Positions 1 to 51,333 are shown, counted from the first letter of the stretch. The stretch: 51,333 bases of DNA from an uncultured Ramlibacter sp. (GCA_964620025.1 CAZUJD010000001.1:1-51333); one strand, 5' to 3'. Translations and numbers: made by a program. The notes: generated by a model from the letters alone, not told the origin.

Positions 1-56
1 CCGCACCTGCACCTGCACCTGCACCTGCACCTGCACCTGCACCTGCACCTGCACCA
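1..56 (+). repeat. Tandem hexanucleotide repeat (GCACCT)n: 8 perfect units (3-50) plus one variant unit GCACCA (51-56). It runs off the left window edge.
   Basis: Read directly from bases 1-60. In frame 3 it encodes (Ala-Pro)n. Confidence 0.95.
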
Positions 57-308
57 AACGACGGCAACAACCCAGTCCCACCCGGAGGCAACGCCGTTAC
101 ACCAACACCTGCGTCAGTTGGCGGCACTGCACAGGAACCCACTGAGTTGGTGCGCTACCTGCCTGCCGGCAGCAGCTTTCTGGGCAGCTGGACTTTTGTG
201 GGGCCCATGACATTGCAGTCCTTGCAGCTGCAAACGCCGGGGGCGCCTGCACAAAGTACCGAAGGCTGTATCGCCGGCAGTACCGACGGCTCACGCAACT
301 GCAACTAA
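3..308 (+). CDS. 3' end of a CDS (5' truncated by the window): (Ala-Pro)n linker followed by an ~80-aa C-terminal segment ending ...EGCIAGSTDGSRNCN*
   Basis: Frame 3 is open from base 3 to TAA at 306-308. It is absent from the ORF track only because it has no start codon in the window. Third-position GC is lower than in neighbouring genes, so reality and origin are uncertain. Confidence 0.5.
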   Translation, partial: APAPAPAPAPAPAPAPAPNDGNNPVPPGGNAVTPTPASVGGTAQEPTELVRYLPAGSSFLGSWTFVGPMTLQSLQLQTPGAPAQSTEGCIAGSTDGSRNCN

Positions 309-450
309 AGTTTCGCAGCCCGTCTGCGGGCACAGAGTTCGCTTCAGGACAGCGGGTAGCGGCGTTTTTGCGGATAAGCTAGAGGCATAAAAACAGTCGC
401 TGGCGTGTACCCGGGGATGCTGTCCAAGCCCGCGACCTTTAGCCTGAAAC

Positions 451-1401
451 ATGAGTCTTTTCCTGCTCAAGCGCCTCATCACCTTGATCGTCACCCTGAT
501 CGGGGCCTCTGTGGTGGTGTTCATGGTGCTCGAAATCCTGCCCGGCAACGCCGCGCAGATCCTGATGGGCCCCGACGCCACCCCTGACGCGGTAGCGGCC
601 CTGGCCACCAAACTGGGCCTGGACCAACCTGCGTCCCAGCGCTACTGGGAATGGGTCTCCGGCCTGCTCAGCGGTGACCTGGGTATCAGCTACGCGTACA
701 GCACTCCTGTATCCGAACTGGTGCTGGAGCGCCTGACGGTGACCGTGCCACTGGCTTTCATGGCCATGACCATCACCACGGCATTGGCACTCACCGCCGG
801 CATCTATGCCGCCGCACGGCACAACAAGCTGGGCGATGTTGGCCTGATGGGCCTGACCCAGGTGGGCATTGCCATCCCGAACTTCTGGTTTGCCATCCTG
901 CTGATCCTGCTGTTCTCGGTGCACCTCAAATGGTTCTCTGCAGGTGGCTTTCCCGGCTGGGAAGACGGCATCAGCGGTGGCTTCATGGCACTGCTGCTGC
1001 CGGCCATTTCGCTGGCCGTCGTGCAGGCAGCGATCCTTGCGCGCATCACGCGGTCGGCCGTGCTCGAAGTGCTTCGGGAAGACTTTGTGCGTACTGCACG
1101 GGCCAAGGGCCTGTCGCAGCGTGCCACACTGTGGGGCCATGTGCTGCGCAATGCGCTGATTCCCGTCATCACTGTCATGGGCCTGCAGTTCGCCGAGCTG
1201 CTGGCCGGCACCATCGTGGTGGAAAACGTGTTTTACCTGCCGGGCCTTGGGCGGCTGATCTTCCAGTCCATTTCCAACCGCGACGTGATCGTGGTGCGCA
1301 ACTGCGTGATGCTGCTCGCAGCCATGGTGGTCATCGTCAACTTCATTGTGGATGTGCTGTACGCCGTGATAGACCCGCGTGTGAAAGCCAGCGACATATG
1401 A
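451..1401 (+). CDS. ABC transporter permease, DppB/OppB type (peptide/nickel family)
   Basis: 316 aa, multi-TM. N-terminus LKRLITLIVTLIGASVVVFMVLEILPG is typical of this permease family. It is the first of five contiguous ABC genes. Confidence 0.9.
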   Translation: MSLFLLKRLITLIVTLIGASVVVFMVLEILPGNAAQILMGPDATPDAVAALATKLGLDQPASQRYWEWVSGLLSGDLGISYAYSTPVSELVLERLTVTVPLAFMAMTITTALALTAGIYAAARHNKLGDVGLMGLTQVGIAIPNFWFAILLILLFSVHLKWFSAGGFPGWEDGISGGFMALLLPAISLAVVQAAILARITRSAVLEVLREDFVRTARAKGLSQRATLWGHVLRNALIPVITVMGLQFAELLAGTIVVENVFYLPGLGRLIFQSISNRDVIVVRNCVMLLAAMVVIVNFIVDVLYAVIDPRVKASDI

Positions 1402-1504
1402 AGATGCACCCCCGAAGCAGGCTGCGCCTGCCTCCCCCTCAAGGGGGCGCCAGCAGCGGCCCGGCGAACCCGGTTCCACGCTGGCCCTTGACGAAGGTCC
1501 CTGC

Positions 1505-2353
1505 ATGACCACAACAGCTCCTGGCTTCTGGAGACGGGCCCTCGGCCATCGCGCCTTTGTGATTGGCGCAGTGCTGACCATCCTGCTGGCCGCCATGGCC
1601 GCCCTGTCCCTGGTGTGGACGCCGGGCTCCCCCTACGACGTGGAGATGTCCAAAAAGCTGCTGCCCCCGGGCGCGCAGCACTGGCTGGGCACTGACCCTT
1701 ATGGACGCGACGTGGCTTCGCTGCTGCTGGTGGGGGCGCGCGCGTCCATCCTGGTGGGTGTGATCGCGGTGGGCATAGGCCTGGTGGCGGGCACGGCGCT
1801 GGGCCTGCTGGCTGCCGCGCGCAGGGGGTGGGTCGAGGAACTCATCATGCGGCTGTCCGATTTCAGCTTCGCGTTCCCGGCCATCCTGTCGGCCATCATG
1901 ATGACGGCCGTATTTGGCGCGGGCATTGTCAATGCCATCATCGCCATTGGCATCTACAACATACCCACGTTTGCGCGCATCACCCGCGCATCGGCCAACG
2001 CCATCTGGTCTCGTGAATTCGTGCTGGCCGCGCGCGCCTGCGGCAAGGGCGCCTTCAGCATCACCATGGAGCACGTGCTGCCCAACATCGCGTCGGTACT
2101 CATTGTGCAGGCCACGATCCGATTCGCCATTGCCATCCTGGCCGAGGCGGCACTGTCCTACCTGGGCCTGGGTACCCAGCCACCGCAGCCGTCCTGGGGG
2201 CGCATGCTGAGCGAGGCGCAAACCCTGATGTTCCAGGCACCACTGCTGGCGGTGTTTCCGGGCATGGCCATCGCGCTGGCGGTTCTGGGCCTGAACCTGC
2301 TGGGTGACGGCCTGCGCGACCTGCTGGACCCCCGCCTTGCGAGGAAACGCTGA
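1505..2353 (+). CDS. ABC transporter permease, DppC/OppC type
   Basis: 282 aa, multi-TM. GTDPYGRDV motif near the N-terminus is typical of DppC/OppC. It sits next to the partner permease. Confidence 0.9.
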   Translation: MTTTAPGFWRRALGHRAFVIGAVLTILLAAMAALSLVWTPGSPYDVEMSKKLLPPGAQHWLGTDPYGRDVASLLLVGARASILVGVIAVGIGLVAGTALGLLAAARRGWVEELIMRLSDFSFAFPAILSAIMMTAVFGAGIVNAIIAIGIYNIPTFARITRASANAIWSREFVLAARACGKGAFSITMEHVLPNIASVLIVQATIRFAIAILAEAALSYLGLGTQPPQPSWGRMLSEAQTLMFQAPLLAVFPGMAIALAVLGLNLLGDGLRDLLDPRLARKR

Positions 2354-3348
2354 TGGCATTGCTTGAAGTCAACGACCTGCACGTGCGCCTGCAGACACAG
2401 CGCGGCCCGGCCGAGGCCGTGCGCGGGGTGAGCTTTTCACTGGAGCGCGGCGAAACGCTGGGCCTCATCGGCGAATCAGGCTGCGGCAAATCCATCACCG
2501 TCATGTCGCTCATGGGCCTGTTGCCCGAAAGCGCACGCATCACCGGAAGCATCCGCTTTGACGGCGAAGAGCTGGTGGGGAAGAAAGACAACGATTTGTG
2601 CCGCATCCGGGGCAACCGCATCGGCATGATTTTCCAGGAACCCATGACGGCACTGAACCCGGTGCACAGCATCGGCCGCCAGGTGGCCGAGCCGCTGCGC
2701 CTGCACCGCGGCGTATCGCCGGCTGAAGCCCGCAAGCAGGCCATCGCCCTGCTGGACCGCGTAGGCATCCCCGACGCAGCGCGGCGCATCGACGCCTATC
2801 CTCACCAGTTCTCCGGCGGACAGCGCCAGCGCATCACGATTGCCATGGCCCTGGCCTGCAGCCCCGACCTGCTGATCGCCGACGAGCCCACCACCGCACT
2901 GGACGTGACCATCCAGCAGCAGATCCTGGACCTGATCAGCGAGCTGGTGGCCGAGCGGGGCATGGCCCTGATGCTGATCTCGCATGACCTTGGCGTGATC
3001 GCGCAGAACGTGGACCGCATGCTGGTCATGTACGGTGGCAGCGTGGTGGAAAGCGGGCCCACGGACACCGTGTTCGCCCACAAGATGCACCCGTACTCGC
3101 GCGGCCTGTTTGGTGCCCGGCCCAGCCTGGGTTCGGCCCGGGGCCAGCGTCTGGTCACCATTGCCGGCACCGTTCCCGAACTGGTGGACCTGCCAGCCGG
3201 CTGCCCGTTCGCGGGGCGCTGCCGCCATACCGCGGCCGACTGCCACACCACAGCGCCGCAGGCCATCGATGTCGGCGACGATCACCAGGTTCGCTGCATC
3301 CGGCTTGACGCCGTTGAGGCCGAACTGCAGGCGGAGGTAGCCCCATGA
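2353..3348 (+). CDS. ABC transporter ATP-binding protein, DppD/OppD type
   Basis: Walker A GESGCGKS, signature FSGGQRQR, Walker [14 protein letters not shown]-terminal Cys-containing oligopeptide-type extension (CPFAGRC). The start overlaps the upstream stop by 1 nt. Confidence 0.92.
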
Positions 3349-4214
3349 ACGCGCCGCTCCTGCAGGTGAGCGATCTGGTGCGCGAATACCAGATGCCACG
3401 CGAAAAACTCTTTGGTCCGCCGCCTGTGGTCAAGGCGCTCAACGGCGTGAGCTTCACGATCAAGGCCGGGCGCAGCCTGGGTATCGTTGGCGAGTCGGGT
3501 TCCGGCAAGTCAACTCTGGCACGGCTGGTGATGGCACTGGACAAGCCCACCACCGGCCATGTCAGCATGCTGGGCCGTGACCTTCACGCGCTGGGCCCGC
3601 AGGAGCTGCGCGCTGCACGGCGCGACTTCCAGATGGTGTTCCAGGATCCCTATGGGTCGCTGGACCCTCGCCAGACCGTAGAGCGCATTGTGAGCGAACC
3701 CCTGGCAGCGCAGGGCGACACCACACGCGCCGACCAGCGCAAGCGCGCCGGTGAGGTCCTGTCGTCCGTGGGCCTGCGCGCCAGCGACCTGGACAAATAC
3801 CCGCATGAATTCTCCGGCGGCCAGCGCCAGCGCATTGCCATCGCGCGTGCGCTCATCACCCGTCCACGCCTGATCGTGGCGGACGAACCCGTGAGCGCGC
3901 TGGACGTGTCCGTACAGGCCCAGGTGCTGAACCTCATGCAGGACCTGCAGGCCGAATTCGGCGTGACCTACATGCTCATCAGCCACGACCTGGCCGTGGT
4001 GCACCACCTGTGCCATGAGGTCGCCGTGCTCTGGCAGGGCCGTATCGTCGAGCAGGGCCCGCCCGAACGCCTGTTCAGTGCCGCTGAACACCCCTACACG
4101 CGGGCACTGCTGGACGCTGTGCCGCAGGCGCAGCCCGGGCGCAACCGGCGGCGCCAAAGCACTTTCGGCAATGAGCAAATCCCGCTTGCGCAATCCGCGC
4201 CATCTCGCGGATGA
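3345..4214 (+). CDS. ABC transporter ATP-binding protein, DppF/OppF type
   Basis: Walker [33 protein letters not shown] overlap with the upstream gene. Confidence 0.92.
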   Translation: MNAPLLQVSDLVREYQMPREKLFGPPPVVKALNGVSFTIKAGRSLGIVGESGSGKSTLARLVMALDKPTTGHVSMLGRDLHALGPQELRAARRDFQMVFQDPYGSLDPRQTVERIVSEPLAAQGDTTRADQRKRAGEVLSSVGLRASDLDKYPHEFSGGQRQRIAIARALITRPRLIVADEPVSALDVSVQAQVLNLMQDLQAEFGVTYMLISHDLAVVHHLCHEVAVLWQGRIVEQGPPERLFSAAEHPYTRALLDAVPQAQPGRNRRRQSTFGNEQIPLAQSAPSRG

Positions 4215-4257
4215 TGTTGAACCTTTCCTGTTGGCCTTTTCCCCTTGGAGTGAAATC

Positions 4258-5745
4258 ATGCTGAACCGTCGCACCCTGCTGTCCACCGCTGCCCTGGCCT
4301 CCGTGCCGCTGGCTCTGCCCCAGGGCGCCCTGGCGCAGAGCAAAAAAGACGCCATCGTGCTGGCCATGGCGCTCGAGCCCGTGGGTCTGGACCCGACAGC
4401 CGCAGCCGCTTCGTCCATTGGCGAAGTCACGCTCTACAACATCTATGAAACCCTGACCAAGATCAATCCCGACGGCAGCGTCACGCCGCTGCTGGCCGAG
4501 AGCTGGGAGGTCTCGCCCGACCTGCGCACCTACACCTTCAAGCTGCGCAAGGGCGTGAAGTTCCAGAACGGCGAGCCGTTCAATGCCCAGGCCGTGAAGT
4601 TTTCGTTCGACCGTGCAGGCGGCGAAAAAAGCACCAACAAGGACAAGCGCACGTTTGCCGCCATCACCACCCAGGTGGTAGACGACGCCACCGTGGTGCT
4701 GCTGACCAAGGAAATCGACCCTGACTTCCTCTTCCTCATGGGCCAGGCTACCGCCATCATCGTGGAACCCAAGAGTGCGGACGGCAACGCCACCAAGCCG
4801 GTGGGTACCGGCCCCTACAAGCTGGACAACTGGGTCAAGGGTTCGTCCGTGGCGCTGAGCAAATGGGACGGCCACCGCAGTGCCGCCAGCCTGAAGATCA
4901 AGCGTGCCACCTTCCGCTTCATTGCCGACCCGGCTGCCCAGGTAGCGGCCTTGCTGGCCGGCGACGTGGACGCATTCCCGCGTGTCACGCCCCGCAGCGT
5001 GCCGCAGTTCAAGACCAACCCGAAGTTCCAGGTCATGGCCAGCGGCTCACGCGCCAAGACCATCCTGGCGCTCAACAACAAGAAGAAGCCGCTGGACGAT
5101 GTTCGCGTGCGTCGCGCCATCAACATGGCCATCGACCGCAAGGCCGTGATCCAGGGCGCAGGCGACGGCTACGGCTCACCCATCGGCAGCTACTATGTGC
5201 CCAGCGCCCCGGGCTATGTGGATCTGACCAAGGTCAATGCCTACGACCCCGACAAGGCCCGTGCCCTGCTCAAGGAAGCCGGTGTTTCCAACCTTGAACT
5301 GACCATCACGCTGCCGCCCCCGCCCTATGCACGCCAGGGCGGCGAAGTGATCGCCTCCATGCTCGACAAGGTGGGTATCAAGACCAAGCTGCAGAACGTC
5401 GAGTGGGCCCAGTGGCTGTCCGGCACCTACGGCAACAAGAACTACGACATGACCATCATCTCGCACGTGGAGCCGTTTGACCTGGGCAACTTCTCGCGCC
5501 CCGGCTACTACTGGAACTACGAGTCCACCAAGTTCAATGCCCTGTACGACAAGTACAAGCAGACCGCCAACGCAGCCGAGCGCAACAAGATCCTGGCCGA
5601 CATCCAGCGCCTGGTAGCCGATGATGCCGTGCACGGCTACCTGTACCAGCCCCAGTGGGTCACGGTGGCCAACAAGAACGTCAAGGGCCTGTGGGCCAAC
5701 ATGCCCATCTTCGTGAACGACCTGTCGACCATGTCGTGGGCGTGA
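4258..5745 (+). CDS. ABC transporter substrate-binding protein, family 5 (peptide/nickel type)
   Basis: Start moved to ATG 4258 inside ORF 4015-5745. This gives the signal peptide MLNRRTLLSTAALASVPLALPQGALAQ. Length and composition fit a periplasmic SBP. Confidence 0.85.
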   Translation: MLNRRTLLSTAALASVPLALPQGALAQSKKDAIVLAMALEPVGLDPTAAAASSIGEVTLYNIYETLTKINPDGSVTPLLAESWEVSPDLRTYTFKLRKGVKFQNGEPFNAQAVKFSFDRAGGEKSTNKDKRTFAAITTQVVDDATVVLLTKEIDPDFLFLMGQATAIIVEPKSADGNATKPVGTGPYKLDNWVKGSSVALSKWDGHRSAASLKIKRATFRFIADPAAQVAALLAGDVDAFPRVTPRSVPQFKTNPKFQVMASGSRAKTILALNNKKKPLDDVRVRRAINMAIDRKAVIQGAGDGYGSPIGSYYVPSAPGYVDLTKVNAYDPDKARALLKEAGVSNLELTITLPPPPYARQGGEVIASMLDKVGIKTKLQNVEWAQWLSGTYGNKNYDMTIISHVEPFDLGNFSRPGYYWNYESTKFNALYDKYKQTANAAERNKILADIQRLVADDAVHGYLYQPQWVTVANKNVKGLWANMPIFVNDLSTMSWA

Positions 5746-5770
5746 ACCTGAAAAGAGTGGCCCTCCTACC

Positions 5771-7192
5771 TTGACAGCGCTGCATGAACTGTCCGCCACC
5801 GAACTGGCGGACGCGTACCGAAGAGGCACCGTCTCACCCGTCGATGTGACCCAGTCCGTGCTGGGCCACATCGAGCGCTGGGAACCCCACCTGTGTGCCA
5901 CCTACCTGTTCCGTCCTGAACTCGCCCTGGCCCAGGCCCGCGCGTCCGAGGCGCGCTGGCTGCGCGGCGCGCCGCTGTCGGCGCTGGACGGTGTTCCTGT
6001 CACGCTCAAGGACAACATCGCCACACAGGGTGACCCCATGCCGCTGGGAACAGCCGCAGTGGATCCCCAGCCGATGGCGGCAGACGCACCGGCTGCTGCA
6101 CGGCTGCGCGAAGCAGGGGCGGTGACCATCACCAAGACCACCATGCCCGACTACGGCATGTTGTCATCGGGACTGTCCAGCGTTCACGCCCTGGCGCGCA
6201 ACCCCTGGGACCTGACATGCACCCCGGGCGGCTCCAGCGCCGGCGCCGGTGCGGCCGCTGCTGCCGGCTACGGACCGCTGCATCTGGGCACCGACATCGG
6301 CGGATCCATCCGCCTGCCAGCCGGCTGGTGCGGCGTTTTCGGCCTCAAGCCCAGCCTGGGCCGCGTTCCGATCGACCCGCCCTACACCGGGCGCGCCGCC
6401 GGCCCCATGACGCGCAGCGTGGCCGACGCCGCAGCCATGATGGCCGCACTGTCGCTGCCCGATACGCGTGACACCATGAGCCTGCCCTACCAGGCGATTG
6501 ACTGGCACCGCTTTGACGCCGGCGTCGAAAAGCTCAAGGGCCTGCGCATCGGTCTGCTGCTGGACGCTGGCTGCGGCCTGCCGGTGGAACCCGACGTGCT
6601 GGCTGCCGTGCAACGCGCCGCAGACCTGTTCACGCAAGCCGGTGCCGTGGTGCAGTCCATGGCGCCCTTTTTTACGCGCGAAATGCTGGACGGCATGGAC
6701 CATTTCTGGCGCATGCGCTCGCATGTGGACATGAACGCCCTGCCTCCAGACCGCAAGGCCAGGGTACTGCCCTACATCCAGGCCTGGGCCGACAGCGCGC
6801 ATGGCATGAGTGGCGAAGCCGTGTTCCGCGCCCAGCACCAGTTCTATCTGACGCGGCTGGCCACGGTGAAGGCCTGCGCTGCGTTTGACTACGTGATCTC
6901 GCCCACCTCTCCTGTCCCTGCGTTTGCGGCCGAGTTGCCGTCACCGACCAACGACCCGCTGCGCCCGCTGGAGCACATCGCCTTCACGGTACCGTTCAAC
7001 ATGTCTGAGCAGCCCGCGGCATCCATCAACTGTGGCTACACCACCGGCGGCCTGCCCATCGGGCTGCAGATCGCGGGCCCGCGCTTTGACGATCTGGGCG
7101 TGCTGCAGGTGTCGCGCGCATTCGAGCTGATCCGCGATGCGCAACGCACCTGGCCGCAGCCGCCGTCCGGGGCGGTGCAACACGTGGACTGA
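5771..7192 (+). CDS. Amidase (amidase-signature family)
   Basis: 473 aa with the Gly/Ser-rich signature GGSSAGAGAAAAAG and DIGGSIR. TTG start as in the ORF track. Confidence 0.88.
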   Translation: MTALHELSATELADAYRRGTVSPVDVTQSVLGHIERWEPHLCATYLFRPELALAQARASEARWLRGAPLSALDGVPVTLKDNIATQGDPMPLGTAAVDPQPMAADAPAAARLREAGAVTITKTTMPDYGMLSSGLSSVHALARNPWDLTCTPGGSSAGAGAAAAAGYGPLHLGTDIGGSIRLPAGWCGVFGLKPSLGRVPIDPPYTGRAAGPMTRSVADAAAMMAALSLPDTRDTMSLPYQAIDWHRFDAGVEKLKGLRIGLLLDAGCGLPVEPDVLAAVQRAADLFTQAGAVVQSMAPFFTREMLDGMDHFWRMRSHVDMNALPPDRKARVLPYIQAWADSAHGMSGEAVFRAQHQFYLTRLATVKACAAFDYVISPTSPVPAFAAELPSPTNDPLRPLEHIAFTVPFNMSEQPAASINCGYTTGGLPIGLQIAGPRFDDLGVLQVSRAFELIRDAQRTWPQPPSGAVQHVD

Positions 7193-7194
7193 CC

Positions 7195-8523
7195 GTGCTG
7201 ACGGACAGTCTTGGCAACAGCGTCACGCTGCAACATGCGGCCAGCCTCGCAGCGCTCAACGATTTTGTAGAAGGCTTCATCGCCAGCGAGGCGCGCGCCA
7301 TTGCGCCACTGGCTTTTGCTGATTCCGACAACAGTCCCCTCATGCAGGCCTGCTGCGCGGCGCTGCACATGTTTGCCGAATCGCCTGACGCTGCGGACAA
7401 TGCGCGCCCTTACATCAAGCATGCGCTGGCATCACCCATCGCCGCCACGCCACGCGAGCAGCGTTTCGTGCAGGCCGTCAAAGCCTGGGTTGACGGCGAC
7501 ATTCCGCGTGCCATTGCGTTGCATGAAGAACAGGCCCGCGAACATCCGCGCGACCTGGCCTCACTCAAGCTGGGGCAGTACCACCTGTTCAACCGGGGTG
7601 ATTCGCCGGGCATGTTGCGCATGGCGCTGGCGGCGTTGCAGGCTGCGGGCGATGTGCCCTACCTTCACGGCATGCTGGCCTTCGCCTGGGAGCAATGCCA
7701 TCTGCTGGCGCAGGCCGAGGCCGCCGCACGACACGCCATCCACCTGCTGCGCAAGGAACCCTGGGCCCACCATGCGCTGGCCCACGTGATGCTCACGCAG
7801 GGTCGTATCCGTGAAGGCCGGGCTTTCCTGGCGGATGTCAGCGACACCTGGACGGGACTCAACTCGTTCATGGTCACGCACAACTGGTGGCACCAGGCGC
7901 TGTTTGCGCTGGAGCTTGACGACCACGCCGAAGTGCTGCGCCTGTACGACACGCAGGTATGGGGGGTGGTCAAGGACTACTCACAGGACCAGATCAACGC
8001 TGTGTCGCTGCTGGCGCGGCTGGAGCTGGCCGGCGTGGACGTGGGCGACCGCTGGCAGGACATCGGCGGGCACCTGGCCGCGCGCACAGCCGATCACGTG
8101 CTCCCGTTCCTGGACATGCAGTACCTGTACGGGCTGGCCCGCGCGGGCCGGCCCGAGGCCGATGTGCTGATGCGCAACATCGAAGCCCATGCGGTCAAGG
8201 CATTGCCCGACGACCGCGGCGCCTGGCAGCACGTGGCCCTGAATGCCAGCCGCGGCCTGCTGGCCCACGCACGCGGCGACTGGTCGCATGCGGTGGATGC
8301 GCTGGGCCAGGCCTTGCCCCGCCTGGTGGAAATCGGTGGCAGCCATGCGCAACGCGACCTGTTCGCGCAGGTGCACCTGGACGCACTGGTGCGCAGCGGC
8401 CGGCTGAGCGGCGCGCAGCACCTGTTGCAGCAGGCTGTCAACAGCCAGCCCGAGTCCCGGCGCCTGAAGCGCCAGGCCGCGCAGGTGTATGCCGCGCTGG
8501 GATTGAAGGAGATCACTCCATGA
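7195..8523 (+). CDS. TTC38-like tetratricopeptide-repeat protein, function unknown
   Basis: 442 aa, helical-repeat composition. Resemblance to the TTC38 family is from memory. GTG start 2 nt after the amidase stop. Confidence 0.6.
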   Translation: MLTDSLGNSVTLQHAASLAALNDFVEGFIASEARAIAPLAFADSDNSPLMQACCAALHMFAESPDAADNARPYIKHALASPIAATPREQRFVQAVKAWVDGDIPRAIALHEEQAREHPRDLASLKLGQYHLFNRGDSPGMLRMALAALQAAGDVPYLHGMLAFAWEQCHLLAQAEAAARHAIHLLRKEPWAHHALAHVMLTQGRIREGRAFLADVSDTWTGLNSFMVTHNWWHQALFALELDDHAEVLRLYDTQVWGVVKDYSQDQINAVSLLARLELAGVDVGDRWQDIGGHLAARTADHVLPFLDMQYLYGLARAGRPEADVLMRNIEAHAVKALPDDRGAWQHVALNASRGLLAHARGDWSHAVDALGQALPRLVEIGGSHAQRDLFAQVHLDALVRSGRLSGAQHLLQQAVNSQPESRRLKRQAAQVYAALGLKEITP

Positions 8524-9230
8524 GCCCGGCCCGCCCGACGCTGGTGCTGCTGCCCGGCCTGGCTGCCGACGCCGTGATGTGGCGTGCCCAGATCGAAGCG
8601 CTGGCAGACCCCTGGCAGCCCCGGGTGGCCGATGTGAACAGCCACTACGACACCATTGAAGCCATGGCCGCCGCGCTGCTGGCACAGCACGCGGGCGAGA
8701 TGGTGCTGTGCGGCGCTTCCATGGGCGGCATCGTCGCCATGGAAGCGGCCCGCCAGGCGCCGCAGCGCATCCGCGCGCTGGCCTTGCTGGGCACCAATGC
8801 CCGGCCCGAGACGGACGACATGCGCATGTTGCGCGAAGGGGCGATCAGGCTGTTTGCACAGGGCCAGGTGCGGGAGGTGATTGAGCCCAACGTGGCGCTG
8901 GCATTTCACCCCGACCAGGCGGCGGATGCATCCCTGACCGGCGCCTACCTGGAGTTCGTGTTGCGCGCAGGTGCCGGGCAGCTCATCCGCCAGAACCGCG
9001 CCATCATGGCCCGTCCTGATGCACGCGTTCACCTGGCGCAACTGCGCTGCCCCACCCTGGTGATGTGCGGCGACGCCGACCAGCTGACGCCACCCGAGTG
9101 TTCACAGGAAATCGCAGCCCTCGTGCCCCATGCCCAGCTGGTCATGGTGCCGCGCTGCGGCCACATGCTGACGATGGAAAAACCTGAAGAAGTGAACGCC
9201 ACACTGCAGGCGTGGCTGCAAACCATCTGA
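8520..9230 (+). CDS. Alpha/beta-fold hydrolase
   Basis: Start at ATG 8520 (ATGA overlap with the upstream stop), giving MSPARPTLVLLPGLAADAVMW. Nucleophile elbow GASMGG and C-terminal RCGHMLTMEKPEEV are typical of the fold. Confidence 0.85.
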   Translation: MSPARPTLVLLPGLAADAVMWRAQIEALADPWQPRVADVNSHYDTIEAMAAALLAQHAGEMVLCGASMGGIVAMEAARQAPQRIRALALLGTNARPETDDMRMLREGAIRLFAQGQVREVIEPNVALAFHPDQAADASLTGAYLEFVLRAGAGQLIRQNRAIMARPDARVHLAQLRCPTLVMCGDADQLTPPECSQEIAALVPHAQLVMVPRCGHMLTMEKPEEVNATLQAWLQTI

Positions 9231-9240
9231 AGGAGCCGCG

Positions 9241-9744
9241 CTATTCGCGGCCCAGGCTGCGTACTTTTTCAGCCAGGCGTTGCTGGACTGAAGGCGACAC
9301 GAACTTGTCGACCTCACCGCCCAGCACGGCAATCTCGCGCACAAAGGTGCTACTGATGAACTGGAATTTGTCGCTGGGCGTGAGAAACACCGTTTCTACG
9401 TCTGGCATCAGGCTACGGTTCATGCCGGCCAGCTGAAACTCGTAATCAAAGTCGGTCACCGCGCGCAAGCCACGGACCATGGCCTTGCCGCCGCGGGCCA
9501 CGACAAAGTCGCGCAGCAGGCCTGAAAAGCTTTCGACCTCGACCTGCGGGTACTGACGCACGACCTCACGCGCCATCTCGATGCGCTCCTGCAGGGTGAA
9601 CATCGCTTTTTTGTGGTGCCCTGCAGCCACCGCCACGATCACGCGGTCAAACAGCTGCGTGGCACGGCGCACCACGTCCTCATGGCCCAGGGTCATGGGG
9701 TCGAAGGTGCCGGGGTACACGGCAATCACGTTATGGGCCATCAA
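9241..9744 (-). CDS. coaD: Phosphopantetheine adenylyltransferase
   Basis: 167 aa. [18 protein letters not shown] (T/HxGH nucleotidyltransferase motif) and an overall CoaD-like sequence. Confidence 0.95.
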
Positions 9745-9792
9745 GTTCTCCTCTTGTGCGCCGGTCCAACGATATTTTTATGTTGCAGCGCA

Positions 9793-10383
9793 TTATGACG
9801 GCTTGGCCAGGCGCTGCAGCACATGGGCATGCACCGCCCCCGCCTTCAGGTGCCGCTGGCACCGCAGCCCCAAGGGGGCCAGGCGCACGTCATCCCAAGG
9901 GTCGGGCGCCTCCAGGTACACCTGCGCACCATCCGCCAGGGCCGGCAGGGCTGCACGCAGTGCTGCCTCGAACAGCCCCGCATCAAAAGGCGGGTCCAGA
10001 AACACCAGATCCACGCTGGCCGGCGCCAGTGCCTTCAGGCCGGCCAGGGCATCACCGCGCCGGACCGTGACGGCATCGGCCCCCAGGCGCGTCTGGATGG
10101 CGCGCAGCTGGGCCACGAGCGACGCGTCCTGCTCCAGCAGCAACACCTGCGCAGCACCACGCGAAGCAGCTTCAAACCCCAATGCGCCGGTACCGGCGAA
10201 TGCGTCCACGCAACGCCAGCCGGTCAGATCCTGGCCCAGCCAGTTGAACAGCGTTTCGCGCACCCGGTCGGGCGTGGGACGCAAGCCGGGCTTGTCCGCC
10301 ACAGGCAGGGGGGTGCGCTTCCATTGGCCGCCAATGATGCGTACCGTGTGGGCGCCACGGGTCGTGGAATGTCGGGTTGTCAT
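9793..10383 (-). CDS. rsmD: 16S rRNA (guanine966-N2)-methyltransferase
   Basis: 196 aa. VRIIGGQWKRTPLPV N-terminus, DAFAGTGALGFEAASRG SAM motif, VFLDPPF motif. Adjacent to coaD. Confidence 0.9.
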   Translation of the reverse strand: MTTRHSTTRGAHTVRIIGGQWKRTPLPVADKPGLRPTPDRVRETLFNWLGQDLTGWRCVDAFAGTGALGFEAASRGAAQVLLLEQDASLVAQLRAIQTRLGADAVTVRRGDALAGLKALAPASVDLVFLDPPFDAGLFEAALRAALPALADGAQVYLEAPDPWDDVRLAPLGLRCQRHLKAGAVHAHVLQRLAKPS

Positions 10384-10423
10384 CAGGCCGCAGCTTAACC
10401 GCCCCGGCCGCGCGCCGGCCTAA

Positions 10424-10999
10424 TCAGCGCCGGCCGTCGTCGCTGCCGGAGTCGCCGGTCAACGGGGCGAGGTCAGATGAGTAGATGCGGTCACCCACCT
10501 GCAGTTCTCGGCCCTTTTGCCAGGCCGCCTCGAAAGCGGCCAGTTCGTCGGCAGTGGCTCGCTCGTACTTTTCACGCGGCGTCTGGGGAGCCTTGTCGGC
10601 AGGGGCAGCCGTGGCAGGCGCCTTGTCAAATCCCTGTAGCTCTTCGTTCACACGCCAGTACACGCCGGCCACCACAATGCCGTAGCGCGCCATGGCATTG
10701 CGCACGATGTTTGCACCGACCGCCACCAGTCGCGCCGGCTGGCCCTCGGGATTGGTCAGGAAGTCGGTGGACAGGTCGATCATCACGGAGTACTGGTGGC
10801 CGCGCTTGTCATTGCGCACCACGCGGAACTTGTAGCTGGCCGACAAAATGCCACTGGACTGCATGGTGACCTTGATGGCCTCGTACAGCATCTCGCGCCG
10901 GAACGCCATGCGCTCCTCAAGGTTCATCTTGACGGGCGCCGTTTCCGGGCCGGACTTGGGGCTTTCCTTGGTAGCAAAAAGACTCTTGAGTATCGACAT
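10424..10999 (-). CDS. Hypothetical protein (191 aa), no recognisable domain
   Basis: Clean ORF with GGAGG 7 nt upstream of the ATG. Coding-like composition. Acidic, Ser/Asp-rich C-terminus. Confidence 0.6.
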   Translation of the reverse strand: MSILKSLFATKESPKSGPETAPVKMNLEERMAFRREMLYEAIKVTMQSSGILSASYKFRVVRNDKRGHQYSVMIDLSTDFLTNPEGQPARLVAVGANIVRNAMARYGIVVAGVYWRVNEELQGFDKAPATAAPADKAPQTPREKYERATADELAAFEAAWQKGRELQVGDRIYSSDLAPLTGDSGSDDGRR

Positions 11000-11150
11000 G
11001 TGCGGCCTCCGCCTGCGGGCTCGCGCCCCGAAAGGGGCGTCGGTGCTTGAACACCCAGCCTTTTATGTACTTGCACGCGGCGTATTGCGCAAGAATAACG
11101 CTGCAACAGTTACACAACATAACAACCTGCGCCGCAGGTTGTCGACTACA

Positions 11151-11320
11151 TCACACAGTGATGGCGCGCCCAGGCAAGGGGACCCAAAAAAATGGCTACA
11201 AAGGACTGCCTGGTGACAGACGGTCCGCTGTAGCCTGAAATCGCAGGCCGGGGGGGACCCAACCTGCGCTGCGAAGACATGATTCCCGGTTGTGGCGCCG
11301 CCGGGAGGCGACGTGTGTGA
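11151..11320. other. Structured non-coding segment (candidate sRNA or regulatory element), strand undetermined
   Basis: Long-range complementarity: 11151-11157 pairs with 11314-11320, and 11163-11170 with 11294-11302. These enclose a 42-nt hairpin (11194-11235) flanked by direct repeats CAGGC..GGGGACCCAA (11171-11187 and 11244-11262). No plausible ORF. Confidence 0.25.
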
Positions 11321-11368
11321 CAGCACCGGGTGAATCGTTGCGCACTATTTCGGCTCTGTGTTCCCAAC

Positions 11369-11388
11369 CCCTGTCAACTTTGACAGGG
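11369..11388 (-). terminator. Stem-loop just downstream of the M16 peptidase gene (8-bp stem CCCTGTCA/TGACAGGG, 4-nt loop), no U-tract
   Basis: Perfect inverted repeat read from the sequence, 17 nt after the stop at 11405. Confidence 0.3.
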
Positions 11389-11404
11389 AATCAAGGGTAA
11401 ACCC

Positions 11405-12766
11405 TTAGTTTGATGGCCGATTCACGCCGCCCACCACCACCGTGGCCATACGCTGGGGCTGCAGCTTGCGGGCGAAGGCAGCCTTGATGTCCGCCACGCT
11501 GACGCGGTCGACCTGCTGCGTCCAGGTGTCCAGGTAGTCCAGGGGCAAATCGTTCCACGCCATGCCGGAAATGTTGTCCAGCAGCTTGCGGTTGGAGTCG
11601 ATGCGCAGCGCAAAACCGCCGATCAGGTTGTCCTTGGCGGCGCGCAACTCGGCCTCGGTGGGGCCATTGGCAATGAAGGACTGCAACACGTCACGCGCCA
11701 CCTGGACTGCCTGGGCTGCCTGGTCGGGCCGGGTCTGCAGCCCGACTGTGAACGCGCCTGCGTGAAGCCCGGGCGAAAAATAGCTGTACACGCTGTAGCT
11801 CAGGCCACGCTTTTCGCGCACTTCGCTGGACAGGCGCGACACAAAGCCACCGCCACCCAGGATGTAGTTGCCCACAGTCAGCGCGAAATAATCCGGGTCC
11901 ATGCGGCGAAAGCCCGGCTGGCCAATGAACACATGGGCCTGCGCCGATTCAAACGGGATTGCCTGCTCACTGGGCTGGGTCAGTGCAGCCACCTCGCCCA
12001 CCGGCGGCAGCGGTGCACAGCGTTGCGGCGCGCTGGCTGGCAACCGGCCCAGCAACTGGCCCACCAGAGTTTCAGCCTGCGCCCGGCTCACGGCCCCCAC
12101 GATACTGACCTTGGCCCGGCAGGGGACCAGCATGCGCGCGTGCAGGGCCTGCATGTCAGCCACCGCAATGCGCGCCAGTGTCTGCTCGGTCACCTCGAGC
12201 CCGTAGGGATGGGCACCGTAAACGGCACGCGCATAGGCCCGGCCGGCAATGGTGCCGGGACGGGTATCAGACTCCTTGATGGAGGCCACCATGCGCTCCC
12301 GGTCGCGCTGCCAGATCTCAGCCGGAAAGGCCGGCTCGGCCAGCTGGCGTGCTGCCAGAGCGACGGCGCGCGGCAACAGGTCCGGGTAGGTCAGCGAACG
12401 CAGGCCGAAACTCATGCGATCGCTGCCGGCGCTGCCGCCAAACGATGCCCCCAGGTCGGCCCAGGCTTCGCTGAGGGTGTTTTCGTCCAGGGCCGGCTGG
12501 CCGCCGCGCGCCAGCAGTCCCTTGGACATCATGGAAGCGGTGACCGACGCCAGACCGGCCTGCCCGGCCGGGTCACGCCGGCTGCCTGCGTCAAAGTCAA
12601 TCTGCACATCCACCATCGGGATGCCCGGACTCTCGGCCAGCCAGACCTGGGCGCCATTGGCCAGCGAAAATTTCTGGATGGGCAGCGCGGCCTGTGCAGC
12701 CTGCAGACCGGCCAGCAGCATCAATGCGAACAGCGCACGCAGGGATTGGTTCAGTTTCATGGGCAT
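11405..12766 (-). CDS. M16 (pitrilysin/insulinase) family peptidase, probably the non-catalytic partner subunit
   Basis: 453 aa with signal peptide MPMKLNQSLRALFALMLLAGLQAAQA. M16-like sequence without an HxxEH motif. Directly downstream of the HxxEH-containing paralogue. Confidence 0.85.
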   Translation of the reverse strand: MPMKLNQSLRALFALMLLAGLQAAQAALPIQKFSLANGAQVWLAESPGIPMVDVQIDFDAGSRRDPAGQAGLASVTASMMSKGLLARGGQPALDENTLSEAWADLGASFGGSAGSDRMSFGLRSLTYPDLLPRAVALAARQLAEPAFPAEIWQRDRERMVASIKESDTRPGTIAGRAYARAVYGAHPYGLEVTEQTLARIAVADMQALHARMLVPCRAKVSIVGAVSRAQAETLVGQLLGRLPASAPQRCAPLPPVGEVAALTQPSEQAIPFESAQAHVFIGQPGFRRMDPDYFALTVGNYILGGGGFVSRLSSEVREKRGLSYSVYSYFSPGLHAGAFTVGLQTRPDQAAQAVQVARDVLQSFIANGPTEAELRAAKDNLIGGFALRIDSNRKLLDNISGMAWNDLPLDYLDTWTQQVDRVSVADIKAAFARKLQPQRMATVVVGGVNRPSN

Positions 12767-12775
12767 GCCGGATCC

Positions 12776-14179
12776 TCAGTGGCGCGAGCCGGCAGGTGCA
12801 GCACGGGGCTTGCGGTTCTTGTCGACTGGCTGGGGCCGCAGGACGGCCACGGTCAGCTGGTCGTCGCCGAAGTATTTGGCCGCCACAGCCTGCACCTGCT
12901 GGGCCGTGACGGCTCGCAGGCGCTGGATGAGTTGCTCGCCTGCGTCCAGCGGCAGGCCCAGCGCCCACTGGCTGCCCAGCTCGCGCGCCTGGTTCATCAC
13001 GGAATCAAGTTTGTACACCTCGCCGGCCACCCATCGCGTCTTGACGCGGTTGAGTTCGGCCTCGGTCACCCCACCCTGGGCCACGCGGGCCACCTGTTCG
13101 CGCAAGGCCTGCTCCGCCTGATCCGTCGTCTTGCCGGGTGCCGGTACAGCGTCCAGCACAAACAGCTGCGGCCCACGGCCCCACAGTCCGTTGTACGCGC
13201 CTGCGCTGTCGGCCACGCGGTCCGGCCCCTGCTCCAGCGCCCGGTTCAACCGGGCGCCTGTGTAGCCGTCCAGCACGGCAGCGAGCACGGTCAGCGCCAG
13301 GGCATCATCGGCCTCTGATGAAGGCTTAAAGGTCTGCAGTTGCGGCACCTTGAAGGCCATGCCCACATAGGCCTGCTCGGCCGGTGCCTTGAATTCAATG
13401 CGGCGCACACCCGCCTGCGCCGGTTCGGTGCGGGGTTTGCGGGCGGGCACAGCCCGCGTAGGTATGACACCGTAGTATTTCTCGGCCAGGGCCCGTACCT
13501 GAGCCACATCCACATCTCCGGCCACCACCACCGCCGCATTCGCCGGTGAATACCACTGCCGGTAGAAGGCGCGCGCATCATCTGGAGTCATGGCGTCCAG
13601 GTCGCTCATCCAGCCCACGATGGGTCGGCGGTAGGGTGACGCCAGGAACGCCGTCGCGTTGAGCTGCTCGTACAGCAGGGCGCGGGGATTGTCCTCTGTG
13701 CGCAGGCGACGCTCTTCCTTCACCACCTCCAGCTCCTTGCGGAATTCTTCGTCAGGCCACTGGTTGTTGGCAAATCGGTCAGCCTCCAGCTTCATCACAT
13801 CCTCCAGCCGGCCTGACGGAATCTGCTGGTAATAGCCGGTGTAGTCACGCGCGGTAAAGGCGTTTTCACGCCCACCCAGCGCAGCCACACGGCGCGAGAA
13901 CTCACCCACACCCACAGCGGGCGTGCCCTTGAACAGCATGTGTTCCAGCACATGGGCCACCCCGCTGGTTCCGTCCACCTCATCCATGGCGCCCACACGC
14001 ACCCACAGCATGTGCACGGCTGTAGGCGCGCGCCGGTCGGGTTTGACGATGAGGGTCATGCCATTGGCCAGCATGAATTGCTGGGCTTTGCCAGCGGTCT
14101 GGGCGCTCGCGGCGGGGGCAAAGACCGGTGGCAATACAAGGCAAACGAGGGTCAGCAGGCGTTGCAGGGTGTGTTTCAT
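12776..14179 (-). CDS. M16 family zinc peptidase (catalytic, HxxEH)
   Basis: Start set at ATG 14179 inside the over-long ORF 12776-16234. Signal peptide MKHTLQRLLTLVCLVLPPVFAPAASA. Inverted zinc motif HVLEH in GVAHVLEHMLFKGT. Confidence 0.88.
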   Translation of the reverse strand: MKHTLQRLLTLVCLVLPPVFAPAASAQTAGKAQQFMLANGMTLIVKPDRRAPTAVHMLWVRVGAMDEVDGTSGVAHVLEHMLFKGTPAVGVGEFSRRVAALGGRENAFTARDYTGYYQQIPSGRLEDVMKLEADRFANNQWPDEEFRKELEVVKEERRLRTEDNPRALLYEQLNATAFLASPYRRPIVGWMSDLDAMTPDDARAFYRQWYSPANAAVVVAGDVDVAQVRALAEKYYGVIPTRAVPARKPRTEPAQAGVRRIEFKAPAEQAYVGMAFKVPQLQTFKPSSEADDALALTVLAAVLDGYTGARLNRALEQGPDRVADSAGAYNGLWGRGPQLFVLDAVPAPGKTTDQAEQALREQVARVAQGGVTEAELNRVKTRWVAGEVYKLDSVMNQARELGSQWALGLPLDAGEQLIQRLRAVTAQQVQAVAAKYFGDDQLTVAVLRPQPVDKNRKPRAAPAGSRH

Positions 14180-14207
14180 AGAATCGTGTGATTCAAAAAA
14201 GCCTCCA

Positions 14208-15248
14208 ATGTTCAGTTTCTTCCGGAAAAAGCCGCCAGTTCCCGCGCCTGCCGAACCGGCTGGCGCTGCGCCCGAGATCGGTAGCGCGCTGGCCGCGCCC
14301 ATTGAAGTACCCGTCCCCGCCCAGCCCCCTGCCGCGGCCGTCCCGCCTGCACGCGAGCGCTGGCTGGACAAACTCAGCGCCGGTCTGCGCAAAACGGGCG
14401 CCAGCATCTCGTCAGTGTTTACCGGCGCCCGCATTGATGACGATCTGTACGACGAGCTGGAGACCGCCCTCCTGATGGCGGACACCGGCGTCAAGGCCAC
14501 CCGGCAATTGCTGGACGAAGTGAAACGCCGCGTGAAAGACAGCGGTGCAACAAACCCGGTGCAGGTGCGCAACCTGCTGATTGAATCGCTGGCCGCCCTG
14601 CTCAAGCCGCTGGAAAAACCACTGGTGATTGGCGCGCACCAGCCCACGGTGATCATGGTCGCAGGCGTCAACGGCGCCGGCAAGACCACGTCCATCGGCA
14701 AGCTCACCAGACACCTCTCGGGCGAGGGTGCTTCAGTGCTGCTGGCTGCCGCAGATACCTTTCGCGCGGCGGCCCGGGAGCAACTGGGCGTGTGGGCCGA
14801 CCGCAATACTGTCGAGATCATCAGCCAGGAAGGCGGCGATCCGGCCGCCGTGAGTTTTGATGCAGTGACCGCCGGCCGTGCACGCGGCAAGGACGTGGTG
14901 CTGGTGGACACAGCCGGGCGCCTGCCCACCCAGATGCACCTGATGGACGAACTTCGCAAGATCAAGCGTGTGGTCACCAAGGCCCAGGACACGGCCCCCC
15001 ACGAAGTACTTCTGGTCATTGACGGCAATACTGGCCAGAACGCGGTGACCCAGGTCAAGGCATTTGACGATGCGCTCGGCCTGACCGGCCTGATCGTCAC
15101 CAAGCTGGACGGCACGGCCAAGGGCGGCGTGCTGGCCGCCATCTCGCAGGAGCGCCCCATCCCTGTGTACTTCATCGGTGTGGGTGAAAAACTGGAAGAC
15201 CTGGAAACCTTCAACGCGAGGGAATTCGCCCAGGCCCTGCTGGCCTGA
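14208..15248 (+). CDS. ftsY: Signal recognition particle receptor FtsY
   Basis: Start at ATG 14208 (MFSFFRKK...). Pro/Ala-rich N-terminal region. SRP GTPase motifs GVNGAGKTT, DTAGR, TKLD. Confidence 0.93.
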   Translation: MFSFFRKKPPVPAPAEPAGAAPEIGSALAAPIEVPVPAQPPAAAVPPARERWLDKLSAGLRKTGASISSVFTGARIDDDLYDELETALLMADTGVKATRQLLDEVKRRVKDSGATNPVQVRNLLIESLAALLKPLEKPLVIGAHQPTVIMVAGVNGAGKTTSIGKLTRHLSGEGASVLLAAADTFRAAAREQLGVWADRNTVEIISQEGGDPAAVSFDAVTAGRARGKDVVLVDTAGRLPTQMHLMDELRKIKRVVTKAQDTAPHEVLLVIDGNTGQNAVTQVKAFDDALGLTGLIVTKLDGTAKGGVLAAISQERPIPVYFIGVGEKLEDLETFNAREFAQALLA

Positions 15249-15307
15249 GGTAAGAACATCCGCCGCGGGACGACGCACGTATTGCAAGCAGCTTTCCCGA
15301 ATCGACC

Positions 15308-16513
15308 ATGAATCACTCCCCCTTGCTGTCGCGCCGTCAGACTCTGGCCCTGATCGCCGCTTCGGCGGCCGCGCCCTTGCGGGCTCAAAGCCCCGCCTGG
15401 AGCGCCATTGAAGCCCGCGCCCGCGGGCAAAAGGTGTACTTCAACGCCTGGGGCGGCAGCGACCGCACCAACGCCTACATCCAGTGGGCGGCCGCTGAAA
15501 TCAGCTCGCGCTACGGCGTGCTGGTGGAACACGTGAAGCTCACCGATACAGCGGAGGCCGTGAAACGTGTACGCAGTGAGAAGGCCGCGGGCAAGCTCAC
15601 CGGCGGCACGGTGGACGCCGTGTGGATCAATGGCGAGAACTTCCTCACACTCAAGCGTGAAGGCCTGCTGTTTGGCCCCTTTGCTGAAAGCCTGCCGAAC
15701 TTCCAGTTCGTGGACACCGTGGGCAAGCCCACCACGCGCATGGATTTTTCCGAGCCGGTGGACGGCCTGGAAGCCCCCTGGGGCATGGCCCAGTTCACGC
15801 TGTACGCCGACCGCAAGCGGGTACCGGTACCGCCGCGCAGCATGGCTGCCTTGCTGGAATTCGCCCGGGCCAACCCCGGGCGCCTGAGTTACCCGCGTCC
15901 GCCGGCTTTTGTGGGCACCACCTTCCTGAAGCAGGCACTCGTGGAGTTGAACACCGACCGCGCGGCACTGTACAAGCCGGTGACACCTGAGGCACTGGCA
16001 GGCGCCACCACGCCGCTGTGGTCGTACCTGGACGCCCTGCACCCGCACCTGTGGCGCGCTGGCCGGCAATTTCCGGCCAGCCCCGCGGCCATCCGCCAGA
16101 TGGTCGCTGACGGTGAACTGATGATCGCCCTGAGCTTCAACCCGAATGAAGCAGCCAATGAAATCGCCGCCAGGCGCCAGGCCGACACCGTGTACGCCTG
16201 GCAGATGGCGGGCGGAGCCATAGGCAACACCCACTTTCTGGCCATTCCATTCAATGCCAGTGCCAAAGAGGGGGCGCAGGTGTTCATCAACTTCATGATG
16301 TCAGCCCAGGCACAGTCGCGAAAGGCGGACATCACCGTCTGGGGCGACCCGACCGTGCTGGCTCTGGACAAGCTGCCCGCCGCTGAACGCGCGCGCTTTG
16401 GCAGCAAGCCCGCTGCCGGGCAGCTGGAACAGACGGCTCCGGTGATCCTGGAGCCGCACGGCAGCTGGGTGGACCCGCTGGAACGTGAATGGCTGCGGCG
16501 CTACGGGCAGTAG
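15308..16513 (+). CDS. ABC transporter periplasmic binding protein, YnjB-like
   Basis: 401 aa. Tat-like signal MNHSPLLSRRQTLALIAASAAAPLRA. Similarity to the YnjB family is from memory. Followed by a matching permease and ATPase. Confidence 0.75.
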   Translation: MNHSPLLSRRQTLALIAASAAAPLRAQSPAWSAIEARARGQKVYFNAWGGSDRTNAYIQWAAAEISSRYGVLVEHVKLTDTAEAVKRVRSEKAAGKLTGGTVDAVWINGENFLTLKREGLLFGPFAESLPNFQFVDTVGKPTTRMDFSEPVDGLEAPWGMAQFTLYADRKRVPVPPRSMAALLEFARANPGRLSYPRPPAFVGTTFLKQALVELNTDRAALYKPVTPEALAGATTPLWSYLDALHPHLWRAGRQFPASPAAIRQMVADGELMIALSFNPNEAANEIAARRQADTVYAWQMAGGAIGNTHFLAIPFNASAKEGAQVFINFMMSAQAQSRKADITVWGDPTVLALDKLPAAERARFGSKPAAGQLEQTAPVILEPHGSWVDPLEREWLRRYGQ

Positions 16514-18147
16514 CCCGGCGCGCGCTGTGGCTGCCCGCCCTGCTGGCGCTGCTGGCGGCCGTGCCCGTGGGCTGGGCGGCCTTGTTGGCAGCTGGCGCGG
16601 CGCTGAACGTGCAGGCCTGGCAAGACCTGTGGCTGCAACCCCAATGGCCGCGTGCCCTGGCCATCACGCTGTGGACAGGCCTGGCCGCCACCGCGTTGTC
16701 GGTGGTGCTGACGGCCTGGGTGCTGTCGCGCAGCTTTCCCGGGGCGTTGTGGCAGCGCGTGGTCCAGTCCCTGCCGCCCATGCTGGCCGTGCCGCATGCG
16801 GCGTTTGCGATCGGCCTGGCCTTCCTGATCGCGCCCAGCGGCTGGCTGCTGCGCGCCGTGTCGCCCTGGGCCACCGGCTTTGACGCACCGCCCCCCTGGC
16901 CCACCACGCAGGACCCCTGGGGCCTGGGACTGATCGCCGTGCTGGTGGCCAAGGAGGTTCCCTTCCTGTTGTGGGCCGCAGCCACCGAGCTGCAGCGCGC
17001 CGACACAGGTGCACGCTGGGCGCGCGAACTGGACGCGGCCCGCAGCATGGGCTATGCGACTCAGCATGCCTGGTGGCGCGTACTGTGGCCCCAGCTGTGG
17101 CCTCGGCTGTGGGCACCGCTGGTGGCGGTGCTGGCGTACAGCCTGACCGTCGTTGACATAGCACTGGTCATCGGCCCGCAAAACCCGCCCACCCTGGCCG
17201 TGCTGTCCTGGCAGTGGCTGCTTGACGCCGATGCCGCTGTCAATGCCCGGGGGGCTGCCGCGGCCTGGTTGCTGGCCGCCGTGGTGGCCGGACTGGCCAC
17301 TGCGCTGTGGACGCTGCGCCATGCCTCACCCTGGCGGGCGCGATGGACCGCGGGAGACCGGGGAAACAACAGGGGCCAAACAGCGCCCCGCGGATTCCCG
17401 CTGCTGGCACTGGCCGCGCTGTACGGCGGCGTGATGCTGGCACTGGCTGCTGGCAGCCTGGCCGGCGCCTGGCCGTTCCCGCAGCTATGGCCACAGGTGT
17501 GGAGCCTGCAGGCCTGGCAATCCGTGATGTCCAGCGCCGGTACCTTGTGGACCACGCTGGCCCTGGCCGCGATCAGCGCAAGCACCGCACTGGTATGGGC
17601 CGTTGCCTGGCTGGAATACGCGCCGCCGGCCTGGGACGCCCGGTTGCGCAGGCTGGTGTACTTGCCGCTGCTGCTGCCGACGGTGCTGTGGGTGGTCGGT
17701 CTGCACCGTCTGGCGCTGGCGTGGAACCTGGATGCGCGTTTTGCCGGCCTGTGGCTGGCCCACAGCCTGGCTGCGCTGCCGTATGTGCTGATCGCCCTGA
17801 GCCCGGCCTACCTGGGCTTTGACGCCCGGTATGCGCAAATCGCCGCGACACTGCGACAAAGCCGCCTGGCATTCCTGGTACGCATCAAGTGGCCCCTGCT
17901 GCGCGCATCCTTGCTGGCTGCACTGGCCGTGGGTTTTGCCGTCAGCGTGGCGCAGTATCTGCCCACCCTGTTTGTCGGTGGCGGGCGCTTCAACACCGTG
18001 ACGACCGAGGCCGTCACGCTGGCCAGTGGTGCCCAGCGCACACTGACGGCAGCCTATGCCTGGTTGCAGTGGCTGCTGCCCGCCCTGGCGTTTGCGCTGG
18101 CAGCCTGGGCCGGCAAGCCCAGAAGGTTTGCAAGGAGCGACGCATGA
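16489..18147 (+). CDS. ABC transporter permease, YnjC-like (duplicated, two permease modules in one chain)
   Basis: 552 aa, very hydrophobic, about 12 predicted TM segments. Located between the SBP and the ATPase. Confidence 0.75.
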   Translation: MAAALRAVARRALWLPALLALLAAVPVGWAALLAAGAALNVQAWQDLWLQPQWPRALAITLWTGLAATALSVVLTAWVLSRSFPGALWQRVVQSLPPMLAVPHAAFAIGLAFLIAPSGWLLRAVSPWATGFDAPPPWPTTQDPWGLGLIAVLVAKEVPFLLWAAATELQRADTGARWARELDAARSMGYATQHAWWRVLWPQLWPRLWAPLVAVLAYSLTVVDIALVIGPQNPPTLAVLSWQWLLDADAAVNARGAAAAWLLAAVVAGLATALWTLRHASPWRARWTAGDRGNNRGQTAPRGFPLLALAALYGGVMLALAAGSLAGAWPFPQLWPQVWSLQAWQSVMSSAGTLWTTLALAAISASTALVWAVAWLEYAPPAWDARLRRLVYLPLLLPTVLWVVGLHRLALAWNLDARFAGLWLAHSLAALPYVLIALSPAYLGFDARYAQIAATLRQSRLAFLVRIKWPLLRASLLAALAVGFAVSVAQYLPTLFVGGGRFNTVTTEAVTLASGAQRTLTAAYAWLQWLLPALAFALAAWAGKPRRFARSDA

Positions 18148-18764
18148 GCCTGCGGATCGAGGTACGCAGCCTGGCCCTGGGTACAACCAGGCTGGTGCAC
18201 GGCCTGCAACTGGATGTACCGCCCGGCAGGGTCCATACGGTGATGGGCGACAGCGGTTCCGGCAAATCCAGCCTGCTGGCGGCCGTGTGCGGCACGCTGG
18301 CACCCGCGTTCAGCTTTGAAGGCCACATCACGCTCAACGGCCGGCGCATCGATACGCTGCCAACCGAAGCGCGGCGCGTGGGCATCCTGTTTCAGGACGA
18401 CTTGCTGTTCGCCCACATGACCGTGCGCGAAAACCTGCTGTTTGCCGTACCACCCGGACCGCGCGGCCTGCGGGAGGCCGCCGTCGCGCAGGCCCTGGCC
18501 GACCTTGAAATGCCGGGCTTTGCCCATGCGGACCCGGCCACGCTGTCTGGCGGACAGCGGGCCCGCGTGTCGCTCATGCGGGCCTTGCTGGCGCAGCCCG
18601 GGGCCCTGTTGCTGGACGAACCTTTTTCACGGCTGGATGCGGCATTGCGCCAGCGCATGCGTGATTTCGTGTTCGACACAGTGCGCCAGCGCGCCATCCC
18701 GGCGTTGCTGGTCACACATGACCAGGCGGACGTGGCAGACCCTGCGAGCCTGACGCGTCTTTAG
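18144..18764 (+). CDS. ABC transporter ATP-binding protein, YnjD-like
   Basis: Start at ATG 18144 (ATGA overlap). Walker A GDSGSGKSS, signature LSGGQRARV, Walker B LLLDEPFSRLD. Confidence 0.88.
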   Translation: MSLRIEVRSLALGTTRLVHGLQLDVPPGRVHTVMGDSGSGKSSLLAAVCGTLAPAFSFEGHITLNGRRIDTLPTEARRVGILFQDDLLFAHMTVRENLLFAVPPGPRGLREAAVAQALADLEMPGFAHADPATLSGGQRARVSLMRALLAQPGALLLDEPFSRLDAALRQRMRDFVFDTVRQRAIPALLVTHDQADVADPASLTRL

Positions 18765-18768
18765 GCCC

Positions 18769-19344
18769 TCAGCCCTTGCGCGTCGGCCTGGCCCAGCCGA
18801 TGAACTGGGGTGCAACCCGCGCCACCACCGGCCCGTTGAAATCCCAGGTCATGCACCGGCCCATGTAGAACGGCGGCTTGTCGTCTTCAAAACGCGGCAG
18901 GCCGGCCTCGCGCCGGCGCACCTCCATGGCATGCGGAATGGTCTGAAACGCTGCCGTGGCCAGATTGAACAGCAGTTCACGCAGGTGCGTGCAGCCCTGC
19001 ACACCGCCGATGGTCCGGTCAATCGTCTGGCGCCAGCCGGCACCCATGGTCTGGCCCACCATGCGCTGCAGCGTGTCGCCGGCCACACCGCATTCGCCAA
19101 ACGGTGTCGCGTCCATCGACGACTCAATGAACCGGATGCACAACGTGTCGTCCACCGTCGCGCGTATGAACATGTGGTGGATGGGCGTGCCCGCGGGCAT
19201 GGGCCCGCTGCTGCTTTCGTAGCTGTAGTGCTTGCTGTCGTGCAGTTCGCCCTCCAGGTCCCACAGTCCGTCGTCGCGCGAAAAGCCGCGAAAGGTGATG
19301 GCACGGGTGTGCAGCGGGGATCGGTTAACGGCTGGGCTGAGCAT
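18769..19344 (-). CDS. DUF2889-like protein
   Basis: Start chosen at ATG 19344 (MLSPAVNRSPLHTR...), which avoids overlap with the upstream TetR gene. Family assignment is from memory of the GCTHLRELL-type motif. Confidence 0.6.
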   Translation of the reverse strand: MLSPAVNRSPLHTRAITFRGFSRDDGLWDLEGELHDSKHYSYESSSGPMPAGTPIHHMFIRATVDDTLCIRFIESSMDATPFGECGVAGDTLQRMVGQTMGAGWRQTIDRTIGGVQGCTHLRELLFNLATAAFQTIPHAMEVRRREAGLPRFEDDKPPFYMGRCMTWDFNGPVVARVAPQFIGWARPTRKG

Positions 19345-19364
19345 GGACAGGCAGGCAAAGAGAT

Positions 19365-19991
19365 TCAGGTCCCTGATTTTGCCCGTCCGGACTTCACGCG
19401 CGTGTCGCGCACGGGCAATACCCATTCATGCAGGCGCCGCGCAAGGGCTTCGGCGGGCCTGACAGGCAATGGCAGGCCGTCCAGCGCCCCGTCGATTGCC
19501 AGGTGCGCAAAGCCATGACCCAACGACCAGCCGGTCAGCGCCACCAACGCACCCTCGCCCGGCGCATAGCGCTCGGCAGCCTGCTGCACCTGCATGAACG
19601 AGGCACGTGCAGCCTCGGCCAGGACGGGAAACTCATCCTTGCGCGACAACAGTGGACCAAACATCAGCCGGAAGTGGGCGGGTTGCGCCCGCGCGTGCGC
19701 GACGTACACATCACCGATGCGCAACAGGGCCTCGCGGGCATCCGGCCGTGCGGCCGCCTCGGCCAGGGCGGCCCCCAGCATTTCGAACGAGCGCGCCGCC
19801 ACAGCCGCGAGCAGCTCATCCAGGTTGGCAAAGTGGTGGTAGGGCGCCGCATGCGACACACCGGCGACCCGCGCCACTTCACGCAGCGTCAGGCCCACAA
19901 GCCCCTGGCTGGCCAGCAATTCGTCGGCGGCCAGCATCAACGTCTCGCGCAGGTTGCCATGGTGGTAGGGACGGTTTTTCGGTGAAGCCAT
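19365..19991 (-). CDS. TetR/AcrR family transcriptional regulator
   Basis: Start at ATG 19991 (MASPKNRPYHHGNLRETL...). HTH TLREVARVAGVSHAAPYHHF is typical of TetR. Confidence 0.9.
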   Translation of the reverse strand: MASPKNRPYHHGNLRETLMLAADELLASQGLVGLTLREVARVAGVSHAAPYHHFANLDELLAAVAARSFEMLGAALAEAAARPDAREALLRIGDVYVAHARAQPAHFRLMFGPLLSRKDEFPVLAEAARASFMQVQQAAERYAPGEGALVALTGWSLGHGFAHLAIDGALDGLPLPVRPAEALARRLHEWVLPVRDTRVKSGRAKSGT

Positions 19992-20001
19992 GCCGTATAT
20001 C

Positions 20002-20054
20002 TTGACACGAGAAACATTGAGTCGCATGATGCATCAATCTTTCTCCAAGAAAGA
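20002..20054 (+). promoter_or_regulatory. Candidate sigma70 promoter (TTGACA-17-CATGAT) plus inverted repeats (ATTGA-N13-TCAAT; TCTTTCT-CCA-AGAAAGA) in the TetR/NTF2 divergent region
   Basis: TTGACA at 20002-20007, CATGAT at 20025-20030, perfect 7-bp inverted repeat at 20038-20054 just upstream of AAGGAGG and ATG 20067. Confidence 0.35.
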
Positions 20055-20066
20055 TAAGGAGGCAAC

Positions 20067-20543
20067 ATGTATCACCTCATCGTGCGCAGCAAGCTGCGCC
20101 GGGCTTTCGCGGCCATCAACCGCGGCGACTACAGCGCTGTCGTGGGGCAGTTCGCGCCGCGCCACCGGCATGTCATGTATGGCCACCACGCCCTGGCCGG
20201 CGAACGGCATACCCATGCCAGCACCGCACAGTGGTATGACCGGCTGCAGCGGCTGCTGCCCGGCCTGCGTTTCGATGTGAAGGACATCGCCGTGACCGGA
20301 TGGCCCTGGCGCACCGTGGCCACGGTCACCTGGAGCGACCATTTCTACCTGCCCGACGGCACTGCCGGGACCAATGCGGGCGTCCATGAGTTCGAACTGC
20401 GCTGGGGCCGCGTGCACGCACTGGCCGTTCACTGCGACACGGCCCGGCTGGCGGCGTACTGCCAGCGGATGGCGCGTTGCGGGCTGGCCGAGGCCGCGGC
20501 GCCACCCATCACCGATCTACTCCTCACTGAAAGCGCTGCATGA
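20067..20543 (+). CDS. NTF2/SnoaL-like fold protein
   Basis: 158 aa. Strong RBS AAGGAGG. Size and pattern are compatible with the SnoaL-like family. Low-specificity call. Confidence 0.6.
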   Translation: MYHLIVRSKLRRAFAAINRGDYSAVVGQFAPRHRHVMYGHHALAGERHTHASTAQWYDRLQRLLPGLRFDVKDIAVTGWPWRTVATVTWSDHFYLPDGTAGTNAGVHEFELRWGRVHALAVHCDTARLAAYCQRMARCGLAEAAAPPITDLLLTESAA

Positions 20544-20962
20544 ACCTGCCACTTTCTTCCTGGTTGATGGCCGCCAGCGCCATCACCGTGCTCACGCTGG
20601 GCCTGCTGCACCTGGTGTTCACTTTTCATGGCAGGCGGTTTGACCCGCGGGATGACGCTGTACGCCTGGGCATGCAGCAGACCACGCCCCGCCTCACGCG
20701 CGAGACCACCATGTGGAAGGCATGGATCGGCTTCAATGCCAGCCACAGCTATGGCGCCCTGCTGTTCGGCCTGGTGTGGGGCTGGCTGGCCCTGCGCCAG
20801 CCGGTGCTGCTGGCGCAGTCGTCCTTCCTGCAATGGCTGGGACTGTCGCTGCTGGCCGCCTACACGCACCTGGGCTGGCGCTACTGGTTCAGCATCCCGT
20901 TTCGCGGAATTGTGCTGGCCTTGCTGCTGTACGTTACGGCCCTGCTGCTGATCGCGTCCTAG
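20540..20962 (+). CDS. Small integral membrane protein (4 predicted TM)
   Basis: 140 aa, hydrophobic. ATGA overlap with the upstream gene. Confidence 0.65.
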   Translation: MNLPLSSWLMAASAITVLTLGLLHLVFTFHGRRFDPRDDAVRLGMQQTTPRLTRETTMWKAWIGFNASHSYGALLFGLVWGWLALRQPVLLAQSSFLQWLGLSLLAAYTHLGWRYWFSIPFRGIVLALLLYVTALLLIAS

Positions 20963-21663
20963 CCCAGCACGATCACCCGCGCCTGGGGCACGCGCGTGTA
21001 GGGGTCGTAGCCCAGCAGGCCGGCACGAAAGGTCATTTCCTGGCTTGCCGCGATGCGCCGGCGCTGGGCGGCGGAGGCCTGCGCCATGCTGGCCAGCAGC
21101 TCGGGCTCGAAGCGCACCGTGACTGGCGTGGACATCTCGAACAGGGCCTGCGGATCGCGTGCCAGCGCCCATGCAATCACCAGGTTGCCATTGGACAGCT
21201 GGACGGCCTGGGCGTTGGGCGGAAACAGGTGGCGGTACACGTCCCAGAAAGCTGTGCGGATCGGGTCCATCAGGCTGCCATCGGCCTGCGGCGTCGCCTC
21301 GGGCACCTCGTCGTCGTCCAGCAACCAGGCCAGCGCCGGCGGCTCGGCGTCAAACACGCGCAGCTGCACGCCGTGTGCACGGGCCACCTTCTCGCTGGTG
21401 CGGGTCAGGCGCGCAGTGGGGACGACCGAAGCCAGCCGCCTCAGGTGCGACAGCTGACGCGCCACCTGTTCGCCCAGCACGAAGTGTCCGGTGGAGTCCA
21501 GGCTCTCTTCGACCTGCAACAGGTTGACCAGCATCAACCGGTCGCCCTGGGCCAGGGTTTCTGCCGCCACCGCGTGAATGCCCTCTACAAAGGCGCCGAC
21601 ATCTGCCGGACCCTTGACCTCCACCCTGACAAATCGCGTCGCGCGAACGACCTGGAATTCCAT
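20959..21663 (-). CDS. Hypothetical two-domain protein (234 aa)
   Basis: Clean ORF with coding-like composition. The N-terminal ~110 aa is vaguely STAS/SpoIIAA-like. No motif I can name. Confidence 0.55.
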   Translation of the reverse strand: MEFQVVRATRFVRVEVKGPADVGAFVEGIHAVAAETLAQGDRLMLVNLLQVEESLDSTGHFVLGEQVARQLSHLRRLASVVPTARLTRTSEKVARAHGVQLRVFDAEPPALAWLLDDDEVPEATPQADGSLMDPIRTAFWDVYRHLFPPNAQAVQLSNGNLVIAWALARDPQALFEMSTPVTVRFEPELLASMAQASAAQRRRIAASQEMTFRAGLLGYDPYTRVPQARVIVLG

Positions 21664-21789
21664 GGATTTCCCGTCCCGTCACGCACCCGGCACAGGGGCA
21701 CGTGCGCGTATTGTGATCTGCCTCAGCACATTGCGGGGGCCCGACGCCGACAATACGCCTTTGCCACTGTTTTCCCGGGTCCAACTTCC

Positions 21790-22722
21790 ATGCTGTCATT
21801 CCTGCCCCCGGTCATGCGGGGCGTCATTGCCTTTGCCCTGCTGGTCATCAACACGCTCTTCTGGTGCGCCCTGCTGTTTGCCATGTCGCTGGTCAAGCTG
21901 GCGCTGCCGCTGGCGTCCGTGCGCCGACGCGTGGACCCGGCGCTCAACGCCATCGCCACGGCCTGGATCAGCTGCAACAGCGCCTGGATGCGCCTGACCC
22001 AGAACACTGCCTGGGATGTACAGGGCGTGGACAGCCTGCCCTACCGGGGCTGGTACCTGGTCAATTGCAACCACCAGTCCTGGGTGGACATTTTTGTGCT
22101 CCAGCACGTGATGAACCGCCGCATCCCCCTGCTGAAGTTCTTCCTCAAGCAGGAGCTGATCTGGGTGCCGGTGATCGGCGTGGCCTGGTGGGCGCTGGAT
22201 TTCCCGTTCATGAAGCGCCACGGCAAGGCGGCCATGCGCCGCAATCCCGACCTGCGCCGCCAGGACCGCGAAACCACGCGGCGAGCCTGCGAAAAATTTG
22301 CGCTGGTGCCCACCAGCGTCATGAACTTCGCCGAAGGCACGCGGTTTACCGCCGCCAAACACCGCGCGCAGTCATCGCCTTACCGCCACCTGCTCAAGCC
22401 CAAGGCCGGGGCGCTTGCCCTGGCGCTCAACGCCATGGGCGAGCAGTTTCATTCGCTGGTGGACGTGACCATCGTTTACCCCGGCGGCGTGCCCACGTTC
22501 TGGCAGTTCCTGTGCGGCCGCGCGCCGCGCATCATCCTGCGCGCGCGCCAGCTGCCCATACCGGCGGAATTCACCAGCGGCGACTACGACAGCGACAGCG
22601 AATTCCGCGGTACCTTCCACCGCTGGCTGGCCGGATTGTGGGAATACAAGGACGCCGAAATCAGCGCCCTGCTGGGTGAGCCTGCCAGCAGTCCGGTTAC
22701 AGCGCGTTCAGCGGGATCTTGA
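21790..22722 (+). CDS. Acyltransferase (lysophospholipid / 1-acyl-glycerol-3-phosphate acyltransferase family, YihG-like)
   Basis: Start at ATG 21790 inside ORF 20713-22722. N-terminal TM. Acyltransferase HX4D motif NHQSWVD and FAEGTR motif. Confidence 0.85.
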   Translation: MLSFLPPVMRGVIAFALLVINTLFWCALLFAMSLVKLALPLASVRRRVDPALNAIATAWISCNSAWMRLTQNTAWDVQGVDSLPYRGWYLVNCNHQSWVDIFVLQHVMNRRIPLLKFFLKQELIWVPVIGVAWWALDFPFMKRHGKAAMRRNPDLRRQDRETTRRACEKFALVPTSVMNFAEGTRFTAAKHRAQSSPYRHLLKPKAGALALALNAMGEQFHSLVDVTIVYPGGVPTFWQFLCGRAPRIILRARQLPIPAEFTSGDYDSDSEFRGTFHRWLAGLWEYKDAEISALLGEPASSPVTARSAGS

Positions 22723-23557
22723 GGTAGGCGACGCCGTTGGCTTCGGCGGGCGGCAGATCCCCCGCGCGGATGTTCACCTGCACGGCCGGCAGGATCAGCA
22801 CGGGCATGTCCAGCGTGGCGTCGCGCGCGGTGCGCATGGCCACAAAGTCGCCTTCACTCACACCATCGTGCACGTGAATGTTGCCGGCACGCTGGGCTGC
22901 CACCGTGGTCTCCCAGGCAGGTTCGCGCCCCGCAGGCGGATAGTCGTGGCACATGAACAGCCGGGTGTCGCCCGGAAAGGCCAGCAACTTGCGCACCGAC
23001 TGGTACAGCGCAGGTGCACTTCCACCCGGGAAGTCGCAGCGGGCCGTGCCTACATCGGGCATGAACATCGTGTCGCCCACGAACACCGCATCGCCCACCT
23101 GGTAAGCCATGCAGGCAGGTGTGTGGCCCGGCACGGACACCGCCTGGGCTTGCAGTGCTCCGATGGCAAAGGTTTCGCCATCGTGCAGCAGATGGTCAAA
23201 CTGGTGGCCGTCGGGACGGAACTCGGGCTCCAGATTGAAGATGCGCTTGAACACGTCCTGCACCTGGGTGATGGCCGCGCCGATCGCAATCCTGCCGCCC
23301 AGCTTCCTGCGCAGGTAATGTGCCGCAGAAAGGTGATCGGCATGGGCATGCGTTTCCAGGATCCACGCAACCTGCAGCTGCTTTTCCTGCACAAAGGCGA
23401 TCAGCTTGTCAGCCGATGCCGTACGGGTACGGCCGGACTTGGGGTCGTAGTCGAGCACTGAATCGACGATGGCGCAGGCCGCGCCCTCTTTCTCATAGAC
23501 CACATAGCTCACAGTCCAGGTGGCCGGATCGAAGAAGCCTTTGACGATGGGGTTCAT
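22697..23557 (-). CDS. MBL-fold hydrolase, persulfide dioxygenase-like (Blh/ETHE1-type)
   Basis: 286 aa. Metal motif THAHADH, later GHTPACM and D...H ligands. Divergent from an ArsR/BigR-like regulator. Confidence 0.8.
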   Translation of the reverse strand: MNPIVKGFFDPATWTVSYVVYEKEGAACAIVDSVLDYDPKSGRTRTASADKLIAFVQEKQLQVAWILETHAHADHLSAAHYLRRKLGGRIAIGAAITQVQDVFKRIFNLEPEFRPDGHQFDHLLHDGETFAIGALQAQAVSVPGHTPACMAYQVGDAVFVGDTMFMPDVGTARCDFPGGSAPALYQSVRKLLAFPGDTRLFMCHDYPPAGREPAWETTVAAQRAGNIHVHDGVSEGDFVAMRTARDATLDMPVLILPAVQVNIRAGDLPPAEANGVAYLKIPLNAL

Positions 23558-23593
23558 GAATGCTCCGTGATGCTGTTCGATTGCAATTTTTAT

Positions 23594-23628
23594 AGTATAT
23601 TGACAAATAGTTTATTAATCAATAGAAT
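23594..23628. promoter_or_regulatory. Overlapping divergent sigma70-like promoters
   Basis: Plus strand: TTGACA (23600-23605), 17 nt, TAGAAT (23623-23628). Minus strand: TTGATT (complement of 23617-23622), 17 nt, TATACT (complement of 23594-23599). Confidence 0.55.
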
Positions 23629-23645
23629 ATTTATCGATCAATTGA
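23618..23645. promoter_or_regulatory. Candidate operator: imperfect palindrome ATCAATAGAATATTTATCGAT, direct ATCAAT-N13-ATCAAT, and perfect palindrome TCAATTGA
   Basis: Read from the AT-rich 101-bp intergenic region. Overlaps the -10 of the plus promoter and the -35 of the minus promoter. Confidence 0.4.
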
Positions 23646-23658
23646 AAAGGGACTTCGC

Positions 23659-23976
23659 ATGCAGTCAGATACCGTGATGGACATCAGCATCCTGCGCCAG
23701 TCAGCTGATGCTGCCAGCCGGCTCATGAAGGCACTGTCCAACCCGGACAGGCTGCTGTTGCTGTGCCAGCTGGCCCAGGGCGAAAAGCGCGTGGGCGAAC
23801 TGGAAGAAATCGTGGGCATCGTGCAACCCACGCTGTCGCAGCAACTGGGCGTGCTGCGCGACGAGGGGCTGGTCAGTACCCGACGCGAAGGCAAGAACAT
23901 CTATTACCGCATTGACAGTCCGCAGGCGCTCGCCGTGCTGGGCGTTCTGTACGTGCAATTTTGTGGCAACCCCTAG
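23659..23976 (+). CDS. ArsR/SmtB family regulator, BigR-like (two-Cys persulfide sensor candidate)
   Basis: 105 aa. Winged HTH ELEEIVGIVQPTLSQQLGVLRDEGLV. Cys36 (LLLCQLA) and Cys102 (QFCGNP) are 66 residues apart. From memory, BigR has the same spacing (Cys42/Cys108). Confidence 0.8.
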   Translation: MQSDTVMDISILRQSADAASRLMKALSNPDRLLLLCQLAQGEKRVGELEEIVGIVQPTLSQQLGVLRDEGLVSTRREGKNIYYRIDSPQALAVLGVLYVQFCGNP

Positions 23977-23987
23977 GAGCAAATCAC

Positions 23988-24419
23988 ATGACCATTGACT
24001 GGGCACATTTCACGCCATGGGCCTCGTTGGCCGGCGGCATTCTGCTGGGGTTGGCCTCGGCGCTGTTCATCCTGTTGAACGGCCGCATCCTGGGCATCAG
24101 CGGCATTCTGGGCGGCCTGCTGCGGCCGGTCAAAGGCGAGATGGGCTGGCGGGTCGCCTTTCTGGCGGGCCTGCTGGCGGCACCACTGCTTTACCTTGCC
24201 GTAGCCGGCCCTACCCCTGCCCGCGTTGATGCCGGCTGGCTCACGCTGGTGGTCGCCGGCGTGCTGGTCGGCGTAGGCACGCGTTATGGCTCGGGCTGCA
24301 CCAGCGGCCACGGCGTATGTGGCCTGTCCCGCCTGTCCCCGCGCTCACTGGTGGCCACGCTGGCCTTCATGGGCACTGGCTTTGTCACGGTCTTTGTCGT
24401 GCGTCACGCCTTCGCGTGA
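23988..24419 (+). CDS. YeeE/YedE family half-transporter (sulfur-compound transport component)
   Basis: Start at ATG 23988 with AGGAG upstream. 143 aa, 4 TM, conserved GCTSGHG motif. Confidence 0.8.
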
Positions 24420-24446
24420 AGTTCATCCCCATCCAGGAGCATTTCC

Positions 24447-24872
24447 ATGCAACATCGCATCACCGAATTCGCCGTGGGCCTGCTGTTCGGCATCGGCCTG
24501 ATCCTGTCGGGCATGACAGACCCCGGCAAAGTCATCGGCTTTCTTGACCTGGCCGGCGCCTGGGATCCATCACTGGCGCTGGTCATGGGCGGCGCGATCG
24601 CGGTCGGCGTCTTCGCGTTCGCGTTGGCCAAAAAGCGCACGCGCACTTTCCTGGGTGGCGCGTTGCACCTGCCCAAGTCCAATGACATCGACCGCCGGCT
24701 GGTGGCAGGCAGCCTGCTGTTTGGCGCCGGCTGGGGACTGGCAGGCTTTTGCCCCGGACCTGCACTGGTGTCGCTGGGCGCCGGCCAACCGAAGGCTGCC
24801 GTGTTTGTGGTGGCCATGGTCGCTGGCATGGCCCTGTTCGAGCTGCTGGAGCGTCTGCAGGCTCGCAAATGA
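24447..24872 (+). CDS. YeeE/YedE family half-transporter, second subunit
   Basis: 141 aa, 4 TM, motif GAGWGLAGFCPGPA. Paired with the preceding gene. Confidence 0.8.
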   Translation: MQHRITEFAVGLLFGIGLILSGMTDPGKVIGFLDLAGAWDPSLALVMGGAIAVGVFAFALAKKRTRTFLGGALHLPKSNDIDRRLVAGSLLFGAGWGLAGFCPGPALVSLGAGQPKAAVFVVAMVAGMALFELLERLQARK

Positions 24873-26593
24873 TGCGCAGATTGCCCCCGTGGTTGCCTGA
24901 CTGGCTGCGCCAGTACCGGCCAGCCTGGTTCGCTGGCGACCTGACAGCCGGCATCATCGTCACGGTGATGCTGATTCCGCAGAGTCTGGCCTATGCTTTG
25001 CTGGCCGGGCTGCCGCCCGAAGCAGGGCTGTACGCCAGCATTCTGCCGATCATCGCGTATGCCCTGCTGGGCTCCAGCATGACGCTGGCCGTTGGCCCGG
25101 TGGCAGTGGCTTCGCTGATGACCGCCAGCGCGCTGCAACCGCTGGCCACGGCAGGATCCACGCAGTACGTGGCGCTGGCAATGCAGTTGTCTCTGCTGTC
25201 GGGCTTGATGCTGCTGGCCTTTGGCGCGCTACGGCTGGGCTTTCTGGCGTACTTCCTGAGCCATCCTGTCATCAGTGGTTTCATTAGCGGGTCGGCCGTG
25301 CTGATCGCCGTGGGCCAGATCAAGCACATCCTGGACGTCAAGGTGGCGGGCAGTGATGTACCGCAAGTACTGCAGGGCCTGACCGCAGCACTGCCCCATA
25401 CACAGCCTGTCACGCTGGCCATCGGCCTGGCCAGCCTGTTGTTCCTGTGGGGTGCGCGCCGCTACCTGTCGCGCCAGCTGCGGCGTATGGGCGTGGATGC
25501 CAAGGCCGCAGATTTGCTGACCAGGCTGGCCCCCATGGCCGCTGTGATCGCATCCACCGCCGTGGTGGGCCTGCTGCGGCTGGATCAGTCCGCCAGCGTG
25601 AGCGTGGTGGGCGCCGTACCGCGCGGGTTGCCGCAGCTGGGCCTGACCCTGCCGGGCATGGACACACTGGCCCTGCTGTGGCTGCCCGCGCTGCTGATCT
25701 CCCTGGTGGGCTTTGTGGAAAGCGTGTCGGTGGCGCAATCTCTGGCGCTCAAGCGGCAGCAACGAATTGTCCCCAATCGCGAACTGATGGGCCTGGGCGC
25801 GGCCAATGTGGCCAGCGCGCTGTCGGGCGGCTACCCGGTGACAGGAGGCTTCGCGCGATCAGTGGTCAACTTTGCCGCCGGCGCACAAACACCGCTGGCA
25901 GGTGTGATCTCGGCCGTGCTGATGGCGGTGGTGATCGCCGCACTGACGGGCTGGTTCCACTTCCTGCCCCATGCGGTGCTGGCCGCCACCATCATCGTTG
26001 CGGTGACGTCACTGATCGACCTGGACATCCTGCGCCATGCCTGGCACTACGACCGCGCGGACGCACTGTCGCTGCTGGTTACGGCCGCCGGCGTGGTGCT
26101 GCTGGGTGTAGAGGCCGGCATCCTGATGGGCGTGACGCTGTCACTGGGCACCATCGTCTGGCGCAACACCCATCCACACATTGCCGTGGTCGGCCGCCTG
26201 CCGGGCACCCAGCACTTTCGCAATGTCGAGCGCTATGTGGTGCAGACCGTGCCCGGCCTGCTGGCCGTGCGGGTCGACGAAAGCCTGTTCTTTGCCAATG
26301 CCACGGTCGTGGAAGACCGCATTGAAGCCCTGCTGGCGCGCGATGCCGGGGTGCGGCGGGTGGTGCTGATCTGCTCGGCCATCAACCAGATCGACTCCAC
26401 CGCGCTGGGTGTGCTCACGCAGATGGAGCGCAACCTGGATGCGCGAGGCATCGAGTTCACCCTCGCCGAAGTCAAGGGCCCTGTGATGGACCGCCTGCGC
26501 GAGACTTCGCTGGGCCAGCGGCTGCAGGGCAAGGTGTTCCTGAGCACCCACGACGCGTTCATGCAGCCGGTGCCAGAGCCTCCCAGGCAGTGA
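24869..26593 (+). CDS. SulP family anion permease with C-terminal STAS domain
   Basis: Start at ATG 24869 (ATGA overlap). N-terminus DLTAGIIVTVMLIPQSLAYALLAGLPPEAGLY is typical of SulP. STAS-like C-terminus. Confidence 0.9.
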   Translation: MMRRLPPWLPDWLRQYRPAWFAGDLTAGIIVTVMLIPQSLAYALLAGLPPEAGLYASILPIIAYALLGSSMTLAVGPVAVASLMTASALQPLATAGSTQYVALAMQLSLLSGLMLLAFGALRLGFLAYFLSHPVISGFISGSAVLIAVGQIKHILDVKVAGSDVPQVLQGLTAALPHTQPVTLAIGLASLLFLWGARRYLSRQLRRMGVDAKAADLLTRLAPMAAVIASTAVVGLLRLDQSASVSVVGAVPRGLPQLGLTLPGMDTLALLWLPALLISLVGFVESVSVAQSLALKRQQRIVPNRELMGLGAANVASALSGGYPVTGGFARSVVNFAAGAQTPLAGVISAVLMAVVIAALTGWFHFLPHAVLAATIIVAVTSLIDLDILRHAWHYDRADALSLLVTAAGVVLLGVEAGILMGVTLSLGTIVWRNTHPHIAVVGRLPGTQHFRNVERYVVQTVPGLLAVRVDESLFFANATVVEDRIEALLARDAGVRRVVLICSAINQIDSTALGVLTQMERNLDARGIEFTLAEVKGPVMDRLRETSLGQRLQGKVFLSTHDAFMQPVPEPPRQ

Positions 26594-26978
26594 GGGTTTC
26601 GGCGGCGTACATCAGCGCCGGGCCGCCGCCCATGTACACGCACACGGCCAGCATCTCTTCCAGCTCGGCGCGCGTGCAGCCCAGCTTGTGCAATGCCTTC
26701 ACATGAAAGGCAATACAACCTGAACAGCGCTGCGTGATGCCGATGGCCAGTGCCATCAGTTCCTTGTGGCGCGAGCTGATGGCACCGTCAGCCATCGCGG
26801 CGCGGGCCACCTGTCCGAAACCCTGCATGGCCTCGGGCTGCGTTTTGCGCAACTGTGCCAGCTGGGTATTGAGACCCTGCATCAGGGTCGCATGGTCAAG
26901 TGTGCTCATGATGACGCCGGTAATTTCGATACCATCACTGTGCACCTGCGCGAGCTGCCGTGGATTGATCCTTGTCAT
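26559..26978 (-). CDS. Carboxymuconolactone decarboxylase (AhpD-like) family protein
   Basis: CxxC motif in ITQRCSGCIAFHVKAL. The start is uncertain (26978, or the internal ATG at 26909 giving ~116 aa). The 3' end overlaps the SulP 3' end by 35 nt. Confidence 0.75.
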   Translation of the reverse strand: MTRINPRQLAQVHSDGIEITGVIMSTLDHATLMQGLNTQLAQLRKTQPEAMQGFGQVARAAMADGAISSRHKELMALAIGITQRCSGCIAFHVKALHKLGCTRAELEEMLAVCVYMGGGPALMYAAETLTAWEALAPAA

Positions 26979-27033
26979 GCAGCATGCAGGTCAGTCGCCA
27001 CCGGAAGACATGGCGGCTGGACCGACCGGTGAT

Positions 27034-27633
27034 TCAGCCCGTCAGGGCCTGGTAGGCCGTTCGCGTCTGTGGCGACACCGAAGCCACCACTTGCGCGTAT
27101 GCCGTCTGGTGGCGTGCCAGCAGCCGAGCCGACGCCACCATGCGCGATTTGCAGAACCAGTGACACGTGTGCTGCAACAGGAAAAGTTCGGCGCACAGCA
27201 TGAACGCCCGATCACGCGCCGGCATGTCCACAGCGTCCACCATGCGGCCAATGCCGTCGGCGTGCACCACCAGCGCCTGGCGCAGGTCAAATGTGGCCGC
27301 CGGCAGGATCTGCGTGACCCAGGGCAGGTACAGCGGGAAGCGGCTGACGCGTGCACGGGGCGCCTGCACCTGGGCGAAATCAACGGCCAGAGCCCGCATC
27401 TGGCTTGCCAGGGCCTGTTCGGTCGACTGCAGCATGCTGAAGATCTGCCCGCGCCGCTCACCGTCGGTTTCGCCCAGCGCGCGCAGGTAGCCCTGCGTCA
27501 GGGTCTCCATGTGTTTTTCGATCTGGTGCGGGCCCAGGTGGCTGGCCAGCAGGGCGATCCGCTGGCGCTGGTCACCCGTTCGGACAAACCACAGGGCAAC
27601 GGCAGCGAGGATCGCCAGGGAAAGCAGGTTCAT
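27034..27633 (-). CDS. Hypothetical membrane-anchored protein
   Basis: Start chosen at ATG 27633 (MNLLSLAILAAVALWFV = N-terminal TM). No recognisable domain. Confidence 0.5.
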   Translation of the reverse strand: MNLLSLAILAAVALWFVRTGDQRQRIALLASHLGPHQIEKHMETLTQGYLRALGETDGERRGQIFSMLQSTEQALASQMRALAVDFAQVQAPRARVSRFPLYLPWVTQILPAATFDLRQALVVHADGIGRMVDAVDMPARDRAFMLCAELFLLQHTCHWFCKSRMVASARLLARHQTAYAQVVASVSPQTRTAYQALTG

Positions 27634-27692
27634 GATGGCCCCGAGTGTACTGAGCAGCTGCGACACAATGGGCAACTTACCGAGGAGACACC

Positions 27693-28637
27693 ATGACAGC
27701 CCGACCCCTCCTGGCCATCGCGCTGGCAACCGCCCTTGCCGCCAGCGCACACGCGCAGCGCGTGCCCATGGATATCAGCGACGGCCACTTCACCGCGCAG
27801 TCGCTCGTACAGGGGGTTTCGGCCACCGCCGGCCAGTGCGCGACGGTGGCGCAGGCCGTATGGGCGCAGACTGCAGACGGCACGGGCGAATGCATCCGCT
27901 ACTGGGCTGCCGGCCTGCCTGCCGCCGCGCCGGTAGCGCGCGTGCTGGTCTACATACCCAGTGACCAGCTTGCTTTTGACCAGGCCGAGGCCAGCTACAC
28001 CACGCGCAGCCCGAAGATCATGCAGGGCCTGGTGGACGGCATGCAGATGCGCGCCGGCGTGCCATTCATCCTGCTGTCGCGCCCGGGCACCTTTGGCTCG
28101 TCCGGCGAGCACAAACAACGCCGCCGCGAACTGGAGCCGCGCCTGATGTCGGCGGCGCTGGACGCAATCAAGGCCCGCCATGGCATTGGCGAACTGGTGC
28201 TGGTGGGCCTGAGTGGTGGTGGTCACATCGTGGCGTCGCTGCTGGGCTGGCGCTCCGACATCGTGTGCGCAGTGCCCACGTCATCCGTGTCGTCACCCCG
28301 GCTGCGCTGGCAGGGCATGGGCCGCACCGCCGACCTGACAGGCTACACCGATTCGCATGAACCGGTGGACCACCTGCGCCGGGAAGTGTTTCACCCGCAG
28401 TTGCGGGTATTTGTACTGGGCGACCCGAAAGACAGCAATGTGGTGTGGGCCACCCAGACCCCGCTGGCAGACCGGCTGAAGGCGCTGGGTGCCGACGTGA
28501 CGCTGCTGCACGGCGAAGGCAGCGACACCCAGCGTCACGTGCTGGGCAGCTCAGGCCAGCGCGTGGGAGCCATGTGCCTGCGCGGCGCCAGCACCCAGGA
28601 GATCCAGGACATGGCCGCACGCGGGCTCAAGGGCTAG
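27693..28637 (+). CDS. Secreted alpha/beta-hydrolase-like protein
   Basis: RBS GAGGAG. Signal peptide MTARPLLAIALATALAASAHA. GxSxG-type elbow GLSGGG. Confidence 0.6.
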   Translation: MTARPLLAIALATALAASAHAQRVPMDISDGHFTAQSLVQGVSATAGQCATVAQAVWAQTADGTGECIRYWAAGLPAAAPVARVLVYIPSDQLAFDQAEASYTTRSPKIMQGLVDGMQMRAGVPFILLSRPGTFGSSGEHKQRRRELEPRLMSAALDAIKARHGIGELVLVGLSGGGHIVASLLGWRSDIVCAVPTSSVSSPRLRWQGMGRTADLTGYTDSHEPVDHLRREVFHPQLRVFVLGDPKDSNVVWATQTPLADRLKALGADVTLLHGEGSDTQRHVLGSSGQRVGAMCLRGASTQEIQDMAARGLKG

Positions 28638-28670
28638 CCACAGGCCAAGCCCCCACACGCCACAGCTGCG

Positions 28671-29870
28671 TCAGCGCGGCTCGTCGTCAATGGCCTTTTG
28701 CACCGCCTGGTAGAACGCCTCGCGCTGCGCACCCAGGGCGCGGTCGTTCGCACCGGTGCCCCAGTTGGCATTGAGCGCCACCACCAGCTTGCGCTTGGGG
28801 TCGATGAAGATGCCCTGGCCGAAAATGCCGCGCGCCGAGTAGCTGCCATCGGCATAGGTCCACCACTGGTAGCCATAGCCACGGTCCGGCACGCCAATGG
28901 GCATGCGCGTGCCGGTGGCCTCGGCCAGCCAGCCGTCGGGCACGATGCTTTTGCCGCCGACCATGGCGCCATTCAGGATGAACTGCCCCACGCGGGCGAA
29001 GTCACGGGTGGCGGCCTGGATGCAACAACCGCTGATCTCCTGTCCAGTCCTGCTCAGGATCCAGGTGGCCTGTTGCTGCATGCCCGCGGGCACCCAGATT
29101 TTTTCCGACAGGTAGTCAGCAAGGGGCTTCTTCGTGGCCTGCGAGATCAGGATGCCGACCAGGTTGGTCTCGCCGGTGCTGTAGTGCCAGCGCGTACCGG
29201 CAGGCGCCGCGCGCGGCAGGCGGCGCATGTAGCTGACCAGCGCGTCCACGCCGTCTTCGGGCTTGTGGTTGTTGAAGCGGGCCACATCGGACTGGGGGTC
29301 GGCATAGTCTTCGTTCCAGCGCACGCCAGAAGTCATGGTCAGCAGCTGGCGGATGCTCACATCGTCATAGGCCGAGCCCTTCATCTGAGGGATGTAATCG
29401 CTGACCTTGTCGTCCATGCTCTTGATGTGCCCGTCGCGGATTGCCGCGCCCACCAGCGTGGACGTCATTGACTTGGCGACCGAAAAACTGGTCCAGCGCC
29501 CTGTGGCATCAAAGCCCAGACCGTACCGTTCCAGCCGCAGCTTGCCATCATGCAGCACCACCACGGCCGCGCTGCGTTGCGCGGCCATGAAGGCGTCCAC
29601 ATCCACCGACAGCTTCAACGGCGGACCCGGCGGCAGCGGCGAAGGTGCATTGCCCGCAGCCACCGGACGCGCCTTGGCCAGCAGGGGAATACGGTCCAGC
29701 GCACGAAACGCGGCGTCGCGTTGCGGCACGGTCCAGAACAGCAGGTCGCGATTGGTCGGCACGGTGGCCAGCAGGCCCCGTGTCTCCTTGTCCAGGCTGA
29801 ACCAGCCGGCAGTACCGGCAACAGCCGCTGCGGCCAGCAGGCCGAGGGCAACTTTTTTGACTGGCTTCAT
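28671..29870 (-). CDS. Serine hydrolase, beta-lactamase/PBP4* family
   Basis: Start at ATG 29870 (MKPVKKVALGLLAAAAVAG signal). SxxK motif SVAKS and a downstream YSxG-type motif (YSTGET). Confidence 0.8.
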   Translation of the reverse strand: MKPVKKVALGLLAAAAVAGTAGWFSLDKETRGLLATVPTNRDLLFWTVPQRDAAFRALDRIPLLAKARPVAAGNAPSPLPPGPPLKLSVDVDAFMAAQRSAAVVVLHDGKLRLERYGLGFDATGRWTSFSVAKSMTSTLVGAAIRDGHIKSMDDKVSDYIPQMKGSAYDDVSIRQLLTMTSGVRWNEDYADPQSDVARFNNHKPEDGVDALVSYMRRLPRAAPAGTRWHYSTGETNLVGILISQATKKPLADYLSEKIWVPAGMQQQATWILSRTGQEISGCCIQAATRDFARVGQFILNGAMVGGKSIVPDGWLAEATGTRMPIGVPDRGYGYQWWTYADGSYSARGIFGQGIFIDPKRKLVVALNANWGTGANDRALGAQREAFYQAVQKAIDDEPR

Positions 29871-29994
29871 GCCGATAACCCCCCATGGTCGTTGGTGCCC
29901 CGGTGCGGGGCCCAGAACCCTATTCTCTCGTATAGGGGGATTCAAAACATACAGGGCGCCCGCTACGCTGGCCGGCATGCACAGGTCAACCAAC

Positions 29995-30360
29995 ATGCGT
30001 CATATGGCTGCCAGCTGCCTCTTGTTGGGCTTGTGGGCGTCAAGTTCTGTCGCGGCCTGCGAGCACCGGCTCGACAAACTTGCCGAACTTGGCGTCAAGG
30101 CGGGTCCGCCCCTCACCGCTGAACAGGTCGAACGCGTGAACATGGTGGTGACGGATGAACAGGGCAGGACTTACATCACGCCATTTGGCGAAAACCACGC
30201 CAAATGGGTCGCTTTCAAATCAAGTCTGCGGTCCCTGGATCGATTCGTTGCGTTCGACGCATCGCCGCAACTTGCCGCACAACTCGGCATACGACTGGAC
30301 GGTCACGCCATTGTCCGGGGCAAGTGTGTCGTCGGTTTTCTGAAAAGCGCAACACACTGA
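29995..30360 (+). CDS. Small secreted hypothetical protein
   Basis: MRHMAASCLLLGLWASSSVAA signal-like N-terminus. Alternative starts at 29977 and 30004. No known domain. Confidence 0.45.
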   Translation: MRHMAASCLLLGLWASSSVAACEHRLDKLAELGVKAGPPLTAEQVERVNMVVTDEQGRTYITPFGENHAKWVAFKSSLRSLDRFVAFDASPQLAAQLGIRLDGHAIVRGKCVVGFLKSATH

Positions 30361-30400
30361 AGCCCCCTGGTTGCATGGTGATGGCACTTTGTGCGCGCCC

Positions 30401-31306
30401 CTACGGGGGAAAGTGCAACAGCTGGCGACTTTCGAAAAAACGTGCCTTGCCGGTGATGGGGTCGCAAAACGCAATGCGCTGCGCCAGCAACCGAAGAGGG
30501 TTGTGCATTTCGTCACCGCCTTGGGGCATCAACACCGGGTAGATGCGGTCGCCCAGGATCGGCAGGCCCAGCGCCGCCATGTGCACGCGCAGCTGGTGTC
30601 GTTTGCCGGTCAGCGGCCGCAGGCGATAGCGGGCATGCGCGCCCTGCGTTTCAATCCATTCGATCCCGGTGCTGGCGTTGGGTGTACCTGTCGGGTCGTG
30701 CGGCAATTCGCGCATGCGCATGAAATGGTCGCCGTCCACCAGCGTAGTGGCGCGCGTGAGCGGAAAGCGCAACGTTGTGCCAGCCGGGCTGGGTGCAATC
30801 GCCTCATAGGTCTTGGCTACCCCACGATTGAAGAACAGCCGGTGGTAGTGCGCACAGGTAGCCGGTTGCTTGGCCAGCAACACCACGCCGGCTGTTTCCC
30901 TGTCCAGCCGGTGCAAGGGCGTCAGCGTATCCAGCCCCAGCTGGCGGCGCAACCGTACCAGCAGCGTCTGCCGCAGGTAGCCGCCCGAGGGCGTGACGGG
31001 CAGGAAATGTGGCTTGTCGGCGACCACCAGCAGTTCGTCTTCAAACAGTACGCTGATCCCGGTCGGGTCGGGCGTTTCGGCTGGCACGCTGCGGTAGTAG
31101 TACAGCTTGCCATGGGGCGCATAGGCTTGCTGGGGCGCAACGCAACGGCCGGCCTCGTCCACCACCAGCCCCTGCGTCATGCGTTCACGCCACTGCCCGG
31201 CGTCAACCTGCGGGAAGCGCTGCACCAGAAAATCGAGCAGGGTGGCCCAGGGGCCTTCGGGCAGGCCGACCTGGCTTGCCCCCACACCGTCGCGCATGGG
31301 CAGCAT
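30401..31306 (-). CDS. RluA-family pseudouridine synthase
   Basis: 301 aa. Catalytic motif HRLDRETAGVVLLAK. KTYEAI and GKRHQLRVH motifs. Confidence 0.88.
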   Translation of the reverse strand: MLPMRDGVGASQVGLPEGPWATLLDFLVQRFPQVDAGQWRERMTQGLVVDEAGRCVAPQQAYAPHGKLYYYRSVPAETPDPTGISVLFEDELLVVADKPHFLPVTPSGGYLRQTLLVRLRRQLGLDTLTPLHRLDRETAGVVLLAKQPATCAHYHRLFFNRGVAKTYEAIAPSPAGTTLRFPLTRATTLVDGDHFMRMRELPHDPTGTPNASTGIEWIETQGAHARYRLRPLTGKRHQLRVHMAALGLPILGDRIYPVLMPQGGDEMHNPLRLLAQRIAFCDPITGKARFFESRQLLHFPP

Positions 31307-31308
31307 GG

Positions 31309-32127
31309 TCAGACGCTGGCGGCCAGCCGCCGCGCACGTGCCAGACGCCAGGCGCCGTCGGGTTCCGCCTGATAGACCTCTTCCAGCGTGGTGGCAGTCT
31401 CGCGCAGCTGCGTGTCCAGCGCCACGCGGTTGTCAAACACGAAGCACTCGCCGAGCCAGTCGCGGTGCGCATCGGGCATCTGCTCGAAGTAGTTGAGCAC
31501 ACCGCCTTCGAGCTGGTACACCGGCAGGTCCAGGTCGCGCATCCAGGCGCTGGTCTTTTCGCATCGGATGCCCCCCGTGCAATACATGGCCACGCGCCGT
31601 CCCTGTGCCCGCCACTGGGCCGCATGGGCCTGCACATAGGCCGGAAAGTCGCGAAAACTGTGCACACCCGGATCAATTGCGCCCTGGAAGTGACCCAGGC
31701 GGAACTCAAAACTGTTGCGGTTGTCCAGCAGCACCACATCCGGTGCGTTGATCAGCGCACGCCAATCCTTGGGGGCCACGTTGATGCCGGTGCGGCGCGC
31801 GTCCACGCCCTCAACGCCCAACGGCACAATTTCCTTCTTGACGTGCACTTTCAGCCTGGCAAACGGCGGTGTCTGACAGGCGCTGCGCTTGAAGGCCATG
31901 CCGGTAAAGGCGCCGGCAAAGGCGGCGTCTTCAAGCAACGCTTGTTCGATGCCGTCCACCGCATCCAGGGTGCCAGCCAGCATGCCGTTGATGCCCTCGG
32001 TGGCCAGCAGGACGCTGCCGGTCAGGCCACCGCGTTGCGCGAACAGCTGCCGCAGCTGCACCGCCATGCCGTCGGGGTCTGTGAGCTGGACGAACTTGTA
32101 GAAGGCGGTGTGAACCAGGGCGGGCAT
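31309..32127 (-). CDS. trhO: Rhodanese-domain tRNA uridine(34) hydroxylase (UPF0176/YceA)
   Basis: Start at ATG 32127 (MPALVHTAFYKF...). ATEGINGMLAG and active-site loop CTGGIRCEK. Confidence 0.85.
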   Translation of the reverse strand: MPALVHTAFYKFVQLTDPDGMAVQLRQLFAQRGGLTGSVLLATEGINGMLAGTLDAVDGIEQALLEDAAFAGAFTGMAFKRSACQTPPFARLKVHVKKEIVPLGVEGVDARRTGINVAPKDWRALINAPDVVLLDNRNSFEFRLGHFQGAIDPGVHSFRDFPAYVQAHAAQWRAQGRRVAMYCTGGIRCEKTSAWMRDLDLPVYQLEGGVLNYFEQMPDAHRDWLGECFVFDNRVALDTQLRETATTLEEVYQAEPDGAWRLARARRLAASV

Positions 32128-32177
32128 GGGCCGGATTTTCCCACGCGGCTTGCGGGCCGCCGCTGTATAACCACGCC

Positions 32178-33122
32178 ATGCACTGGTCCGCTGCCCTGCT
32201 CCGCCTTGTTCCTGCCTGGCTCGGCCTGAGTCTGTGCGCGGGGGTGCAAGCGCAGGACGATTCATGGCAGCTGGCCCTGGGCAACCCGCGCGAAGTGCTG
32301 GCAGAGCTGCGCGAAGAGGTGGTGAGCATCCCGCTTTTGAACGCCACCGCGCAAGAAAAGGCCTTTCCCCTCACGGGCACGCTGTTCCAGCCGCCCGGCG
32401 CCGGGCCCTTTCCCCTGGCGGTGCTGAGCCACGGCAGCCCTGGGCGCGCGCGCGACCGCGACATCATGGGCCGCTACCGCCTGGTCCCCCAGATCCGGGA
32501 GCTTTTGCACATGGGCCTGGCCGTGCTGGTGCCCATGCGCCGCGGCTACGGCGCGTCGCCCGGCGACTTTGCCGAAGGCTTCGGCTCGTGCGCCGCACCG
32601 CGCTTTGACAAGTCAGGCAGCGAGAGCGCACGCGACGTGCTGTCCGCCATTGACTACGCCCGGGGCCGCGCCACGCTCAACACGCAAAAGATCGTGCTGG
32701 TGGGGCAGTCGGCGGGTGGCTTTGCGTCGCTGGCCGCGGCGGCGCAGGCACCGGGGGGCGTGGTGGGCGTCATCAACATGGCGGGCGGGCGTGGCGGCAA
32801 CGGCCGCGACGGCATGCCCTGCGCGCCGCAGGCCATGGCTGCCGTGATGGCCGCGTACGGCGCCACCACCCAGGCCCCCGTGCTGTGGCTGTACGCGGAA
32901 AACGACAAGTACTTTGGCCCCGACATTTCTCGGGCCTGGCACGCTGCCTTTGAACAAGCGGGCGGCAAGGGTCGCTACGTGCTGGTCCCGCCGCACGGCA
33001 ACGACGGGCACCTGCTGTTTTATGCGGCAGACGGCGCGGCCATATGGTCGCCCATCGTGCGGGCTTTTTTGCACGACGCCGGGCTCCAGGCAACGCACCG
33101 GCCGGCACCGGGCGTAAAGTAA
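32178..33122 (+). CDS. Secreted dienelactone-hydrolase-like alpha/beta hydrolase
   Basis: Signal MHWSAALLRLVPAWLGLSLCAGVQA. Nucleophile elbow GQSAGG. Confidence 0.7.
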   Translation: MHWSAALLRLVPAWLGLSLCAGVQAQDDSWQLALGNPREVLAELREEVVSIPLLNATAQEKAFPLTGTLFQPPGAGPFPLAVLSHGSPGRARDRDIMGRYRLVPQIRELLHMGLAVLVPMRRGYGASPGDFAEGFGSCAAPRFDKSGSESARDVLSAIDYARGRATLNTQKIVLVGQSAGGFASLAAAAQAPGGVVGVINMAGGRGGNGRDGMPCAPQAMAAVMAAYGATTQAPVLWLYAENDKYFGPDISRAWHAAFEQAGGKGRYVLVPPHGNDGHLLFYAADGAAIWSPIVRAFLHDAGLQATHRPAPGVK

Positions 33123-33171
33123 TGCGTTACCCAAATGCATACTCGGCGGCTCCGCCGGCCACGCACATCCC

Positions 33172-33900
33172 ATGAACATCACCCCCGCCCTCGTCACCGC
33201 CTTCGCCCCCACCGGCCGCCTGCGCGCGTCCATCAACACCGGCAACCCCATCCTGGCCGCGCCTGATCCTGCCACCGGCACGGCCCGGGGCGTGTCGGTG
33301 GACCTGGCGCGCGGATTTGCGCAGCGGCTGGGGGTAGAGCTGGAGCTGGTGGTGTTTGACACCGCGGGCAAGTCGGTGGACGCCGTGACGCAGGAGCGGG
33401 CCGACATCGGTTTTTTTGCCATCGACCCCAAGCGCGGCGAAGGCATCCACTTCACCGCCGCCTATGTGCTCATTGAAGGCTGCTACGCCGTACGTAACGA
33501 TTCACCGCTGACCGACATGGCCCAGGTGGACAGCGCCGGCACGCGCGTGGTGGTGGGCCAGGGCAGCGCGTACGACCTGTACCTGAGCCGCGAACTGAAG
33601 CACGCCACCCTCCTGCGCGCGCCCAGCTCGCCGGCCGTGGTGCCGCATTTCATGGAGCAAGGCGCCGATGTGGCCGCCGGCGTGAAGCAACAACTGCAGG
33701 CCGATGCGCAACGCCTGGGCGGCCTGCGCCTGCTGCCGGGCCGCTTCATGGTGATCCAGCAGGCCATGGGCAGCCCGCGCAGCCGTGGCACCCAGGCCGC
33801 CGCGGTGCTGGCCACCTATGTGGAAGACATGAAGCGCAGCGGCTTTGTGGCCGACGCGCTGGCGCGGCACGGAATCAGCGGGGCGGCCGTGGCGCCATAA
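33172..33900 (+). CDS. Type-2 periplasmic-binding-protein-fold protein without a signal peptide
   Basis: 242 aa. Resembles amino-acid/polar-solute SBPs (DLARGFAQRLGVELELVVFD...). The N-terminus MNITPALVTAFAPTG is not a signal peptide. Confidence 0.65.
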   Translation: MNITPALVTAFAPTGRLRASINTGNPILAAPDPATGTARGVSVDLARGFAQRLGVELELVVFDTAGKSVDAVTQERADIGFFAIDPKRGEGIHFTAAYVLIEGCYAVRNDSPLTDMAQVDSAGTRVVVGQGSAYDLYLSRELKHATLLRAPSSPAVVPHFMEQGADVAAGVKQQLQADAQRLGGLRLLPGRFMVIQQAMGSPRSRGTQAAAVLATYVEDMKRSGFVADALARHGISGAAVAP

Positions 33901-33903
33901 CCC

Positions 33904-34818
33904 ATGGCCACCCCGCTGAACTTCCGCCATCTTTATTACTTCTGGGTCGTTGCCAAGGAAGGCGGCATATCGCGCGCGGCTGAACGGTTGGGCATGGCGG
34001 TGCAGACCGTCAGCGCCCAGGTCCGCGCGCTGGAGCAGGAGCTGGGCCACGCGCTGTTCAAGCCCGCGGGCCGCGCGCTGGTGCTGACCGAGGGCGGCGA
34101 GGCTGCCATGGTGCTGGCCGAGCAGATCTTCCAGCTGGGCGAGGCATTGTCCGCGGCCGTGCGCGAGGCCGCCACCGGTGTGGGCATGCGCCTGCGCGTG
34201 GGCATCTCCGACGGCCTGCCCAAGCTGGTAGTACGCCACTTGCTGCGACCCGCCGTGGCCGACACTGGCGCGCGGCTGCTGTGCCATGAAGATGAATTTG
34301 ACCGCCTGCTGGCCGATCTGGCGCTGCACAAGCTGGACGCGCTGCTGGCCGACCGCGCCGCGCCCACCAACAACCCCAACCTGCGCCTGTACAGCCACAA
34401 GCTGGGTGAGGCACCGCTGGCCTGGTTTGCGCCGGCCGCCATGGCCGATCAGCTCCCCGGTAAACGCCGCCTGCGTTTTCCGGCCTGCCTGGCCCAGATG
34501 CCGGTGCTGCTGCCCACAGGACATGCGGCGGTACGCCCGCGCATCGACCACTGGCTGGAACGCGAAGGGCTGCGACCAAACATCGTTGGCGAATTTGAAG
34601 ACAGCGCGCTGCTGGCGGCGTTCGGCCGCAGCGGCATGGGCGCGTTTCCGGCATCGCGCCTGTCGGCGCAGGAGCTGCTGGCCGACCCCGGCATCGTGCA
34701 GCTGGGCGACAGCCCCGACTTGCTCGAAGCGTTTTACCTGATCTCGGCCGAAAGAAAAATCCAGCATCCGCTGGTGCAGCGGATGCTGGATGGCCTGAAG
34801 AACGCGACGCCAGGCTGA
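33904..34818 (+). CDS. LysR family transcriptional regulator (NhaR-like N-terminus)
   Basis: HTH FRHLYYFWVVAKEGGISRAAERLGMAVQTVSAQVRALE. Confidence 0.9.
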   Translation: MATPLNFRHLYYFWVVAKEGGISRAAERLGMAVQTVSAQVRALEQELGHALFKPAGRALVLTEGGEAAMVLAEQIFQLGEALSAAVREAATGVGMRLRVGISDGLPKLVVRHLLRPAVADTGARLLCHEDEFDRLLADLALHKLDALLADRAAPTNNPNLRLYSHKLGEAPLAWFAPAAMADQLPGKRRLRFPACLAQMPVLLPTGHAAVRPRIDHWLEREGLRPNIVGEFEDSALLAAFGRSGMGAFPASRLSAQELLADPGIVQLGDSPDLLEAFYLISAERKIQHPLVQRMLDGLKNATPG

Positions 34819-34849
34819 GGCGCCGCCTGGGGCTCAGACGCCCCGCGCA

Positions 34850-35791
34850 CTACGCGCCCGGGGTGACCTGCTGGATGCCAGCCACCACCCAGCCGCCAAA
34901 GCCGGCGCGCGGCTTGGTCAGGTGCCAGATTTCGTCCAGGTCTTCCGTATCGGCATGAGCCTGGTCACGGATGCCGCCGGTGAAGCGGACGCTGACGATG
35001 TAGCGGTCGCTTTCTTCCACCACTTCCAGCACCTGGGCGTTCAGGCCGAACACCTGCGTCTGCTGGGCCGCGTCACCACGCTCCTGCAGCTGGGCGCTGA
35101 CCTCGTCGAACATCTGCGGCGTGAGGTAGTCACGCAGACGTTGCAGGTCGCGCGCATCGTTGGCCGCCTGCAGCGCCATGAACTGCTGCGTTGCATTGCG
35201 AGCAAACCCCGCGGCATCAAAGTCTGCAGGCAGTGCCGAGGGCTGCGTGGCTGCAGCGGTCGCACCACTCAGCGCCGAGCCGATGCGCGTGCCGCCTGCG
35301 CCGCCCGGGCCTCCCGCCGGCTGGCCGCCAAAGCCGCCACCAAAGCTGCCACCGGCCTGGCCGCCCATGCCCGCACCAGCCGTTGCAGGCGTCGCCTGAC
35401 GGGCCATGCGGTTGCGCATCACAAAGCCGACGACAGCCAGCACCACCAGACCCAGCAACATGAACAGCATGAAGTTCGCCATGGCCTCGCCAAAGCCGAA
35501 ATGCGACGCGAGCGCCATCAGGCCGATACCGGCCGCCAGGCCGGCGATCGGGCCCATCCAGCTGCGCTTGGCCGCGGCAGCTGCCGGGGCAGCAGCTGCC
35601 GCGGTCGCGCCGGCAGCGGTCGCCGCCTGGGCCGGCGAACCCGGGGTGTTGGCGGGAGTGGCCGGTTGCGTCGTCTGCTGGCGCTGCATGCCGGTGGACT
35701 TGGCGCCACCCAGCCGCTTGGCTTCTGCATCAAAGGCCATCGTGGTGCCCAGTGCAAGCACCAGCGCAGCCAGGCCAATTACCTTTTTCAT
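34850..35791 (-). CDS. Tim44-like domain protein (membrane-anchored)
   Basis: Start at ATG 35791 with AAGGAGA upstream. Signal/anchor, Ala/Gly-rich linker, TM, then a C-terminal Tim44-like domain (FDAAGFARNATQQFMALQ...). Confidence 0.75.
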   Translation of the reverse strand: MKKVIGLAALVLALGTTMAFDAEAKRLGGAKSTGMQRQQTTQPATPANTPGSPAQAATAAGATAAAAAPAAAAAKRSWMGPIAGLAAGIGLMALASHFGFGEAMANFMLFMLLGLVVLAVVGFVMRNRMARQATPATAGAGMGGQAGGSFGGGFGGQPAGGPGGAGGTRIGSALSGATAAATQPSALPADFDAAGFARNATQQFMALQAANDARDLQRLRDYLTPQMFDEVSAQLQERGDAAQQTQVFGLNAQVLEVVEESDRYIVSVRFTGGIRDQAHADTEDLDEIWHLTKPRAGFGGWVVAGIQQVTPGA

Positions 35792-35905
35792 GAGGGTCTC
35801 CTTCGTGTGAAATCGCAATAAGGGCTCCACCATACGCGTGCGTGACATCTTAAAAAATCAGCATCAGACTTCAATTGATTTAGGAAAAACCTGCAAATCA
35901 AGCCA

Positions 35906-35931
35906 CCAACCCGACACCTGCTGCGGGTTGG
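35906..35931 (-). terminator. Stem-loop immediately after the last gene of the kinase/GT/hydrolase operon (8-bp stem CCAACCCG/CGGGTTGG)
   Basis: Inverted repeat 35906-35913 / 35924-35931. The downstream minus-strand sequence is moderately T-rich (TGGCTTGATTTGCAGGTTTTT). Confidence 0.45.
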
Positions 35932-35932
35932 T

Positions 35933-36934
35933 TCAGTGCCGCAAGGCAGCAAACAGCGCGTTGAAAATCGCGTCGCGATCCACGCCATGGGCCTCGCGCA
36001 TCCAGTGCCGTCCTAGCTGCGCCTGCCAGCGCCTGTCGTTGTCCAGCAACGGCGTACGCACAAACTCACTGGGCACCCAGGCAGGTCGGATCGCCCAGGC
36101 GATGCAGATCAGATCCCAGATCACCCAGCTGTGCGGCTCGCCCGCTTGCGTTGGGTTGGCGCCCAGAATGGACCACAACGGGTTGTGGGTGAACAGCTGG
36201 TGCAGGTAGCGGCCCATGGGCCCACTGCCCTGCACGTAACGCTCCATCTCGGCCAGCGACAGGCGCAGCTGCGCGCCCACGTGATAGCCGGGCAGATACA
36301 CATGGGGCACGCCGCTGTCCAGCAGCCACTGGCTGGCCCACAGGTCCTGCTCCAGATTGAAGCTGTGGTTCACGTGCGGCGCGTGGCTGGGATAGCCGCT
36401 GGTCCACACGACCACGATGCGCTGCGCGATCTCGGGTGCCAGCAGCAGGGCACTGGCAATGTTGGTCACGCAGCCCAGGGCCAGCACATACAGCGGTGGC
36501 CCGTCAGGGTCATGCTCGCGTGCGGTGGCAATCAGGTGGTCCACCGCCTCACTGCGCACCGGCGCGTGTGGGTGTGCCATGTAGGCGGTTGCGCCACGGA
36601 ACACCCGGCCCTCGTGCGGCAAGCCCAGCAGGTCATGGACCTTGATGATTTCCTGGTAGCTGCGCTCCATGCCTTCTGCCGGCGGGTTGAAAGGCGGCGC
36701 ATCGGGCGCCGCAGCCGGATAACTGGCGCGCCGGTGCGCAAATGAAAACGGAACTGCATAGACAGCCGCCACGTCCAGCTGCAAAGGACTGCGCAGTGCC
36801 CAGGCCAGGGCAAACTGGTCGTCGATTTCGTTGGCGGCATCGGTGTCGATGACCACGCGCACACGGCCGGCAGGCAGGGCCAGCCGGTCGCGGTACCAGT
36901 CGTCCGGCCGCTGCAGTTTCAGGGCGTCAATCAA
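35933..36934 (-). CDS. Inosine-uridine-preferring nucleoside hydrolase-like protein (divergent)
   Basis: Start set at TTG 36934 (AGGAGA 6 nt upstream, TTGA overlap with the upstream stop). N-terminal Asp cluster VVIDTDAANEIDDQFAL resembles the IU-NH DxDxxxDD motif with a 2-residue expansion. Confidence 0.75.
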   Translation of the reverse strand: MIDALKLQRPDDWYRDRLALPAGRVRVVIDTDAANEIDDQFALAWALRSPLQLDVAAVYAVPFSFAHRRASYPAAAPDAPPFNPPAEGMERSYQEIIKVHDLLGLPHEGRVFRGATAYMAHPHAPVRSEAVDHLIATAREHDPDGPPLYVLALGCVTNIASALLLAPEIAQRIVVVWTSGYPSHAPHVNHSFNLEQDLWASQWLLDSGVPHVYLPGYHVGAQLRLSLAEMERYVQGSGPMGRYLHQLFTHNPLWSILGANPTQAGEPHSWVIWDLICIAWAIRPAWVPSEFVRTPLLDNDRRWQAQLGRHWMREAHGVDRDAIFNALFAALRH

Positions 36935-38235
36935 TGCGTTTCTCCTTGGCGCTGGTGCTGCAGCCGCGCCCAGTCTGCTGGCTCGTCCACGTCCCACAGT
37001 GGGGGCATCTCCTGCCAGCGGGCACCCGCCGCCAGCAGCCGTTCGCGAGTTTGCGCCATCACCCGCGCAGTGCTCCAGTCGATGCCTTCAAACACCAACG
37101 GCAACGGCCGGCTCATGCCGATCAGCACATAGCCGCCGTCTTCGGCGGGAATCAGCACTGCGTCATGGTGTTGCAGCACATCGGCAGCCTGTTGCAACAC
37201 CTGGGGTGTGAGTACCGGGCAGTCCGTGCCCACGATCAGCAGCGGCATGCCGCGCACACCGGCAAAATGCCGGCGCATGACCTCGCCCATGCGCATCCCC
37301 AGGTCGCCGCCGGGCTGCGGCACACAGTCCACACCATGCCGCGCTGCCAGTGCGCTGAAAAACCGGTGCTGCACTGCGGGGGCGCACCACAGGATCACGG
37401 GGCCCGTCGCGGCAGCACGCGCCGTGATCAGCGTCTGCAAGGCAAAACCGCGCTGGGCCCGGGCTGCGCCTGCCGCACCCAGCGCGGGGATCAGCCGGGT
37501 TTTGGCCAGACCGGGTACCGGCGCCTTGGCCAGGACGGCCACCGCAGCCGGCGCTCGACCGTTGTAGCCGTACCGCGCGGCCAGCGCCTGCGGTTCGGCC
37601 CCCAGGAAGTACGCCGCGCGCAGCCGCCACATGAGCACAATGGTGCGCCACAGGCCATGCTGATCCCAGCGCCGTCCGGAGGTGGTCACCCTGGCGGACA
37701 GACAGGCTGGCGCCCCCACCCGCCGCAGGCGGCGGCAAAGGTCGACGTCCTCCATGAGCGGTTGTGGGGCAAAGCCGCCTGCAGCCTGGAACACCGCACG
37801 CCGCACAAACAGGGCCTGGTCGCCGGTCGCGATGCCGGTGATGCGGGATCGCACGTTCATCAGCGCTGCCACCACGGGCAACAGCGGGTGTTGGCCCTGG
37901 ATACGCACGTCAAAGCGCCCCCATGCGTGCCCCGCCTGCATCGCCTGCGCAACCAGTGCATCGGCTTGCGGCGGCAATTCGGTGTCGGCATGCAGGAACA
38001 GCAGGGTGTCAGCCCGTGCGGCACAGGCCCCGGCGTTCATTTGTGCGGCTCGCCCTCGCGGCGCAACCAGCACCCGGTCGGCCAGCGCATGGGCTGCGGC
38101 CGTGCTGCCGTCGGTGCTGCCGCCGTCCACCACCAAGAGCTGCACACCCCGCGCACGCAGGGCCTGCAGCGACTGGAGCCGCCGTGCCAGGTCGGCGCCT
38201 TCATTGAGTACCGGCATGATGACGGCCAGCGTCAT
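36931..38235 (-). CDS. Fusion protein: GT2 glycosyltransferase (aa 1-~228) + DUF2064 nucleotidyl/glycosyl-transferase-like domain (aa ~232-434)
   Basis: N-terminal half: VIMPVLNE, VVDGGSTDGS, LFLHADT, GDQALFVRR, PLMEDVDLCRRL. C-terminal half: VLAKAPVPGLAKTRL, GGDLGMRM, IVGTDCP, AEDGGYVLIG, IDWST. Resemblance to TIGR04283 + TIGR04282 is from memory. Confidence 0.8.
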   Translation of the reverse strand: MTLAVIMPVLNEGADLARRLQSLQALRARGVQLLVVDGGSTDGSTAAAHALADRVLVAPRGRAAQMNAGACAARADTLLFLHADTELPPQADALVAQAMQAGHAWGRFDVRIQGQHPLLPVVAALMNVRSRITGIATGDQALFVRRAVFQAAGGFAPQPLMEDVDLCRRLRRVGAPACLSARVTTSGRRWDQHGLWRTIVLMWRLRAAYFLGAEPQALAARYGYNGRAPAAVAVLAKAPVPGLAKTRLIPALGAAGAARAQRGFALQTLITARAAATGPVILWCAPAVQHRFFSALAARHGVDCVPQPGGDLGMRMGEVMRRHFAGVRGMPLLIVGTDCPVLTPQVLQQAADVLQHHDAVLIPAEDGGYVLIGMSRPLPLVFEGIDWSTARVMAQTRERLLAAGARWQEMPPLWDVDEPADWARLQHQRQGETH

Positions 38236-39308
38236 GGCGAAAGCGCCCCGCCCAGCGCAAGCTCCAGCATGTCGAATTCTTCGCGCATGCGGGCCACCAC
38301 CTCCGCGCTCAGGTAGTGGTCCACCCGGTTGCGCACATGTGCCACCAGTGCGGCGTCGCTGTGGCCGGCGGACCAGTCCTCACCCAGGTCATCGGCGGGG
38401 GCATCGGCAGCCGACAGCACGCGCCATTTGGCGCACCAGGTGACGGACCACAGCCACATGGCTCGGCGTAACGGCACATGCCAGGCCTGCGCCGGCCCGG
38501 CCACACGCGGGCCGACGGCGTCCGCCCAGGTGGCATAGGCGCCACGCACCTGCCCGGGCGTCAGCTCGGCGCGGGTTTCGATGTCCCAGGTGGTGGAGGT
38601 GTAGAGCGTGGCATGGGCAATGTCCAGCGCAGGGTAGCTGTAGCGGCACTTTTCCAGGTCCACCAGAACGGCGCGGCCGCTGTCCTTGACGATGAAGTTC
38701 CCCGGATGGCCGTCGAATGCGATCAGGTGCCGCGGCGGCCGGTCGTCGGCTGCGCACAGCGCGTTCAGCCGCTGCAATTCCTGCGTCACGGCCTGCGCCA
38801 CGCTGGCGGGCACAGCAGCTGCGGCAAGGTACTGCGCCTGGCCGGCCAGCTCCTCATACAGAGCTGCCAGTGCATCGCCGTCATCCAGCAGCGGCCGGCG
38901 CGCCTGGGGCGACGGCAGGGCCAGGGCGTGCAGCGCCGCCAGGGCCTGCACGATGGCAGGCAAGTCTGCCGGCAACACGGCGGTGCGCCCCGTGATTTCC
39001 TGCACCAGCAGAGCCCCGCGCGGCAGTACGGCCGACGGGGCCAGCACACCGCTCAGCCGCGGCGCATGGCCGCCGGCGGCGGCACGCTCAAAGCATGCCG
39101 CCTGGTAGGCCAGGTTGTCGGCCGGGTTCAGGCCCATCTGGCTTTGCTTGGGTATGCGTGCCAGCAGGCCGCTGCCGGTGATGCGCACGTGGTCGTGCGC
39201 CAGACCCTTGTCGGCCAGCCGCACCAGTGCGGCGCCGGCCCAGGGACTGCCGTCGTCGCGCAGGGATGCGGCCAGGCGGGTGGTCAGGGTGGCGCTGTCG
39301 TCACGCAT
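38232..39308 (-). CDS. Phosphotransferase of the APH/choline-kinase/MtnK fold
   Basis: 358 aa. ARIPK (ATP Lys), catalytic loop FDGHPGNFIV, metal-binding VLVDLE. ATGA overlap with the downstream gene. Confidence 0.8.
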   Translation of the reverse strand: MRDDSATLTTRLAASLRDDGSPWAGAALVRLADKGLAHDHVRITGSGLLARIPKQSQMGLNPADNLAYQAACFERAAAGGHAPRLSGVLAPSAVLPRGALLVQEITGRTAVLPADLPAIVQALAALHALALPSPQARRPLLDDGDALAALYEELAGQAQYLAAAAVPASVAQAVTQELQRLNALCAADDRPPRHLIAFDGHPGNFIVKDSGRAVLVDLEKCRYSYPALDIAHATLYTSTTWDIETRAELTPGQVRGAYATWADAVGPRVAGPAQAWHVPLRRAMWLWSVTWCAKWRVLSAADAPADDLGEDWSAGHSDAALVAHVRNRVDHYLSAEVVARMREEFDMLELALGGALSP

Positions 39309-39389
39309 GGGCGTTCATGGCGGGGCCCGCACGCTGCGGCACGGGTGTTGGAAAGCCTGAATGCTAACGGCACGCCGCGTGCCGCGTGC

Positions 39390-39950
39390 TCAGCACAGCA
39401 CAGCGGCTTCGATCTGGCGGCGGGCCCGGTGCAGGCGCACAAACATGGCATCGGGCGTGATACCCAGCTGGCGGCAGACCGTTTCGGTCGGCTCGTCGTC
39501 TATCGCACGGCGCCACATCACGTCACGCAAGGCGGCGGGCAGCCGGTCGATGCAGGCCAGCGTGCGGGCCAGCCGCTCGCGTTGCTCGGCCTTTTCTTCG
39601 GGGCGCGGGGCGCTGCAGGCGGTGTCGTGACGGTCCCAGGCGTCGTCATCGTCGTCACGCGAAACGTCCAGCGCGCAGTAGCGCATGCCCTGACGCTGCA
39701 GGTCGGTCACCTTGTGCAGCAGGATGCCGGTCAGCCAGGTTCGCAGGGCGCTGCGTCCGCCAAACCGCGCGCGGCCAGCCAGCACCGCCTCGAACACGTC
39801 CTGCACGGCGTCTTCGGCCAGTACCGGGTCGCGCAGCTTGTTGCGGGCCACGCGCAGCAGGTAGGTGCGGTGCTGGTGCAGCTGGGCGCCGTCTACGGCG
39901 CAGTCCAGGGGAGTCAGGGCTTCGGTCTGGGCGGAAGTGGGGGCTTGCAT
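39390..39950 (-). CDS. ECF-type sigma-70 family sigma factor
   Basis: Start at ATG 39950. Region 2 DAVQDVFEAVLAGRARFGGRSALRTWLTGILLHKV. Region 4 LPAALRDVMWRRAIDDEPTETVCRQLGITPDAMFVRLHRARRQI. Acidic linker with DDDDD. Confidence 0.85.
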   Translation of the reverse strand: MQAPTSAQTEALTPLDCAVDGAQLHQHRTYLLRVARNKLRDPVLAEDAVQDVFEAVLAGRARFGGRSALRTWLTGILLHKVTDLQRQGMRYCALDVSRDDDDDAWDRHDTACSAPRPEEKAEQRERLARTLACIDRLPAALRDVMWRRAIDDEPTETVCRQLGITPDAMFVRLHRARRQIEAAVLC

Positions 39951-40017
39951 GGTGCGTCCTCGGTTGGCGATGAATGGACTGTGGCGGCCCAGGCTCACAC
40001 CGTTCTCACGAAAGATC

Positions 40018-40034
40018 ACAATCCGATAACAATC
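40018..40034. promoter_or_regulatory. Direct repeat ACAATC-N5-ACAATC (11-bp period): candidate OmpR-family response-regulator box
   Basis: Read from the 120-bp divergent intergenic region, 37-53 nt upstream of the response-regulator start. Confidence 0.3.
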
Positions 40035-40070
40035 AGGTAAGAACGGGCACCCGGCCCCGACTGCCACCGC

Positions 40071-40796
40071 ATGGAGCCCATGAAACGCGTCCTCATTGCT
40101 GAAGACCAGACCGATATCCGGGACCTGCTGGCGCTGAACCTGCAGGGCGCCGGCTACCAGGTCGAACAGGCCAGCGACGGGCGCGAGGCCCTGGCGGCGC
40201 ATGACCGCCTGCCAGCCGACCTGCTGGTGCTGGACCTGATGATGCCGAACATGGACGGCCTGGACGTGTGCAAGGCGCTGCGCGCGCGGGGTTGCACCAC
40301 TCCCATCCTCATGCTCACCGCCAAATCCACCGAGCTGGACCGGGTGCTGGGCCTGGAGCTGGGCGCCGACGACTACCTGACCAAGCCGTTCTCACTGGCC
40401 GAGCTGCTGGCGCGGGTCAAAGCGCTGTTGCGACGGGCCGAGCTGGTGCGGGCCGCCAGTACGAACGCAGCCGACCCGGTAGATGCATCCATCCACAATG
40501 GCGAATTGGAGATCCAGCCGGCCAAACGCCAGGTGCGCCTGCGCGGCGCGGCCGTGGAGTTCACCGCGCTGGAGTTCGACCTGCTCCTGCACTTTGCGCG
40601 GCATCCGGGTCGGGTGTTTTCGCGCGGGCAGCTGCTCAACGCCGTGTGGGGCTACACGCACGACGGCTATGAGCATACGGTCACCACCCATATCAACCGC
40701 CTGCGCGCCAAGCTCGAGGCAGACCCGCTCAAACCCCAGATCATCCTGACGGTACGCGGCGCGGGGTACCGCATGCGGGAAACCGGGCGCTCATGA
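40071..40796 (+). CDS. OmpR/PhoB family response regulator
   Basis: Receiver domain (LIAEDQ..., DLLVLDLMMP, K in LTAKS). Winged-helix C-terminus (LEFDLLLHFARHPGRVFSRGQLL...TVRGAGYR). Alternative start at 40080. Confidence 0.92.
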   Translation: MEPMKRVLIAEDQTDIRDLLALNLQGAGYQVEQASDGREALAAHDRLPADLLVLDLMMPNMDGLDVCKALRARGCTTPILMLTAKSTELDRVLGLELGADDYLTKPFSLAELLARVKALLRRAELVRAASTNAADPVDASIHNGELEIQPAKRQVRLRGAAVEFTALEFDLLLHFARHPGRVFSRGQLLNAVWGYTHDGYEHTVTTHINRLRAKLEADPLKPQIILTVRGAGYRMRETGRS

Positions 40797-42322
40797 GCGT
40801 GCGCCTGAAGATCGCCCTGACGATCCTGCTGGCGGGCCTGCTCACCGCCGTCGGCGTGCTGGTGACCGTGGTGCTGGCGTTCCAGCGGTTCGAGTACGAA
40901 TCGGCCTACCAGCGGGCCAATGCCTTCCTGCAGCGCGTAGCCCAGCAGCATCCCGAGCTTCTGGAGTCCCACCGCCGCGCACCCGATCAGGTTGCGGCCT
41001 TCCTGCGCAACCTGGTGCTGTACGAACCCGGCGTGCGCCTGTACCTGCTCGACGCCCAAGGCGCGGTGCTGGCGGCCTCCGGTGATGTGAGTCTGCCCCC
41101 AGGTTACCGCGTACCGATGGCGCCGGTGCGTCAAGCCACTGGTGCGCAACCGGTCACCTATGTCATGGGCACCGACCCGGCCGACCCGGCCAAGCCCGCA
41201 GTGGTGGCGGCCTGGCCGCTGCGCCAGCAGCTGATCCGCAACGACGCCGCGGTGGACGGCTTCCTGTACTTTGTCTGCCAGCCCATGCCATTCAGCGCGG
41301 AACGGGTGGCCACGCTGCGCGGCACACTGGCCCAGCCGGGGCTGATGATGATCCTGCTGGTGGTGGTGGGCATGGCGGTGCTGGCAGCCTGGGTCACCGC
41401 CACTGTGACACGCCCCCTGGCGCGGCTGACGGCCGCTGTCAGCGAGGTCACGCGTGACGGCCTGGATGGCCCGGCCCCCGCCGCTCCCCTGCCCGCGCTG
41501 GCCCGGGTGCCGGGCACCGACGCGCGGGATGAGTTTGGCCAGCTGGCGCGCGGCATGCAGGCCATGCTGCAAACCCTGCGCAGCCAGTGGGTCACGCTGC
41601 GCCGGCTCGACCATTTCCGCCGCGAGGGGGTCAGCAACCTGTCGCATGACCTGCGTTCACCGCTGACGGCCACCACCGCCTGCCTGGAAACGCTGGACAA
41701 CCGCTGGGCTGATCCGCAGCGCACCACCGACCTTGACGCGGACCGCGAGCTGATCGGGGTGGCCTTGCGCAACACCCGCAACGCCGCCCGCCTGGTGCAG
41801 GCCATGGGCGACCTGGCCCAGCTGGACGAGCCCAGCTTCGAGCTGCGCACCGAAGAACTGGCGCTGGACGACCTGCTCAACGACGTCGCCATGCGGTTTG
41901 CCGCGCGAGCCACCGCGCAGGGCGTGACGCTGACAGCGCAGGAGACCGCGCTGCATGCCCGGGTCGATGTGGAGCTGATCGAGCGGGCGCTGGCCAACCT
42001 GGTGGAGAACTCGCTGAAGTTCACGCCCGCCGGCGGGCGCATCACGCTGCAGGCCCACCAGGCCAACGGCTGGCTGCAGCTGGGCGTGTGCGACAGCGGC
42101 GCGGGCATTGCGGCGGCCGACCAGCCGCACCTGTTCGACCGCTTCTACCAGGCCCGCCACAGCGCGGCACCAGCCACGGGCGAAGGCGGCAAGGGCCTGG
42201 GCCTGGCGATCGTCAAGCGCATTGCCGAGCTGCACGACGGCACGGTGGCCATAGACAGCCGCGAAGGTGCGGGCACCACCGTCACGCTCCGGCTGCCTGC
42301 GCCAGGCCCTGCACTCCAATGA
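40793..42322 (+). CDS. Sensor histidine kinase (2 TM, periplasmic loop, HAMP, HisKA, HATPase_c)
   Basis: H-box SNLSHDLRSPLT, N-box LVENSLKFT, G-boxes DSGAGI and GKGLGLAIV. ATGA overlap with the regulator. Confidence 0.92.
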   Translation: MSVRLKIALTILLAGLLTAVGVLVTVVLAFQRFEYESAYQRANAFLQRVAQQHPELLESHRRAPDQVAAFLRNLVLYEPGVRLYLLDAQGAVLAASGDVSLPPGYRVPMAPVRQATGAQPVTYVMGTDPADPAKPAVVAAWPLRQQLIRNDAAVDGFLYFVCQPMPFSAERVATLRGTLAQPGLMMILLVVVGMAVLAAWVTATVTRPLARLTAAVSEVTRDGLDGPAPAAPLPALARVPGTDARDEFGQLARGMQAMLQTLRSQWVTLRRLDHFRREGVSNLSHDLRSPLTATTACLETLDNRWADPQRTTDLDADRELIGVALRNTRNAARLVQAMGDLAQLDEPSFELRTEELALDDLLNDVAMRFAARATAQGVTLTAQETALHARVDVELIERALANLVENSLKFTPAGGRITLQAHQANGWLQLGVCDSGAGIAAADQPHLFDRFYQARHSAAPATGEGGKGLGLAIVKRIAELHDGTVAIDSREGAGTTVTLRLPAPGPALQ

Positions 42323-42359
42323 CTGAAACCACTCCCCACCGCTGCTGGCGCAAAAACCC

Positions 42360-44522
42360 ATGAACACCCGCAAGATCGTTCTCATCGCGCTGCTGGCTGC
42401 GTGCGCAGCCGCCTTTTTCGCGCTGGACCTGGGCCGCTTCCTGAGCCTGGACTACCTCAAGCAAAGCCAGGCCCAGTTTGCCGCGCTGGTGCAGACGCAA
42501 CCCCTGCTGGTGGCCGGCACCTACTTCGCCATCTATGTGGCTGCCACGGCGCTGTCGCTGCCGGGTTCGGCCATCCTCACGCTGGCCGGCGGCGCGATCT
42601 TTGGCCTGGGCTGGGGGCTTGTGATCGTGTCGTTTGCGTCCAGTGTGGGGGCCACGCTGGCGTTTCTGGTGGCCCGATTTGTGCTGCGCGACACGATAGA
42701 GGCGCGCTTTGGCAACCGCCTGGCCGAGATCAACCGCGGCGTGCAGAAAGACGGCGCGTTCTACCTGTTCACCCTGCGGCTGATTCCGGTCGTGCCGTTT
42801 TTTGTGATCAACCTCGTAATGGGCCTGACCCAGATGCGGGCCTGGACGTTTTACTGGGTCAGCCAGCTGGGCATGCTGGCGGGCACGGCCGTGTTTGTGA
42901 ATGCGGGCACGCAGCTGGCGCAGATTGATTCGCTGCGCGGCATCCTGTCGCCGGGGCTGCTGGGCTCGTTTGTGCTGCTGGGCCTGTTTCCGCTGGTGGC
43001 GCGCAAACTGGTGGACGCCGTACAAAAGCGCAAGGTCTATGCACGCTGGCGCGCCGTGCGGCCCAAGACGTTTGACCGCAACCTGATCGTGATCGGCGCG
43101 GGCGCGGGCGGGCTGGTGTCGGCCTACATCGCCGCGGCGGTCAAAGCCAAAGTCACACTGATCGAATCGCACAAGATGGGTGGCGACTGCCTGAACTACG
43201 GCTGCGTGCCCAGCAAGGCACTGATCAAAAGCGCCAAGCTCGCGCACCAGATGCGCCATGGCCACCGCTACGGACTGAATGACGCGATGCCCACCTTCAG
43301 CTTTCGCGCCGTGATGCAGCGCATTCACGGTGTAATTGCCGCGATTGAGCCGCATGACAGCGTGGAGCGCTATACCGGCCTGGGCGTGGAAGTGCTGCAG
43401 GGCTACGCGAAGATCGTGAACCCCTGGACGGTGGAGATCGCGCTCAATGGCGGTGGCAAGCAGGTGCTGACCACCCGCAACATCGTCATCGCCGCAGGCG
43501 CCCGCCCCTTTGTGCCGCCGCTGCCGGGGCTGGACGATGTGGGCTACGTGACCAGCGACACGCTGTGGGACACCTTTGCCCAGCTGGACGAAGTGCCCCG
43601 GCGCCTGGTGGTGCTGGGCGGCGGGCCGATCGGCTGCGAGCTGGCGCAAAGCTTTGCGCGGCTGGGCGCCCAGGTCACGCAGGTCGAGATGGCCGCACGC
43701 ATCATGATCCGCGAGGACGAAGAAGTCTCTGCCCTGGCGCGGGATGCGCTCACGGCCGACGGCGTGCAGGTGCTGACGGGGCACAAGGCGCTGCGCTGCG
43801 AACATGACGGCGACGGGAAAGTGCTGGTGGTGGAGCACAACGGCAGTGAAAAACGCATTGCTTTTGACCAACTGCTGTGCGCCGTGGGCCGCACGGCGCG
43901 CCTCACAGGCTACGGCCTGGAAGAGCTGGGCATCCCCACCCAGCGCACGTTGGAAACCAACGAGTACCTGCAGACGATTTACCCCAACATCTATGCGGCG
44001 GGCGACGTGGCGGGGCCGTTCCAGTTCACCCATGTGGCGGCGCACCAGGCCTGGTATGCGGCGGTGAATGCGCTGTTTGGCGATTTCAGAAAATTCAAGG
44101 CCGATTACCGCGTGATCCCCTGGGCCACCTTCATCGACCCCGAGGTGGCGCGCGTGGGGCTGAACGAGCAGGACGCGAAGGAAAAGAACATCCCGTATGA
44201 AGTGACGAAGTACGGCATCGACGACCTGGACCGCGCGATTGCCGACAGCGAAGCGCATGGCTTTGTGAAGGTGCTGACCGTGCCGGGCAAGGACATCATC
44301 CTGGGCGTGACCATTGTGGGCACGCATGCCGGCGACTTGCTCGCTGAATATGTGCTGGCCATGAAGCAGGGCCTGGGGCTCAACAAGATTCTCGGCACCA
44401 TCCACACCTACCCCACGCTGGCTGAAGCCAACAAATACGCCGCCGGTGAATGGAAGCGAGCGCACCAGCCGCACCAGCTGCTGGAGTGGGTGCGCAGGTA
44501 CCACGACTGGAAGCGCGGATGA
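42360..44522 (+). CDS. Fusion: DedA/VTT (SNARE-associated) membrane domain + FAD-dependent pyridine nucleotide-disulfide oxidoreductase (class I, mercuric/glutathione reductase-like)
   Basis: aa 1-~225 form a multi-TM DedA-like domain (FTLRLIPVVPFFVINLVMG). From ~43074: GxGxxG VIGAGAGG, redox CxxxxC GGDCLNYGCVPSK (Cys codons 43188 and 43203), NAD site VVLGGGPIGCE, AAGDVAG, C-terminal dimerisation region. Confidence 0.88.
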   Translation: MNTRKIVLIALLAACAAAFFALDLGRFLSLDYLKQSQAQFAALVQTQPLLVAGTYFAIYVAATALSLPGSAILTLAGGAIFGLGWGLVIVSFASSVGATLAFLVARFVLRDTIEARFGNRLAEINRGVQKDGAFYLFTLRLIPVVPFFVINLVMGLTQMRAWTFYWVSQLGMLAGTAVFVNAGTQLAQIDSLRGILSPGLLGSFVLLGLFPLVARKLVDAVQKRKVYARWRAVRPKTFDRNLIVIGAGAGGLVSAYIAAAVKAKVTLIESHKMGGDCLNYGCVPSKALIKSAKLAHQMRHGHRYGLNDAMPTFSFRAVMQRIHGVIAAIEPHDSVERYTGLGVEVLQGYAKIVNPWTVEIALNGGGKQVLTTRNIVIAAGARPFVPPLPGLDDVGYVTSDTLWDTFAQLDEVPRRLVVLGGGPIGCELAQSFARLGAQVTQVEMAARIMIREDEEVSALARDALTADGVQVLTGHKALRCEHDGDGKVLVVEHNGSEKRIAFDQLLCAVGRTARLTGYGLEELGIPTQRTLETNEYLQTIYPNIYAAGDVAGPFQFTHVAAHQAWYAAVNALFGDFRKFKADYRVIPWATFIDPEVARVGLNEQDAKEKNIPYEVTKYGIDDLDRAIADSEAHGFVKVLTVPGKDIILGVTIVGTHAGDLLAEYVLAMKQGLGLNKILGTIHTYPTLAEANKYAAGEWKRAHQPHQLLEWVRRYHDWKRG

Positions 44523-45256
44523 AACCCGTACACACGCTGCTGGCTGCTTTGCTGGCCACCACGGCTGCGGCAGCGACGGCGCAAGCCCCCGCGCTCAGTG
44601 CTTTCTCATCCACCACCACAGGTGAAGCCGCGCCGCCGCCCTGGCGCGTGGTCGGCCTGCCGCAAGACAAGGTGCCGCTGGCACGCATCACACTGACCGA
44701 GGTCGATGGCGCGCGCGTGGCACGCCTTGCCACCGACAGCTCTTACGGCACGCTGGTGCACGACATCACGCCGTGGACGCCCACGCCCAGCGCCACGCTG
44801 GCCTGGCGCTGGCGGCTGGACCAGCCGCTGGCAGCCGCCAACCTGCGCAGCAAGGAAGGGGACGACGCGGCCCTCAAGCTGTGCGTGATGTTTGACCTGC
44901 CACTGGACGCGCTGTCATTTGGCGAGCGCACACTGATGCGCCTGGCACGCACGGTCTCTGGCGAAAAGCTGCCCGCTGCCACGCTTTGTTATGTGTGGGA
45001 TGTGTCCCAGCCCACGGGCACCGTGCTGCCCAATGCGTATTCGCGCCGCGTGCGCTTCATGGTGGTGGACGGCACAGCCAGCGTGCCCGGCCAATGGCGC
45101 AGCCACCAGCGTTCGCTGGCGGCTGACTTCCTGAAAGTGTTTGGCGACGACACGCAGCAGGTACCCCCTGCGGTCGCGGTGGTGATCGGCGCGGATTCCG
45201 ACAGCACCGCGGGCCGCAGCCTGGGCTACATCGGCGACGTGAAGATCACGCCCTGA
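44519..45256 (+). CDS. DUF3047-like secreted protein
   Basis: Start at ATG 44519 (ATGA overlap). Signal MKPVHTLLAALLATTAAAATAQA. Family assignment is from memory. Confidence 0.65.
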   Translation: MKPVHTLLAALLATTAAAATAQAPALSAFSSTTTGEAAPPPWRVVGLPQDKVPLARITLTEVDGARVARLATDSSYGTLVHDITPWTPTPSATLAWRWRLDQPLAAANLRSKEGDDAALKLCVMFDLPLDALSFGERTLMRLARTVSGEKLPAATLCYVWDVSQPTGTVLPNAYSRRVRFMVVDGTASVPGQWRSHQRSLAADFLKVFGDDTQQVPPAVAVVIGADSDSTAGRSLGYIGDVKITP

Positions 45257-46351
45257 TCACGCCTTGATTTCCCTGGCCGTGATGGTGTACTTGAACTGGT
45301 CCGGCTCCAGCGAGTCATACCGGCCATTGGCATTCTCGGCGTTGGGATACATGAAAAAGCCGATCTTTGGTCCCCGCGAACCCGGCAGCGCCACGTCATG
45401 CGCGGTGTTGAAGGCCAGCCAGTTGCCTTCCCATCCACCGAACAGCGCCTTGTACACGGGCGTGACCACCGGGTGGTTGGTGGTCTTGACCCATTCGGGT
45501 GTTTCCAGGCGCATGACCTTGCCTACATCGGCCGGGTCCATGGCCACCCAGCCGTACTGGGCGAGGAACACTTCGGCGCGGCAATGCTGTGCGCGTGCCA
45601 GATTGGCCGGGTTGCCCGACAGTTCCTTGTAACCAAAGGCCGACGGCACCAGGCGGATGCCGTACACATCGCGCGCGGGCACGCCGGCGGCACGGCACAG
45701 GCCAACAAACAGTGCGTTGATGTCGCCGCACTTGCCGCCCAGATTGCCGGTCTCCAGAATGGCCTAGATGTCACCCGTGCCGCAGACGCGTACCTTGGGT
45801 TCGCGGTAGGTGTTGTTGACCACCCAGTCGTACAGGCGGCGCACCTTGTCCACATCGGTCTGGACGCCTTTGGTTGCTTCCAGCGCGGTCTTTTTGACGA
45901 TGCCGTCGGTGGGCATCAGGTCGGTGGGCTGCGTCCAGTATTTGAGCGTGGCCGGGTCTTCCTTGACAGCCGTCTTCTGGCTCCAGTCCTGCGCGCGGTT
46001 CTGGGTGCGAAAGCGGCTGGTCAGCTCCACAAACGGCCGGGCCTCGCCTTCGGCAAACTCGGCCGACAGCATCTTGGCGCCGTACTGCGCATCGGCCGTC
46101 TGCTGCATGCTGCGGGCGTTGCCCGTCCAGGTACTTTCCAGCGACTGCTGGTAGCTGGAGTCGATCGACGGAATGGGCAGCCACACGCGGGTGGCGCCTT
46201 TGGGGTTGGCGATCTCCACCCGGGTGGTGAATTCAAACGTTCGCCAGACGCCGGGCTGGGGGTTGAATGTGCGTTCCTGGGCCAGGGCTGCGCCCGGCAG
46301 CGCGAGGGCGCCTGTAGTCTGTATGAAATGGCGACGGTTGAGCTGAAACAT
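45257..46351 (-). pseudogene. Transglutaminase-like cysteine protease family gene with Tat signal, interrupted by a single in-frame TAG (45764-45766, codon 196)
   Basis: ORFs 45764-46351 and 45257-45682 are in the same frame. Translation across the gap gives ...CGTGDI*AILETGNLGGKCGDINALFVGLCRAAGVPARDVYGIR..., which contains the core Cys. His/Asp follow in HCRAEVFLAQYGWVAMDPAD. Confidence 0.75.
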
Positions 46352-46407
46352 TGAAGTCTCCTTCAGTCCGGTTCAAGTTTGCAATCGGGGGTGGTGAGCG
46401 GCACGCG

Positions 46408-46953
46408 CTACCGGGAGACGGTGCGCAGCAACGGCTCAAGGAGTCGGGCTGCGTCAGGTCCGGCCCAATCATACTCACCTGTCACGACCAGACGCGGCCG
46501 GCCTGTGGCATCGCTCAGCACGGTGCTCGGAAAAATGCGGCGCGTCCACGCGCGTGCAGCCGCACCGTCGAGGTCCAGCACGATGGGCAGGCGCACTTCC
46601 ACCGATTCCAGGTAACGCCGGATACGCGGCTCGTTTTCCTGGAAATTGACGGCCAGGACGACCAGTTGCTGAGGATGCCTTTGGGCCAGTGCGTTCAGTG
46701 ACGGCATTTCTGCGCGGCAGGGCTCGCACCAGGTGGCCCAGAAGTTGAGCACCACCACCTTGCCGCGCAGGCGCTGGCCGTTCCATGCACTGCCGTCCAG
46801 CCCTGTGAGAGCCAGCGTGGGCACGGCTTTGCCGCTCGGCCAGGCCGTAATTTCGTATGTGGCGAGGGCCCGGCCCGGCATGAGCAGGACCCATGCCGCC
46901 AACAGCGCACAAAGCATGTGCCCAAGGACTGGACGGGTTGTCATGCACGCCAT
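46408..46953 (-). CDS. TlpA/ResA-like periplasmic thiol:disulfide oxidoreductase
   Basis: Thioredoxin-fold motif NFWATWCEPCRAEMP. N-terminal signal/anchor. Start could be an internal ATG. Confidence 0.85.
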   Translation of the reverse strand: MACMTTRPVLGHMLCALLAAWVLLMPGRALATYEITAWPSGKAVPTLALTGLDGSAWNGQRLRGKVVVLNFWATWCEPCRAEMPSLNALAQRHPQQLVVLAVNFQENEPRIRRYLESVEVRLPIVLDLDGAAARAWTRRIFPSTVLSDATGRPRLVVTGEYDWAGPDAARLLEPLLRTVSR

Positions 46954-46985
46954 CGTACAGGCCGGCCAAGCAGCTACGATGCGGC

Positions 46986-49277
46986 ATGCACGCCACCGAG
47001 CAACCCGTACTGCGCGACATCGTCCTCATCGGCGGTGGCCACAGCCACGTCGGTGTGCTGCGCCGGTTCGGCATGCAACCCGAGCCCGGCGTGCGCCTGA
47101 CACTGATCTGTACCGACGTGCAGACGCCCTATTCGGGCATGCTGCCGGGCTACATCGCGGGCCACTACGTGTATGACGATGTGCACATCGATCTGGCCCG
47201 CCTGGCCGTGTTGGCAGGCGCCCGCTTCTACCGGGACGAAGTCACGGGCATCGACCGTGCAGCCGGCAAGGTCCTGTGCCGAAACCGCCCGCCGGTGCCT
47301 TTTGATCTGTGCTCGATCAACACCGGGTCCACGCCGCAGGTCGCACGCGTGGCAGGAGCGGCAGACCACGTCGTACCGGTCAAGCCAATCCACCAGTTCA
47401 ACCAGCGCTGGCTCGCGCTGCTGGCACGCGTACGGGCCCATGCGGGCGTCACCACGATTGCTGTGGTGGGGGGCGGAGCCGGTGGCGTGGAGTTGACCCT
47501 GGCCATGCAGTACCGGCTGCAACGGGAACTGCAGGCCATGGGCCGCCACCCCGACGAACTGGTTTTTCATCTGTTGACCCGTGATGCACAGGTCATGGCC
47601 ACACACAACACGGGCGTACAGCGCCGCTTCGCACAGGTGCTGGCACAACGCGGCGTGCAGGTACACACCGGCGCCGAGGTCCATGCCGTCAATGCCGGGC
47701 AACTGGTCACCGCAAACGGCCAGACCCTCGCCGCCGATGAAATCGTGTGGGTCACCCAGGCAGGTGGCCCGACGTGGCTGCAGCACACCGGCCTTGCGCT
47801 GGACGACCACGGCTTTGTCCGTGTGAACGCCCAACTGCAAAGCCTCAGCGATCCCCGCATCTTTGCCGCGGGTGATGTCGCCGCTTTCGGGCCCCGTCCG
47901 CTGGAAAAGGCCGGCGTGTTTGCCGTTCGCATGGGTGCACCACTGGCTGACAACCTGCGCCGCAGCGCACGCGGCGAGGCGCTGCGCCCCTATCGTCCGC
48001 AGCGCCACTGGTTGGCCCTGATCAGCACCGGCGACCGTTATGCAGTGGCATCGCGGGGTCGGGGGCCGCTGGGCCTGGCCCTGGCCGGCGACTGGGTCTG
48101 GCAATGGAAAGACTGGATCGACCGGCGCTTCATGCGGCGCTTCAACGAATTCCCACCCATGGTTGCAACGGGCGGCGCGCCAGTGCCGGCGCAACTGGTG
48201 CTGACGGCGGACGAATCGCAGCAGGCGATTTCAGCCATTGCCATGCGCTGCGGTGGCTGCGGCGCCAAAGTCGGTGCCACCGTGCTGCAACGCGCGCTAG
48301 GTACGCTGCAGCCGGTGCACCGCGCCGATGTGCTGATCGGCCTGCACACCCCCGACGATGCGGCGGTGGTACGCGTGCCGCCCGGCAAGGCCATGGTTCA
48401 CACCGTGGATTTCTTTCGCGCATTCATTGACGACCCCTACCTGTTTGGCAAGGTCGCGGCGAACCATGCACTGGGCGATGTATTTGCCATGGGGGGGCAG
48501 CCACAGTCGGCTACCGCGGTGGTGACGGTTCCGCCGGGGCTGGAAGCCAAGGTGGAAGACCTGCTGTTCCAGATGATGACCGGCGCGATCGAAGTGCTCA
48601 ATGCCGCCCAATGCGCGCTGGTTGGCGGTCACACCGGCGAAGGCCGGGAGCTGGCGCTGGGCTTCGCGGTGAACGGCCTGGTGGACGAAGATCTGAGAAC
48701 GGTACTGCGCAAGGACACACTCAAACCCGGCGATGTGCTCGTGCTGACCAAGCCCATAGGTACTGGCACCCTGTTCGCGGCGCATGCACGCGGAGCGGCG
48801 CGGGGGCGCTGGATCGACGCCGCATTGCAGTCCATGGTCGTGTCCAACCAGCGCGGTGCGCAGATCCTGATGGCGCACGGTGCCGTGGCCTGTACGGACC
48901 TCACAGGCTTCGGCCTGCTCGGTCATCTGGTGGAAATGACCCGGCCCTCCGGCGTGGACGCCGAACTCTGGCTGCACGCGCTGCCCCTGCTGGACGGTGC
49001 CCTGGAATGCGCGGCCGCCGGCATCGCGAGTTCGCTGGCACCGGCCAACATCCGCCTTCGCCGGGCGCTGCGCAACCAGGGAGACTTCACGGACCACCCC
49101 CGTTACCCGCTGCTGTTTGACCCCCAAACCGCCGGAGGCCTGCTGGCCAGCGTGCCACCTGGTCAGGTAAACACTTGCCTGGCTGCGCTACGCGCCATCG
49201 GCTACCACCAGGCAGCTGTGATCGGGTGCGTTCTGCCGGCGAGCGACTTGCAGGAACCCATCCTTCTGAAATCTTGA
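46986..49277 (+). CDS. selD: Fusion: NDH-2/SQR-like FAD/NAD(P)H pyridine nucleotide-disulfide oxidoreductase (aa 1-~400) + selenide, water dikinase (SelD, Cys type)
   Basis: Start at ATG 46986. Rossmann motifs VLIGGGHSH and VVGGGAGGVE, plus FAAGDVA. SelD N-terminal loop MRCGGCGAKVG (Cys codon 48258-48260, Lys three residues later), then DDAAVV, GHTGEG, LTKPIGTG, DLTGFGLLGH, DPQTAGGLL. Confidence 0.88.
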   Translation: MHATEQPVLRDIVLIGGGHSHVGVLRRFGMQPEPGVRLTLICTDVQTPYSGMLPGYIAGHYVYDDVHIDLARLAVLAGARFYRDEVTGIDRAAGKVLCRNRPPVPFDLCSINTGSTPQVARVAGAADHVVPVKPIHQFNQRWLALLARVRAHAGVTTIAVVGGGAGGVELTLAMQYRLQRELQAMGRHPDELVFHLLTRDAQVMATHNTGVQRRFAQVLAQRGVQVHTGAEVHAVNAGQLVTANGQTLAADEIVWVTQAGGPTWLQHTGLALDDHGFVRVNAQLQSLSDPRIFAAGDVAAFGPRPLEKAGVFAVRMGAPLADNLRRSARGEALRPYRPQRHWLALISTGDRYAVASRGRGPLGLALAGDWVWQWKDWIDRRFMRRFNEFPPMVATGGAPVPAQLVLTADESQQAISAIAMRCGGCGAKVGATVLQRALGTLQPVHRADVLIGLHTPDDAAVVRVPPGKAMVHTVDFFRAFIDDPYLFGKVAANHALGDVFAMGGQPQSATAVVTVPPGLEAKVEDLLFQMMTGAIEVLNAAQCALVGGHTGEGRELALGFAVNGLVDEDLRTVLRKDTLKPGDVLVLTKPIGTGTLFAAHARGAARGRWIDAALQSMVVSNQRGAQILMAHGAVACTDLTGFGLLGHLVEMTRPSGVDAELWLHALPLLDGALECAAAGIASSLAPANIRLRRALRNQGDFTDHPRYPLLFDPQTAGGLLASVPPGQVNTCLAALRAIGYHQAAVIGCVLPASDLQEPILLKS

Positions 49278-49442
49278 CTTCAAAACAAGTGAGCGCTTGC
49301 TCAAATGTTTTTCCCCGTCCCTCATATCCGCCTAAGAATGGGGGGTTACCCTTAAGAAATTCGATAACCACCGGATTGAACTTTGCCTTTAGCACTCGAT
49401 CGATAGGAGTGCTAATATTTGGGACTTGAAAGGAGTTCTGGT

Positions 49443-50375
49443 ATGACAAACCTGACTGGAGCCTCTACCGCCGCGCTGACCGTTGCCAACCCGTGGGCCG
49501 TCGTGCCCTCGCTGGGCAACCTGGACGCGTACATCTCTGCCGTCAACCGCCTGCCCATGCTCACGCTGGAAGAAGAGCAGACGTTCGCCCGCAAACTCAA
49601 GGAAACCAACGATATTGAAGCCGCCGGAAAGCTGGTGTTGTCGCACCTACGCCTGGTGGTCTCGGTGTCGCGCAAATACCTGGGCTATGGCCTGCCCCAT
49701 GGCGACCTGATCCAGGAAGGCAACATCGGCCTGATGAAGGCCGTGAAGCGCTTTGACCCCGACCAGGGCGTTCGCCTGGTGAGCTATGCCCTGCACTGGA
49801 TCAAGGCTGAAATCCACGAATACATCCTGAAGAACTGGCGCATGGTCAAGGTCGCCACGACCAAGGCCCAGCGCAAGCTGTTCTTCAACCTGCGCTCGAT
49901 GAAGCAGGGCTTCAAGGACGACGCCGACGTGGAAACCCATCGCGAAACGCTGACTGATGCCCAGATCGACGTGATGGCCAGGGAGCTGAACGTCAAGCGC
50001 GAAGAAGTCATCGAGATGGAAACGCGCATGTCCGGCGGGGATGTGATGCTGGACCCGGCGCCCAATGACGACGGCGAAGAAGGTTTTGGCCCCATCGCCT
50101 ATCTGGCCGATGCCAGCCACGAGCCTACGCAGATGATCGAGTCGCGCCAGCGCGACGTGCTGGCCAGCGACGGCATTGCCACTGCCCTGCAGGCCCTGGA
50201 CCCGCGCAGCCGCCGCATCGTGGAAGAGCGCTGGCTCAAGGTCAACGACGATGGTTCGGGCGGCCTGACGCTGCACGACCTGGCTGCGGAATATGGCGTA
50301 AGTGCCGAGCGCATCCGCCAGATTGAAGTGGCCGCCATGAAAAAGATGAAAAGGGCGCTGGCGGACTACGCCTGA
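49443..50375 (+). CDS. rpoH: RNA polymerase sigma-32 (heat-shock sigma factor)
   Basis: Start at ATG 49443 with AAAGGAG upstream. RpoH box QRKLFFNLRSMK. Region 2 DLIQEGNIGLMKAVKRFDP. Region 4 LAAEYGVSAERIRQIE. Confidence 0.95.
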   Translation: MTNLTGASTAALTVANPWAVVPSLGNLDAYISAVNRLPMLTLEEEQTFARKLKETNDIEAAGKLVLSHLRLVVSVSRKYLGYGLPHGDLIQEGNIGLMKAVKRFDPDQGVRLVSYALHWIKAEIHEYILKNWRMVKVATTKAQRKLFFNLRSMKQGFKDDADVETHRETLTDAQIDVMARELNVKREEVIEMETRMSGGDVMLDPAPNDDGEEGFGPIAYLADASHEPTQMIESRQRDVLASDGIATALQALDPRSRRIVEERWLKVNDDGSGGLTLHDLAAEYGVSAERIRQIEVAAMKKMKRALADYA

Positions 50376-50416
50376 GGCAACACGCGCGTGGGTGCAACGC
50401 CTTGTATCGCACAGCG

Positions 50417-50443
50417 GGCCCGGATTTTCCGGGCCTTTTTTTT
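50417..50443 (+). terminator. Rho-independent terminator of rpoH
   Basis: GGCCCGG-ATTTT-CCGGGCC followed by T8 (50436-50443). Confidence 0.85.
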
Positions 50444-50487
50444 GCAACAATTTCCGGGTGAGTCACATATCCATTTTCCGGGCCTGC

Positions 50488-51333
50488 ATGTTCTGGCTGC
50501 TGAGCCTGTGCCTCGGTGCATGGGCCCAGGACCTGCCGGGGCCCATCGTCCTGCAAGCCAGAACGCCCGTGGTGGCTCTGGACGGCCGCAGCGTTTACTG
50601 GTTGGACAATTCAGGCAAAACTCCCATCGACCAGGTGGCCGACGGCAGCGCTGCAAACTGGGCTGCGCGCCCTGCCGGGCAGCAGTACAACATCGATGGC
50701 AAGGCTCTCTGGATACGGTTTGACGTGCTTGAGCCGGACCCGGTCGGCCACTGGTATCTGGAACTGGCCTCTTCCGGGCTCGACCGGGTGCAGCTGTTCC
50801 GCCGCGGGGACGATGGCGCATGGATCGTGCAGGAAGCAGGCGATAGCCGGGCGGTATCAGACTGGCCGCTGCCTGGACGCTTTCCAACTTTCGAAGTTGT
50901 GGGCCAGCCGGGCGGCGTCACCCGCTACTGGCTTCGCATTGAACACGCGCGCGTGGATTTCGCCACGCCCATCGCCATCGTCAACCAGGCCACAGTGACT
51001 GCATCCCGTGAGCGCGAGCAGCTCCTGCTGGGAGCGTATTTCGGCCTGGTAGCGCTGATTACGCTGGTGGCAGCGGCCAATGCAGTCGCCTTCCGCGACC
51101 GCGTCTTTGGTGCTTACGCAGCCTATGTGCTGGCTTTGGGTGTGGGCCAGCTGGCCTATCTGGGCGTTGGCGCCCAGCATGTCTGGCCGCAATGGCTGGA
51201 CTGGAACTTGCATGCCACTTTCGTCCTGCCAGGTCTGTCTTCTGCTGTCGGCCTGTGGTTTGTGCGCATGGTGACTGAACCCGCTCGCTTCTCGCGCCGG
51301 CTGGATCTGGCCGTCTGGACGCTGGTGGGCCTG
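50488..51333 (+). CDS. 5' part of a 7TMR-DISM-type receptor (periplasmic DISMED2-like domain + first TM helices), truncated by the window end
   Basis: Open frame from ATG 50488 (or GTG 50458) to the window end. Signal MFWLLSLCLGAWA. ...WYLELASSGLDRVQLF... followed by hydrophobic helices. Absent from the ORF track because it has no stop. Confidence 0.7.
   Translation, partial: MFWLLSLCLGAWAQDLPGPIVLQARTPVVALDGRSVYWLDNSGKTPIDQVADGSAANWAARPAGQQYNIDGKALWIRFDVLEPDPVGHWYLELASSGLDRVQLFRRGDDGAWIVQEAGDSRAVSDWPLPGRFPTFEVVGQPGGVTRYWLRIEHARVDFATPIAIVNQATVTASREREQLLLGAYFGLVALITLVAAANAVAFRDRVFGAYAAYVLALGVGQLAYLGVGAQHVWPQWLDWNLHATFVLPGLSSAVGLWFVRMVTEPARFSRRLDLAVWTLVGL

Follow-up and report, generated by a model that had tools for sequence, protein, structure and literature searches.

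Three overlapping genes and their surroundings

The window, that is, the whole stretch of DNA analysed, is one entire contig of 51,333 bp. Three ORFs on its minus strand, all confirmed, code for a small-molecule kinase of 358 aa (38232-39308), a 434-aa fusion of a GT2 glycosyltransferase and a DUF2064 domain (36931-38235), and a nucleoside-hydrolase-fold protein of 333 aa with a TTG start (35933-36934). The kinase and fusion genes are joined by a 4-nt overlap, ATGA (38235-38232), and the fusion and hydrolase genes by TTGA (36934-36931), with AGGAGA 6 nt 5′ of the TTG. Both junctions were read directly in the sequence and match, coordinates included, an earlier model-made description of this DNA (the sequence-only reading), whose motifs ARIPK, FDGHPGNFIV, VLVDLE, and DTDAANEIDD are all found in the predicted proteins. 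Identical metagenome contigs with independent gene calls have the same three genes, the same 4-nt overlaps, and the same start of the 333-aa hydrolase; a longer, GTG-initiated alternative of this last ORF extends to 36997. The overlapping junctions are preserved in five related loci (L001, L004, L006, L169, and L170), the order kinase, fusion, hydrolase is found in 4/4 hydrolase-centred contexts, and kinase, GT2, DUF2064, and hydrolase remain linked in three or more arrangements of the genes. In L169, MsrB and MsrA come after the triad. The three genes are a conserved unit.

Profile scores place the four domains in the families expected by the sequence-only reading, all over their cutoffs. In the fusion, both the GT2 half (residues 3-222; TIGR04283, 269 bits, cutoff 182) and the DUF2064 half (residues 232-422; TIGR04282, 193 bits, cutoff 134) exceed the curated NCBIfam thresholds, Pfam also detects the two domains, and the single chain already described is confirmed. 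Conserved DxD-type, KTRL, GTDCP, and DGGY motifs are present. The DUF2064 half matches the profiles of 3CGX, FbiD (7P97), and CofC (6BWG/2I5E), and reaches 39 bits against the CofC equivalog TIGR03552 (cutoff 105); by these matches it is a homologue of the CofC/FbiD guanylyltransferases, enzymes acting on phosphate esters. NCBIfam names both halves arsenosugar biosynthesis glycosyltransferases. In most loci GT2 and DUF2064 are separate genes, and their fusion is lineage-specific.

The kinase has the APH/ELK fold (Pfam APH, 50.8 bits, cutoff 23.2) and belongs to an unnamed subfamily, as no NCBIfam model matches it. K54, D199-N204, and D217 are invariant, and sequence comparison indicates that the catalytic Lys, the DxxxxN motif, and the Mg-binding Asp are retained. 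The closest folds to its AF2 model (pLDDT 86.8) are choline/ethanolamine kinases, YihE, and aminoglycoside kinases. The likeness is limited to TM 0.5-0.6 and 10-19% identity, and enzymes that act on aminoglycosides, macrolides, or homoserine reach nearly the same scores. The sole profile match of the kinase in PDB, a marginal one, is choline kinase. An APH and choline-kinase-like fold, as first suggested, is thus upheld. The suggested likeness to MtnK finds no support, as NCBIfam gives no match and MtnK is absent from the top 50 fold matches.

The hydrolase scores 59.5 bits with Pfam IU_nuc_hydro (cutoff 34.2), in agreement with its earlier description as an IU-type homologue with a DTDAANEIDD cluster, and falls far under the RihA/B/C equivalog cutoffs of NCBIfam. 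Residues D30, D38, D39, T157, N193, and W273-D274 are invariant, and by sequence comparison all Ca and ribose ligands are retained. A Trp precedes the last Ca-binding Asp, which is the signature of group II, purine-specific enzymes. The EFN motif is altered, with Ser replacing Glu. The AF2 model (pLDDT 89.6) matches the nucleoside hydrolase fold at TM 0.65-0.75.

Directly 3′ of the hydrolase stop, on the same strand, folding gives a stem-loop with a stem of 9-11 bp (about 35905-35932), very close to the one first placed at 35906-35931. It is a plausible but statistically unremarkable terminator: the 61 nt around it have a folding energy of -20.8 kcal/mol (z-score of -1.3 versus shuffles), and it went undetected in a scan for consensus terminators. 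At the other end, 81 nt upstream of the kinase and on the same strand, lies the expected ECF sigma factor gene (39390-39950; Sigma70_r2 and r4_2 domains, with a match to the superfamily model TIGR02937), with no adjoining anti-sigma gene. In L006-L008, L089, L090, and L098, too, an ECF sigma gene immediately precedes the kinase, and the operon is probably under ECF sigma control.

On the plus strand, an OmpR-type response regulator (40071-40796) and a HAMP/HisKA histidine kinase (40793-42322), both identified with Pfam, separate the cluster's divergent halves; L001, L004, and L006 have no such pair there. The plus-strand half comprises a 720-aa fusion, here called VTT-reductase, of a VTT/DedA membrane domain with a class-I flavoprotein disulfide reductase (42360-44522; VTT_dom, Pyr_redox_2, and Pyr_redox_dim), the reductase part of which is under every NCBIfam equivalog cutoff, a DUF3047 protein (44450-45256; 168.8 bits) whose real start is probably later than 44450, and a fusion of a TIGR03169 oxidoreductase with the selenophosphate synthetase SelD (46893-49277; TIGR03169, 499 bits, cutoff 310; TIGR00476, 297 bits, cutoff 125). 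The last accounts for the selD gene noticed earlier and is 7.6 kb away from the operon. A YnjBCD-type ABC importer, with substrate-binding protein, double permease, and ATPase (15308-18764, plus strand; NF008633/PRK11622, 511 bits for the binding protein; ABC_tran), is separated from the operon by about 17 kb but adjoins the kinase in many relatives; its three proteins are 68-75% identical to those of the L004 importer. Searches of the whole 51 kb with tblastn (E < 1e-3) find no ArsS, ArsM-like, or MTA phosphorylase gene, in line with the reported lack of arsS and arsM, and no CDP-alcohol transferase was found in the window.

A core cluster with two alternative front ends

About 165 related loci, with some 10 kb on each side, were compared in GT2-centred, kinase-centred, and hydrolase-centred sets; these loci are not independent of each other by descent, and the samples come from the matches listed, with the best 80 retained. 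GT2 and DUF2064 are the core of a widespread cluster that has otherwise been recognised only where it accompanies ArsS, a radical-SAM enzyme, and that usually includes the VTT-reductase, DUF3047, and TIGR03169. The VTT-reductase is the commonest partner (41/85 GT2-centred loci, 30/59 kinase loci), DUF3047 recurs next to it or to DUF2064 in 25 loci, and TIGR03169 is present in 41. SelD is rare: its domain occurs within 10 kb in 7 of about 165 loci, fused to TIGR03169 only in the window and L001, and most clusters have TIGR03169 without SelD. None of the VTT-reductase, DUF3047, TIGR03169, and the YnjB-type importer, all recurrent across loci, figured among the partners first proposed for the operon.

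To this core is attached one of two front ends. The first (a), in 43 loci, consists of ArsS (TIGR04167, 452 bits for a representative, cutoff 300), to which an ArsM-like methyltransferase and an MTA phosphorylase may be added. The second (b), in 94 loci, consists of the kinase, usually with the importer; over the 10 kb around it, all 94 lack ArsS, the ArsM-like gene, and MTA phosphorylase. Each of these three genes is likewise found in 0/80 of the kinase-centred metagenome loci (the best 80 among the matches listed). In the GT2-centred genome sample, ArsS is present in 39/58 kinase-free and 0/12 kinase loci (p = 1e-5, kinship ignored). A tally on a rough GT2 tree gives 63 kinase-type loci, 42 ArsS-type, and none with both, the state switching at least six times. 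In two Comamonadaceae loci with the same divergent layout (L048 and L083), ArsS sits in the slot that the kinase occupies in the window. In loci of about 10 kb on each side, ArsS and kinase modules are mutually exclusive alternative feeds to the core, a key pattern missed by the sequence-only reading; beyond these flanks, genomes of the kinase type might still encode ArsS.

Within the ArsS type, the median gap between ArsS and GT2 is about 1 kb and is at most 5 kb in 41/43 loci, and an ArsM-like gene occurs in 9/43. An MTA phosphorylase equivalog (TIGR01694, 326 bits, cutoff 275) lies 0.6-4.5 kb from GT2 in 11 loci of several lineages, eight with ArsS (8/43 ArsS loci) and none with the kinase; this could be a housekeeping copy.

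Within the kinase type, GT2 is within reach of the kinase in 50/59 loci. Of the kinase-centred metagenome loci, 25 extend for 4 kb or more on each side; among these, 23/25 have GT2, and 25/25 either GT2 or the ABC importer. The importer is present in 31/59 kinase loci and, among GT2-centred ones, in 8/12 with the kinase versus 1/58 without. The hydrolase occurs in 23/59 kinase-type and 0/43 ArsS-type loci, in several gene orders (about 10 kb on each side), so the proposed set of four domains is not a general trait of TIGR04283/TIGR04282 clusters. Kinase and hydrolase are adjacent in three arrangements, including ABC>kinase><hydrolase without GT2 nearby. A CDP-alcohol phosphatidyltransferase (YnjF-like) adjoins the importer in 18 loci, all kinase-type and none ArsS-type. 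It replaces the hydrolase in 16 of the 36/59 kinase-type loci lacking the latter, and the two coincide in 0/59. Since they never coincide, the window represents the other subtype.

A proposed pathway and its alternatives

Tentatively, and with a little less than even confidence, we read the operon as a kinase/hydrolase front end joined to the two core transferases. In type (a), a 5′-modified adenosine made by ArsS would give a 5-modified ribose-1-phosphate in a single MTA phosphorylase step. In type (b), including the window, a nucleoside or riboside would be acquired without ArsS, probably via import, its purine would be removed by the hydrolase, and the freed sugar would be phosphorylated by the kinase; both modules would thus supply the same kind of phosphate ester. 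The CofC/FbiD-like DUF2064 half may then couple a nucleotide (probably GMP) to the sugar phosphate, and the GT2 half may pass the activated group to an acceptor. The 5′ substituent might be arsenic, selenium, sulfur, or none. The succession of hydrolase, kinase, nucleotidyltransferase, and glycosyltransferase, as first proposed, is plausible. Two points support it indirectly: the CofC/FbiD likeness of DUF2064, and the MTA phosphorylase of ArsS-type clusters, which would do the job of hydrolase plus kinase at once. A nucleosidase that strips the adenine, with glycosidation to follow, had been suggested before (PMC10456119), and the new content of the scheme is limited to the kinase step, the NDP activation, and the candidate enzymes. 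The operon, as a kinase-type form of the arsenosugar-linked cluster, provides testable candidates for the steps missing from that pathway. Moreover, we take the Glu of the EFN motif to be the ligand of the 5′-OH in nucleoside hydrolases, and its replacement by Ser would then fit a 5′-modified substrate. Against this reading, characterised nucleoside hydrolases all need the 5′-OH (PMC8910321), the kinase has no specific similarity to MtnK or other anomeric sugar kinases, the hydrolase is missing from the majority of kinase-type loci (36/59), and MTA phosphorylase is adjacent in only 8/43 ArsS loci, where it may serve housekeeping.

The most serious competitor, itself unlikely, is a head-group pathway of the Kennedy/Lic type. 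The importer would bring in a small alcohol, the kinase phosphorylate it, DUF2064 make an NDP-alcohol as the LicC/CCT cytidylyltransferases do, and GT2 or the YnjF-like phosphatidyltransferase attach the alcohol to a lipid or glycan, leaving the hydrolase as an accessory or unrelated enzyme. This would account for the tight linkage of kinase and importer and for the CDP-alcohol phosphatidyltransferase beside the importer in 18 loci, all kinase-type; homologues of DUF2064 do use phosphate esters that are not sugars, among them phospholactate and phosphoglycerate. Choline/ethanolamine kinases provide the nearest solved folds and the only PDB profile match of the kinase, but the fold likeness is generic given the low TM and identity. 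Furthermore, the window lacks the CDP-alcohol transferase, which never accompanies the hydrolase (0/59), and one would be left without an explanation for the feeding of the same core by ArsS and MTA phosphorylase, or for a purine-type hydrolase that stays beside the kinase in three gene orders.

It is rather improbable that the window holds part of a split arsenosugar pathway, in which the genes for ArsS and ArsM would lie in another part of the genome and the hydrolase and kinase would process 5′-deoxy-5′-dimethylarsinoyl-adenosine in the way that the sequence-only reading proposed. Where present, ArsS is close to GT2 (41/43 within 5 kb), the 94 kinase-type loci are devoid of ArsS, ArsM-like gene, and MTA phosphorylase within 10 kb, and in otherwise identical layouts the kinase takes the slot of ArsS and is accompanied by an importer instead. 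In its favour are the arsenosugar names of both fusion halves, the 51 kb to which the visible part of the genome amounts, and the demonstration that ArsS makes this arsinoyl-adenosine (PMC13598754), together with a literature search that found no enzyme named for the subsequent steps.

Very unlikely is a selenium or sulfur pathway, in which the cluster, with the TIGR03169-SelD fusion, a redoxin, and the VTT-reductase, would make or recycle a seleno- or thio-riboside and no arsenical. The fusion, 7.6 kb off, is a true one, with a TIGR03169 half that other clusters conserve, but SelD is infrequent (7 of about 165 loci, 2 as the fusion), most clusters having TIGR03169 alone. The MsrB and MsrA genes of L169 are compatible with sulfur chemistry, as is the rhodanese gene that presumably adjoins ynjBCD in E. 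coli. The ArsS family does contain selenoproteins, as told by the name of TIGR04167 and reported previously (PMC9312934), yet the ArsM-like gene in 9/43 ArsS loci points to arsenic there. Finally, a chance encounter of an antibiotic or housekeeping kinase and a general salvage hydrolase with a transferase gene, suggested by generic database names (aminoglycoside phosphotransferase, thiamine kinase-like, purine nucleosidase), is strongly disfavoured and scarcely credible, given the conserved start/stop overlaps, GT2 near the kinase in 50/59 loci (23/25 where both flanks reach 4 kb), the triad in 4/4 hydrolase-centred contexts, a linkage that survives several rearrangements, and hydrolase scores far under the RihA/B/C cutoffs.

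Comparison with known systems

The Kennedy and LicABCD pathways resemble the operon in having a choline/ethanolamine-kinase-like fold followed by a nucleotidyltransferase-like domain, and the sister subtype adds a CDP-alcohol phosphatidyltransferase. The window differs in having neither this transferase nor an enzyme of the LicC/CCT family, and a nucleoside hydrolase instead. In AmgK/MurU and NahK/GlmU, an APH-fold kinase makes a sugar-1-phosphate, from which a nucleotidyltransferase makes the NDP-sugar for a glycosyltransferase. The likeness is one of pathway logic, the nucleotidyltransferase of the window being a CofC/FbiD-like DUF2064 and not a sugar-1-phosphate uridylyltransferase. With CofC/FbiD of F420 biosynthesis, the DUF2064 half has detectable homology (7P97, 6BWG, 2I5E), the chemistry being the joining of GMP to a phosphate ester; it differs in remaining far under the CofC cutoff, in its fusion to GT2, and in the lack of F420 genes around it.

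Group II (IAG, purine-specific) nucleoside hydrolases share with the window's enzyme the fold, the Ca-binding aspartates, and the Trp directly before the last of these. Differences are an identity of 15-20% to any solved nucleoside hydrolase, a two-residue insertion in DxDxxxDD, the Ser in place of the EFN Glu, and a location in a transferase operon, not in purine salvage. Methionine salvage turns a 5′-modified adenosine into a 5-modified ribose-1-phosphate with either the nucleosidase MtnN and the kinase MtnK or the phosphorylase MtnP/MTAP. By analogy, the same alternative separates the hydrolase and kinase of the window from the MTAP equivalog of ArsS-type clusters. However, the hydrolase has the Ca-dependent nucleoside hydrolase fold, not that of MtnN/PNP, the kinase is outside the MtnK family, and the proposed later steps are nucleotidylation and transfer, not isomerisation.

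The closest system is the ArsS-associated arsenosugar cluster (TIGR04167, TIGR04283, and TIGR04282), the last two families formerly being named rSAM/selenodomain-associated transferases 2 and 1. It shares with the window both transferase families, each over its curated cutoff, the VTT-reductase, DUF3047, and TIGR03169 partners, and, within Comamonadaceae, the same divergent layout. Among the enzymes of this cluster, ArsS alone had a demonstrated activity in the literature searched. Clusters of the window's type differ in lacking ArsS, the ArsM-like gene, and MTA phosphorylase, and in having an APH-fold kinase in the slot of ArsS, a hydrolase after the transferases, GT2 and DUF2064 fused, and an associated YnjB-type importer.

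Layout of the conserved unit

The three minus-strand ORFs recognised in the sequence-only reading are present in the sequence: a kinase of 358 aa (38232-39308), a GT2-DUF2064 fusion of 434 aa (36931-38235), and a nucleoside hydrolase of 333 aa counted from TTG (35933-36934). They are joined by the stop/start overlaps ATGA (38235-38232) and TTGA (36934-36931), with AGGAGA 6 nt 5′ of the TTG, and every motif quoted for the products is found in the ORFs. Identical metagenome contigs, annotated independently, have the same three genes, the same overlaps, and the same 333-aa hydrolase start. The operon indeed follows an ECF sigma gene (39390-39950, same strand, 81 nt upstream of the kinase). The stem-loop placed after the last stop exists as a hairpin of 9–11 bp, but it is statistically ordinary (z = −1.3) and is absent from the output of a consensus terminator scan. 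Gene calls for the window rest on homology and Pfam; GC3-based calling mis-called high-GC antisense ORFs. At 12776-16234 (minus strand), a 1152-aa ORF is an artefactual extension: the M16 peptidase occupies its C-terminal third only and pairs with the M16 gene at 11405-12766, and the remainder is antisense to the ABC substrate-binding gene at 15308-16513.

The stretch singled out in that reading covers no more than half of a conserved unit. The rest of the unit, divergent from the operon, comprises a fusion of a VTT/DedA membrane domain with a flavoprotein disulfide reductase (VTT-reductase, 42360-44522), a DUF3047 gene (about 44450-45256), and, farther out, a TIGR03169 oxidoreductase-SelD fusion (46893-49277, plus strand), and a YnjB-type ABC importer is encoded at 15308-18764. 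The window is an entire contig of 51,333 bp, and its closest named relative, among the matches listed, is a Ramlibacter MAG with 79–92% amino-acid identity over the cluster. Between the two divergent halves are inserted (39390-42322) the ECF sigma gene, which has no adjoining anti-sigma gene, and an OmpR/HisKA two-component pair of response regulator and histidine kinase (40071-42322). The pair is missing in the close relatives L001, L004, and L006, the last of which has an ECF sigma and an NrsF-type anti-sigma in the place of this insert. In Halomonas-type loci an ECF sigma gene is located after DUF2064.

Of about 165 related loci listed, none but the window and L001 has the TIGR03169-SelD fusion, as judged by a domain-specific test; apparent fusions in two further loci (L037, L038) were a coverage-threshold artefact that disappears in this test. 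As no more than seven of the loci listed have a SelD domain within 10 kb, the link of the cluster to selenium is weak. An AhpC/redoxin gene (46408-46953) precedes the fusion and is divergent from it. A transglutaminase-like gene of the window (45257-46351, minus strand) is broken up into the ORFs 45257-45682 and 45764-46351. In L001 the ortholog is a single gene of 367 aa, 92% identical where the two match. A frameshift, a pseudogene, or an assembly error probably accounts for the split.

Two exclusive front ends

Two samples were compared, one of 80 genome loci around GT2/DUF2064 relatives, among the matches listed, and the other of the best 80 metagenome loci around kinase relatives. Both were analysed by tblastn and unbiased ORF clustering, and cluster representatives were named by Pfam and NCBIfam. 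The canonical layout is ArsS > VTT-reductase > (DUF547) > GT2 > DUF2064 > (DUF3047 > TIGR03169), with an optional methylthioadenosine (MTA) phosphorylase at its head and an optional ArsM-like gene at its end. The ArsS representative matches TIGR04167 (452 bits, cutoff 300) and the phosphorylase representative the MTA phosphorylase equivalog TIGR01694 (326 bits, cutoff 275). The window has instead TIGR03169 < DUF3047 < VTT-reductase <, back to back with (ECF >) kinase > GT2-DUF2064 > (hydrolase >).

The ArsS gene and the kinase gene exclude each other. Among the matches listed in the GT2-centred set, ArsS is found in 39 of 58 kinase-free loci and in 0 of 12 kinase loci (Fisher p = 1e-5). In the best 80 loci of the kinase-centred set, ArsS, MTA phosphorylase, and the ArsM-like gene are each found in 0/80, and ArsS is within 10 kb of none of the 94 kinase-type loci among the matches listed. 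A full GT2 domain is present in 133 of the loci listed: 63 of these are of the kinase type, 42 of the ArsS type, and 28 of neither, and not one has both. Where ArsS is present, its median distance to GT2 is about 1 kb among the matches listed, and on a rough GT2 tree the kinase/ArsS state changes at least six times. In L048 and L083, two Comamonadaceae loci with the same divergent layout, ArsS occupies the slot held by the kinase in the window. According to the sequence-only reading, these 51 kb contain neither arsS nor arsM; as for membership in an ArsS-dependent system, an ArsS match is absent from the window, and an ArsM-like match from both the window and every kinase-type locus listed.

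The ABC importer tracks the kinase: among the matches listed, it is found in 8 of 12 kinase loci against 1 of 58 kinase-free loci (p = 4e-7), and in 31 of the 59 kinase loci that extend over at least 9 kb. When at least 4 kb are available on both sides of the kinase, GT2 is present in 23/25 loci and GT2 or the importer in 25/25, again among the matches listed. The operon belongs to a variant form of the ArsS-associated cluster that has kinase and importer and, in this subtype, the hydrolase in place of the ArsS/ArsM/MTA phosphorylase module.

That kinase, GT2, DUF2064, and hydrolase genes are syntenic holds in part: the hydrolase is linked to the kinase in three arrangements, but, among the matches listed, it is found in only 23/59 kinase loci and in 0/43 ArsS loci. 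It may be on the same strand downstream of DUF2064, convergent directly after the kinase (GT2 > DUF2064 > kinase > < hydrolase), or convergent with a kinase that follows the importer (ABC > kinase > < hydrolase) with GT2 out of reach. All four hydrolase-centred look-ups returned the kinase-fusion-hydrolase triad. Among the same 59 kinase loci, 16 have a YnjF-like CDP-alcohol phosphatidyltransferase, which never occurs together with the hydrolase (0/59, p = 7e-5, among the matches listed). This exclusion suggests either two sub-routes or a lineage split. The phosphatidyltransferase loci are L003, L091, L094, L100, L104, and others, in contrast to the window and the other hydrolase-bearing loci. 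For at least some kinase-type clusters, the existence of a CDP-alcohol-transferase subtype suggests a reading of the Kennedy type, with a small-alcohol kinase and an NDP-alcohol head-group pathway.

Several other variations of layout were observed. The phosphorylase (TIGR01694) lies 0.6–4.5 kb from GT2 in at least 11 loci of several lineages (L016, L017, L019, L029, L030, L041, L057, L063, L065, L083, and L086), 8 of these with ArsS. DUF547, often between VTT-reductase and GT2, is found in the GT2-centred set in at least 21 loci and in 12 of the 25 kinase loci flanked by at least 4 kb on either side; in some loci, such as L084, it appears to be fused to the reductase gene or to overlap its end. 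A separate DUF547 gene is missing in the window, where the sole tblastn match overlaps the VTT-reductase 3′ end (44051-44524). An alphaproteobacterial context, MeaB GTPase > pyroglutamyl peptidase > unknown > DUF3750 > ArsS > GT2 > DUF2064 < EamA transporter, is found without VTT-reductase in L028, L031, L046, L049, L058, L064, L066, L073, and L078. In L169 (9105-10213) the kinase-fusion-hydrolase triad stands alone, the VTT-reductase half being absent, and msrB and msrA follow directly.

Protein families of the operon

Both halves of the fusion score above the curated cutoffs of the families to which they had been assigned: residues 3–222 match TIGR04283 over model positions 1–221 (269.3 bits, cutoff 182), and residues 232–422 match TIGR04282 over positions 1–189 (193.1 bits, cutoff 134). 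Pfam likewise detects GT2 and DUF2064, the latter with 116.9 bits. The DUF2064 half matches the structural-genomics entry 3CGX (E = 1.8e-18) and, at the profile level, the FbiD/CofC guanylyltransferases 7P97, 6BWG, and 2I5E; as it scores below the TIGR03552 cutoff (39.1 versus 105 bits), it is a homolog of CofC/FbiD but not a member of the family. GT2 and DUF2064 are separate adjoining genes in most loci among the matches listed. Elsewhere they are fused in both orders (P0254, P0285, P0309, P0313, P0346, P0364, and other related proteins), many lineages have triple fusions GT2′-DUF2064-GT2 with a second, different GT2, and one relative has a PMT-type membrane glycosyltransferase domain. In ten large multi-domain relatives scanned, a second GT2 or PMT were the only additional domains, and no fusion to a kinase, hydrolase, or radical-SAM domain was found. 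The extra GT2′/PMT domains hint at a possible third transferase step.

The kinase matches Pfam APH (PF01636; 50.8 bits, threshold 23.2), and the catalytic K54, D199 and N204 of the DxxxxN loop, and the Mg-binding D217 are invariant across 34 homologs. The AF2 model (pLDDT 86.8) matches ELK-fold kinases, the closest being the choline/ethanolamine-kinase family, YihE, aminoglycoside and macrolide kinases, and homoserine kinase II, with TM scores of about 0.5–0.6 for the nearest folds. The top Foldseek match is 3dxq, of the choline/ethanolamine kinase family (TM 0.54–0.68), other ELK kinases being similar, and choline kinase alpha is the sole match in a PDB profile search (E about 0.04). The assignment to the APH fold is thus right, but its qualification as MtnK-like is unsupported: no NCBIfam model matches the kinase at E ≤ 0.01, and MtnK is missing from the PDB profile results. 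An identity with MtnK, the 5-methylthioribose kinase, can be rejected, since the equivalog model is unmatched and the enzyme is absent from the top 50 Foldseek matches. Judging from sequence and model, the kinase is no closer to sugar kinases than to choline kinases.

The hydrolase is of the IU type, as had been proposed: it matches IU_nuc_hydro (PF01156; 59.5 bits versus 34.2), and its model (pLDDT 89.6) matches the nucleoside hydrolase fold at 15–20% identity, with Foldseek E values of 1e-13 to 1e-16 against many such structures. It is not a member of the RihA, RihB, or RihC equivalogs, its best scores of 32, 21, and 16 bits being far short of the cutoffs (382–459). The sequence DTDAANEIDD, noted in place of DxDxxxDD, does align with a two-residue insertion and lacks the canonical spacing. 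When the subfamily profile is aligned to solved enzymes, the aspartates D30, D32, D38, and D39 are invariant, and the Ca and ribose ligands D30, D38, D39, T157, N193, and D274 are kept; T157, the Thr carbonyl Ca ligand within GCVTNIA, and D274, which aligns with YeiK D240, are both invariant. A conserved Ser is found where the canonical EFN motif has Glu, which we take to be a ligand of the ribose 5′-OH. Every characterised nucleoside hydrolase needs the 5′-OH (PMC8910321), so a 5′-modified substrate would require an altered 5′ pocket. The Ser-for-Glu change may fit such a substrate; this is a lead, not a result. W273, invariant in the subfamily, precedes D274 where YeiK has H-D, and a Trp instead of His before the last Ca-binding Asp is the criterion of group II purine-specific nucleoside hydrolases (PMC8910321). 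The hydrolase has this signature, as judged on W273, the first of two Trp positions, the second being in the β3-α3 loop.

Proposed chemistry and the arsenosugar annotation

Arsenosugars are major arsenic species of aquatic food webs. The first committed step of their synthesis is described as the adenosylation of dimethylarsenite to 5′-deoxy-5′-dimethylarsinoyl-adenosine by ArsS (PMC13598754; bioRxiv 10.1101/2022.09.23.509062); loss of adenine by an unnamed "adenosyl nucleosidase" and subsequent glycosidation have been proposed as chemistry (PMC10456119). In the literature searched, ArsS, the first committed enzyme, is the only one of the route with demonstrated activity. In the same literature, which was incomplete, the one mention of TIGR04282 is incidental, and no paper gives a function for TIGR04283, for TIGR04282/DUF2064, or for this kinase or hydrolase subfamily. 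The name "arsenosugar glycosyltransferase", carried by TIGR04283/TIGR04282 in thousands of genomes, is purely by association. As the 63 kinase-type loci among the 133 listed with a full GT2 domain lack ArsS and have a kinase and an importer there instead, the blanket annotation "arsenosugar biosynthesis" is probably wrong or incomplete for ArsS-less clusters.

The phosphorylase near GT2 is a candidate for adenine removal in arsenosugar synthesis. Acting on the ArsS product, it would yield a 5-modified ribose-1-phosphate in one step, and a compound of this kind would be reached in two steps by hydrolase plus kinase. Either front-end module would provide the CofC-like DUF2064 with a phosphate ester; DUF2064 would convert ribose-1-phosphate to NDP-ribose, and GT2 would transfer the product to give a glycoside. 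This four-step logic, put forward in the sequence-only reading, agrees with the comparative data and gains new support from them. Four points limit it: the kinase resembles choline kinases as much as sugar kinases, at least some of the clusters may follow the Kennedy-like route, the phosphorylase is adjacent in only 8/43 ArsS loci among the matches listed, and the absence of ArsS refers to the window and to 10 kb around the loci.

A more specific and tentative version of the four-step logic, which we consider rather unlikely, takes the kinase-type clusters as an ArsS-independent uptake-and-salvage system for 5′-modified nucleosides or ribosides from other organisms. The imported compound might be, for example, arsinoyl-adenosine, an arsenosugar-derived ribose, or a seleno/thio analogue. 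The hydrolase would strip the base, the kinase would phosphorylate the anomeric carbon, the CofC-like DUF2064 would form an NDP-activated 5-modified ribose, and GT2 would re-glycosylate an acceptor. If true, the DUF2064 and GT2 pair and the ArsS-adjoining MTA phosphorylase would be the long-missing enzymes between the ArsS product and arsenosugars.

The comparison brings the VTT-reductase fusion, DUF3047, DUF547, TIGR03169, and YnjBCD, all proteins of unknown function, together in one system. Its main value is that the missing arsenosugar steps become directly testable through a concrete enzyme assignment: phosphorylase or hydrolase plus kinase, then DUF2064, then GT2. Methionine salvage offers the same choice, between MtnP on the one hand and MtnN plus MtnK on the other, to which the alternative of MTA phosphorylase versus hydrolase and kinase in these clusters may be likened.
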